Below are positions 1-64,000 of a stretch of 64,000 bases of DNA, piece by piece; positions within the stretch are counted from its first letter, which is position 1, and every line of letters begins with the position of its first letter. The notes under the pieces are model-generated. The model searched no databases, was not told the origin of the DNA, and saw only the letters and a list, made by a program, of their open reading frames with translations. Source of the DNA: Zygnema circumcarinatum SAG 698-1b (Eukaryota > Plantae > Zygnematophyceae); NCBI GenBank assembly GCA_037447605.1, contig CM074812.1, positions 2,232,001 through 2,296,000 on the forward strand, in the 5' to 3' direction. Both the position numbers and the translations under genes were made by a program.

Positions 1-348
1 TCACCTGTTCATTTTAGAAGTGATTTTTGCTTATCACTTTTATGCTTATCCTTGCGTAGGTCGAGCTATCACATTAGTCCATTTCACGAACTTGGAATCG
101 CGATCCAACTGACTGAGACATACGGGTCCTTGTCACGCATTTGCCACCATTTGCACATAAGTGCATGGATGATGATTCAGATCATGCTTTCCTCCATTGT
201 GTAATCGACTACTTTAGCCGCAACAAGCACCATGTTGCCATCGCCGTGGTCTTTGTCGCAAGTTTGCAATCTCTTTTAGTTGTTAACATTGCCTTAAGGA
301 ATTGATTGAGTATCACTTATGATTGCTGCGTATTGCTTCTACTTTCAG

Positions 349-3300
349 GGCTCTCTCTATCCAAAATGTCACTCATCCAAACGGGACGGTGCTGTTTTCG
401 AGCACATTTAATTACAACCAGACTGGTGTCTATGCAAATTTACTGAACGGAACAATTTCTCCAAACATCACCTTGCTCACAAGTCTGCAGATCTTGTAAG
501 GGTGCCACTCCTTCGCAATTTCCCCCTTTCCTCTCCCAGCTGCCTTCTCCCCTCCATCTTCCTCTCCCTCTCCTTCGCCCGTGTCAAGATACTAGTATCA
601 ATAGAAGAAGGGGAGAGGAGGGAGGGGGTAACGGTGAACGAAAGGGACAAGGGAGAATACAAAGAGGTTGAGAATTAAAAAAGAAATAAACAAAAACCTA
701 AACCTAGACCAGCCTTAGGGTGGCCAAATGACCACGCCATACACATCCCACACCATGCCATGCCATGCTGAAATCCACTATACGCCAACATACAAACATT
801 GTGAAGGAAAAAAAAGGGAAATATACATATCTGAATTGTGAATCATTAGCTGATTGTATATGTACTGTAAGGATCGTGCCTGGTTAGAGGCAGTCATTTT
901 ATTTTTTCTACTATCAAAGCCCTGGAAATTTTGTATAATCTGTTCTGAAGGGATACGGACGAAAACGTAAACGTGAACCTTCATTGCGTGTCATTTTCGC
1001 TTCTATTGCAGATATTTCTATCAAAATTTTCTTTCAGGCACAATTCCAACGAATATTGGCAAATTATCTAACTTAAGAATTCTGTACGTGTACAGCTTCC
1101 CCTTCAGTTTTTTCCCTTTTTGCAGGAAAGATTGCCCTAAATCGCTCTGTAGGAGTTATAATTGCAAGCATTTCTCTTTCCTTCCAGTCATTGACAAGCC
1201 CCTTCGCATATCATATACCTCTCAGAAAATCTGCCTACAAAAGCTTACCCGTTGTGGTCAAACATAAATTCTGTAGAATGTGCTGTTAGGAATGTTGGTC
1301 TAGAAGTGAATCAAATATTGGGTTCATGTCGTAAATTCATGACATCATTCCAACCAGCATTATTTCTGGGCTTCAGAATGCTTGTAATGCAGGCCCTGAC
1401 AGATTACAAGTTTGTTCTTTTTCACTTTTTGCCGTTTCTTTATGCTGGACCAACTCTTCAGTGATCTGGGGAGTAACATACTGGAAGGCGGAATTCCGGA
1501 GAGCATTGGAAACTTGACTCTCCTAGAGAGTTTGTGAGTTTTGACCACACATGACGCTTCAGCCCCTTACATTTCTCGTTTCTTTTACTTTTTTTCTTTC
1601 TCATTTCTTTTTTCTTGAAGAATGTAAACTTCAAAAATTCCAAATCCTAAAAACCTGCACATTCTAGGGTCTGCAGAAAGTAGGAGCTCTGCTCTTCTGG
1701 CTCTCCAATGTTGCTTGAAATTATAGAAATGCTGCAGCAATATTGGCTTAGCATCGTGTGGCAAAGTGGTTCGGAATTTCGTGTGCAGGAATTTGGGTGG
1801 AATCTTTTTGGATACTTCCCAAGGAGATATCTTGGTCGCTTTGGGTGGCACAATACCATCAACAGTCGGCAATCTTGTCAACCTGCAGTCACTGTAAGCA
1901 CATTCTCCACATACTGCTGTGCATATAAGGGAGGAGATTTTGGAGCGGATTTTCAGGGTCTACAGCAGATTATGCAGCTTTTCGGCGAAGGTGTTCGAAT
2001 ATTCAAGCAGATCATTTTTGTTTTCTCGGTACAGTGGAATTGGAGATCCTTCGTTCTGTTTACGCGCGCTCTAATTGATTGCAGAGATCTTTCTTCTAGC
2101 AATTTTTCAGGCTTTGTACCGCCCTCGCTCAAGAAATTGACCAATTTACGCTCCTTGTAAGCACCACGCCGGTTTTGTGAGAACTAAACAGGCACTTTCA
2201 CATAATTAACAGAAGGAATCCTTTTGTCTGATTGATTGCCCCCCTTATTGCCTCGAGAGCAACCCTATGCACTCAAAGGCAGTCGTTTCAATACTGCGCT
2301 GAAAGGGCTGCAAAAAGGACAGACTGAGAAAAGTGAAAATAGTCTACCCAGCAAAATTTTGAAAACGCTTGATTGAAATTTACTACTTCGATGGAAGCAA
2401 GCAGTCTTAGCGCTTTTACACGTAGGTTAAGCAGTGACCCAGTGCAGAATTTCCAATTACGTGTCTGCAAAAAGTGCATGTTTATCTGTTGTCGCTTGAG
2501 ACTGAGCTCTTTACGACATAACAAGCGGTCTTTCTTGCAGGAATTTGTCAACGAATAAACTCACTGGATCAGTTGACTCTTTTCTTGGAGAGTTCAAAGA
2601 GCTTCAAGTGCTGTGAGATGCAAAGCTGCCGTTCGATTTCTTCTTTCTCATTCCTGCTAACCGTTGACCAAATCACATAGAGAGGATGTGCAATGCGAGT
2701 CTTTTTGTGTGTTTGGGCGTAGACAGTTATGATTATGACAAGTCATGTTCTGAATAAAAAAAAATTCATCACAGCTCGGTGCAGTCCACTTTACTGTTCA
2801 ATTACAAGTTTAGACTCCAGTTCACAGTTGAACTGGGCTGCTGTGAGAAGGTCGTGTGAGTCCGCGACGTGTTTGAGGCAGTCAAGTCCTGATAGGGCGT
2901 ATTGGTGCCTCCCTTAGGAAATTGTCTGGAAACGAGTTCAGTGACGGGAGCTTCCCTGCAGTCCTGGGGGACTATTTACAGCTGACAGAAATGTACGTAC
3001 ACATTCCAGTTGTCGCACAGAATTTCGCATCGACCTCCGCATAGGACTTCAGATGAAAATCCGTTTAAGACTCCATACAAAACTCATTTACGAATTTTGC
3101 ACTCTGAACTCTGCACTGGAATTCGCGCCGATGCTGAAGAACTATGAGGACCGGTTTTTTTGCACGTGACTCTTAGCTGCAAGACTTGATGGAGCTTTGC
3201 ATGATTTTTTCTTCAGAAATCTGCATCGAACGATCGTAGAAGGAATTTGAACGCGGGGTTTTGATGAGATTCGAATCAATCCTCGCACTTGCCTGTGGTG

Positions 3301-6300
3301 CGCGCTGATGCAGGGATGTGGGATCGTGTGGACTGGTTGGAGCCATGCCTGAATCTTTTGGCAATCTCTCCAGCCTGAACTATCTGTGAGTGGATGAAGA
3401 GAGACTAATTTTTCCTCTGGATCAAAAACCCTAAAAAACAACAAACAGTAAAGAGGAATGCGGGTAGTTCGTATGTAATTATTAAACAACCTCAATTATG
3501 CCTGCTGTTTTCCAGGAACGTTGAAGATAATAGAATAACAAAACTTCCTTCCAATCTCGCCCGCCTCGTGAAACTGGAAACACTGTAAGTTATCAAACCA
3601 GTCATACATTCACAGTAGGGATAGTTCTGCATTTGTAAACCCACTCTTGCATGACTTCGTTTTTTGGAGCAGCTTTGCGTATTCACGCCCTCTTGATCTT
3701 TACATCAGATTATAACTGCACCTAAGAATATGTTAAAACCGCACCGAAACAATTGTTTTTTTAGCGTGCCTTTCATTTCACTCAGAGAATTTTTATTGAC
3801 GAGAGCCCGCATGGTGATTTAGAGACAGAAAGCGTGAGGTTTGTTTATAATTTTTCTTCATCCTTTTCCCTTGCAGGATTTTGACAAACAATGCCCTTTC
3901 AATCATTGATCCTCTCAGTGTGCTGCCTAGCCTCACAATTCTGTAAGTGGGCTAGAAGAGTAATCCCCTATACTCTATCTAAATCAAAGATGGCTGTGTT
4001 TGACTTGTATTTAGGAGGTTCCAGCATATTTACCCTTGTCGAGTTGCACATATTGGCTATGTCATGAGGAAGCTAGTTTCTTTTTTGGCTCAAGATTGTA
4101 ATTCTATGTGCGAAATCAGCTGAAGCCTATGAACTCTGTCTCAGGGTTTGAAGCTGGGAATGATAATCGCTCGTTTCTGCTGTCGCAGAAGAATTGCGTC
4201 TAACTCTTTAAGCGGCGTTTTTCCTGACTTTTCCAATTTTTTGAACCTCAAGGAGCTGTAAGCCTTTCCAACTCCATTTCACTACGTGATGCGAGCGTTT
4301 ACTCAAGCACTTTCCTTGGATATTGGTGATTTATCTGTATCGTTTGGTCATGGCTCTTTTTGTAACCGGGAAAAGTCTGAGAGCGAACATCTCATAGTTG
4401 TCTGCATTAGCTCGTTAAAGGGAAAAGATTGACAAGTAACAGATTTTTATGGTGATACCAGCAGCCCTTCGTCACAATACTGTCTGGATGAGGTTATGAC
4501 AATTGTAGTACGATATGGTGATAGTGTGTAGAATTTTCTCTATTCGAACGAATGTTTCATAGCTATGGTGACATGTACGCGACATCCACCTTGAAATATG
4601 AACGATTTTTCTTTCTTAATTTTCTTTTTATTGCGTGGATTGGCTTAAATACTGAGATCCTCGCCAGCCTTTGCCTTCTACGTCTGACGTCAGATCAGAT
4701 TGTGTTGCTCCGCATTCTTTAAGTCCAATAAATCTTAAGGGCTCAGTGTGAGCACTCAGCACTAACTCTGCAGATGTGCCAATTGTTTTGCAGAGATATC
4801 AGTGGCAATTCCCTATCTTCAAATGGCATTCCTTCCTATTTTGCTAAATTTAAAGACTTGGAGGATCTGTGAGTGTTTCAACTTGGCCCTCTCAGCCTTA
4901 GTGCTTGAAATTCCAGTTTGAGTTCCTATCAATAAACATTATAAGTATGGGTTGTTCACTCTCAATGTGTAGGCTTTGCTTCCTTAAAAGGCTCAGCACC
5001 TACAAATAACTCTCAAGTCGTTTACGTAGATGTAGACTTGTCGCGATTGCATCAAAGCGGTTATACGTCGCATGTCTGATCATGCACTTTCGCACTTTCA
5101 TGATGTACCTAACGTGTCGTGATCAGTTTCTGAATCCGAATAACCTAATGGTCGCCAGCATGGACTCCGTAATATTGACACTTCTGTTAGGACTTCCAAA
5201 ATTTAGTATGCAGTTTACATGTTAGCATATTCTGTGTCATGAAGTTTTGCAACCTGTCAAACTTAATTCAGCTCGTTGTAACAAGTGTCCGCATTCTGGA
5301 CAAGCTCTGAACAACTGTTAAACTTGCAGAAGCCTGAACGAGAATAACTTCACTGGCAAATTCCCTGAATTTCTCACGAGCCTCAAGTTGAGGACTTTGT
5401 AAGTCGGCCTTGCATCCTCCCACAAACCAGTTAGACAGTGGAAATCTATCCGTGCCTGGTGGCATCACATTTAAGATCTTATATCTAGAATAGAGCAGAT
5501 AAAGTGGATAGATGGCTCTTTGGAGCAAGTTTAAGTTCGCTATTCTATGTTTGAGCTTCAGTGTACAGTAATAGGTCATAGTGGATGTGATTGATTAGTT
5601 GAGTGACTGAAGGTCATGTTGACTGCACGTTGAACGTAGTCGAGCGTGGAGATGACAGAAGGGAGGAAAGCGCCCCCTGATCAAGAGAAGCAGTTGTAAG
5701 CTCGCTGAATAGTTGGGAACAGTGCATGTTATTAGGTTCAGAACAAAGCGATGAATTTCTCGACTCCTGTCACAAGATACGGACAATTCTCCCCTTGCTT
5801 TCTCACCATACTTCTCAATCGACGTTTGCAACAGGTCTTGCAGCAAATGCGGTTTGGTGGGGACGCTTCCTGCAACGATTGGGTCCATGACGAGCTTAGT
5901 GCTGTTGTATGATACTAAAAAATAATCCAATCTGCAACCGTTGTCTTGTGCATGCATGAATACTATTTGAAAAATCACGCCGTTTCCAAACCAGCCAGTT
6001 AGTTACCAAATTCTTCTAAGGTTAAGGTGATTTAAGGAATTCACTGAACGAAAGTTGCAGGAAGTGCTGGTTGCACAGTCTTGCCTACTTGTACTGTTTA
6101 CCAACAGCTTGTTTGTTGAAAGTCGCAACTAGGATAGATCTATGTGCGTAATATATTCATGTTTTTATATTTTTTTCTTGAATAAGCGATTCTTAATTTG
6201 AAGCACATCATTCTAAAGTTGAGTACTCACACTTCAGGGATTTGAGTTTCAACAATTTGACTGGGCCGATTCCTGACTCGATTGGCTCGCTCAGTCTTCA

Positions 6301-9300
6301 ATTTCTGTAAGCTCTCTAACTCGACACAGTTACCTGCGATCAAGATCGAATACTGCACCATTTGGCAGAATACTGGTAGGATCATTGGAAAAAAGAGAGT
6401 AGTGTACGTAGGTAGCTTGTTTGACGTGAATTCAAACATAGTCTTGCTATTTTAAGAAACTGTCAGTTTGATTCAGTGACTTCTGTTTCAGATTTTCTAC
6501 AATTAATCTTATGGCTTTTCTTGTTGGCGTGGAGGTTTTAGATATTTTACTTCCAACAAGCTCAACGGATCCATACCTGCCAGCCTTTGGAACAAGCAAA
6601 CCCTAACGGAACTGTGAGTGGCTGCATGCCCAGCATTATTTCTACCAACCTTATTTATGTTGCAGAAACTGCAAATTTGCATTCACAGAAATGCAGCTAA
6701 ATGATGTCTTGAATGCTGCCATTATTGTCTGAGAATGATGTGATCTACTATTTTGCTGCCAGGACCTGCGGCGAAGTTCGTTAAAAATAGGAGTAAATTG
6801 CGACATGAGAAAACGAATGTCACAGAAGTATTAATACGCATATATTTTTTGTTTTCCAATGGATGAGCTCCGAAATTATAGTGATGAGGATGGATGTAAG
6901 CAGTTTTGGTGGATTTCAGCCCGTTTCTGTGTTCCTGGATTGCCTGAGGTACACATAGACTTTAGAAAGATTTTAAGTTGAAAACATGATTAACTGTGGC
7001 AGTCTCTCGAAATGTGCACCCTTCATTCGTAATACTCTACGATTCTCATCGTTTTGGTTCTGTATCCGATTCTCGTTTGGAGAGCTTACCCGCACGACCT
7101 AACATTGTATACCTGTTCCTTGGTTATGCAGGTATCTGGGGAATAATCAGCTTAGTGGTGTTCTTCCACCTGTGTGGCTATCTTCCTTGCGCTTTTTGTG
7201 AGTCCGAGGGATTGGGGAATCATTCTTCATCTGTGCCCAATTGTCAATACTAAAGTTTGCCTGCCTGCCTGCCTGCCTCTGCTTGAAGTTTGCCTGGCTT
7301 ATTGTACACTTAAGGGGCGTAGACACTCAAGGCTTAAATTGCGTGAGTATTTTTTACTATCACTATATTTCCATCACTTTTTCTACTCATGGGAGTTTGG
7401 CCAATAAACCGTAAAATAATAAAACAAGCTTTTACTGAATGTCACTGGTGCTGCCTGCGATCATATTGGATGTTAGCCTAAGTGGGAAGGTACAACAAGG
7501 TGCATGGGCTATCATTCTGGTCTCCAAATGCCTTCTCCTTTACCATATGTTCAATTTTATGGCTGTGACTGGAAGTACATTCTTTGACTTCATTAAAATC
7601 TGGAGTTTTTTCCTCCTCAAAAGTTTCTATTTTGATTGTGCAATGGCGTGTGGACGTTCAATTTCCTTCTCTCTTTACGTTTATGATGAAGTCGCATCAA
7701 CGTACCTCATAGCTAGAGAGACAAGGACCAATAACAACTGTCTCGTCGACTGATTCTACTCGTAAAATCTCATCCATTTCTATGACGTCTGAGGCTCATA
7801 ACATGTTGGAAACAGACAACGTTGAACAAAAGAAGATGCGAATGACTGAAATAAACATTTTTTGATGCGATTGAGGGGCGGCTTTCAGAGACCTTTCATT
7901 CAACAGCTTTACAGGAACCATACCCAGCAGTATCTGGAACTCGACAATTTACGGGGCAGGGTTAAGTATCCTGTGAGTAGCTGCCATCCTAACCAAGTCC
8001 TAACGATACTAACGTCAAATATGCTTCCTCATGATAGTATTTCGACGCTTTCATCATGATCAGCACCTTCTGAGGATGATATGAAGGTGGAGGTTGCATT
8101 CTGAAGTATGGTGGTGCCCGTACAGAAACCTGGAGAACAATCAGTTCAATGGCAGCCTCTTGATCAATGCTCCATCGACGACTTTGACAACAGTGTAAGT
8201 TCTGCATCTGTTTATCTTTAATAAATTCTTTTTAGCTTGCCTATAATTTTATTCCTGTTTAATATATGTTTCGCTATTCTTCTATCGCAGGAATTTGTCG
8301 TCAAATGCACTTAGCGGAAGTATTCCTACTTCGTTATTGGACTCAACCAAACTTAAAGTGTTGTAAGTGTGTCGATTTCTAACCCGGCAGTGATGATGAA
8401 TTCATCCCCTCTCCCTCTCTCCCACTCGCTCCTCACTCTTATTCTCTTTCTCTTTTGGACTCTACTGAAAATCAAAAGCATCTCCTGTCGGTTCAGAAGA
8501 ACTCCTTTTCAAGGCCGCACAATTTTCACCACTCCTATTCTTCGCTTTAGAAATCTAAACTGATTATTTCGTTCTCTGCGTAGTTATACTCCAACTTACT
8601 ATTTGGGGGCCTCGTTTTGTATAGCCATTCTAGTGGAGGAACTGCGACCCAGAGCACTTTCAACTGATTAATATATTGCTCAGCCGTGTTATGAAATCCG
8701 ATGACTCTTGACGATTTCGTTCTCTCGGCTTTTGTTGTAGGGATCTGAGCAAAAATTATTTCACGAAACTCGAACCTTTCTACAGCTTGGCATTGGAATC
8801 CTTGTGAGTGTCTAGACGAATCAGTTTCTAGACGAACCTTGGCCAGACACACCTCAAATTGGAAAGGATTTGCAAGATAGTCAAAGACCTACAATGCATA
8901 CCAGTTATGGCACATTTGCGAATGTCAACTCTCAAGTCATGAGCGTTCATGCCTTTTGACAGCCCCTTTGGTTGCTACTTGCAGGAATCTTAGCAGCAAT
9001 GCGCTAACTATAACATCATTTTCGGCTTTCAGATCGCCACGATTGGAAGAAGTGTGAGTCAAGTGAATGCCCGTCACAACTTAACTCACAACAAGCAAAT
9101 CAGCTAAAGAACAAGGAGAGTGCTAATTTGAACTTCGTTTGCGAAATCTTCCTTTGCACTTTTTGTTGCGAACTTATTTTCGGTTATTTACGGGATGGGA
9201 TGTTCTTTTGCTCGACAATAATGAAAGCAACACCTTACAGAGCAAGAATTTGTGAACACCTAAACCTTATCTAAGTATTCCATCCGAGAAGATGTGATAA

Positions 9301-12300
9301 AGTAGACACATATACTAGACATTGTGATACTCGTCGCAAATGCTATAAGTGAAGGACGAGGGTGGTCATTGCATGGCTATTTCGACTACTCCTAAATCGT
9401 CAGAGGATCACTTGTTTTTTTCATATAGTAATAGTCAATGCTCAATGAAACTCAACGCATTTCAAATGTGGAGTCATGCTTGCATCCCATTGCAACTTGC
9501 CTGGTTGCAGAAACCTCAATAATAATGCTCTCATCAGTCTGCCTGACGTTTCTGAAGTTTCGTCGAACCTTCTAGTGCTGTGAGTCACGCGCGATCTTTC
9601 CAAACGCTGGTCCTGACACAAAGACAGGCACCTGCTTGCAAAAATTGTTGTCATAACCTTGTCTGGATCAAGTGCCAAGAATTGGAATTTCTATCTGTTA
9701 TAATAAGCTTAATGAGAAAGTGTGCACTTTTGAGAGTTGCTGATAATCGCGTGTTTTTCATGTAGCAGGAAGCTGCGCAATAATCGGCTAAAGACTTTAC
9801 GTGAGAGCCTTCAGAAATTGAGTCGTCTTCAGATCTTGTAAGCCCCTAGGCACGTAGTTAGTTTGTGAGCATGAGTGAATTTTTCTCCTCACTCTTAAGA
9901 GGTGACACTATGAGCAATTGAAGTGAAAACTAGGGCTGATATCCAATGTGATTGTCTTGCAGAGATCTCGCAGAGAACCGATTTAGCAACGTGCCACTTG
10001 TAATCAAGCGGCTGTCTTGGCTTCAGGAACTGTGAGCGCAGGCACCCATGCTGAATTCCTTCAGTTGCGAACAATTCGAAAATGATTAGAGTTGTCCTTT
10101 CTTCACTAGACCTCTGTTGCGGCTACAGTAATTTTTCTACTTCACTGCTGCCTGCCTGTATATTTATCTATTCGTCTATGTCCATACATCTGGATGTAGT
10201 TTTTCTTATATGTTTACAGCTGCTGTAGAGCTTACGGATGCCTTCTCTTTGAATTACGAAGTGAAATCCAAGGAAGCGCCTAATGCTAATGCTAATCCCA
10301 ACGTTGCTGCCAAACATTGTGCAGTTGTCCTGCAGTGTCTGGATAATGCATGTGGAAGGCACAGGAACAATTTACTACCCTGCGCGACTGCATACTGATT
10401 TTAGCAGTCTTCTATTTTCAAGAGTTTCTCAGACCTCCAAGGTTTTCACTTTTTGTTTTAACACAGAAGGACAGCGCCTTAGTTGGATTTACAATGACTG
10501 ACAATATTTCCGAAGTCGTTGATGGTATAAGCTGATAAGAACGGCCGGCTTGGACCTCGTATTGTTCGCTGCAGGTATTTGGAAAACAATAACATCACCG
10601 GCGCCATTCCAGCCTTCTTGGGAAACATGTCTTTCCTTCAAGTTCTGTGAGAACCCAAGCCGCTCTCGCTGTTCGCTTGGAAGTGTCTCATCCACTTTTG
10701 AAGATAACGCGACTGAAGGGTGAAACAAACAAACTGCGTGGGAGCAGCTCTAGATCCTGTCCTCACCCCTATCTTGAGTTTTGCATGTGATGTGACACGT
10801 TTAAAGGTGGTGCTTTTGTTACAATGTATACCATTATAGGTTTGAGTGTATTTGTCCTACATACAACTCAGTGTGCTATATCTTGTTACTAATGAAGTTG
10901 TTCATGTATTCAAATTCCAGTGACCTGTCCAACAATCCGTTCACTTCAAGCATCCCGGAAACATTTGGAGCTGGGGGGGTCACATATGATGTCTCATTGG
11001 CGCTTTACAAGTTCATAAGTTTTATCGCTCTTAAACACATGTGGGTTAATTTGCCGATATCACTGGCTCATTTGTGATATGACATCTCACAAGTATTCAG
11101 GCGGTTGAAATCGCTCATGCAATCTTGCCACCTTTTCGATTTTCCGAATTTAAGTCTGCAAAAACAATTACTGTAATGCCAAAAGCATCCTGACCAAGAA
11201 ATAAGTGAAAAAACAATGTAAGCTGTAAAATCTATACAGGAAAGTGTGTGACCGGCGAGTGGGTTGGCAGAAAGTGTAATAATTCCGTTCACGTGTAATA
11301 ATTGAAATCAAAATGCAACATAAGGGAGTGAAAGACATTCACATCTTTGCTGCATTTGCATGGAGCGTTGAATTCCGCAATGTTTTGAGGTTCTGTTGTT
11401 AGGACTTCGAAAAGATTGGTTCATCGAAACGCGAGGATTTGCCTGCTTTTCTCGTACACTAAACTGCTTAGGCTCAGACTCTACAAGCAAGATTTTTCGA
11501 GGTCTTTGTCATGATCTGCCTTCTGTTCTTGCAGAACGTTCTTTTGTCTGTCGCATGCTGTTCAGGCAAAGTTTTGAAATGGTCTACTGGGCTGCTCCGC
11601 CTGCAGGAACCTGAGAAACTGCAACCTCAGTGGTGAAATCCCCTCCACTCTCAGCACACTGCAACGCCTCGGATCCCTGTTAGCTCCTTTCCCTCCCTCT
11701 CACTCTGCACGTGAAGCCTCTGAACTACACGGACGCAATTTTGGATGTATTTTTCCATACATGAACTTGCTAGGCAAAGAAGGATTTAAGTGGTGGTGCT
11801 GAAACAGTATAAAGCAGTCTAGAACTTTTGTATATGAAAGGTCCATGATTGTGTCCTTGTATATTCCTTGTTTCAGAGACTTGTCCAATAATTTCTTAAA
11901 TGGATCGATTCCCGATTTTGAAGACACCTGCCTTACTTCATTGTAAGTCTGAAGGAACCTGTTTCTTCAACGACCATTTCCATTCGGACCTGCCTTTGTC
12001 TATTTGACTCCTAGCAGCATGATAGTTAACAATTCTCGAATCGTACACTTGTTAACAACTTCATTGACTCAGAATCAGATCATTTCTTCAATCACTTTGT
12101 CCCCTCAGGATCCAAGATATTCAATTATTGAACACTGTTATTTTTACTATTCATGTGGCTGCGAACTTAACTGATGTATAGATAAGATAAGGTGTATAGA
12201 CTCGGTAACTTGAAATATCTTTGCAATATCGCGGACATGAATTGCACAATCTTTTCACAACGTCACTCATTCAGTACCTGCCCTACACATCTCTTCATTA

Positions 12301-15300
12301 TCAGCACTAGCTGTAGCATGCGAATCCGCGTTTAAGCGGATTTAGCCCGCATAAGCATAGTAGCTACTCTTTAACATAGTAGCTACTCTAACTTTAGCAA
12401 TTCATGCTTTGAAAGTAAGTAAAAATAGATTGTACAACCCTTAGACTACCATCCTGGTTTCAAATAGTTTTTTTGTTTTGTAATTGAGAGAAAAGACATA
12501 TTTTTATTCAACACGCAGTTCAGACTGTTTTCTCTGAAATTCTGCCCTTAACCTAGCCTGTTTAATTTAAGCGCACTAATATGCACTACAATGGCAGGGA
12601 CCTGTCCAACAATCTTCTGACTGGACCCGTGCCATCGTCACTGGGCAACCTCTCTCTTGTTCAGTTGTAAGCTCGGACTTCTACCTTCTCAACAGGATGC
12701 ATACAGAACTACTCAAGAAGCAGGGCTAAGGATCAAAATGAGAGTGCACAGATAAGCTTGGAAAAGAGAGTGCATTTGTTGACTTGTCTGATCTGATCTT
12801 ATCAATTCTCTCAATGCTGCTGCGTTTGCAGCAACTTAAGTTACAACAGTCTCTCTGGCTACCTTCCTTCTGAGATATTCTCCAACTCTAACCTAACAAA
12901 ATGTGAAAGGTACACCCCTCTTTTCTGAACCCGCACTATTTTCATACGCGAAATTTTATCTGTAAACGTGAAGATTCGTTTTGTTAGTGTCTGCAATTTG
13001 ACAGCAACTGCTTCCGGCTGAGGGTTGCAGCTACCAGGGGAATCCCGGACTTCTCACAGGTTGCAACAATGGTGACGCCAACAGACCTGACAAGTTGGAA
13101 CTTCTCTTCTTAGGCAGCCAGCTATTTAACTCTTCAGAACAGTGAACAGCCCGAGAATGTGATCTGAGGGTCCGCTAGATAATTTATCCGGCAGGATTGG
13201 ATCTAGTATGCAAGATGTAATACTAAGAAAGAGGACATTTGACTTGAGAGTATTAGACCCACCAAAGAGTGAAAGTATGAGAATGATTGTTGGCTCGAGC
13301 ATTGGCTTCTCTATTCTTCCTTTCCAGCGGACGACCGTCAGTACGTTAGAAGAGATAGTATATCTAATTTTCTACCAATCTGATATCTAGGTTTCCGTTG
13401 GCATAATCCAGAAAATTCCCGCTCATTCCTCATTCATCATTACTCATGTACATCTTCTTAGCAGATGTTGATACCTTTCTTCCATGCAGGCCATGTCGTG
13501 AATTTTGCTTCGCCTCCACCACCTTCCCCACCACCAATTTCCTCGCGTACTTCCAAAGGTTCGCGGAATTCCTAGTACCATTGCACCCAGTCTTGCGTTG
13601 AGTCGTTCGTGAAGTAGATATGTAGTTGTGTACGAAGTGACCAGCCTTAACAACTATGAGTTCTCTGGACACTCCTGATTTTGTTGGCAGCTTGGGATTT
13701 GACATCTGGGACAGGAGTTCCCACTTACGTGATCATCCTTGTGACAATTCTGGGCGTCATCATTATTGCTTTCGTTATCATTTTCGCTTACGTATATACC
13801 CGTCCAAGTATGGCTCTTGCTTCCTTGCAATCATTTCTGCATCCCTTCTTCAAAGCTCTTTGCAGGTGACCTTGGCAGCACTAGCTGTCGCACAAAGGCA
13901 CGTAAAATAGCAATCTAGCTATCTCAGTATCCTCTTGGAGTTTTTGTGGCGGATTTGGGCGATGGGCAATGTTTATACAGAAAAATCAAAACTTGCAGTG
14001 AAGGTTGAAGGGCATTTTGTGAAGGCGATTCGCCTTCAGACCATCCGTGATGCAACCAGGGACTTCAATGACGAGAACCTGCTCGGAAGTGGCGGCTATG
14101 GGAATGTCTATAGAGGAGTCACAAAGAATGGAAAAGTCTGGGCGGTTAAAAGGGCCAAAACTGTGTCCATTCAAGGATTGGAATTTTTTCAGAATGAGGT
14201 ATATTCCGAACTCCACCTATTGTCTACACTATAAATAGATTATTTTTTTGAGAATCGCATGCTTTCGTGTGAAGTTATTGGGGAACCTGGAAGTTCATGC
14301 TGGATGGTGTGCAAGTTCCTGTATTCCTCATGCATGCGTCGTCCCACGATGCTTCGACAAAGCCATCGCTCTGCCCAATCTGCAACCGCAGGTGGACATC
14401 ATCTCCCGCATGAACCACAGGAACCTCGTCAAGCTGCTCGGCTTCTGTGACGAGGACAATGAGCAGCTGCTTATCTACGAGTTTGTAGAGAATGGCACGC
14501 TTAAGGCGGCGCTCAACCCCAAAGGTACTCGTCATCCTCGAAGAGTTTCTCAGGATGGGTTGCCTCGCATTGGCGTATTGAATTGGGTCTCGCGTTCAAA
14601 AGATTGGTTGATTTAATTTTCATTTGTTGACAACAGGTTTTTACGTTGGTTCCAGTATCTGACTCTGCTCTAATGTTTCGGGGAGAGATGATCATCAAAT
14701 TTCCCCAGCCACCTTCACCATCTGCGTAGTGCTCCTTTAGTTTATTGAAAGTAAACATGACAAGTAAAAGAATATAGGTTGCAACATCATACTGCGTTGC
14801 CATCTTGTGAACAGGTGAAACCCCCCCCCTAACCTTTGAGCAACGCCTGGACATCGCTGCGGGTGCTGCTGAGGGCCTCCAATATCTTCACACACAAGCC
14901 AAACCGGCCATCATTCATCGGGATGTCAAGTCTGAGAACATCCTCCTGGATGGCAAAATGCAGGTACATCACTCAGGAGAGTTGTACACTGCTCGTTTCA
15001 GTCGTCGGAGTTTTGATGGTCCCACCAAGATTAGAGTTTTTGCCAAGACGCACTATTTCTCCGGAGTGATTGCTCCGAGCTTTCTAAGTTTTCCTAAGAT
15101 GACGTCTCGTCTGCTTTCATTGTAAATAAACCTGCAAATTGCCGATTTCCGAAAGTAGTTTATCAATCCCTCTACAGGCAAAGGTGTCCGACTTTGGCCT
15201 CTTGAAAGGCAATGAGGATGATGGAGCAGAGTCTTCAACGACACGCGTTGCTGGAACGCATGGCTACATGGACCCCGAATACTATACCACCTACAGAGTG

Positions 15301-17153
15301 ACGACAAAGAGTGACGTGTACAGGTGAGTCGAGGCCAATGCAAACCACTTTGTGATTTTGTAATTCAGGGGCAGTTATGAAAGGAGGAACTGAAAAACGG
15401 ACTGGAAAGGTTGTAGATTTTTCTGGGCATGCTGATTGGTTGCACACGAGTGATTAGCATGGGATTGAATACTTCTGCGCATGAAGGACTATGCGCCGCA
15501 GATTTTGAATAACGAGTACACCTTGCACAAACATCTCGTTGAACAAGAGTAATGTCAGTTTCACTTCATCGTGCCGTAACAGCCTTCTGGATCAATTTGT
15601 TAAAATGTTATCGATCTCGATAAGTCATTGGATGCACCCCATAAAATCCTTATCCGATTGCATGGCTTCACCTTACAGGAATATATAGCGCTTAGGCACT
15701 ATGTTTGACCTTCCACTGGCTTTTTGAACGCGCCATAAGTTTTCAATAACACTTTTCAGTTGCTTATCCTCTTCAATGTCTTCCATTAACTTCGCATCTC
15801 TTCAATTCTGGGGTTGCCTCACGACCGATTGGCATCACTATGTTCTATCTTATGTGTTTGCTTTATATGATGTATCCTTACTACCTCAGGACAGTTTGTA
15901 TTCAACCAAGGATAGCTTCACTAGCTTCACTGGAATGAATGCCCTTCCTTGTGACTTGTGCAGCTTTGGTGTTGTGCTCCTCGAGCTCATCACTGGCCAG
16001 CCCGCCCTCATCAGGGACACGGACGAAGAAGAGGAGGAGATTTTGACTTCTTTGGCAAGCTGGGTAGGGCGTGTCAACCTATGCCCTGTTCCGGTTCTAG
16101 CGCTTGAAAAGCACTTCACTTGTAATAAAAGTCGTTGAGCCAAGCCACAAACGAATCTGTACAATGCGGCTTTCTCTAGCTTAATCGCATTCGTGGAAAA
16201 AGCCTAACAAGTTAGTGACATAAGCAATTTTGGGTGGAGCATGTTCGTCCTGTAAGCAGCTCACTGTTGCACCGGAATCGACTGCCCTTACCTTGTGTCA
16301 CTTGCAAGGATGTTGGCAGGCCATTGAGTCCAACATTCTCGTATCATAAGGACTTAGCTATAGCTCTTGGCAATGCACTGTCGCCTTGGAAAAATGTGGA
16401 GAAAGTGCTCGTCTTTCGAAACTGCATCTTATGTTTATGTTAACTTTATCAAGAGCATAGTGTTCCGCTCAACGAGATGTGTGAAGAGGTGATAGTGTTT
16501 GATATCCTCTGCTCATTAAGCTTGCGCATGGTCATGCCTATGAATTCCACAATGTTACATTGCGTTACGTTGCGATTAGGATCAGAGTCGAGCTTCCCTT
16601 AGTCAACTTACAAATAGCTTGGAGATGCGCCTTATTTCAGTCCATATGCTTACCTTCATCCAAAAAAAAGCTTGTTGGCTATCAGGTGAGTCGTTGTGCT
16701 TAGCATATTTTGACAATTATGGACTTTGTTGAGAATTTGAATTGAATATTGAATGTCACTGATTGAAGAATCGACTTTCTTCTCTTGCAGGCTCTACCAA
16801 AGATGGCAACTTCGCTGGGCCTCTCTGCCCTTGTAGACCCCAATCTTGAGGGAGAGTACCCCCTTGAGGCCATGCAGTCCTTCGCCAGCATCGCCGCATC
16901 CTGCCTTCAGAGGGTCTCCAAGTACCGTCCGGACATGGCGGATGTGGCAAGTGAACTGCGGTTGCTTCAGGCAAAGTTGAGGGCTATGGACGACGAGAGA
17001 AACGAAGAACAGGTGAACATGAAAATCTCAAACGTTCCCATTCCGATCAATGTTGATGACGGATCAGAAATGTCGAGAATATCCAACCAGAAAAGTGCAA
17101 TGGATGACGTACTTGCTCGAGTTCCTAAAGATAGCCTTATGATGGGACGGTAG
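349..17153 (+). CDS. LRR receptor-like Ser/Thr kinase (RD kinase), multi-exon, 5' end probably outside window
   Basis: GT-AG exons in phase 2, each encoding about one plant-type LRR: 349-495, 1012-1083, 1462-1533, 1789-1893, 2085-2156, 2541-2612, 2918-2992, 3314-3385, 3516-3584, 3877-3942, 4189-4257, 4794-4868, 5330-5398, 5835-5906, 6238-6306, 6542-6613, 7132-7197, 7889-7972, 8291-8362, 8741-8803, 8985-9053, 9511-9579, 9769-9837, 9963-10031, 10575-10646, 10921-(end uncertain), 11607-11678, 11877-11942, 12598-12666, 12832-12909. Example: [23 protein letters not shown]. Cap exon from 13031 (YQGNPGLL), Pro-rich 13490-13558, TM exon 13691-13807 ([23 protein letters not shown]). Kinase exons 13981-14198 (GSGGYG, AVKRAK), 14392-14524, 14815-14963 (HRDVKSEN), 15178-15323 ([13 protein letters not shown]), 15964-16063, 16791-17153 (stop). 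Confidence 0.93.
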
Positions 17154-17739
17154 GAAGTTCTTCTACTCGCTTACAGTGACTGATACTCAAGTAAAAATCA
17201 ATTGCATCAGAATCGCCGAAAATCTTGTTTTCATTGATGCAGAATCTATTGATTCTGGATTGATTGTCCTGAGCTTCATGACCTGATGGTTGTGCTTTCC
17301 ATCTAAATACAAAAAAATTGGTGAACTCAATTATTAAAAAATGCAATTTATTGTTTTGTTAAGTGAAGCTCGTTGTTAGAAGTGGAAGAGTGGCCGGTGA
17401 TTAAGAGAAAGAGAGAAGAGAAGGGTAGGGGGGAAGAGGGGGGTGGAAAGACTCAGGGGGGGTGAGAAAGGGAGAGGGAGGCGGATTTTTGAGAGGGAGG
17501 GAGGGAGGAAGGGAGCTAGCTAGCTAGCTAGCCAACCCCCGCCTTCCTCACCCGACCTCCCTTATGCATTCTCATTACGTATGACACATATTTTTAAAAA
17601 TTGAACAAAGGCGCGTCTGGGGACAAGAAGTATGTACAGATGTGGACTACGTCCAACAGGTTAGAAGCAGCAGCAAACCCTAGTAAAATTCAAATAATGC
17701 CCCGAACATGCGCTGAAATTACTCGGAAACAAGAGTCAC

Positions 17740-17925
17740 CTTGTCTAGCGTATCACCGCTTGGCTGTTCGCGGTCCATTTGCGAGGCGAGCACGTGGGAG
17801 GAACGGCTCGGCCGCGTGCAGGTCGCAGGGGGGGAAGGGGGAGAGGCGGGATCCAGGATTGCATGGAAGGGGAGGAGGGAGACGAGGAGGGCCGGGGCGA
17901 GGAGGGAGAGGGAGAGGCAGGACAT
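17740..17925 (-). CDS. Possible first exon of a small secreted protein (signal-peptide-like N terminus)
   Basis: ATG after a CT-rich leader, MSCLSLSLLAPALLVSLLPFHAILDPASPPSPP..., ending at donor AAG|gtgact. The same exon is open in the duplicate at 55676-55861. Downstream exon is uncertain (candidate 17276-17302). Confidence 0.3.
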
Positions 17926-17998
17926 GGCAGCTGGAGTGGAAGGGAGGGACGGAGAGAGGGAGAGAGAGGGGCAAAGACGTTAGCGGAGAGAACCAATA

Positions 17999-18687
17999 CA
18001 GTGGGGGGTCCTCATGTTTTCCACCCTGTACAGTGCGCTCCCAAGAAATTCGCCCCGATTTTGCCGAAACCACCTTTTTGTACGGTAACTCAATGTTAAC
18101 CGTACTATTCGTACTATTCGTACTATCCGTGCTATCCGTAGTATCCGTACTATTCGTACTATCCGTACTATCCGTACTATCTGTAGAATCTTCCCACAGG
18201 TGCCGCCGTAAGGGGCGCTCGCTCCTCTCCTCGTCTGCTCCATATACCATCCACATCAACCATCTACATGGCAAGCATATTGACTTCAAGAGGTGTTTTG
18301 ATATTGAGCGTCTTCCAAGTCGCACAAGGCACCCGTTTTGTTTCAATGCCGTGGAAGCCCGTCAACCCCCAGCCTAATATTAACTCACTCATTTATTTCA
18401 TCATGGGTGTGCTCTTCCACTATTGATAATTATAGCATCATCAATGAGACGAACAACGCGAAGAGCGGAAAACTACGTGTATGCGATACGATACGGCACG
18501 GTACGATAGATACTGAACGATACGATACGGTACGGTACGATATTGGACGATACGATACGTACGGACAAACATGAACTCTAACATGGTACTGAAAGCCTAT
18601 TGGTAACACGAACCTTATATTTGCAAAATCAATATTTTCGCCCCTTTTTGGCCAATACCATGGCGAAAATATGAGGACCCCCCACTG
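17999..18687. mobile_element. Non-autonomous TIR element (MITE), TA target duplication, Tc1/mariner-like ends
   Basis: TA|cagtggggggtcctcatgtttt ... aaaatatgaggaccccccactg|TA. Internal 9-bp (gtactatyc)n and (tacga)n arrays. Confidence 0.8.
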
Positions 18688-18689
18688 TA

Positions 18690-19316
18690 GTTTGAATTGA
18701 AGAAACTGTACGAATCAATAGCATGAATTGAAGAAACTGTACAAACCAATCGGGTTCATTGAAGTAACTGTACGAACCAATCGGGTGAATTGGAAGAAAC
18801 TGTAACCAATAGGGGGAGTCAGACCTTGACCATCGCCAAATCAAGGATATTTCTACTGCACCCCCGCGTTTTGGCTTTCGCACCCCCCTTTTGAAAAATT
18901 TGCCTGCCCGTTTTGGTTACCAAAAAGATTCCCTTCCAAAAGATTCAAAACAGGGGGAGGTAACCAAAACGGGCAGGAAATTTTTTTCAAAAGGGGGGTG
19001 CGAAAGCCAAACCGTGGGGGTGCAGTAGAATTCTCCCCAAATCAATTTCGTAAGCCTATCGTGCAAACTAAGCATTGTCTAGGTAGGCAGTTCCGTACGG
19101 CTGGGTACGGCAGAGCCACGGATCCCGACACGGAATTTGTACACGAAAGAAGTGACTTTTAGTACTGTATAAGGAATTCGGGAATTTCGTAAGCGATGGT
19201 CAAGGTCTGACTCCACCTAATACTGTAGGGTGAATTGGAAGAAACTGTACGAACCAATCACATGAATGTAGAAGCTGTACCAACCAATCGGGTGAATTGG
19301 AAGAAACTGTAACCAT
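18690..19316. repeat. ~30-31 bp minisatellite (aactgtacgaaccaatcgggtgaattggaaga), split by a MITE
   Basis: About 4 units at 18690-18810 and about 3 at 19225-19316. Confidence 0.75.
18812..19217. mobile_element. MITE with GGGGGAGTCAGACCTTGACCATCGC TIRs (TA-flanked), carrying a nested ~170-bp hairpin MITE (18856-19025)
   Basis: Inverted repeats at 18812 and 19217. Inner element TA|ctgcaccccc...gggggtgcag|TA with ~70-bp arms. Confidence 0.75.
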
Positions 19317-19318
19317 TA

Positions 19319-19613
19319 GGGGGTGTCAGACTTAACGAAATCTTACGAACAAAAAGGTTTTGTAAGTACTCCGCCGCACCAGGATTGCGATGTCACCGAA
19401 GTACTCGTTCTGGTCTCAAACTTACGAACAATTTTTAAGTCTGACACCCCCTAATAGGGGGTGTCAGACTTAAACAATTTCAGTACGCGTGTTCGTAAGT
19501 TTGACATCAGAACGAGTACTCCAGTATAATCGCGATCCTCCTGCGGCGGAGTACTTTCGTAACCTTTTTTTTCGTAACGCTTTTCGTAAGATTTTGTTAA
19601 GTCTGACACCCCC
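19319..19613. mobile_element. Two adjacent short MITEs with GGGGGTGTCAGACTTAA TIRs (19319-19451, 19457-19613)
   Basis: Each is bounded by ggggtgtcagacttaa ... ttaagtctgacacccc and flanked by TA. Confidence 0.75.
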
Positions 19614-20564
19614 TATAGCGTGAATAGGAAGAAACGTTTTATGGAGTTCGCGTTCTAAAAGGTTGCTACGCGTTCGAGGAATGACTTGTGAATGCACAAG
19701 GGGAAGGAAGGCAGGCAGGCAGGAGACGTGTACGGAAGGGCAAAAACGATCATAATGGGCAATTTTCAGTTTCAGTCCTAGTTTCAGATCCAGTTTCAAA
19801 GTCCGTCCAGTTGAAGATTTAGTTGGAGTTAAAATTTCCGTGGCAATTTCATTTCATTTTCACGATGCGCGGTTGCACGAGAAGAGCAGGACCTGGTCAA
19901 AGACGCGTGTCACAGAAACAATTTCCATGGTTTCGATCTCCGTAAGTTAAGGGCTGTAGTTCTTTGGGGAAAAGTGAGAGAGCAGAGCGGCAGAGCGTTG
20001 CCCTCTACCGGTACTGGTGTTTCGGATCCAGGCGTTGAGCTCTGGATTACCAACACAAGATTAGCCTTGTATTCAAAAGACTGAATTTGCTTTACCAATT
20101 CTAGCCAAGAGGGGGACGGAGGGAGGGGGGAGGGAGGGGGGAAGAGGGGGGAGGGAGGCAGGACAAACAATGTCTGAGCCATACGCTGCAGTACCATTTC
20201 CAGTTCCAGTACGGCAACAGCTACACAGACATTCATCAGCGTCCGTGAAAGGTCTACAGATTAAAAACAATCTCTTACCAATCCAGCAGCACCAGACAGG
20301 TTTAACTACCTCACTGGCAAGGGATGAGATGTTTGAAAGAATTAAATTAACTCATATGTGCTTGGCTTGCCCAGCCCCAGCCCCCCCCAGCTGGGGAATA
20401 CAATGTAGTTGACAACGTGACAGCAAGAAATTGCAGTGTGCGCCCATCATCAAAAACCTCCAAGTCGCCAAGTCAGAGCACGGAAAAGGCTCAACAGTTG
20501 AAGACCGCACTTGTACCTGACCATAGGGTTGCAGCCTGGCCATTTTACTCATATAAGACCCCTC

Positions 20565-23423
20565 CTAGACACATTTTGATGTAGTTTTAATACATATTTT
20601 ACCAGCACTTCCACAGGGAGTTGCGTAGGGGTTGCAGTTATTGTAATCGCCACCTATACAAGTGGCTTTAATCAGCGCATCGCACTTAAGGTTGACGTTC
20701 GTGAATAGAACGGGGCATAGTGACTTAGTGCAAAGTGAACCCCCAAAGGTTACTTCTAAGGCACTTGTGGCCAAACATACCTGAAATCAGGCACACAAGA
20801 AAAATAATGTAAAAAGCACCGCAATACACCATTAATCGTACAAATTCTCGCTTCCCAACAAGGCCAAATGAGAAGATATCGGAAATTTGACCAGAAGACA
20901 ATTAAATGAGGCTATCCAAAAACCTGCACATTTGGACGAGACTTGACGCGAAAAAACCCTGCAACAAGGTTTTGTTGCATGCAACTGGACTTAAAACAGT
21001 GTATCATCAGCACTGGGTTTCAGAGAGATGTAACATTCACCTCTTGACCAAAAATGGTTTCTGGGGTATTAGCAAGCTTCAAACGGCCGCAGTAGATACC
21101 GGGGTTCAGGTAAAAGAACGCTGCCGCATCACCTTCCAAGAGATTGTTTATGATGGTGTTGCAAGTTTCGTTGCTTTGAACTTTGTACAGCTTGGTGCAG
21201 GGCGAAAGGTCCATAAGTGGTCCCCCTTTCACGCAAACCTACATAAGGGCTTTTCCTTACAAGTCAGTTCGACCCATTTCTCGTGAAAGATGCACAAACA
21301 TCCATTAGGACACAAGCAACTCATATCTCCCTCTATACTTCGCTTCTGTCCTCTTTCTCTCCCTTCCTTCTCTCTCTCACTTATTTTTCTTGCATATATC
21401 TATTACATCAACAAAACTCTAAGCCATGGCACTCACCTGTTGAAACGGTTGAAGCTGTGCACAATCCAGATTAGGGTTCAGTGTACCAGGCCCCGAAATA
21501 TCTTCGTCTAGGTTGAACAAGGCCTTAATAGAGTCACACGTATCTGTCTGCATTGAGATTGCGGTATTTAAGGATATCAGCAGGTGTGGGATTTAAGAGA
21601 TTTTAACTCTCAGCAGTGTTGAAACCCAACCTGTGCTTGAGTACGACATTTTTAATTCACCTGACTAATTATGTTACTTTCATGTGCTCTGAAAAAATAC
21701 GTGAATGCCGCTTCTCTCCTCCACTGTCCTTTCCTGTCCATCCCCTCCGCCTACTCTCTCCCTCTGATTTCTCCCTTCATTGAAACCCAGCTCTGCCTCT
21801 CTCCGAGCTCTCGTACTCAATTCAAGATTTTACTTTCGGTTTTGTACTGCTCACCTCAGTTACAGAATAAGAAATGGAACAATTTCGCGCTGCCGTGACA
21901 TTTACAACAGTGAGTGCTGCAAGGGGTTCATCGCATTGCAGTCCCTGCAAACAGGAGAAAGCTTCATTATGTCAAGTAGATTTACTAGTTTAGTACATCC
22001 TTATCTAACGCTCACCGACTTATCAACGTCAACAATTATCATCATATGTCTACATTCTTGTTCACACCATAGACGCGGCTAGGGCATCAGCTGCTTGGAC
22101 TATCCCCGAATAGGGCAACGATTTTCCGATTATTTAAACCTTTTGCTTCTCTCAGGCGCAATACGGGAAGGAGGGCGGGGCTTCCTAAATAAAAAGGTTT
22201 GCAGGTTGTCTTTACTTACAGGGTTTTCCACTGCAAAGTCTTCCTCTAAGATGCCATATATGTTGTAGATGGTGGAGCATGTTAAGGAAACTCCAACTGG
22301 CACGGTGTAATATGATGTACTGGCATTCAGAAGAGAAGCTGCGCAATGAATACATGGCCTATCATCATCAGATTCTAAACATAAGTGCCTAACATAACCC
22401 ACTTCCTCCATTATATATATGTTGCATAGTTCAAAAATCTGATCAATGATGACTTTAGAACATTTTCCATCTATATTTTTTCCTACAAATCCGTGTCATG
22501 ATCCATCATCGCCACTATCGCCTTCTCCTCGCTAAAACTGCCTTCGCTGCACTGACGTCAGCCTCACATCTCGATCCTTCACTCAAGTTTCTCTCCCATT
22601 CGCTGCACTCTGACGTAAACTTAGGCATTTTCTATCCCCTCTTTCTTCCTTCATTACCCATCTCTCTCTCTCTCTCCCTCTTTCTGCTCTTCCTCACCTC
22701 TTCCTCACCATCCTCTTCCTTACCCATCTCTCTCTCTCTCTCTCTCTCTCCTCTCTGCTCTTCCTCGCCAGATCTCCAAAACAAATACCTGGAATGCAGG
22801 TGAGGGCTCCACCAATGGAGTCAGAGGCATATCCTATGGGGCAGACGCACATGTAGGTTCCCGGAAAATTCGTGGAGTTCAGACACGTGCCAACACCGCA
22901 GGGATTCCGTGATGTGAACGTGCAAGGTGATGCTGCTCAAGCAGTCAAAGACCAAAAAAAAAAGACAGTTCAATTTAAGTTTATCAACTTCTTAGAGAAT
23001 CCCGACCATTCTTTTATATGAGCTCTGCGGGTTTTCGGGTCAATCTTGAAAATCATGGGGATCTTATACATCCTGCACAATGTGTAACAACGTTTTCCTC
23101 CTGCATTCCGATGTTTCATAAAAAGATGGTGTTCAAGCCCTCAGATATTCAAATTGCCACAAAATTTAAATCTTCAAGAAGTCTAAGGACAGTAAATGTG
23201 GTAAAAGCAAAGTGGGAGATTTTATCACCTGGAGCACAAGTTTGTGTTCCATCTGTATTGTTTACTGCCAGAAATCCAGCGCTACAGTCGCACAAATTGA
23301 TCAGATTTGATGTTCCGTCCGCGGGAATGCATATGCCGTTTCCGCAGGGGTTCATGCTGCCCGGACCGTACTCTAAAGAAAGAACCTTGCTAGCATAATT
23401 TTCGGTATTACATGGATCGTTGA
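20565..23423 (-). CDS. Paralogous 3' half of the LRR-papain-EGF-LysM gene (EGF, EGF, LysM x3, Cys-rich tail); upstream exons lost at gap 23453
   Basis: Exons 23229-23423, 22789-22932/5, 22220-22338, 21855-21944, 21437-21547, 21041-21238, 20565-20780 (stop). Same sizes and intact splice sites as the copy at 56879-59817. Confidence 0.85.
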
Positions 23424-23474
23424 CTGCAATAGGAGGAGACGCGAGAGAGGGGNNNNNNNNNNAAGGGGGAGGGG

Positions 23475-24360
23475 GGAGGAGTGAATCAGGATTTAAGGTA
23501 CCATCGTTGAGGATTTTGGATCAGGGTACAGCGTGCACGGGATTCAACGATTAAGGTTTAGGATCGAAGGTTCAGGGTTTAAGATCAAGGAGAATGGTTC
23601 AGCGTTTAGGGTTCGAGATGAGTTGAAGGTTGGATTTAGAGGCTTGGATTTAGGAATTCTTGGGTGTACTGATTCCGGCTTAGGATTCAAGACTAGACTT
23701 CAGTGTTTGGTTGAAGGCTTAGAGGTCGATGGTTTAGTTAAAAATTCAGAGCTTCAAGGTCTAGGGTTTAGGACTAAGGGGGTACAGCGTGTAGGTTTTA
23801 AGGTTCGAGGATTTAAGGACTTATGCTTTAAAGGGGTAAAACTTACACTTGGATTCAACTTTTCAAGCTTTCAACGTTTCAAGTTTTTAAGGTTCTAAAG
23901 TCTTTTTATGTTTCACCGGTTCAAACATTTTAATCGCTCACAATAACAAAGGTTTAGAGTTTGAAATTTTACACTTTCCCTAAAAATTCGCGTTTTACGT
24001 TTAATGGGTTGAGGGATTTGAAATTAAGGGTTTAGGGTTTTTGAAGTGTCAATGTTTCATGACGTCGAGGTTTCAAGTTTTTAAGAAATGTCAAAATGTC
24101 AAACCCTAAAAGCGGACACCAGAGACCTCAATGCCCTAGCTATAGCCCCCCAAATATATTCCCAAAACAGCACTATCTCGAAAACACAACAAGCTTTAAA
24201 ACTGGAAAGAGATGAAGACAGTAGAAACTGAAAATTCCTACTTACTTTAAAATCCGTGTCCCTTAAACCCTAACTCTAAAACCTATACCCTACACCGTAA
24301 AAACTTCAAACCCTGAACCCCACACCTTCTATATCCACCCTAAACTCCTGTCTATTTTTA
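23475..24360. repeat. Degenerate TTTAGGG/CCCTAAA-like simple repeat tract, strand polarity switching near 24070-24100
   Basis: agggtttagg-like on + at 23475-24070; aaaccctaaa-like on + at 24100-24360. Confidence 0.6.
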
Positions 24361-24385
24361 GCCCTTGAAGCTTCCCTCTACTCAC

Positions 24386-25190
24386 CGTTGTCAGCGGCAG
24401 CCACCGGAAACTCTACGGCCGGTTGGTCGTCCCTGTAATCTTTCGCATCTGCTTCTTCCTCCTTCTCTCTCTCTCTCTCTTTCTCCCTCTCTCCCTCCTC
24501 CTCTACCTCCTGCTCTCCCTCCACAACTCCATCCTTCTCTCCCTCCACCACTCCTTCCACCACTCCCTCCATCACTCCATCCTTCTCTCCCTCTCCTATT
24601 CTCTCCAACCATCCCTCCACTCCCTCCTTCGCTCCCTCCACCTCCCCTTCCTTCGGACCCACCACCTCTCCCTCCTTCACTTCCTCCCTCGTCCCTGCCT
24701 CCTTCTCCACTCCCGAACCACTCTCCTTTACCTCCTCCCCTCCTCCTCCCTCTCCACCCCCTCGCTCTCCATTTTCAGTGTATCTCCCACCTTCCTTAGA
24801 AACCTCTCCCTCTCCTCCCCCTCCAACTTCTCCTCCCTCAGCCTGCCCTTCCTCTCCCACCCCTCCCCCTCCCCCTCCCCCTCCTCCCCCTCCCTCACCC
24901 CCTCCTCCTCCCCCTCCCCCTCCCTCTTCCGCTCCTTCCTGCCCTCCAGCAACCCCCTCCGCCTCCCCCAGCCCTGCCATTTCCATGCTCTGAGCCCCGT
25001 CCCCCGCCCGCCCCCCTCCGCCCCCATCCATCAGCCGCAGCGCCAGCACGGTCACGGCGCAGGTCACAAGCGCGGCGACCAGCAACGTGCGCGCCGCGAC
25101 CCAGCCCTGCGCCGCCCGCCCGCCCGCGCCCCCCTCCCGGACCTGCTCGTACACGCCCAGCGAGAGCGTGCCGCGCCGCGTGGGAGCCAT
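24386..25190 (-). CDS. First exon of a putative type-II membrane protein with Gly/Glu-rich stem (function unknown)
   Basis: MAPTRRG...TLLVAALVTCAVTVLALRL (single hydrophobic segment), acidic low-complexity stem, donor G|gtgagt at 24385. Later exons not seen before gap 23453. Confidence 0.55.
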
Positions 25191-25594
25191 GGCCCGACCT
25201 CCGCGGCTCCTTCCGCCACTGCACCGGGAAGGGGAGTGGTGGAGGGGGCCCTCAAGGAGGGATATATCGTAAAAATACGATACGATACGAAATATACGAC
25301 ACGATACCACACTCTACGATACGCTATTGATATCGGATTTTGGAGTGCCCGGAAGATTCGGCTAGATTGTGGGAATCGCCCTAATTTTGCCAAAACCACT
25401 TTTTTGTACGGTAAGGATGTGTTAACCGTACTAGCCGTACTGAAAGTACTAGCCGTACTGTACTAGACTTACGAACCGTACTAGCCGTATTGACCGTACC
25501 GTACTAGCCTTAACATCCGTACTAGCCGTACTAGCCGTTCTGTACTTGGCTTACTAGCCGTACTAGCTGTACTAGCCGTTAAGGGCTCAACGAC

Positions 25595-27632
25595 CAGGCC
25601 TCTTCAAATAGGGGATTTCGGCTTAAGATAGGGGACTGTAGCGTAACGGAGCTGCGTTCGACGGATCTGCGTCCCATCTGCGTCAGTTCAATTGTACTTG
25701 ACATATGCCTCTTCCGTGTCACGGATCAGCGGAATCCAGGAGCTGCCAACGGAGATTGAGAGAAGGCGGCGCCATGCGTTGGCGGCCCACGGAACGGCAC
25801 ACCATCCAGCAAGGCGCACTCGGAAACACCGCCTAAGGCCGCCGATTATCATTCGTTGACCTATCCGAAGGCTCCACGTNNNNNNNNNNTCCCACACCAC
25901 CGAGAACTCCGGCTCCCTTTCGCCCGCCTCCACCTCCTTCACCCGCTTACACCATCCTGCAACGACCGCCTATCCACCTGCACCCCATGGACTCCCCTTC
26001 CTTGACAAACGCATTGGGTGCTGAGCCCGATCCTGCTGCCCGCTCACGCACTGCCCAGATTGCCGCAGCATTGCAACCGGCTTGGTCCGAATCCCCCATC
26101 ACTTCTGAAGCGGATGCAAGATTGCAAATGCCTTGCGCAGGCTCCCTGTCAACCAAAGTGATCCTCATTCACATCCCCTGCCATTCCTCCTTGCCGATGT
26201 CAACGGCGCCAGCTCCTCTGGCACGGCTCCACCGGTCGCCACCCCTGTCCGGAGAACTTCAGTCCTCCCTCCTTCCACGGGTCATCCATTGGGATCCACG
26301 CCTGAGGAGGAAACTGACGATCTCGATGAGGAGGAGCCGACAGCGGCGCAGCCAGAGCCGAGAGCACCAGCGACAGAAGAGATGCACGTCAACCCTCCCC
26401 ATCGCCCTCGGGCAGCCCGTTTCTACCCCCAGGCAGCCGATCGTCGACCACCCCCCCCGACAGACGGCCTATCCCTGATTGAACGCATGGTTCATCAGCT
26501 CATGGGAGACAAGGCTAAGATCGGCATTACCTTGTCACAGTTGATGCAGCTGGTACCAGGTGCTGCAGCCGTAGTTCGTAAGCTGGCCGACAGTGCAGAG
26601 GCCACCCTGCGGCCTCCCACGGTTCCCATGGCACCTCCTCCGGACATCCCCTCGCCGGCAGATATCCACCACATGACCACGGCGCCCCTTCCAGACCCAG
26701 TTCGCTCTCCCCGCCATCCTCCTCGCCAGATTCACGTTCTCCCTCTGATCCCAACACCCAACGTGCGAATCATTGTCAATGTANNNNNNNNNNCTAGCTC
26801 AGCAGTCTTCTCTTAACCCCACTTATCTTGTGCTACAGGACTGTCCCCTAACTTGGTTTTGTAAAAACACGTAAATATGGACTGTACGGACGAAACCGTG
26901 CACGTAGGGACGTTCATTATTTCCCAACACTGCTACCGTCGAGTCTGATTTTTCAGTAATTGGATGGGAGAAAGACGAGTTTCGAAAGTGGTTGACAGAC
27001 TTTTCATTGGACTTTTCGCTCTTCGAGGGTCTCTTTGAGTAGTTTGCATCACTTCTATAGCTGTCTTGTTCAGCTTAAAATTCCTAAGGGAGTGAGATCA
27101 TTTTTCATTTCATTTCTAATTTTAGTTCCTATTTCAGTTTTTCTTTTGTGACTACACCTAGAATTTTAGAGGTTATGATTTGGAATAGAGTTTTTGTGAG
27201 GAAATTTCAAGACTATGATGGATTCTAAAGTGATACTTGGAGTAATTAATGATGGATGGAAAAGGAAATAGAGAGCTTAGGATTGGATCTACAAAGTTTC
27301 CGAGCAATTGGGTTTTTGAATAAGCAACTATATGTTGTGATTGCCAAATGCACAATTGTTCTAATTGATTGGTAAAATTTACCAATCTATAAGAGTCGAA
27401 GAGGTTGCACCAGTTTCTAAAGCCGTGTTGTTATACCAACAAGTAAAGTTCATATACATCATTGTTATCGTGGTTGCAAATGCAATTCATTTCCTTTTTG
27501 TTTTTAACCAAAAAAATGTTTTTTTGGGGCTTGTGTGGTATTTAAGTTGAAATCACGTAAACTAATCTCAAAATCTTACATAAATAAGCTATTTACGATA
27601 TTTAGGGGATCTCCCCTAGTTGAAGAGGCCTG
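25595..27632. mobile_element. Non-autonomous TIR element with 9-bp TSD (ctcaacgac)
   Basis: TIR caggcctcttcaa(a/c)tagggga at both ends; TSD at 25586-25594 and 27633-27641. Confidence 0.85.
25637..26837 (+). mobile_element. Gypsy-like LTR retrotransposon remnant (collapsed across two gaps)
   Basis: TGTAGC...GCTACA ends, 4-bp TSD ggac. ORF 26133-26783 resembles a gypsy gag C-terminal/linker region (KAKIGITLSQLMQLVP). Confidence 0.6.
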
Positions 27633-27960
27633 CTCAACGACTCTTCCCGCACGTGCCGCCGTACGAGGCGCTCGCTCCTCTCCTCGTCCGCTTAGGTTCG
27701 ATACGGTACGATACGATGCAATACGTACGGACAAACAGCAACTCTAACCTAATACCGCCCGCCTATTGTTAACACGGACACCCTTATATTTTCGCTACCC
27801 AATATTTTCGCCCCATATTTGCCGAAACCATGGCGAAAATATTGGGGGGGACTACTGTACTGTACTGAGATTGTCCGTACAGTCTGCCCCTGCAAGCAGA
27901 TCGGACCATTAGACAAACCAGTCGACTGATTGGCAACCAGTGGTTGCGGACCGAAACAAC

Positions 27961-28582
27961 TGTTGGTGCAAGGGGCCCAGAGGGCAGACTTCAAGGAAGG
28001 GATAAATACATGCCCGGATGAAGCTCAAAAACTTTCTTCATCTACCACTTGGGCCACATACCGCTTCCTCCACGATCTGCCTTCCATCCACCCCTGGCCA
28101 GGTGCGCACAGCGGAAAATTAAAAGCGACACCTACAAGAACACTTCAACTCCTCCATGGTCTCGGCTCCTCAAGTCCACGCTCCTCCAATGATCTCCTCG
28201 TGTGGAGCAACACACCGCCCATACAATGGTCGCCTCCACTCATCCACCACGTCAATCCAACACAAGCACTCACATGACAAGTAATACAAGCTCTTTGAGG
28301 AAATCTACATAATCCCTTATGCTAGATTCTCCTCCTCACATGAGCGCTATCCTATTCTCTAATAGATAGCTTACACCCCAACTGCAGTAGCCAAGCACTA
28401 TCTGCCTCCATGAACTCCTCTTCTACCTCAACACATGAGGGACACACCATCTAACTTCTTCACTAAAGCTTAGCATGATGAGAGCTAGTTCTCACGACCT
28501 TCATACACAAGGCCGGACTCCTCTACGCCTCAGCCTCTGATTGCTCTTCCTAAACAACCAACGACAGAGCAGCATTACATTC
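27961..28582 (-). mobile_element. Partial LTR, family B (U5 side), ends at gap
   Basis: Reverse-complement match to the right part of the solo LTR at 44139-45706. Confidence 0.85.
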
Positions 28583-28592
28583 NNNNNNNNNN

Positions 28593-29011
28593 CACGGATG
28601 TTGTGACATAGTATATAGTGTGTTGTTTTGTTTGGTTGTTAATCTTCAACTTCTGTATTATTAACGTAGCTATTGTAGACTCTGAGAAGCTGTTGCTCGT
28701 GTTGCTTAACACTACACTTGCTCGTGCTGCGAGGTAGTGGGCTTTTGAGTTTATTGGGCTATTTGAGAGGGGGTCTCTCACTTGTGTTGATAAGTTTATT
28801 ATTAAGGAGTTTTAGAGCCGAGAGCTTTCTCCTATCCTTTTCTCTCTGTTATTCCGCTGTGCATATTCTGTGAGGTTCACTCTGTGAGTAAAATGGGCTA
28901 TGAGTGAATGTGAGAGTTTGGGAAATGTCATCATCGATTGGAACGCGAACTCCGATGGAAGGTGATGCGAGTGGAGAAGCCGGCAGCAGTGGAGGAGTCC
29001 CTGCACCAACA
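28593..29011 (+). mobile_element. Partial copia LTR related to family A (R/U5 side), no PBS following
   Basis: Similar to the reverse complement of 33277-33560. Ends ccctgcaccaaca and contains MSSSIGTRTPMEGD, like the family A Gag start. Confidence 0.7.
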
Positions 29012-29807
29012 CCTAGGACTGACCTTCCCTATAGAAGGTGAGGCAGTCTTAAACCAAAACGAGTATTCTAGAAATATAACGATCATCATGCAATAAAGTT
29101 TCTTCTAAGCACGTGATATCCGAGAGGCGAGTTCGCGTCCTCCGACGGGAATCACAATTTTGCAACTTCTAGGTACGGTAAATGCTTGCCAACCATTGGA
29201 TACATCATTGGTCGCGACCAAATGATTAGCAACCATTCCAATGGTTAGGCACCACTGGATGGACAGGCCAATGGTTGGCGATCCAATGGTCCGACCTGTG
29301 CTCGACATCCCCGTGTTCTGTATCGGGATATTTTCTCAGTAATATCGAGCGGTTTCCTCGGTACGATACGATATGACATGGCCATGAAAGAAGCGACCAT
29401 GTACTAATGTGCACATGAGGAGGCTGCGACATTCAGAAATTGTTGAACTCATCACACATGGATGGATGGCATGCACTCGTTTTATTCTCCTGTGAGCCAT
29501 GCACTCCGCCCCACTAAAGGGTTATTTCAACCTCCCCGACCCCAATCGATCAGCCTATGTATGATCAACCTTATTGACATTCAGCTTCGCTGGCTTGCAT
29601 TGCTCAGCTTTGTGCTTTAAGGACTGGAACAAAGAAACCCTACTTCATAATCCCCCCTCACAAGATTCTTAAACTAACTATTAACCCTTTACAAAACCCT
29701 AACTCACCTAACTCTTCCCGAACGTGAATATTTACAAGCTGATGTCTGGCAGCATGTAGCCCAAATACTTGTGAATAACCTCCACATGTTGAAAGCCATC
29801 CTTCGTC

Positions 29808-30403
29808 CTAAAAGTACCAGCTCATTTTCGAAGTTCCCGAAGTATTGCTCCCCCCAGGAACTGTTGCAGCGCGAGGGAACCTCCCTGCCTCCTGGCTCCT
29901 CTCCTCCTCGATTATTTCATCAAAGTAGGAAATGTAGCTCGGGTCCATCGAGAGATGGCCCGCCGCATGGCTCTCGCCGAACAGTGTAAAGTTTCCGTCA
30001 CCCAAATCTTCAACAATGACGGTCGCTTTTATCTTCGGCTTCCACCAATAAAGAGGGTACCTGCATGAATAAGATGCGGAGGAATCTTAAAACTTCATCG
30101 AGGAAATATCAGAATCATATGTAAAGGTTGAAAGTGTCTGGTTTAAAACTGACGTAGGCCATTGTATGATTTGAAGGGACGAGGGGGAGGAGAGGCTCAC
30201 TGTCGTGCTATGTTGTTGGTAATGAGAGCGAGAGAGAGCAGGAGGAAGATGCCTGCAAGCGCAAGGAAGAGAATGAAGAATCCATGGCGGTGGGCGGCCG
30301 GCTGTGATAGACATGCTGCCAAGGCTGCCGCTCTGGCCAGGGGATGCACCGACCGGGTCAATTGCATGGCTGCATGCAACCGTCACCCATGTCAACATCA
30401 CTT

Positions 30404-30447
<44 letters not shown>

Positions 30448-30457
30448 TATCATCATT

Positions 30458-30497
<40 letters not shown>

Positions 30498-30989
30498 CCA
30501 TCATCATCATCATTGCTACTTATTGCATAATCTCAACGTCAACATAAGGATACCATCCAGCGCCCTCACTTCTCACCCCAACTTGAGGCTTCTCACCCTA
30601 AACCCTACCCTTGCCTATCCTCAGTCCTCAAGGGGTTCAGGGTTCAAGAGTTGTGCCCTCATCGCCCGTGCGTGCTTCGTGGCTGGCGTGAAGACGGATA
30701 GCGGCGGCCGGGCGGATAAGCGCCACCTGAGCAGGAAGGAAGAGCGCCTTGCTGCCCCGTGCCGGCGTGGAGAACCCCTCCGCGACGGCGAGCCCTATGA
30801 GCAGCGAGGAGCCAGTCCCGAGGACCAGGCTGCGCGGCTGCGAGAGAGGCGAGTCCACGGCTCCGTACACGAGGATGGCGATGCACCCGAAGACCCCCAT
30901 CATGATGAGGAGGGGCGTGGCTTCGCCACCGGCAGTCGGCGCGGACGTGAGCTGGAGATTGTAGTAGAGGAGGGTCACGAGAGACATGC
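29808..30989 (-). pseudogene. HPP-family (PF04982-like) integral membrane protein, 5'-truncated, possibly pseudogene
   Basis: Exon ~30727-30989 (MGVFGCIAILVYGAVDSPLSQPRSLVLG), exon ~30201-30370 (MQLTRSVHPLARAAAL...LALITNNIARQ), exon 29808-30060 (YPLYWW...stop). Motifs match the HPP family. One junction phase is unresolved. Confidence 0.7.
30406..30513. repeat. (CAT)n microsatellite in HPP intron
   Basis: About 35 near-perfect CAT units. Confidence 0.95.
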
Positions 30990-33680
30990 CTGCAATGTGC
31001 GATGGGCAACGGTAGGAGAGGGAGGGGGGAAAGGGAGAGAGAACAGAGATAGAGGGAGTGAGAGAGTGAGCGAGCGCGAGGGGAGGGAGAGAGGGAGAGA
31101 GGGGGGGAGATGGTGCATTTGGAGTGGGGAGAGGGGTGATGGAGACACGGAGAGATGAAACAGAGAGGGGCAGAAATTGGCTGAGAGAGGTAAGAAGAAT
31201 AAGAGGAAGGGAGAGGGGAGACAAGAGACTGAATGGATAGGGGTGAAAGAGAAAAGAGAGCAAGAAAGTGAGAGAGAGGAAAGGGGTAGAAGAGAGAGAA
31301 GGCACATAGTACTGTTAGTGAGTGGTACATAGTTCATGAAGAGCATGTAGTTGTTTCGGAGTCTGGTTCACATGCTAGTCTAGGATCTGCACATTGGGTG
31401 GAGCATGTGGTGCATTCTGATTGGCCGCTGCATTGGCTCAGAGCGCTGTGATTGGTCGTGTTACATGGCGCTCGGAGATGTACGTGATTGTACGGACAAG
31501 GAGCTCCAGAAAACTCGCGGCGTTCCTTTTGCCAGAAAATTATTGGCTTGCAAGGCGCGCAGTGGCGTGACGTGATGGAGAGTGTTCCGGAAGTCACGTC
31601 ACACTGTGACTGATAAATGGCGGGGCAAATGAGCGAGCTGTAACCCTTCGTGCAGGCTGCTAGGTGCAGAGTAGAGGCTTGCCAGTGTGTTGTGAAGCTT
31701 TACAGCATAATGGGGACACTCTTGTAGTGGAGTAGAGAAGCGCAAGAGGGGCTCTTGGTGTGTTCTTGTACTCCGTTTTGAAGTTAAGAGTTTTCAGCAT
31801 TTGTGCATTCTCTTATCTTTTGAATCTTCGATCTGTTCATTCATTCGTTGCTTGGGGCAGTCTTTGCTTTGTGAGTGAGATTCTGTGTTTCCGCAAGGCT
31901 GGCGTCTCCTAGTCCAAGGGGTAGTGGGATGTCATCCTCGGAGGGATCCTCTACTAGGACCGGAGGCTCCACATCTACAAGTGGTATCAGAGCTAGAGAC
32001 CGAGCAGAAGGTGATGACGATCGGAAGATTGGAGTGCCATTGTTTGATGGCCATAACTACAAGACGCGGAGGTGGCGAATGAAGAAAGTGCTGTTGAGCC
32101 GGGACCTTCTTGGAGTTGTTGATGGCACGGAGGAGAGACCAACCACCGGTGCTGAAGAAATCAAGGAGTGGCTTCGAAAGGATAGGAAAGCTCAAGCACT
32201 TATCGCCTTAATTGTGAAGGATGAGCAGTCGCTTGCACTGCAGGAGTTAGAGACTAGTGCTGAGATGTGGAAGAGCCTAGAGGATGTGTATGATGTCAAG
32301 TCTCATTCCACTGTCGTCCACTTGTACTCAGAACTAGGTGATTTGAGGATGTCCGAAGATGAAGAGCTGGCAGATTATATGCAGAAGTTTGATAGCTTGA
32401 TGCAGAGGTTTGCTCTTGCAAATAAGTCGTTGGACTCAGATCATAAGATCAGCGTCTTCTTAGAGGGTCTACCTAAAAGAGTTGAGTTTGCTGTCATTTC
32501 CATTAAGACACTTCTCACTACTACCGAACTGACCATAGACGAGGTGAAGGGTAGAGTGAGGAGGGAGGAGGATGAAAGGCAGACAAAGGCTAAGGTTTCG
32601 AGTGACAAGGTGCTGGCGCTAAGGTGGTCACAGCAAAAGCACAAAGGAGGGGGGAGACCCAAGGCGGACAAGCGCAGCTCGGGACTGAGTTGCTACAACT
32701 GCGGAAAGTCGGGACACGTGAAGACCAACTGCCCGGAGCCGAAGAAGAATGATGCGCGTGGAGCAGGCCCTTCTAAGCCAGCTACAAAGGAGAAGGTCAA
32801 AGGAACGTGTCACAAGTGCGGGAAGTTTGGCCACTTCAAGGCAAACTGTCCTAACGGCAATTCAGAGAAGACTTTGATGGCTGCTGAAGGCGAGCATGCA
32901 GAGTTTGCGAATGGAATCCAAGTGCGGGATTCTGGACTGAGGCCTTGGTTGATTGATTCTGGAGCATCCAAGCATATGTGCGTGGATGAGTCATTTTTCG
33001 TGAAGAAGAAGGCGCTGCAGCATACACGTTCTGTTTATTCTGCCACCGGAGATGGAGTTGAGGTGACGCAAGGAGGATCGATCGAGCTGGAGGTACTCAA
33101 TGGGGGTGTAGGGGCAGTGCTGACCATAGGGAATGTGCTGCACACCCCGGGACTACAAGCTCAACAGTTGGCTTCTTGCCTGTCCAAACTTCCTCTGGAA
33201 CTCTATCCTTCAAGGCAGATATGTAGGGCACCTGTTCCGAATATACGCTGCCGCCGTGATCGCCTCAGCCCAAAACTGTTGAAGCAAGGGTCTGCTCCCC
33301 ACTTCCGGCGCCACCTCGGGTGTCGCCCTCCATTGGAACTTGAGTTCCCACGGATGAAGACATTCAAACACTCAAAGCTCTATCTTACTTCACTCATCGC
33401 CCATAACAACAGAATGAAGCTACAAGACAAGCACAGCGGAAATCACAATGAGAGAGTGTTAAGAGAAAACTCACGGCTCTAAAACTCCTTATAATAAAAT
33501 TGTCTTCCCACAATGAAGTCCTCCCACCACTTCAAGGTCCCTCTTACTCACTACCTCACGACACAAGTGTAGGCAGCCTAGCAGCACGAGCAGGCTCTGA
33601 ATAAGACCCGAGACTATGACAGAGTAGTGTGGGTGGGTTACTTCCCATAATAAAACTACGCACTATATAATATGGCGTCC

Positions 33681-33704
33681 GTGACGTGACACACATGTCA
33701 CGTC
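33681..33704. promoter_or_regulatory. Inverted GTGACGTGAC/GTCACGTC motif near the TATA of copia LTRs (also 31567-31602, 44960-44986, 46183-46205, 53123-53149)
   Basis: Palindromic paired TGACGT cores recur in four otherwise divergent LTR families. Confidence 0.55.
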
Positions 33705-34847
33705 CCGTCCGCCATTGCAAACCCATGCACCGAGTTTGAGTGGGTGCACTCAGAAATAGCGACTTCTTCTTTGCCACCTCGGCGTAAAACCTACGGCGCT
33801 GACATTCTTGTCGGGTCGTACATCCCGTCCGTACTATTTCGCCATTTTCATACAGCGCTCGCGCACACCGCGATCTTCAGCCACGCCCGACATCTGACCC
33901 GTACACGCACCGAACTTCGCGGACCCATGCGGTCCCGTGGCACATTCGGTTTGCCGCCAAATATCTTCCATGTTGTTTCCGCGCCGCAACTTTGCGCTCC
34001 GCGTTTCGCGCCCGCGCCGCGACCAATCAAAGTTGCGCGTCCGTTCTCCGCGTCCGTACTCCTCTTACTTGTGTCAGCGCCGCGACCAATCAGCGCCGTT
34101 CGTTCGTACTCCGCGCACTCGCGGCGCACTCACCAAAGTCAGAGCACCGACATTCCTAAATCTAAGAGCACTACGCCTAGCAGATCTCATGTTCTACAAA
34201 CTGAGTACCACAACAAGTTAGTGTGTGCCATACAATGTCTAACTATCATACACTAACACTAACAATCCCCCTCTTGGGACTCAGTTCCTCATGGGCCCTA
34301 GCCCAATCAACCTGCTGTTCACTAGTAGTGTCTCCCCTCTGACCCCCTTAGTCAACATGTCTGCAGCCTGCTCTTTTGTTCCTACAAACTTCACCACTAT
34401 CATCCCTTCCTCTACCAACTCTCGCACATAATGATACTGAACCCTAATGTGCTTGGTCCTTTTATGGAACACAGGGTTTTCCATAAGAACTAGATGACTG
34501 GTTGTCCGTAAAAAGAGTCAATGGTGTTTGTGGTCGCTTACATTCTTCAAAGAAATGTTGGAACCACATCCCTTCCTTCGCTGCGTGGCACGCTCCCATG
34601 TACTCTCCTTCGGTGCTTGACAGCGCCACCGAATCTTGTAACTTCGAGCTCCATGAGATCGCGCCTCCTCCGTTCAGGAACACAAATCCTGACGTCGATC
34701 GTGACGTGTCCACGTCACCTCCCCAATCTGAGTCGGTGTATCCGATCACTCTAGTCGGCCCCCTCTCAAACATGAGGCCGTTATCCAAGGTCCCTTTCAC
34801 GAATCTGAAGATCCGCTTCACGGCCTCCCAATGTTCAGGACCGGGAT

Positions 34848-37800
34848 TGTAGAGAAACGCTACAGTTGCCCACAGGAGGTGTACTTAGGGCGCACTCCGT
34901 CCTAGTACTCTCACCCCGGGCACGGGCCGAGTGGTCAAGGCGCTGAGGACCACCTAGGGCCTGGTAGGTCTTAGGATCGAACCTTGCGAAGGTCGCAAGG
35001 GTTCGATACGGCGCGATATACAGATACATATATATATATCGCGCCGCCGATGTGGTTGAGGGATCACGGAACCCTGACCACATCTTCCTTACGTTTTTGG
35101 AACGTAACCGTCGTCCGTACAATCGCGGGTTACCGTTGGTACGGACGGACTGTCAATCAGGCCCCGCGCCGCGCGCGTAGGACCCGACCATGCACCGACG
35201 TACGGCGGCGCGCCGCGTCGCGNNNNNNNNNNCGCCGGGCCGGAGGGGACCCGGGGCCCTCGGGGCCGCCACCTCCACCACCCGTCCCCCGGGACGAGGA
35301 GATGGAGGATCACTCGGAGACTGCGCCGGTCCCCATGGAGGGGCCCAGTCCCGAGCCCACGGATGGCCAAGGCCATCCGGCGCATCCTGCCCCTTCCACC
35401 ACGCAGCCGATGCAATCAGCAGCGGAAGTTCCCGCGTCCTTCCCCATGGATGAGACGCTCATTACTGTGGGAGCTGGCGCGATCCTAAGGAAAAGGATCG
35501 CAGATTTGGGGAAGGAGGTGACTCAGGTCGTCACGGACACCCAGGGGGTCACCTAGGAGGCATGGATGAGATGGGAGCTCATGGTTGGCTGACGCGTGAG
35601 ATGTTTGAAAATGGGACTTTGAGGGGGCCTGGCGGGAGCTGGAATCATCGAACAAGGCATGGCCTGAGTCCCTCAGGCTGCAGAGGAGCTGGACGCAGAA
35701 GTCCTGGAAGGTGTCAGCATACCACTCTGGTCGTGCCGTCACACCAACAGCGCACCCGGCCGCCTGGATGGGGCACAAGTCCACACCCCCTGTCCCTCAC
35801 CAGACAGAAAGCTCACCCCCACCGGGTGGCACCACCCAGCAGCGGGGACCCCCGTCCCGGGAGCTGGCGGGGGCGGGGGAGGAGATCCCGGCTCCGGCCG
35901 CCCGGACCTATGAGGATGCCAGTGGGAACCGGGCCAAGGTGGCCCCGCTTCCTTCCGGGGTGAACATCCTAATACGGGACTGCCCGATTGAGCAGCGGTC
36001 GGGCCAAACGGTGTGCCTTCCGCCATGCGTCCCCTCCAATGGGCAAGCGTTACCCAGGGCACTGAGAGGAGCCGCATACGTGTGTATGAGGGCTCCCCCC
36101 GATGATATTGGGCAATGACGGGATAAGCTCCAGAGGGCTGGTGATCAGCATTCCGGGGCCTTGGATCCCGGATTGGAGGCCCGGGAGAAATTTCAGCAGT
36201 GTGACCAGTTGCAGTGCCAAGGGAGTCCGCGAGACCTGCGTCAAGTGGTGCCTCAAATCACCACTCACAAGCCTGGTCAGGCTGAGTTCTTTTTCCACTT
36301 CAGGAATGGCCTTAAACCACACCTGAGGAAGCAGCTCAGGACCAACCCACGGACTCTGAAACCGTGGGACCCCGCTGACTCTGAGCTGTACTTTGTTGCA
36401 GCCATTCAGTTGGACACCGCCCCTGCAGGCGATGCAAGCCCTTCCCGACCCCAGCAGAAGTCGGGAGATGTTACCGGGTCGTGGAAGGCGGGACCCTCTG
36501 CTCCTGCCAAACCGGCAGGAAAGAATAAGCGGAAGCAGCCAGAAGCGGCTGCCCGCCCAGCCCCTGCACGGCCACAGAAGTTGACTCCAGAGGAGATGTA
36601 GAAGATGCAGCGGGAGAACAAGTGCTTCCGATGCAGGAAGGAGGGGCACAAGGCCCGGGATTGTCCTCTGAACGCCAAGGACAAGAAGGGCAAGGGGCCG
36701 GAAAACCCCAACCCACCAGCAGCTTAGGGGTCGCTGCTGGTGGACATGCTCGGTTAGGGGAAGGGATGGAAGCTGCCGCCAGACCTAGGGGACATTTGTT
36801 TCTTAGAACCTTGGACATTCTTAAATTGATTGGCAGACCTTTGGGAATGCACGATCTCTTTGTGTGTGATGCACTCCCTGTTTCCATTTCCCTCTCCCCT
36901 GCCACTGTAGTGACTCCTTCTGGGTTTATGGATGTAGTGATGAATGGTGATTGGCATGTCTTTATCCTCAATGCCATGGGCGATGATGTTCTCATGCAAT
37001 GTGCCATGGATGCTTTGCATGTCATGGGAAACACCTCCCATGTCCTTGGGCTGCATGTGCTGGTTCCTCAGCACATGGCAGTTCGCACCTTTCCCAACGC
37101 TACTTGGAGGTTGGTGAAACAGTTGAGGAAAGGGCNNNNNNNNNNGCCAAGAGGAAGAAGTGTCACTTCATGCAACGTGAGTTGCTTTATCTTGGGCATA
37201 TCCTGAATGATCAAGGCCTTCGGCCAGACCCTGCCAAAGTTTCTGCGGTAGAAACTTGGGCAGAACCGACTGACTTGCATCAGTTGCGATCATTCTTGGG
37301 GTTTGCGAATTATTTTCGTAAGTTCATCCAAGGGTTTAGTAAGTTGGTTACTCCCTTGACTAATTTGACACGTTCCGGTGTCCCCTTTGCATGGACCCCT
37401 GAATGTCAGGAAGCATTTGAGGGCGTACGCCATGCACTTGTTACCGCACCCACTCTTTGTTTAGCGGACCCGTCCAAACCTTATGAAGTGGTTTGTGATG
37501 CCTCGGGATTCGCCTTGGGTGCCGTCTTGTTCCAAGATGGTCAGCCTCTGGCTTATGAGAGTCGCAAAATGAATCCCGCTGAGCGAAACTATTCTGCAAC
37601 AGAACAGGAACTGCTTGCAGTAGTCCACGCCCTGAGGACATGGCGGTGCTATTTGGAGGGGGCGAAAGCGGTCACGCTGGTCACTGACCACCGCCCGTTG
37701 ACGTTCCTCTCGACCCAACAGACCTTGCTCAGGGCGGGCAAGCACGCTGGTTCGAGTCCCTCGAAAGGTTCGACTGCGGGCTTGGTTGATCGCTCTGAAG

Positions 37801-40309
37801 GCCGATGTAGCAGACCACCGCAGGCAGGTCGGCATCTCGCCTGGATGCCGTTGACTCCAGCGTCGGCCAAATCGAGTAAGACAGAGGTGAGGGGCGCCAA
37901 CCCCGAGTCTCCGCCTCCAGCAGCTTTGTCATAGATCTCTCCACCAGGCTGACGCAGCCCGACCTCTCCTGCCTCTCCCATCTACGATGACTCCCAGGAA
38001 GGGCACTCTGTGATCCTTTGTTCCTGATGGCCAAGGTAATGTGACTACAGAAATGGAGGATCAGATGGATCCTGGACCACGGCGAGGAGCCTGTCGTGCC
38101 CAGGCGGGAACTTGCACGCAGCCCCACTCCTGAGCGGCCAATACACCATCTCTCCGCAGAGTGACTCACATGGGAGTTGCTACACCCCGCCACACGCCCC
38201 CAAGTCCTGCCTGACTCTCGAAGGATGTGAAAAGCCGTACGACTCGCCTGTCCAACTTGTCAATGAAACAAACCCCGCACCTAGCAATTCCTGGCTAGCC
38301 CTACCCCTCACACTCCTTTTCGGAAACGCAGTGCGGGCATGACCCCCACCACATCTTCCCTGACACCTTGGGGTCATGACCTCCATCCTCGCCCTTTGTC
38401 GATTGGCTCACAAAGCACGGTGCACTTTGCACCAACTACTAAGACACCGGGGGCCAACGACATTGACTGGTTGTATGTTGACAAGTGTGGGAGCCAGCAT
38501 GTCTTCAGCCAATAATCGCGATGGTTGCGATCACCATCATCGCCACTCCATGGAGTGCTCAATGGTGGGGACCAAGCAGGAAATTGAGGAGGTGTCCACC
38601 CTGGAAACCACGGCCAGACGGAATGTGAAGCACGACCTTAGGATTACCTCCGGCTACGCGGGGACCTACCCCGGATGGGTGGGACGAACTGCTCCCAGTG
38701 GCTGAGTATGCCATCAATAATGCTTACGAGGAGTCCATTGGTACCACCCCTTTCTTCTTGAACTTTGGCCAGCATCCTCTAAATCCCCTGCAACCAAGGG
38801 ATCAGCCCCCTGATCCGTGGAACATGGGCGTCCACAGAACCCCCGATCCTTGGAAGCTGAGAGGGACTGATGGGACTCAACCTCCCGCAGTCAGATCTTT
38901 TGTCCGCTAATGTCCGAGGCGCCGCAGTAGGGCACGGGCAGACCGCTAGCGCCTGGGCCAAGCATAAAGGTTTGTTGACCGCCACCGTATCTCCAACTCA
39001 CCTTCGACGAGGGCGACGAGGTGTTGCTAAGTACGGCGAACTTGAGACTCAAAGCTTATGGCGGAACACGTAAGCTGTGGCCCCGCTTCATCGGACCCTT
39101 CAAGGTCGTGAAGCGCATCAATGAGGTCGCTTACCGGTTGGATTTACCAGACAATATGAAGGTGCATCCGGTCTTTCATGTGGGTTTGCTAAAAGCCTAC
39201 CGCCGCGATGGGAGGATCCAGCCACCTCCCCCACTAGTGGAACTTGAAGGTGAACTTGAGTACGAAGTTGAAACCATTCAAGCCCACCGTATTGTGAGAA
39301 AGGGTCGTTCTTCCCGTCACGAAAACCACGTGAAGTGGTTTGGCTAAGGGGTAGAACACACATGGGAAGCCGAGGGCAACTTAACCACACCGCCGAGCTC
39401 ATCAACTTGTACCGGGAGGCTGAGGTCGCAGAGAGCTGGCCAGGGCGGCTCAGTTCCCCGGTGCCGCTCAACTCGAAAGTGACTTGACCGATTATCGCCG
39501 AAATTCTCCCCGTTATCACGTAGAGTTCGACGCCGCGTCGCTGAAACTACGAAGCTGCCTTTACTACTCACACACGGAACGCAGGGCGTCATTATTCTCA
39601 TTGGGGAGTAATGTAGCGAACGCTACAGTTGCCCACCTGGAAAATAAAGCGCACCCGGCCCCAGTACCCCGGCACGCCCGAGTGGTCAAGGCGCCGGGGA
39701 CCACCTAGGGCCTGGTAGGTCTTAGGATCGAACCTTGCGAAGGTCGCAAGGGTTCGATACGGCGCGATATACAGATACATATATATATATCGCGCCGCCG
39801 ATGTGGTTGAGGGATCACGGAACCCTGACCACATCTTCCTTACGTTTTTGGAACGTAACCGTCGTCCGTACAATCGCGGGTTACCGTTGGTACGGACGGA
39901 CTGTCAATCAGGCCCCGCGCCGCGCGCGTAGGACCCACTCATGACCGACAAGATGGCGTAAGCGCCGCTGCCGCGGGCGCGCTGGGCGCCGCGATGCGCG
40001 AAAAGTATTCAGATGTTAGGTTAATTCCTCTCAATTACCCGGGGCCGAGAGACACGTGGCAGTCTGCCATTGGACAGCCCTGCTTCCAATCCTCCATGCT
40101 GGTAAGAGGTTCGACGGGGGGAGCGTAAAGGGGCGTGGGTGACTGTCGTCACCCAACCAACGTACCGGCATACGGTTGCACGCCCATCCCGGGCTGCTCC
40201 CCTCTCTGAAGCACTCTCTCTCTCTCGCGCTCCCTCTCTGAACTCTGCTGGCTGGTAGATCGGGTGCGAATTCCGCGTACGGCTGAAGAGGCAGTTTCTA
40301 GTCGTGATA
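34848..40309 (+). mobile_element. Ty3/gypsy chromovirus 1, decayed, inserted in copia A RT
   Basis: TSD gggat; the host frame resumes across it (SRFMENP|GPEHWEAVKRIF). LTRs 34848-35222(gap) and 39612-40309, PPT ttggggagtaa. Gag CCHC at ~36620, RT/RNaseH 37146-37740, integrase, chromodomain (EYEVETIQAHR) ~39260. Stops and frameshifts present. Confidence 0.92.
34918..34985 (+). promoter_or_regulatory. tRNA-like A-box/B-box segment inside gypsy LTR U3 (also 39670-39736 +, ~51055-51125 -, ~51521-51585 -)
   Basis: gccgAGTGGtcaaggcg ... aggtcttaGGATCGAACC; taATGGttagggca ... aggtcctaGGTTCGAACC; taATGGtaaagca ... aggtcttgTGTTCGAACC. Confidence 0.55.
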
Positions 40310-42431
40310 GGGATTCTCCATGAACCGACTTGCTGAGCTCACGGCTTTCGCCAAGACAGGACGAGTACCTATCATCAGATACATTAAACTCTTGACCCTC
40401 GACCTACCTACTCCAGACATTCCCTGCATCCTCCGGATCTGCCGGTACACATCTTTTGACATCGCGTTCCGATTTTCATCGGATCTCCGAACAAGGACGG
40501 CATTTTCTCATTTTGAGCCGCAGCACACCGCCGCGCACTTCTTCTGACAACCAACAAAGCTGCCGTCTGCCTCTTCAACTGCATTCCTAGGAGATACTGT
40601 GCCTCCCCTAGATCCGACATTTTGAAGTTAGCTTCCAAAAGCTGTTTCAAATCATTGATTCTCTCCAATGAGAGGCTCACCATTATGAGGTCGTCCACGC
40701 AGATCCCAATTGACATGAGATCGTGCCTCTTCTGGCTGTCTTTGTAGATTGGAATGATCCGTCTTGAACTTTGTGCAATCTGTTACTCTAGGAGGTCATC
40801 AATTTTTTAATTAATCTTGGGGTGCCTGTTTCATCCTCGCACAGACTTTTCACAAGACGACAAACGAGATGCTCCTGCCCCGGGACAACTTTCCCTTCGG
40901 GCTGTATTGTGTAGATCTCCTCAGCGAGATCTCTGTACAGAAACACGATCTTGATATCGAGTTGATGTACGTGCATCCCCTCGGCCGCTGTAATCGATAT
41001 TAGGGCACGGAGGGAGTTGAACTTCACCACGGGGGCGAAGGTCTCTGTGTAGTCGATTCCGTACGCCTGGCTGAAGCCCTTTGCCACCAGGACGCGCTCC
41101 GATCGGGTCGCGCTCCCGCCCCGCCTTCCGCTCTCACCCCGAGACCCCATTGCATCCATGGCCCTCCTTCCTCCTGAGCCGCTCAGCGCCACGTGCCGCT
41201 CCCGCAGGAGCATGGTTCCCACTCGCTGTCGATCGCTGCTCGCCACTTCTCTCCATCGACCCCGTCGTGCGCCTCCTCAAAGGTTTGCGGTTCGGTGATC
41301 ATGAAACAGTGGGCATCTCCCGCGAGGTCCGCTGAGTCTGTAGGCACTCTTTCCTGTACTAGATTAGTCTGCAAAGGCCTGTAGTGATCAGGCCTCCTCA
41401 CCACACGGGTGCTCCTCCGAGGTCCTTGCGCTCTCCGGCTCCTCGTGTTGAAGAAAATCCCCGGGACAAACCCGGGAGGCATGCTTGACAACATAGCCTC
41501 CTCCCCAGTCTGCCTCGACTCCCCAGACTCCTGCCCATCTAAGGGGCACAGTCCGGCCAAGTTCTCCTTGCCGCACAGGTGAGCGTGTAGCGGTGCCGTC
41601 TCGCCGAAGGTTGCGGCTCCCCCGCTCGCGGCTCCTCCGGTTCAACTCCCACGCCGCCTCCACGCTCGGCGTTGCTTCCGGCCCACTTCCGCTGCCTCCA
41701 GGCGCGCGACCCTCTCAGTTGGACCTGAGGGGGCCGCCCATGCCCCTCCTTGGGGTCTCCACATCCCTTGCACACAATTTCCAAACTGTGCCGGGCCTGC
41801 GGGTCTCACCTAGCCGAGTCACCGCTCCTTTTCGCCCACTTGTAATGTCTCTTGAGCTCCCGCATCGTTGCCCCAGGAGTCCCAGACCCTGGAGGTCGAC
41901 TGTCTACGCCTGGAGCCAAGGCACCCTTCTATGCTCCCTGGCCTTGGGAACTTTTCTCTTCTGCCTTGCTTTTGGCACTGTCGACCAGCAGCGCGCTCCA
42001 AAGGTCTTCAGGTGGGACATCGTGGGTTTCTTTTCGCTTTACCTTTTTGAGAACCCACCCTCAAGCAGCAGAAGAACTGGGCATCCACTCCCAAGGAAAT
42101 TGCGGTCATCACCGCCTCTCCCCAAAAAGATGCCGGGAAGGGGGAATCTATCGGCATGGTCCGTGCCATGTCCCCCAACGTCCTATTGACCCTCTCAGCA
42201 GCTCCATTGCTTTGAGGGGAGTAAGGAGCAGAAAATTCATGCCTTATTCCGCGAGCCTTTAAGTACCCGCCGAACTCCTTTGACTTGAATTTCCCTCCGT
42301 TGTCTGAGCGCAGCGTCTTCAGTTTCTGACCGCTCTCTCGCTCCATCTGAGTCTGCCAATCTCTGAAAGCTCCGAAAGCTTCAGACTTGTACTTGAGAAT
42401 TTTCACCCAAATTTTCCTCGAAAAATCATCA

Positions 42432-42645
42432 AGGAAGGTGATGAAGTAGCGAGCTCCTCCGCTCGTTGCCGGTGTCACGGGGCCACACAAATCGGTATGT
42501 ACCAATTCCAGTTTCTCCTGCGCGTGAAATGACTCCTCAGGAAGGTGATGAAGTAGCGAGCTCCTCCGCTCGTTGCCGGTGTCACGGGGCCACACAAATC
42601 GGTATGTACCAATTCCAGTTTCTCCTGCGCGTGAAATGACTCCTC
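42432..42645. repeat. 107-bp tandem duplication frameshifting copia A integrase
   Basis: aggaaggtgatg...gactcctc occurs twice in tandem (42432-42538, 42539-42645). Confidence 0.9.
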
Positions 42646-44138
42646 TCCACTCCTCGAAAAGGGTCTCCGATGCGCCTTCCCCTCTACACACTCTTTGCAA
42701 AAGCCTAGCTCCTTCTCAACTACGTCAATGTCTAACCCGCGGACCAGCCCCTTTGCAGCAAGCTGTTGCAGTCCCCTATGGTTTAGATGACCAAGTCTAC
42801 GATGCCAAAGATTTACTGCACCCTCAGTTACAGCCATCACACCCTCATCTTCTTCTCTCCTATAATGAAGGTAATACAGGCCTCCCTTCTCATACCCCTC
42901 AAACAGCCGCTTCCCCGACTCTAGGTGAGTAGCTACAGAAGACTTCTCCTTAAAGGTGACTTCGTACCCCCTCTTACATACTTGACTAACAGACATGAAG
43001 TTCTGTTTCAGGTCAAGGGTGTGAAGTACGTCACCGATGCACAACCGCTCTTCTCTTTCTTCTTCGTAGATGACAGAGCCGTCTTCGAGGATCATCTTTA
43101 CTACTCCTCCTTTTGTAACTGTCACTCCCTCTCCGGTTGCCGAGGGAACAGATCTGGTCCTCTCCAAGGTGTCCAGCGTAGAGAACATTCGCTTGTCGCG
43201 ACACATGTGCGTGGAAGCGCCAGAGTCGATCAGCCATGGCCGCTTCAGATCCGCAACCTGGATCTTCCCAACAAAATCAGAATGTTCAGTCAGCATGAGA
43301 TTCGTCTCCACCGCCACTCTGCAATCCGTGCTCTTGTGGCCTCGCTTCTTGCATTTGAAGCAGATTCCCTTGAATCCCTTCTTGACGGATGACGATGCTC
43401 CTCCACCCCGATCTTGGGTGTTCTTGTTCTTGTAACAGTCGGCCGAGAAGTGGCCCGTCTTGCCGCACGTGTAACACGCTCCCGCAGGGCGTTCCCCACG
43501 GTCTGCTCTCGGCGCACCTCCTCTTCGAACTTGTCGTGAGTGCAGCGCCAACACCTTCTCCTCGGTGCCTCCAACGTCTTGGACAGTGTTCTCCTCCTTG
43601 ATCCTCCGTTTCACTTGCTCAAGGGTCATCACGGTGTTCGTTAGAACAGTCCTAAGAGCTGCAACTGCTACATCAAATCGGCCAGGCAGTCCCCCTAGAA
43701 ACTGGCTGATTTTATGGTCTCCCTCTAACGGTTTTTGCAGCGCTATAAATCTCTCCATTAGAGTATCAAATCTGACCATATATTCACTCAGCTTCTCTTC
43801 CGAGGACATCTTCATTTTCCCAAGCTGCGTGTAAAGGCTGACTATCGTTACGTTATCCTTTACATCATACATCTCCTCTAAGCATCTCCACATAGCATGT
43901 GAAGTCTTAAGGTCATACAGCATGGAAGAGGGACTTCCCCTCACGCTCATGACGATCTGGGTGAGGGCCTTGTTGTCCTTGGTCCTCCATCTGGCGAGCG
44001 CTGTGTCGAACTCCGACTGCTGCTCCGCCGTGGCTCCCTCCGGCTGCACCAGTGCCTTGATGGTGACGTCAACGTACCCCAACAGACCCTTGCCCACAAG
44101 CAAGGGAACCAGCCGCCATCTCCACCCCTTGTAGTCCG

Positions 44139-45706
44139 TGTTGATGTATGAGGTACATCAAGTAGTTGGTAATTAGTTCCTAGCATGAATGTTGTCCGGG
44201 ACATCAATGTTTTGGTGTAGGGACAATGTTATGCATGAGTGATTCGGTAAAGGACCGAACATAGGTGGTGCCCGTATCGTTAGGGCACAGTACGACAGGT
44301 CTAGGAATAGTCTAGGGTCGTAGGTTTGCGGCTTTGACTTAGATTGAACCAAAGGGGGCGCGCGGAGTGCGCCTGGACGGATTTGGAGCGCGGCCGTACG
44401 GACGGCGCGCAAATTGTACGGACGACGCGGAAGTTGACGGACGCGGAGATTTGGAAGCGCGAGAGGCGGATTTGCGTGAAGCGACATGATTGGTCGCGAC
44501 AGCACGCAAATCGCGGCGCATCTCTATGCGTGACGTGACGCATGGTTCGGCAATGTCGGTGGAGAATATGTGAGATGACGGAGTTCGCTGATTGGTCGCG
44601 GCGCAAGTGCGGAGTATGGAGCGCGCGACACATGGCACAACTGGAGGACTTTTGAGGCAGTGCGCGAAGCGGCGGAGTGAAGCGTCAGTGGAGGCGCTTC
44701 AGGAAGTCGGTGACGAATCAGGCCACGCCACGTGGACCACTCGGTAGTGGGTCGGCGGGTCTGAGCGTACGGAAGAAAGGTCGGCTGCCGGAAAAGTGAG
44801 AAGGGACCAAAAAGGGGACCCGCCGCTTGGTGAAACTGTACGGCTGGGCAAAGCGTAGGTCGGTGCCACTATAGGTTTACGGGACCACTATAGGTTTACG
44901 GGACCACTATCGTAGGTCGCTAATTGGGTGCGCCGCTTTGCCGGATGCAAGGGCCGGCCGTGACGTGACAACTTGTGTCACGTCACATCGCCATGGTTGT
45001 TCAAAAGGGAGCAAGCTTCACTCGCTCAACTCACTCTCTCTGAACGTTATGCTGCTCAACCTTCGTGATAGGAAGAGTAGGCGAAGGCTGAGGCCTTGAG
45101 GAGTCCGGCCTTGTGTATGAAGGTCGTGAAGGAACTAGCTCTCATCATGCTAAGCTTTAGTGAAAGAGATAGATGATGTGTCCCTCATGTGTTGAGGTAG
45201 AGGAGGAGTTCATGGAGGCAGTTAGTGCTTGGCTACTGCAGTTGAGGTGTAAGCTATCTATCAGAGGATAGGATAGTGCTCATGTGAGGATGACAATCTA
45301 GCATAAGGGATTATGTAGATTTCCTAAAGAGCTTGTATTACACTCTTGAAGGTTAAGGAGTTTTATGGCCGTGGGCTTTCTCCTTATTACTGCATCATTT
45401 GTCATGTGAGTCCTCGTGTTGGATTGACGTGGTGGATGAGTGGAGGCGACCATTGTATGGGCGGTGTGTTGCTCCACACGAGGAGATCATTGGAGGAGCG
45501 TGGACTTGAGGAGCCGAGACCATGGAGGAGTTGAGGTGTTCTTGTAGGTGGCGCTTTTAGTTTTCCGCTGTGCGCACCTGGCAAGGGGTGGATGGAAGGC
45601 AGATCGTGGAGGAAGCCGTATGTGGCCCAAGTGGAAGATGAAGAAAGTTTTGAGCTTCATCCGGGCATGTGTTTTCCTTTCCTTGAGTCTGCCCCTTGCA
45701 CCAACG
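44139..45706 (+). mobile_element. Solo LTR, family B (1568 bp), in copia A gag
   Basis: TSD gtccg (44134-38, 45707-11). The host frame reads FSIPAFDGSD|YKGWRWRL across it. Confidence 0.92.
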
Positions 45707-46771
45707 GTCCGAACCATCGAACGCTGGGATGCTGAACTTCACGTGATCCTCCTCGCCACCTTGGGCTCTGATACCACTTGTTGAAGCAGGGGTCTGCTCC
45801 CCACTTCCGGCGCCACCTCGGGTGTCGCCCTCCATTGGAACTTGAGTTCCCACGGATGAAGACATTCAAACACTCAAAGCTCTATCTTACTTCACTCATC
45901 GCCCATAACAACAGAATGAAGCTACAAGACAAGCACAGCGGAAATCACAATGAGAGAGTGTTAGGAGAAAGCTCACGGCTCTAAAACTCCTTATAATAAA
46001 ACTGTCTTCCCACAATGAAGTTCTCCCACCACTTCAAGGTCCCTCTTACTCACTACCTCACGACACAAGTGTAGGCAGCCTAGCAGCACGAGCAGGCTCT
46101 GAATAAGACCCGAGACTATGACAGAGTAGTGTGGGTGGGTTACTTCCCATAATAAAACTACGCACTATATAATATGGTGTCTGTGACGTGACACACATGT
46201 CACGTCCCGTCCGCCATTGCAAACCCATGCACTGAGTCTGAGTGGGTGCACTCAGAAATAGCGACTAGTTAGCTGCCTCGTAAACCTACGGCGGCGCCGA
46301 CCTAGTTCTTGTCGGATCGTACATCCGTCCGTACTGTTTCGCCATTTCGCCAGCGCTCTTTCGCAGTCTTCGCCCGCCGACATCTCGGCCGTACACTCGA
46401 ACTCGCGGACCCACATCGCGAGTGGTCCACGTGGCGCATTCCGGTTTGCCGCCAAATATCTTCCATGTTGTTTCCGCGCCGCAACTTTGCGCTCCGCGTT
46501 TCGCGCCCGCGCCGCGACCAATCAGAGTCGCGCGCGTCCGTACTTTGTGAATCCGCGGCCGCGCCTCGACCAATCAAGGTTGCGCGTCCGTACTCCTCTT
46601 ACTTGTGTCAGCGCCGCGACCAATCAGCGCCGTTCGTTCATACTCCGCGCACTCGCGGCGCACTCACCAAAGTCAGAGCACCGACATTCCTAAATCTAAG
46701 AGCACTACGCCTAGCAGATCTCATGTTCTACAAACTGAGTACCACAACAAGTTAGTGTGTGCCATACAATG

Positions 46772-49700
46772 TGTCACGGCTGAAAACTGCCTCTTCAGCC
46801 GTACGTGGAATAACACTCAAACTGCACTCAGCTGAGCAATCAAGAAAAGAGAGAGAGAGAGAGAGAGAGAGCTTCAGAGAGGGGAGCAGCCCGGGACGGG
46901 CGTGCAACCGTATGCCGGTACGTTGGTTGGGTGACGACAGTCACCTACGCCCCTTTACGCTTCCCCCGTCGAACCTCCTACCAGCATGGAGGATTGGAAG
47001 CGGGGCTGTCCAGTGGCAAACCGCCACGTGGCCAACTCTGACCTGAATGGGTCAGAGGAGTGAAACGTACGAACGCTTGCTGCGTTCCGCGGGCGCCGCC
47101 GTACGTCGGTGCACGGCCGGATCCTACGGACCCACTGGCAGTCAAACCTTTGGAGGAACTCAGACCAGCGTGCCTGCCGCCTAGACAAGGTCTGTTGGGT
47201 CGAGAGAAACGTCAGCGGACGGTGGTCAGTGACCAGCGTGACCGCTTTCGCCCCCTCTAAATAGCACCGCCATGTCCTCAGGGCGTGGACCACTGCAAGC
47301 AGTTCCTGTTCCGTTGCAGAATAGTTGCGCTCAGCGGGATTCATTTTGCGACTTTCATACGCCAAAGGTTGGCCATCCTGAAACAAGACGGCACCCAAGG
47401 CGAATCCCGAAGCATCACAAACCACTTCATAAGGTTTGGACGGGTCCGCTAAACGGAGAGTGGGTGCGGTAACAAGTGCATGGCGCACACCTTCGAATGC
47501 ATCCTGGCATTCAGGGGTCCATGTAAAGGGGACACCGGAACGTGTCAAATTAGTCAAGGGAGTAACCAACTTACTAAACCCTTGGATGAACTTACGAAAA
47601 TAATTCGCAAATCCCAAGAATGACCGCAACTGATGCAAGTCAGTCGGTGGCGCCCAAGTTTCTACCGCCGAAACCTTGGCAGGATCAGGCCGAAGACCCT
47701 GATCATTGAGGATATGCCCAAGATAAAGCAACTCCCGTTGCATGAAGTGACACTTCTTCCTCTTGGCATAAAAGCGGTTTTTCCTCAGGACCTCAAACAC
47801 TTTTCGAACGTGTTCAAGATGTTCTTCCTCCGTCTAACTGAAGACAAGAATGTCATCGAGGTAAACCAAAACAAAATCATCCATGCCTATGAACATTTCG
47901 TTCATCACAGCCTGGAAAGTGGCCGGAGCATTAGTCAATCCAAAGGGCAACACCTTATACTGGAAATGACCAATCGGTGTCCGGAACGCAGTCTTTGGCA
48001 CATCAGCCTCCGTGACTTGGATCTGATGATACCCCTGAGCAAGATCAAGGGAGGTAAACACCTTGGCACCGTGACGACGATCCAACAGATCATCAATACG
48101 TGGTAAAGCAAAACGGTTCTTTACGGTAATCTTGTTGAGTGCGCGATAATCAATGCACATTCTCAACGAACCATCTTTCTTCCCAACGAACAAGATGGGC
48201 GCCCCAAAGGGGCTCTGGCTTGGTTCTATCCAGCCCTTATCACGTAAAGTTGCCAATTGCTTACGCATCTCTTCGGTTTCTTTCGGACTTAACCGATAGA
48301 TCGGCCGCCAAGGCGGCTTTTGCTCAGGCTCAAGAGGGATTGTATGCCCCACTCCTCGAGAGGGTGGCAACCCTCTTGGAAGGTCATCAGGGAAGACATC
48401 CCTGAATTCATCCAACAGAGGTTGGATTTTGGGTGGAACGGCCGAGAGCACATCCGTCGATGTGATCTGCCATTCCTGATCCTCGTCATGCACATCCTCA
48501 GTGGTTGCCATGACAGGCACCATGAACAAGGTGCAACCCTCCTTAACAGCTTTGGCCAATTGCAGGGCCGAGCAGAGATAAGGAGTATCAACCTGCGTGA
48601 TAGCAGTGGAGGTGGGTTTGCCAGGGTGCAGGGTGATGCGCCTATCCCCACTGTGCAGAATGCAGTGTGGGATGGAAAAGNNNNNNNNNNCTCCCTAAAA
48701 TAACATCTGTACCAGGGGCCAGTTGTGTCAGAAGACACTTCACTGCCCCGGAGTAGGATTGGAGCTTGATCTTGAGTGTGACGATGCCAGAGATCTGGCC
48801 CTTGCGTCCATCCCCGAAAGTAACACTTTCTGAATGGGGATCTGTGGTCAACCCAAATCTCTGGGTGAATGCAGAACTAACAAAGTTAGCATCTGCCCCA
48901 GTATCTAGCAGTATAACTGCTGGGTGGCCATTGGCTGACCCGGTGAAGGTCATGGCACGATGGGCAAGATGGAACATAGATCGCACTATATGCGAGGGTT
49001 GAGGACGAGCCGTCCTCCACACCAAGGTGTAGGGTGATCCAACCAGCGAACTGGTGGATCCTTCCATCGTCTGCACCAACTTGTGCCCTTTCCTCAACTG
49101 TTTCACCAACCGCCAAGTGGCGTTGGGAAAAGTGCGAACTGCCATGTGCTGAGGAACCAGCACATGCAGCCCAAGGATGTGGGAAGTATCCCGCAAGACA
49201 TGCAAGGCATCCATGGCACATCTCATCAAGACATCATCCCCCATAACATTGAGAATTGAAACATGCCACTGGCCACGCATCATTACATCCATAAACCTAG
49301 AGGGAGTCACCACGGTGGCAGGGGAAAGAGACATGAAATCAGGAAGCGCATGACACACAACAAGATCGTGCACCCCCAAAGGTCTGCCCATCAATTTACG
49401 AATGTCCGTGGTCCTAAGCCACAAAAGTCCCTTAACCGTGACGGCAGCTTTCGTCCCATCCCCTAAGCTATTCTCTCCACCAGCAGCGACTCCTAAACTG
49501 CTGGTGGGTTGGGGTTTTCCGGTCCCTTGCCCTTCCTGTCCTTAGCATTCAGGGGGCAATCGCGGGCCTTGTGCCCCTCCTTGCGGCAGCGGAAACACTT
49601 GTTCTCCCGCTGCATCTTCTCCATTTCCTCTGGAGTCAACTTCTGCGGCCTCGCAGTGGCTGGGCGGGCAGTCGCTTCCGGCTGCTTCCGCTTATGTTTT

Positions 49701-51197
49701 CCTGCCATCTTGGCAGGAGCTGAGGGTCCCGCCTTCCATGACCCTGTCACGTCGCCCGACCTCTGCTGGGGTCGGGAAGGGCCTGCATCGCCTGCAGGGG
49801 CGGTGTCCAACTGAATGGCTGCATCAAAGTACAGCTCAGAGTCAGCGGGGTCCCACGGTTTTAGAGTCCGTGGGTTGGTCCTTAGCTGCTTCCTCAGGTG
49901 TGGTTTGAGGCCATTCCTGAAGTGGAAAAAGAACTCAGCCTGACCAGGCTTGTGGGTGGTGATTTGTGGCACCACCTGACGCAGGTCTCGCAGAAACTGC
50001 TTGACGCTGCCGGTTTGGACCATGTTCTGAAATTTATCCCGGGTTTTCAGCCGGGGTCCAAGGTCTTAAAGTGTTTGATAAGTTCATCTCTGAATTGGTT
50101 TGTCAATCTCATCACAGAGGCCCTCATACACCGGGCATGCGGCTTCCCTGCAGTGTGGGGTAAGCAAAGCTTACCTGCATTAGGGGGGACGGTTGGTCGC
50201 AAGAAGGTAACCCTTCGATTGACCCAACCACTGCTCAATCGAGCAGTCCGTGTTAGGATGTTCACCCCAATCGGAAACCGGGGCTACTCCTGGTTGATTC
50301 TGCTCGGACATCCTGGAGCAGGTTGCGCAGAAGGAGTCCAGGACCGGGGTCCTCCGCCCCAGGACTGCGCTTACCTGGTCCCTCACTGCGGGTGGTCGCC
50401 ACCCCGCGGGATGACTTTCTGCTCAGCAGCAGAGGGGGGCTCCAGTCGCGGCGTCTCCCAAGCTGCCTCCGGGGTGTCGCATGACGACTGAACCAGCTGG
50501 AGCTGGCAATGCTGGGAATCCCGCCCTTCCCCACAGGCATCCTCCCCATTAACCGCTCGCCCACACCGCAGGGGCTGTGGGGAGACCTTTCTTCACTCCT
50601 CCGGAGCCTATCTGAAAGGCCCCTGAATTCCATTTGGAGCGTGTCCACCAGGCGGCGGACCGTGAGCTCCATGTCGTCCACCTTCCTCGAACAGGCCATG
50701 GTGGAGACGCGCTGCTGCCTTACNNNNNNNNNNAACGTACGAACGCTCGCCGCGTTCCGCGGGCGCGCGCCGCGACGCGGCGCGCCGCCGTACGTCGGTG
50801 CATGGCCGGATCCTACGCGCGCGGCGCGGGGTCTGATTGTCAGTCCGTCCGTACCAACGGTAACCCGTAATCGTACGGACGACTGACGGATTGCAAAAGG
50901 GGGATCCGGGCCGCGGCCCGAGATCCAATCGCGGGACCGGATTGGTCCCGTGGTTCCGTTAATCCCCAATCCTCCCTTATGCCGAGGAGGGGACCTTGGC
51001 GGGTGATGTGGGGCGCACCGTGATTACGTGGTGCCCCCACGTGTGAACCAGTTCTTACGGTTCGAACCTAGGACCTCCGTCGTCCTATAGGGTATCCGAT
51101 GCCCTAACCATTAGGTACTACATTGGATGGAAACATAAGGCCACGCCGGGCTTTTAGGTAATCCTTCCCCTTGGGGTGACTGTAGCGTTTCGCTACA
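46772..51197 (-). mobile_element. Ty3/gypsy element 2 (same family as element 1), integrase deleted, inserted in copia A 5' LTR
   Basis: TSD caatg. Gag CCHC (CFRCRKEGHKARDC), protease LLDTGA, RT (YLDDILVFS), RNaseH joined directly to mid-LTR at ~47130. Confidence 0.92.
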
Positions 51198-51499
51198 CAA
51201 TGTCTAACTATCATACACTAACACTAACAAAAACGATAGCGGAAATGGCGACTCATTCAACATAGTCCTTGCCATATCTCCCAGCGTCCTATTCATCCTC
51301 TCAGCAGCTCCGTTACTCTGAGGAGAATAAGGGGCAGTGAACTCATGTTTCACTCCGAGGGACTTTAGGTAATCTCTAAACTGGTGAGAGGTGTACTCTC
51401 CACCATTGTCTGACCTTAGAGTTTTTAGCTTCATCCTTGTCTCCCTCTCGGCCTGCAGCTGCCACTCCTTGAAGGCCTGAAAAGCTTCCGATATCTTGG

Positions 51500-51773
51500 T
51501 GTAACAAACCCGCCCCTGGCAGGGTTCGAACACAAGACCTCCCGGTACCCACACCAGTGCTTTACCATTAAAAGGCAACCGCGGATGTAAGTACTAGGCC
51601 ATACAACCCATGTATAGCGTTTCGCTACATTCCTCCCCACCTAAACCGGGCTCGTCCTCGAGCGCACTCAAGGGTTTTCACGAGCAGTTTTCATTTCATG
51701 TTCTACAAACTGAGTACCACAACAAGTTAGTGTGTGCCATACAATGTCTAACTATCATACACTAACACTAACA
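51500..51773 (-). mobile_element. Deleted composite: 5' tip of an LTR-A copy (51697-51773) plus element end with PPT and a 130-bp LTR (51500-51629)
   Basis: On - strand: tgttagtgttagtg..., then ...ctcgaggacgagcccggtttaggtggggaggaa|TGTAGCGAAACGCTATACA...GGTTTGTTACA. It replaces part of the copia C integrase. Confidence 0.7.
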
Positions 51774-52564
51774 CCTGCGACACAATCTTCACAAGTCCCG
51801 TGTCCTTCTCCCCTAACACCTTCCACATTTTATCCTCTGACTAACTTCTCATCTGCAAGGCGCTTCAAACCTCTGAATCCAAGGTGTCCAAGTCTGCGAT
51901 GCCAGAGTTTCACCTTGGGGTCCTCTTCAACTGAATTGACCACCTCCACCTGCTTCCCACCCCAATTCAGATAATAAAGGCCATTTTTCTGCATGCCTCT
52001 ACATAGGGTCCTCCCGGTATTCGTGTCAACTACTGCGCACGCCACTTTATCAAACCACACCTTGCAGCCTGCCTCGCAGATTTGACTCAAAGAAAGAAAG
52101 GTATTCGAGTTTGGGGCTCAAAGTGCTTTATTCACGTTCCAAAGCACAAGCAACTGCGGAAGTTCAATCCTCGAGCTGTGGAAGGATATTTCCTTGGCTA
52201 CAATGAAGATAGTCAGACTTACCGGATTTGGAATCCAGTCACAAAGAAGGTGGAAAGGAGTCGTGACATAATTGTGCAAGAATTCCACAAGCATTCAGAG
52301 GAGCTGGATGAAGAGAAGGACGTGAACACGAGAAGGCTTGTGTTTCCATGCGTTCCAGAAGATTCAGGAAGGGCTGAGGAAGCAGCATTACCACGGCCAG
52401 ATACTCAGCATAGCCCACCAATGGAGCATGTCACTAATCCGCTAGGTTCCATACCCGAGGAGGGGCCACTTGAGAGGGATGCACCCGAGGAAGAGGAGCC
52501 ATCAGCGGACTTGCAGGTGCAGCCAGCAGAGGAACAGAGAGACGAGCCAGGATTCACTCCAAAC

Positions 52565-53870
52565 TGTTAGTGTAGAGTAGTTTGGAACTTGTAATACACT
52601 AAGTGATTTGGTACTAAGTTCTAAGGGGTGTGCTCATAGCGTCCATATTGCATGGAGGACCGCCTAAGCGACCGTACAAGTCTTCGGGGGTGTGCGTGTA
52701 GCGCGCGCATGAAGATCGGGCTAAAATGCAGTTGTACGGAGCGGCGCGCGAGTGTACGGCCAGCAGAGCGCTGATTGATCGTGGCGCGAGTGCGGAGCGT
52801 GGAGCGCGCAACACGTGGCGTGACGGATGGACATCAACGGTGGTGCACGAAGCGGCGGAACAAAGCGTCAGTGGAGTTGCTTCAGAATGTCGGCTGCGAA
52901 TCAAATGGCGCCACGTGTACCACTCATGTTTTGGGTCCGCGAATCTGAATGGACGGCTGTACGGCCGGCAGCCGGAAAATGGCAAAGGGGACCTGACGAA
53001 CAGAGGATCTGTACGGTAGGGCAATCCGTAATTCGGTGTCGTAGTATGATTACGAGACCACCTTTGTAGGTCCTAGTTTGGTCTTGCCGCTTTGCCAAAT
53101 GCAAGGGCTTGCAATGGTGGGCGTGACGTGACATCTAGTGTCACGTCACACGAGCATGTTAGTATATTATGGAGGTATGTTTTGTAGAAGTTAACCTTCT
53201 CGTGACTCACATTGGACGAGAGGCTATCTTGCTTTGGGCCTAGAAGATAGTGGGAAGAGTTCAGCTTGTAGTGGGGTGGTTTATTCACGTAGCTTGAGTT
53301 TAGGAGCTTGGCTCTAGTGTTGTCAAGTTGTATTCACCTTTATCTTAAGGAGTTTTAGGCTGCAGGCTTTCTCCTTACATCTTCTCCTTTCCGCTGATCT
53401 GTTCTATTGCATTCAGTATTGTTGTGTGTCTACATCCTTTAAGAGTGTGATTGAACAAGTCATTGAAGATGTCGAGTTCTACCGAGGGTAGAGGAGAAGT
53501 GGCAGCACCTCGCTCGGAGGCCGCTGCATCAACAAGTGGTATCAGAGCCGAAGGCGTTGAAGACGTGAAGTTCACCATTCCAGCGTTCAATTGGAAGAAC
53601 TACAAGCGGTGGAAGTTTCGCATGCTCACGGTGCTGGAGAACAAGCGACTGTTGGGGTATGTGAATGGCTCCATTGTGGCCCCGGATTCAGAGATGAACG
53701 CTCTAGAGTTTGAGCAGTGGAGGGTGAAGGATTGTAAGGTTAGGACCTTGCTTTGTGTTGGCGTTAGTGAGGATCCTACAGATCTGCATGCTTCCCTCCC
53801 CGAGCACCTCCAACTGGATTGTTCCGCTTTGCGTCATCGAAACCCCTTGTCCTGTTGCCGAGTAGAGGTG
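52565..53870 (+). mobile_element. Ty1/copia element D, 5' LTR plus truncated gag, followed by an inverted pol fragment
   Basis: LTR 52565-53534, PBS TGGTATCAGAGC at 53537, gag to ~53772. ~53773-53868 reads YSATGQGVSMTQSGTIQLEVL on - strand. Confidence 0.85.
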
Positions 53871-56800
53871 GAATGAATGCCCTTCCTTGTGACTTGTGCA
53901 GCTTTGGTGTTGTGCTCCTCGAGCTCATCACTGGCCAGCCCGCCCTCATCAGGGACATGGACGAAGAAGAGGAGGAGATTTTGACTTCTTTGGCAAGCTG
54001 GGTAAGGCGTGTCAACCTATGCCCTGTTCCGGTCCTAGCGCTTGAAAAGCACTTCACTTGTAATAAAATTAGTTGAGCCAAGCCACAAACGAATCTGTAC
54101 AATGCGGCTTTCTCTAGCTTAATCGCACATGGAAAAAGCCTAACAAGTTAGTGACATAAGCAATTTTGGGTGGAGCATGTTCGTCCTATAAGCAGCTCAC
54201 TGTTGCACCGGAATCGACTGCCCTTACCTTGTGTCACTTGCAAGGATGTTGGCAGGCCATTGAGTTCAACATTCTCGTATCATAAGGACTTAGCTATAGC
54301 TCTTGGCAATGCACTGTGGCCTTGGAAAAATGTGGAGAAAGTCCTCGTCTTTCGAAACTGCATCTTATGTTTATGTTAACTTTATCAAGAGCATAGTGTT
54401 CCGCTCAACGAGATGTGTGAAGAGGTGATAGTGTTTGATATCCTCTGCTCATTAAGCTTGCGCATGGTCATGCCTATGAATTCCGCAATGTCATATTGCA
54501 TTTCATATACATTAGGATCAGAGTCAAGCTTCCCTTAGTCAACTTACAAATAGCTTGGAGATGCGCCTTATTTCAGTCCATATGCTTACCTTCATCCAAA
54601 AAAAAGCTTGTTGGCTATCAGGTGAGTCGTTGTGCTTAGCATATTTTGACAATTATGGACTTTTTTGAGAATTTGAATTGAATATTGAATGTCACTGATT
54701 GAAGAATCGACTTTCTTCTCTTGCAGGCTCTACCAAAGATGGCAACTTCGCTGGGCCTCTCTGCCCTTGTAGACCCCAATCTTGAGGGAGAGTACCCCCT
54801 TGAGGCCATGCAGTCCTTCGCCAGCATCGCCGCATCCTGCCTTCAGAGGGTCTCCAAATACCGTCCGGACATGGCGGATGTGGCAAGTGAACTGCGGTTG
54901 CTTCAGGCAAAGTTGAGGGCTATGGACGACGAGAGAAACGAAGAACAGGTGAACATGAAAATCTCAAACGTTCCCATTCCGATCAATGTTGATGACGGAT
55001 CAGAAATGTCGGGACTATCCAACCAGAAAAGTGCAATGGAGGACGTACTTGCTCGAGTTCCTAAAGATAGCCTTATGATGGGACGGTAGGAAGTTCTTCT
55101 ACTCGCTTACAGTGACTGATACTCAAGTAAAAATCACTTGCATCAGAATCGCCGAAAATCTTGTTTTCATTGATGCAGAATCTATTGATTCTGGATTGAT
55201 TGTCCTGAGCTTCATGACCTGATGGTTGTGCTTTCCATCTAAATACAAAAAAATTGGTGAACTCAATTATTAAAAAATGCAATTTATTGTTTTGTTAAGT
55301 GAAGCTCGTTGTTAGAAGTGGAAGAGTGGCCGGTGATTAAGAGGGAGAGAGAAGAGAAGGGTAGGGGGGAAGTGGGGGATGGAGAGACTCAGGGGAGGTG
55401 AGAAAGGGAGTGGGGGGCGGATGTTTGGGAGGGAGGGAGGGAGGAAGGGAGCTAGCTAGCTAGTTAGCGAACCCCCGCCTTCCTCACCCGACCTCCCTTA
55501 TGCATTCTCATTACGTATGACACATATTTTTAAAAATTGAAAAAAGCCGCGTCCCGGGACAAGAAGTATGTACAGATGTGGACTACGTCCAACAGGTTAG
55601 AAGCAGCAGCAAACCCGAGTAAAATTCAAATAACGCCCTGAACACCCGCTGAAATAACTCGGAAACAAGAGTCACCTTGTCTAGCGTATCACCGCTTGGC
55701 TGTTCGCGGTCCTTTTGCGAGGCGAGCACGTGGAAGGAACGGCTCGGCCGCGTGCAGGTCGCAGGGGGGGAAGGGGGAGAGGCGGGATCCAGGATTGCAT
55801 GGAAGGGGAGGAGGGAGACGAGGAGGGCCGGGGCGAGGAGGGAGAGGGAGAGGCAGGCCATGGCGGTTGGAGTGGAAGGGAGGGACGGAGAGAGGGAGAG
55901 AGAGGGGCAAAGACGTTAGCGGAGAGAACCAGCGTGAATATGAAGAAACTGTTTTATGGAGTTCGCGTTCTAAAAGGTTGGTACGCGTTCGAGGAATGAC
56001 TTGTGAATGCACAAGGGGAAGGAAGGCAGGCAGGCAGGTGACGTGTACGGAAGGACAAAAACGACCATAACGGGTAATTTTCAATTTCAGTCCTAGTTTC
56101 AGATCCAGTTTCAAAGTCCGTCCAGTTGAAGATTTAGTTGCAGTTAAACTTTCCGTGGCAATTTCATTTCAGTTTCATGCTGCGCGGTTGCAAGAGAAGA
56201 GCAGGACCTGGTCAAAGCCGCGTGTCACAGAAACAATTTCCATGGTTTCGATCTCCGTAAGTTACGAGCTGTAGTTCTTTGGGGAAAAGTGAGAGAGCAG
56301 AGCGGCAGAGCGTTGCCCTCTACCGGTACTGGTGTTTCGGATCCAGGCGTTGAGCTCTGGATTACCAACACAAGATTAGCCTTGTATTCAAAAGACTGAA
56401 TTTGCTTTACCAATTCTAGCCAAAAGGGGGACGGAGGGAGGGGGGAGGGAGGGGGGAAGAGGGGGGAGGGAGGCAGGACAAACAATGTCTGAGCCATACG
56501 CTGCAGTACCATTTTCAGTTCCAGTACGGCAACAGCTACACAGACATTCATCAGCGTCCGTGAAAGGTCTACAGATTAAAAACAATCTCTTACCAATCCA
56601 GCAGCACCAGACAGGTTTAACTACCTCACTGGCAAGGGATGAGATGTTTGAAAGAATTAAATTAACTCATATGTGCTTGGCTTGCCCAGCCCCAGCCCCC
56701 CCAGCTGGGGAATACAATGTAGTTGACAACGTGACAGCAAGAAATTGCAGTGTGCGCCCATCATCGAAAACCTCCAAGTCGCCAAGTCAGAGCACGGAAA

Positions 56801-59109
56801 AGGCTCAACAGTTGAAGACCGCACTTGTACCTGACCATAGGGTTGCAGCCTGGCCATTTTACTCATATAAGACCCCTCCTAGACACATTTTGATGTAGTT
56901 TTTATACATATTTTACCAGCACTTCCACAGGGAGTTGAGTAGGGGTTGCAGTTATTATAATCGCCACCTAAACAAGTGGCTTTAATCAGCGCATCGCACT
57001 TAAGGTTGACGTTCGTGAATAGAACGGGGCATAGTGACTTAGTGCAAAGTGAACCCCCAACGGTTACTCCAAAGTCACTTGTGGCCAAACATACCTGAAA
57101 TCAGGCACACAGGAAAAATGATGTAAAAAAGCACCGCAATACACCATTAATCGTACAAATTCTCCCTTCCCAACAAGGCCAAATGAGAAGATATCGGAAA
57201 TTTGACCAGAAGACAATTAAATGAGGCTATCCAAAAACCTGCACATTTGGACGAGACTTGACGCGAAAAAACCCTGCAACAAGGTTTTGTTGCATGCAAC
57301 TGGACTTAAAACAGTGTATCATCAGCACTGGGTTTCAGAGAGATGTGACATTCACCTCTTGACCAAAAATGGTTTCTGGGGTATTAGCAAGCTTCAAACG
57401 GCCGCAGTAGATACCGGGGTTCAGGTAAAAGAACGCTGCCGCATCACCTTCCAAGAGATTGTTTATGATGGTGTTGCAAGTTTCGTTGCTTTGAACTTTG
57501 TACAGCTTGGTGCAGGGCGAAAGGTCCATAAGTGGTCCCCCTTTCACGCAAACCTACATAAGGGCTTTTCCATACAAGTCAGTTCGACCCATTTCTCGTG
57601 AAAGATGCACAAACATCCATTAGGACACAAGCAACTCATATCTCCCTCTATACTTCGCTTCTGTCCTCTTTCTCTCCCTTCCTTCTCTCTCTCACTTATT
57701 TTTCTTGCATATATCTATTGCATCAACAAAACTCTAAGCCATGGCACTCACCTGTTGAAACGGTTGAAGCTGTGCACAATCCAGATTAGGGTTCAGTGTA
57801 CCAGGCCCCGAAATATCTTCGTCTAGGTTGAACAAGGCCTTAATAGAGTCACACGTATCTGTCTGCATTGAGATCGCGGTGGTAAGGATATCAGCAAGTG
57901 TGGGTTTGAAGAGATTTTAGGGCTCAGCAGTGTTGAAACCCAACCTGTGCTTAAGTACGACACTTGTAATTCACCTGACTAATTATGTAACTTTCATGTC
58001 CTCTAAAAAAACACGTGAATGCCGCTTCTCTCCTCCACTGTCCTTTCCTGTCTATCCCCTCCGCCTACTCTCTCCCTCTGATTTCTCCCTTCATTGAAAC
58101 CTAGCTCTGCCTCTCTCCGAGCTCTCGTACTCAATTCAAGTTTTACTTTCAGTTTGCACTGCTCACCTCAGTTACAGAATAAGAAATGGAACAATTTCGC
58201 GCTGCCGTGACATTTACAACAGTGAGTGCTGCAAGGGGTTCATCGCATTGCAGTCCCTGCAAACAGGAGAAAGCTTCATTATGTCAAGTAGATTTACTAG
58301 TTTAGTACATCCTTATCTAACGCTCACCGACTTATCAACGTCAACAATTATCATCATATGTCTACATTGTTGTTCACACCATAGACGCGACTGGGGCATC
58401 AGCTGCTTGGACTATCCCCGAATAGGGCAACGATTTTCCGATTATTTAAACCTTTTGCTTCTCTCAGGCGCAATACGGGAAGGAGGGCGGGGCTTCCTAA
58501 ATAAAAAGGTTTGCAGGTTGTCTTTACTCACAGGGTTTTCCACTGCAAAGTCTTCCTTTAAGATGCCATATATGTTGTAGATGGTGGAGCATGTTAAGGA
58601 AACTCCAACTGGCACGGTGTAATATGATGTACTGGCATTCAGAAGAGAAGCTGCGCAATGAATACATGGCCTATCATCATCAGATTCTAAACATAAGTGC
58701 CTAACAAAACCCACTTCCTCCATTATATATGTTGCATAGTTCAAAAATTTGATCAATGATGACTTTGGAACATTTTCCATCTATATTTTTTCCTACAAAT
58801 CCGTGTCATGATCTATCTCCATCTTCACCACTATCGTCTTCTCCTCGCTAGACCTGCCTTCGCTGCGCTGACGTCAGCCTCACATCTCCATCCTTCACTC
58901 AAGTTTCTCTCCCATTCGCTGCACTCTGACGTGAACTCAGGCTTTTTCTTCCTTCCATTCCCATCTCTCCCCCTCTCTCTCTTTCTCTCTCTCTCTCTCT
59001 TTCTCTCTCTGCTTGTCCTCACCTCTTCCTCACCATCCTCCTCCTTACCCATCTCCCTCTCTCTCTCTGCTTTAGCTCACCTCTTCCTCACCATCCTCTT
59101 CCTTACCCA

Positions 59110-59150
<41 letters not shown>

Positions 59151-59845
59151 GCTCTTCCTCACCAGATCTCCAAAACAAATACCTGGAATGCAGGTGAGGG
59201 CTCCACCAATGGAGTCAGAGGCATATCCTACGGGGCAGACGCACATGTAGGTTCCCGGAAAATTCGTGGAGTTCAGACACGTGCCAACACCGCAGGGATT
59301 CCGTGATGTGAAGGTGCAAGGTGATGCTGCTCAAGCAGTCAAAGACAAAAAAAAAAAGACAGTTCAATTTAAGGTAATCAACTCCTTAGAAAATCCTGAC
59401 CATTCTTTTATATGAGCTCTGCGGGTTTTCGGGTCAATCTTGAAAATCATGGGGGTACTATGCATCCTGCACAATGTGTAACAACGTTTTCCTCCTGCAT
59501 TCCGATGTTTCATAAAAAGATGGTGTTCAAGCCCTCAGATATTCAAATTGCCACAAAATTTAAATCTTCAAGAAGTCTAAGGACAGTAAATGTGGTAAAA
59601 GCAAAGTGGGAGATTTTATCACCAGGAGCACAAGTTTGTGTTCCATCTGTATTGTTTACTGCCAGAAATCCAGCGCTACAGTCGCACAAATTGATCAGAT
59701 TTGATGTTCCGTCCGCGGGAATGCATATGCCGTTTCCGCAGGGGTTCATGCTGCCCGGACCGTACTCTAAAGAAAGAACCTTGCTAGCATAATTTTCGGT
59801 ATTACACGGATCGTTGACTGCAATAGGAGGAGACGCGAGAGAGGG
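53869..59845 (+). repeat. Segmental duplicate of 15931-23452 (lacking the 17996-19617 insert)
   Basis: Co-linear, high identity with scattered SNPs and indels over RLK 3' exons, intergenic DNA and LysM/EGF exons. Confidence 0.95.
53902..55089 (+). pseudogene. Orphan duplicate of the last two RLK kinase exons
   Basis: Exons 53902-54001 and 54727-55089 match 15964-16063 and 16791-17153. Upstream is copia sequence, not RLK. Confidence 0.9.
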
Positions 59846-62800
59846 GGAGAGGGAGAGAAAGTGGGAGAAGGGCAAGGAAGGGCAAAGGAAGCGAGGGGCC
59901 AATGGATATGGAGTTAGAGTAAGTTGGAAAGGGAGGGACAAAGACAAGCAAGCTGGGGTAAGCTGATGTGAATTTAAACATGCAGTGAGTATATCATCCC
60001 ACAATTCAATTTGGAGTACTCACTCCTCGAAGGACACCATACTCTTACCAAAAGCAGCACAACCATCTCATTTCATGCGCAGTCTTTCCTTTCTCACATT
60101 TCTCGCTATTATGCAGAACATACACTCTTACCTTTGACTGGCATAATCGGTATCATGGCCGGTTGGACATTGATTCCACAAATTCCGTAACCGCCGACTA
60201 TCTTCATTTTCATGTAGCCTCCGTCCCCCCAATTGGCTCCCCATGAATTTCGGATAATCCAATATGGTGGGGAGGAGGTTAAGCTATATCCGACGACTAC
60301 AACAGCGTGGTTCACCCCATCTGAGTAACAGTTCTCATCATCATAAACACCCTGGAAAAACTCAACAAAATATTATAAGCAATACGACGGGTGTAGAAGA
60401 CAGAAATTGATCAAGCACATCGCCGTTCTAAAATGAAGAATATTAAATAGCTGAAATGGAATCTAGCACCTAAATGCATTCTCCTTCCCGTGCCTTCACA
60501 AGCTGCTAAGATAGAAGAAGACTTATTCTCTTATGTGTAAACGAAATTTAGTATGAAACATTTAAGTCTGTCAAGCAAATGAGAGTGCTTATGATTCAGC
60601 TATAATATGTAGCTATGGCCCTCACCATGTTAGGGTTGTAGTTGATGAAACTGTCTGAGCGTGCTTCAATGGTAACCACTACTGGCTGCTGTTGTATGGC
60701 CAACAAGATACCTGTCCAGCCGCTCAGCTGAACCTTTTCAAACGAAAGAACTCGCAAGTCGCTGGTTGACTGCACGTGGCAGTAAGCCAAACAATTAAAG
60801 GATTAGATCTACGCCTGCTCGAAATGTAGAAGTAAATTAAAAGTTCATCGACTTAGGTTTTCCTGGACTAAAATTTTACCGAAGCAATACGGAAAATTAG
60901 GATGCATAAACCTTGCTGAATTGAATTGTGAACATGGGCCCATCCACGAAAACAATGGAGAAGGGTAAGTGGGTCACAGAATCGACAGAGGCAGAGTGGG
61001 AGAAAGTGGGAGAACGATGCAGACATGTGCGGTTGCGTGTCTGAGACAAGATCATTCCCTCTCTCTCTCCCTCCCTCCCTCCCTCCCTCCCTCCCTCCCT
61101 CCCTCTCTCGATTCCTTTCCCTCTCTATCTCTCTATTTAAAGCTCCTTTCTTCGACAGGATGAGTGCACGAGAGACAGAATGAGGCAAACCAATGAAGTA
61201 TATGTGCCCGTTTGTCTGCATTTGTTAGTACGAAAGAGATAGAACAGATAAAAGAGCAGAAGGGAACAATCAGGAAAAGAATTCGGAAAAGTGAAATAGT
61301 CGAAAGTTGTTCATACATTTAGCTGCGAGCATGTCAATGAAGCCTTGTACTTAGTGGATAAGCCGGTGGTTGCTGCATAGTCAAATGCCTCTGTCGGCCA
61401 TCCAGTAGACGAACAAGATCGATTTGGTGTCAAACACCTCAGAACTTGGCCTTCAAAGATGTTTGGAAGGCTTTTATCTCCCGCAAAGGATATATAATAA
61501 GCACTCTCAATGGCGGAAATGACCGAAAACAACCAACACGAGTCTGCAAATGAAAGCAAGATTGAGTATGGGTAAATTACTTATGCAACAGTCATGTCCT
61601 TTAGCTCACCTTGGGAAAATCGGCAGACCTTAGTTTGGATAGACATGAAGCAAAGGACACTTAAAATTGCATTTCTGTCGTTCTGAGGAGTAGCTAGAAA
61701 GGACAAGAGATCACGGGTATTTTAATGAGAACGTATGAATAGGCCCCCTTCTCATCAACACTGACGACACTGCTGCAAACATTGTCTGCGGAACTCATTA
61801 TTCTCGACCTGCGAATGAATGCTTGTAACTGTAGTTTCAACCTGAACTCAATTTCTAATAATAGAAAAGACCTTGAATTCGTACGACATTCATTTTCGGT
61901 CATGTGGACCTTAAGAGTATCGAAATAGTGGCCCTCTCTTTGCTAGATAGTGAAAGTTCAATAGGAAAGCATCAAACCATAATTTATCGACCATAATCAG
62001 ACCATGATTTTCCGTTGTAGATTGTTTAGATTACGGAACAGCTTGTGGACACAGCATACTGAAGATTGCCTTGTCTTTCACACGATTTTTTTGTTCCTTG
62101 GGCAATCTAGGTTTTGTAGAGTTTCCTTGATTTCCTTAAAAATCCAATTGTCTGAGGTTTGCTGAACTTTAGGGGCACTGCAATGTAAGTTATTTTAAGA
62201 CATTTAGGGTCTTCAGTAATTCCGGCACATACTGCAACTCTCTTGGTTCTTGACTGCTTGCACGGTCCCCTCTCCCACCCAATTCCAGTTGGTAGCGACC
62301 AGCCATGAAGGAAGACCACTCTTCGAAACGACAAACCCGGAGCTCACGTAGCGGAAATAGCTGTTCAACTTCACCGGAGAAGTTGGAAAGCTTAACCCGA
62401 ACGCATATGTTCCTGAAAGATGAATGTAAATTCCTTGTCAATTTTCATTGAACCAGATGCGATGAGTGCAGAGTGAATGGTTCAAAAGTGAAGAGAGGGA
62501 GGGCGAGAGGCAGAGAATGGGAGAGGAGGGATGCAGGGAGGACTGGACGATGAAGGGGGAGGAGAAGGTGGGAGGGAGTGGAGAACAGACGACATAAAAG
62601 AGGTAAAAATCCTCCTTGAGCACCATGCGCTTAGTATTCCTTTTTCTGACCGACGAGTTTCTTTAGAGCTTATGAAATTACCGAAGACGCATCTGTTGGT
62701 ATTGTTAATGGCTGCAATATATCCCACATTACATGTGCAATTGTAGGTAACAGTAGAGCAGATTCCATGGCCTGCACATGCGCCCATAGGCTGTGCGGCG

Positions 62801-63759
62801 TCGCAAAACTTAAGGCAATCTTTAGCGCTCCTCTGTGTACTCTTTTCGCAAAAGTCATCATTCCATTCAGCCACTGTAGAATTGAAGCAATTCCCCTTAA
62901 TAGGCGGACATGTAGGTATGCCGCTCAGTTTGAACACGGGAGTCCCTGTCAAATAGTTGTTGGTGAAGTTAACAGCAGTCGTAAGAAGTACGGAATCAAC
63001 GTCCACGTTGAGGAGTCCAGTAAGAAAATTGTTTGCCAGGTTTCTGTCACAATAGAGAGCACATTGCACATTTATGAGCTCTTACAGTCAACTTGTACGA
63101 GGAAAGACAGGCTAGAATTTATCGAAATTTGGTGTCCTTGTGGGAAAAAAAACTGGCCTTCTATAGGCTGAGTTGACTGCTTCCTATTGGTACGACATGC
63201 CATACAAACAAACTCACATGGTTGCCAGATTGCGGAGCGTCCAAATCGTCGAAGGGATCTCTCCAGTCAGTTTATTATTGGATAAGTCCCTGCAAACAAT
63301 GCGGGTGTCCTAATTAGAAAAGTTTGGATGCCTTTATTGTAAATCCTCCAATAGCAAAAAGGACCTCACTCTTCATTTTGAGCACGAATGTTCAATTGAC
63401 TATGAGAGAGAAATTTAAAAGGACGACTTACAGGAATTCCAGGAGGGTGACCGTATCTAGGACGTCAGGGATGGCCCCTACCAAGTTATTTTCAGACGCG
63501 TACCTGCATTGAAATATTCCATACATTTTTATGTACAATAAGTGATATATCACTTTATCTGTAACTCGTCAACGCAACCAGGGAAAGTGAATCGTTGAAA
63601 CAGGGAAAACACATTCATAGATAATCAATTGAAGTTATCCAAGAGAGAACTAGATGTGTGGCATACAAACTTCGCCTGAAATCTTACAGGCTGGTGAGAG
63701 AGACACAGTCTCCAATACTCGATGAAATGTTCCCTGATAACTTGTTTTTATATAGGGAT
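56879..63759 (-). CDS. Multidomain protein: LRRs - Cys-rich/EGF - papain-like C1A cysteine protease - EGF - EGF - LysM x3 - Cys-rich tail; 5' end beyond window
   Basis: LRR exons 63688-63759, 63432-63503, 63218-63289. 62682-63043 (LRR + CAGHGIC..CTCNVGY). 62233-62412 (VKNQESC). 61543-~61345 (NSCW). 60626-60769. 60132-60351 ([15 protein letters not shown]). EGF 59623-59817, 59183-59326. LysM exons 58532-58650, 58167-58256, 57752-57862, 57356-57553. Final exon 56879-57094 with stop. No TM segment seen. Confidence 0.88.
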
Positions 63760-64000
63760 CTGCACATGAATGCATTGTGTTAAAGGAAGTATGCATTAGA
63801 ACTAAGGAACGTCCAAGTTGAATACTATCAACTGAAAAAATGTCACCTGCAAGCTTTTTTCCAAACAGAGTCAAACAATATGGCGAAACCCTAAAACTGT
63901 TTCCTTGATTCAAACTTTAACCTTCTAGTTCGCCTTCAAAAAATCTGAGCCAATCTGAACAAAGAAATAGTGGAATTATGAATTAAGCATCGTCAAATTT

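Follow-up and report, generated by a model that had tools for sequence, protein, structure and literature searches.

Extracellular immunity in land plants relies on separate parts: receptors with LRRs, receptors with LysM modules, and papain-like proteases that are secreted. The LysM receptors CEBiP/LYP and CERK1/LYK carry three tandem extracellular LysM modules with inter-module cysteines, and LYK and LYP/CEBiP are held at the membrane by a TM or GPI anchor and may or may not carry a kinase; LRR receptor-like proteins combine plant-type 24-residue LRRs with a Cys-rich cap. In C1A proteases, an I29 propeptide is normally required for folding. In chitinase A of a fern and a horsetail (PrChiA, PDB code 4pxv; EaChiA, PDB code 5bum), LysM modules are fused to a glycoside hydrolase. 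Peptidases joined to LysM repeats are listed in green algae and Physcomitrella, with loss in angiosperms (PMC2728734), and a pheromone-induced C1A protease of Volvox carteri has been cited (PMC2474614). These proteins serve as precedent for the peptidase-LysM combination and are compared here by description; neither for Volvox VcPap-11 nor for the peptidase-LysM proteins are LRR or EGF modules reported.

The gene described here lies in a 64-kb window (the whole stretch of DNA that was analyzed) and encodes LRRs, a papain-like C1A protease, EGF modules, and LysM repeats; we refer to it as the LRR-papain-LysM gene. Like the receptors above, its predicted product has three tandem LysM repeats with inter-module cysteines and plant-type LRRs with a Cys-rich cap, but it unites them with an enzyme in one chain and lacks a TM segment, a GPI signal, and a kinase. 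The protease matches plant C1A enzymes (cathepsin L-like: bromelain, ficin, actinidin, and RD21-type) in fold and catalytic residues, with bromelain, ficin, ananain, and cathepsins L, K, and H as best PDB sequence matches, whereas it lacks the I29 propeptide and a granulin domain and is flanked by an LRR-EGF arm on one side and an EGF-LysM arm on the other. The closest solved LysM modules are those of chitinase A, which share the Cys pattern C..YTV..GDTC..I...NPG..C, although here the modules are fused to a protease; the LysM of a Volvox chitinase (PDB code 5k2l) matched only at E 0.11. Homologs with the same architecture, which align colinearly (35-41% identity) over the LRRs and all modules through LysM3, are all unnamed predicted proteins: ME000166S01720 (P0008) and ME000065S09001 (P0019) of Mesotaenium endlicherianum, proteins of Closterium spp. 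(e.g., P0022 and P0089), and the EukProt Trinity entries P0091 and P0126.

Gene structure and transcripts

The LRR-papain-LysM gene has 15 exons in the window, running on the minus strand from 63759 to 56879 (Table 1), and all of its introns have GT..AG ends. The spliced in-window product is 806 aa long, contains a single, terminal stop, and ends in ...KTTSKCV. RNA evidence came from assembled contigs, rather than single reads, of four runs (X1 to X4) from two studies. Joints in these contigs cover all junctions from the LRR/EGF1 exon to the tail exon, each corresponding to removal of a canonical GT..AG intron, and one 2352-nt contig of run X1 spans this entire interval. The earlier note had placed the LRR, protease, EGF, and LysM exons in one transcript, and the joints bear this out. 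The 3' half of the gene belongs to a tandem duplication (see below), and contigs over the duplicated 3' exons mix the alleles of both copies (T at 59231 in all runs), so continuity downstream of EGF2 is shown exon by exon and not as one molecule. The protease-to-EGF2 joint itself carries the copy-2 allele (C at 59807), in contigs with the protease exons. The EGF2 exon is skipped in contigs of X3 and X4, which join 59326 to 60132. Expression was of moderate depth and constitutive, being found in all four runs, for which no infection is known.

At least 1.1 kb of the transcript lies upstream, past the window end; an RNA contig extends 1397 nt upstream of 62999. The locus is thus the 3' two-thirds of a transcribed gene whose remainder lies beyond the window, and because the window ends within the gene, its N-terminus and any signal peptide fall outside. 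The span of 56879 to 63759 given for the gene earlier was accurate in its coordinates and motifs but fell short as a whole-gene extent, since the gene continues upstream beyond 64000. The acceptor at 63043 and the three upstream 72-nt LRR exons were predicted solely from AG/GT sites and phase, and a scan of 63760 to 64000 revealed no additional LRR exon.

Table 1. Features of the LRR-papain-LysM gene and of the tandem duplication (window coordinates)
Feature	Position	Strand	Evidence
LRR exon, 72 nt, phase 1; first in-window exon	63688..63759	-	AG/GT sites, 72-nt length, LRR consensus; outside RNA-contig coverage
LRR exon, 72 nt	63432..63503	-	Predicted; aligns to LRRs of P0008 and P0091
LRR exon, 72 nt	63218..63289	-	Predicted (AG/GT sites, phase)
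Two LRRs, Cys-rich LRR cap, EGF1	62682..63043	-	Donor: RNA joint 62411/62681; acceptor inferred from phase
Linker, conserved pre-segment (12 residues), mature protease start to oxyanion Gln (KNQESC)	62233..62412	-	RNA joints
Protease exon with catalytic Cys (N/SCW across the junction; model Cys255)	61317..61543	-	RNA joints, PF00112, catalytic-column check
Protease exon, central part of C1 domain	60626..60769	-	RNA joints; colinear with P0008
Protease exon with catalytic His391, Asn411, Trp413	60132..60351	-	RNA joints, PF00112, PDB matches
EGF2 exon, 195 nt, in frame, skippable	59623..59817	-	Joint 59817/60132 in X1, X2
EGF3 exon	59183..59326	-	RNA joints; Pfam EGF E 5e-4, 20.7 bits
LysM1, most of it	58532..58650	-	RNA joints; family LysM HMM 12.0 bits, model aa 570-610
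LysM1 end, linker, LysM2 start	58167..58256	-	RNA joints; HMM match 623-668 covers this and the next exon
LysM2, main part	57752..57862	-	RNA joints; HMM 16.5 bits
LysM3, complete in a single exon	57356..57553	-	HMM 51.3 bits; profile match to PDB LysM
Cys-rich tail (71 aa) and stop codon	56879..57094	-	RNA joint 57092/57354
Copy 2 of tandem segmental duplication	53869..59865		blastn 96-97% identity to 15931-23452
Truncated paralog (copy 1): EGF2, EGF3, LysM x3, and tail exons only	20565..23423	-	All splice sites kept
Putative new first exon of paralog	24386..25190	-	ORF, donor AACG/GTGAG; only last ~30 nt RNA-backed

Modules of the predicted protein

To characterize the protease domain, we examined its motifs and the columns that they occupy in a 43-sequence family alignment. 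The motifs KNQESC/NSCW (across a splice junction), VNHAV, and IIRNSWG are all present, and the Gln19, Cys25, His159, Asn175, and Trp177 columns are filled by Q249, C255, H391, N411, and W413. Pfam Peptidase_C1 (PF00112; cut-off, 20.7 bits) matches two single exons above its cut-off, at E 3e-8 (61317..61543) and E 3e-15 (60132..60351), and the latter exon also matches cathepsin K and ananain in the PDB at E 1e-16 to 1e-15. Thus, both the intact catalytic residues and the Peptidase_C1 assignment claimed for these segments in the earlier note held up, and the domain is predicted to be an active C1A protease. Serine occupies the catalytic Cys position in 9 of the 43 aligned sequences, so not all family members need be cysteine proteases.

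The segment that precedes the protease is unusual. I29 (PF08246) gave no match on exon 62234-62410, on whole P0008 or P0091, or on their pre-protease segments; exon 62233..62412 has no Pfam match whatever, and PDB zymogens align to the protease from the mature domain onward only. Because the I29 propeptide is absent, protease activity is uncertain. Its place, directly before the mature N-terminus, is occupied by a short conserved pre-segment with the family motif [FY]R[YH][AV]S (FRYVS at model aa 212). In an AF2 model of P0008:440-900, this pre-segment is ordered (pLDDT 76-84), while the linker from EGF1 to the pre-segment is predicted to be disordered. The P0008 model matches mature papain-like enzymes structurally at Z 27, and in one case, that of pro-triticain (PDB code 8zlq), the structural alignment reaches ~20 residues into the pre-segment. 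An hhalign comparison for remote I29 similarity used P0122, in which no I29 precedes the first C1 domain, and was uninformative.

Five tandem 24-residue LxxLxLxxNxLxGxIP repeats are recognizable in the spliced product. Single LRR exons (23 aa) are too short for Pfam, and the in-window LRRs align with repeats of P0008 and P0091 that Pfam identifies as LRRs. EGF1 matches Pfam EGF_2 at E 2e-3, with 18.8 bits against a cut-off of 22.1, and EGF3 likewise scores under its threshold (20.7 against 21.5 bits), Pfam calling EGF at the equivalent position in P0008, P0019, and P0091. EGF2 has no Pfam match and was recognized from its Cys pattern and its alignment to homologs.

The LysM repeats required family-specific profiles. 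Pfam LysM (PF01476; CBM50) found nothing at E<=1 in single exons and is called in the colinear homologs. A family profile seeded with the LysM3 exon matched the LysM domains of Equisetum chitinase A (5bum; E 1.8e-10) and Pteris ChiA (4pxv; E 2.7e-7), and a family LysM HMM built without the window's sequence recognized exactly three repeats in the model, all scoring (Table 1) above the best of 500 shuffles (6.8 bits). The three repeats proposed earlier are therefore supported by solved LysM domains and an independent HMM, and their expected detection by HMM search was obtained with the family HMM and profile but not with Pfam LysM on single exons. An AF2 model of the LysM3 exon (pLDDT 75.6) has a strand-helix-helix core, with the last strand not called; in a Foldseek search with this 66-aa model, all E-values were >1 and none was significant, although among the 9 chains listed, 5 belong to LysM proteins.

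For the Cys-rich tail, neither the PDB nor Pfam gave a match, and it resembles no known family. An HMM of the fourth LysM of relatives did not match it either, and we dropped the ideas that it is a degenerate LysM4 or a granulin domain. No kinase was found in the 806-aa model, and the maximum Kyte-Doolittle 19-residue mean over its length is 1.4, with no TM-like stretch, in agreement with the earlier reading that no transmembrane segment is present. Because the N-terminus lies outside the window, secretion rests on the homologs: all five full-length homologs begin with a signal-peptide-like N-terminus, and a signal peptide and LRRNT cap are present in homologs.

Family distribution and a local tandem duplication

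Comparison of the in-window model with its homologs revealed colinearity over all modules and a shared pre-segment. P0091 aligns at 40.6% identity over 780 aa (E 5e-156) and P0008 at 35% over 795 aa, and P0126 and P0019 are likewise colinear; Pfam calls LRR, C1, EGF, and LysM in all four. With the LRR-cap-EGF1 exon as query, an exhaustive representative search recovered P0008. The closest protein match to the product in any search was at 41% identity. No member of the LRR-C1A-EGF-LysM family was found in land plants, and we found no paper describing the family. The earlier note had called the architecture a candidate novel one; this stands insofar as no member has been characterized, but the same order occurs in Mesotaenium, Closterium, and EukProt proteins. 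The LRR-papain-LysM gene is, on these comparisons, a member of an unstudied algal family rather than one of a kind, and the family appears so far only in zygnematophyte-type streptophyte algae.

Its members vary considerably. The zygnematophyte relatives share with the LRR-papain-LysM protein the pre-segment and the absence of I29, whereas they have a fourth LysM where this protein has three and a unique Cys-rich tail, and its long branch falls outside both the Mesotaenium and the Closterium clade. Besides being large, the family is expanded in Closterium with swapped lectin modules: many Closterium members also bear legume lectins, and in some of these Pfam calls no LysM. Several members (P0017 and P0018) have no LRRs yet keep the pre-segment and the protease.

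The 3' half of the LRR-papain-LysM gene, together with the 3' end of an LRR-RLK gene on the plus strand, makes up copy 2 of a tandem segmental duplication; the similarity of the two copies was extended to 59865 by an RNA contig. The copies differ at 13 of 1070 exonic positions versus 237 of 2924 non-exonic alignment columns, and 6 of the 8 non-synonymous differences fall in the Cys-rich tail exon. In three runs, transcripts of the truncated paralog in copy 1 are the more abundant by 5-7x. Abundant RNA contigs bear, at 59865, a 33-nt loose end that aligns to 24383-24412 and so covers the end of a putative new first exon. This exon would encode a Met followed by a hydrophobic stretch resembling a signal anchor and ~230 aa of low-complexity sequence rich in Gly and Glu. 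Only copy 1 lies beside a complete RLK, and a 10-N gap lies exactly at the copy 1 end. The truncated EGF-LysM copy arose from the LRR-papain-LysM gene by tandem duplication. We rejected the idea that the gene is a recent chimera made by this event, because distant species carry the full architecture and a complete RLK is present at copy 1 only; both observations fit a middle segment that was simply duplicated in tandem. Capture of the LRR arm from the neighboring RLK was also dropped, there being no specific similarity to the RLK ectodomain.

Proposed function and its alternatives

The LRR-papain-LysM gene probably encodes a secreted protease of a zygnematophyte family that is held by its LysM repeats on GlcNAc polymers, with defense or another microbe interaction as the likely context. 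The full domain order would be, in the N-terminal part, a signal peptide (seen in homologs only), LRRNT, ~14-16 plant-type LRRs, and the Cys-rich cap with EGF1, and, in the C-terminal part, the pre-segment, a C1A domain without I29, EGF2, EGF3, three LysM repeats, and the Cys-rich tail. Such a protein would be secreted and either soluble or wall-bound. Its chitinase-A-type LysM array may anchor the protease on GlcNAc-containing polymers, either chitin of parasites (fungi or chytrids) or the peptidoglycan of bacteria, and the LRR-EGF arm may bind a protein partner or substrate or replace the missing propeptide in folding or latency. It is reasonable to infer targeting to GlcNAc polymers, because the closest LysM domains of solved structure come from chitinase A of a fern and a horsetail, where they bind chitin. 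Indirectly, the expansion of the family with swapped lectin modules and the local tandem duplication also point to a biotic role.

The protein might instead be an endogenous protease of wall or matrix remodeling, acting in conjugation, cell separation, or wound response, with its LysM and LRR modules binding the alga's own glycoproteins; we consider this unlikely, although it has evidence in its favor. VcPap-11 of Volvox, the one algal C1A protease for which a physiological context is reported, is induced by sex pheromone (PMC2474614). Constitutive, moderate expression in all four runs with no known infection is consistent with such a role. Moreover, the Volvox protease, in work attributed to Amon et al. 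in 1998, is reportedly also wound-induced and said to carry chitin-binding repeats. Against remodeling, the chitinases that provide the nearest solved LysM relatives are antifungal, we know of no chitin in zygnematophyte walls, and a family that has expanded while exchanging its lectin heads is more suggestive of diversification toward external targets.

Less probable still is a one-molecule sensor-protease, as the earlier note proposed, in which the LRR-EGF arm would keep the protease latent in the propeptide's stead until an LRR ligand released it. The lack of I29, the conserved pre-segment directly before the mature N-terminus, its order in the P0008 model, and the entry of the pro-triticain alignment into it would all suit this mechanism, but the linker from EGF1 to the pre-segment is predicted to be disordered, and the LRR cannot be essential for latency because several LRR-less members (P0017 and P0018) keep the pre-segment and protease. 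The most explicit form of this mechanism, in which the LRR-EGF arm and pre-segment would form an intramolecular latch, the LysM repeats would dock on a microbial wall, and an LRR ligand would open the latch so that the protease could cut, is marginally more doubtful again.

We regard it as very improbable that the protein serves for binding alone, as a receptor-like molecule or a decoy, with the papain domain as scaffold or bait. Substitution of Ser for the catalytic Cys in some relatives and the missing propeptide fit a decoy, but the LRR-papain-LysM gene itself keeps Gln, Cys, His, Asn, and Trp, and the exons that it shares with its paralog differ far less than the introns do. Finally, the absence of single reads, the near-identical 3' exons of the two copies, and the 10-N assembly gap where copy 1 ends could suggest separate genes in chimeric contigs or two haplotypes mis-assembled as a duplication, but such an artifact is extremely improbable given canonical intron removal at each junction, agreement among four runs from two studies, identical domain order in independent proteomes, distinct 5' exons of the two copies in RNA, and an RLK that is complete beside copy 1 only.

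New at this locus are the absent I29 propeptide, the truncated duplicated paralog, and the skippable EGF2 exon; the first two had been overlooked in the earlier note. The duplication provides a dated example of gene birth: the tail-to-tail junction of two genes was duplicated, both parents were left intact, and the product was a truncated EGF-LysM gene with a putative new first exon, now expressed above its parent. The LRR-C1A-EGF-LysM family unites LRRs, LysM repeats, and a papain-like protease in one predicted secreted chain and was found in no lineage other than the algae closest to land plants. Since the family is large, has varied lectin modules, and belongs to that lineage, it would allow a direct test of how apoplastic proteases came to be joined with recognition modules ahead of the origin of land plants. 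It also poses the question of how a C1A protease may fold and be kept latent without the usual propeptide.

One mRNA joins LRR, EGF, protease and LysM exons

Three-frame reading of 64000-56400 found leucine-rich repeat (LRR), EGF-like, papain-like and LysM-like segments on the minus strand, in the order proposed by the earlier note. For transcript evidence, contigs assembled from four public RNA runs of the same organism (X1 to X4), rather than single reads, were compared with 57000-62999; public runs of this organism contain 37-46% of the window's sampled words, as expected if they carry exons only. The contigs contained intron-removing joints on both the protease and the EGF-LysM sides of the gene, and every implied intron has GT..AG ends. 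A 2352-nt X1 contig carries all jointed exons at one depth. As the earlier note had claimed, a single mRNA is shown to code for all the modules, from LRR and EGF through the protease to EGF and LysM. The X1 contig extends 404 nt beyond 62999, and its X3 counterpart 1397 nt. No additional exon was recognisable in 63760-64000. In-window, the gene has 15 exons and 806 codons with a single terminal stop. The transcript continues for at least 1.1 kb upstream of the window, which lacks the N-terminus; the model's first residue aligns with residue 369 of the best full-length homologue. The EGF2 exon (195 nt) can be skipped in frame, since X3 and X4 contigs join the last protease exon to EGF3. Low-depth contigs (3-15x) that run unspliced through introns are unspliced pre-mRNA or DNA traces in the RNA libraries.

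Features of the locus (window coordinates)
Feature	Coordinates	Strand	Basis or remark
RNA joints, protease side	62411/62681, 61543/62233, 60769/61317, 60350/60625, 59817/60132	minus	RNA contigs
RNA joints, EGF-LysM side	59326/59623, 58650/59183, 58255/58531, 57862/58167, 57551/57750, 57092/57354	minus	RNA contigs
Three upstream 72-nt LRR exons		minus	AG/GT sites and reading phase only
Acceptor of large exon	63043	minus	AG/GT site and reading phase only
Unspliced contigs	57067-57383, 58227-58557, 58624-58959, 59347-59613, 61599-62055		
Duplicated segment, copy 1	15931-23452		
Duplicated segment, copy 2	53869-59846		
Kinase exons adjoining copy 1	13971-16066	plus	
LRR receptor-like kinase (RLK) at copy 1	13971-17200	plus	
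RLK fragment beside gene	53869-55089	plus	last kinase piece onward
Paralogue's putative first exon	Met at 25190		hydrophobic stretch, then about 230 Gly/Glu-rich residues
Last 30 letters of abundant contigs	24383-24412		
Retroelement-like repeats	27982-28552, 33277-34000		
Inter-copy repeats	27982-34000 vs 45069-46495	both	91-96% identity
1.6-kb insertion in copy 1	17995-19617		
Pieces similar to insertion	25376-25441, 27639-27842		80-89% similar
10-N assembly gaps, fixed size	23453-23462; runs at 25880, 26784, 28583, 35223, 37136, 48681, 50724		

Protease domain and binding modules

Pfam Peptidase_C1 matched two exons taken singly (E = 3e-8 and 3e-15), and the PDB matches of the protease were cathepsins and plant papain-like enzymes (up to 1e-16). 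Gln, Cys, His, Asn and Trp occupy the catalytic columns in an alignment with 42 relatives, from which the active-site residues noted earlier are seen to be intact. Ser replaces the catalytic Cys, with His and Asn kept, in 9 of the 43 aligned sequences (Mesotaenium endlicherianum P0019 and eight others); these are possible serine-nucleophile or inactive variants.

The 59 residues ahead of the catalytic Cys had no Pfam match, Pfam found no PF08246 in the homologues, and alignments to PDB zymogens began at the mature domain, none covering the propeptide. A propeptide is absent, and in its place lies a short pre-segment, G[LF]...P...N..FR[YH][AV]S.G, conserved from Closterium to Zygnema. An AlphaFold model of residues 440-900 of P0008, a Mesotaenium homologue (mean pLDDT 74), has this pre-segment ordered and the preceding linker not. 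Mature papain-like structures match the protease part from model residue 148 (Z 27), and the alignment to one zymogen, pro-triticain, begins at residue 127; the model only hints that the pre-segment may follow the path of the propeptide end.

EGF3 scored 20.7 bits against a Pfam cut-off of 21.5, EGF1 was weaker, and EGF2 was identified by Cys pattern and alignment only. A profile of the LysM3 exon and 21 homologous segments matched the solved Equisetum chitinase A LysM (E = 1.8e-10) and that of Pteris chitinase A (E = 2.7e-7); matches to bacterial and Volvox LysM were weak. A family HMM from which the window's row was excluded gave the three repeats 12.0, 16.5 and 51.3 bits, against a maximum of 6.8 bits in 500 shuffles. 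By sequence, the modules belong to the chitinase-A type of LysM. An AF2 model of LysM3, built from its exon (pLDDT 75.6), has a strand-helix-helix core, and its Foldseek matches were all non-significant, five of nine being to LysM proteins. Of the HMM calls on the segments proposed earlier, Peptidase_C1 was made in single exons and LysM by the family HMM and profile, but the Pfam LysM model, with exons searched singly, did not match the window's repeats. No match was found for the Cys-rich tail (71 aa), and its reading as a fourth LysM was rejected because an HMM of the relatives' fourth LysM gave no match. As previously stated, the 806 aa hold no transmembrane-like stretch. All five full-length LRR-bearing homologues have a signal-peptide-like N-terminus, and by extension from them the protein is presumably secreted.

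A tandem duplication and an expressed truncated paralogue

The 3' half of the gene, from EGF2 to the tail, lies with the 3' end of a plus-strand LRR-RLK in a duplicated segment whose copies are 96-97% identical. Copy 1 retains all seven exons and splice sites, and differs from copy 2 at 13 of 1070 exonic positions (5 synonymous and 8 not, 6 of the 8 in the tail exon) and 237 of 2924 non-exonic alignment columns. Because the kinase exons upstream of the segment adjoin copy 1 only, copy 2 having just the duplicated last piece, and the protease and LRR exons adjoin copy 2 only, the arrangement is what would be expected if the central part of a tail-to-tail gene pair had been duplicated in tandem, leaving two whole parents and two fragments between them. 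The RLK beside the gene is a 3' fragment, probably a pseudogene left by this duplication.

Retroelement-like repeats occupy parts of the inter-copy interval, which also holds repeats in both orientations. Copy 1 has, in its intergenic part, a 1.6-kb insertion that copy 2 lacks; it is probably a dispersed repeat, because similar pieces lie upstream of the paralogue's new exon. The first assembly gap falls exactly at the copy 1 end of the segment; thus the real junction, including the acceptor used by the paralogue mRNA, is missing from the assembly.

The LysM fragment in copy 1 did not die. In X2-X4, depth over the shared 3' exons (about 350-440) is 5-7 times that over the protease exons (about 50), and the abundant contigs have the copy-1 allele at each of 59807, 59231 and 57061. 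They read 48 nt beyond the EGF2 acceptor and then 30 letters of the paralogue's putative first exon, whose RNA support covers its last 30 or so nt only; the open frame of this exon runs up to a donor site and joins EGF2 in frame. Shared-exon contigs mix the alleles of both copies, and C at 59807 ties the protease-to-EGF2 joint to copy 2. At 59231, all four runs have T, as does copy 1, vs C in the window; this reflects either a strain difference or gene conversion between copies, and C-to-U editing is ruled out, since the gene lies on the opposite strand.

Relatives and proposed function

With the LRR-cap-EGF1 exon as query, an exhaustive HMMER search yielded 15 weak matches, including P0008 (1139 aa), in which Pfam finds LRRNT, LRRs, Peptidase_C1 (6e-42), EGF and three LysM stretches (2e-19). 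Word-indexed searches from P0008, P0018 (a member without LRRs) and P0091 (a EukProt protein) returned 44-70 proteins each, from Mesotaenium, eight Closterium strains, one EukProt transcriptome and a few Logan contigs, and none from land plants or other lineages save generic cathepsins at the list bottoms. From its first LRR to LysM3, the model aligns colinearly with P0091 (40.6% over 780 aa, E = 5e-156), P0126, also from EukProt (39%), P0019 (35%) and P0008 (35%). In a protease-region tree, the window's protein falls outside the Mesotaenium and Closterium clades, on a long branch. Legume-lectin modules also occur in many Closterium members, some of which have no LysM called by Pfam. All family proteins are annotated "unnamed" or "hypothetical," and our literature search found no description of an LRR-protease-LysM fusion. 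The earlier note's view that no characterised protein has this architecture stands, but the architecture is not unprecedented, given the colinear homologues in Mesotaenium, Closterium and a EukProt transcriptome. Residues 136-234 of P0014, a 592-aa LRR receptor kinase, share an LRR-cap-EGF-like segment with the family (E = 4e-4), so the LRR-cap-EGF1 arm may have a common origin with an RLK ectodomain.

A Volvox C1A protease is said to bear chitin-binding repeats. Martinez and Diaz (2008; PMC2474614) cite it, from Amon et al. (1998), as pheromone-induced. A "peptidase + LysM" architecture occurs in green algae and moss and was lost by angiosperms (Zhang et al. 2009, PMC2728734).

Judging from the module families, the LysM array would anchor or concentrate the protease on GlcNAc polymers, and the LRR-EGF arm would bind a protein, be it substrate, partner or the enzyme itself. 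We favour a function in microbial interactions: the LysM modules are of the type found in antifungal chitinases, the family has expanded with its binding heads swapped, and the locus was recently duplicated. The main rival is a role in mating or in remodelling the wall of the alga itself. The ligand-gated latch of the earlier note is possible, but it is weakened because members without LRRs retain the pre-segment and protease. The original observation is thus confirmed and its interpretation partly supported. The gene is a member of an uncharacterised, lineage-restricted family, itself a variation on the papain-like protease theme. The locus stands apart by its three LysM modules with a novel tail, by an EGF2 exon that can be skipped and by a truncated paralogue that is expressed.
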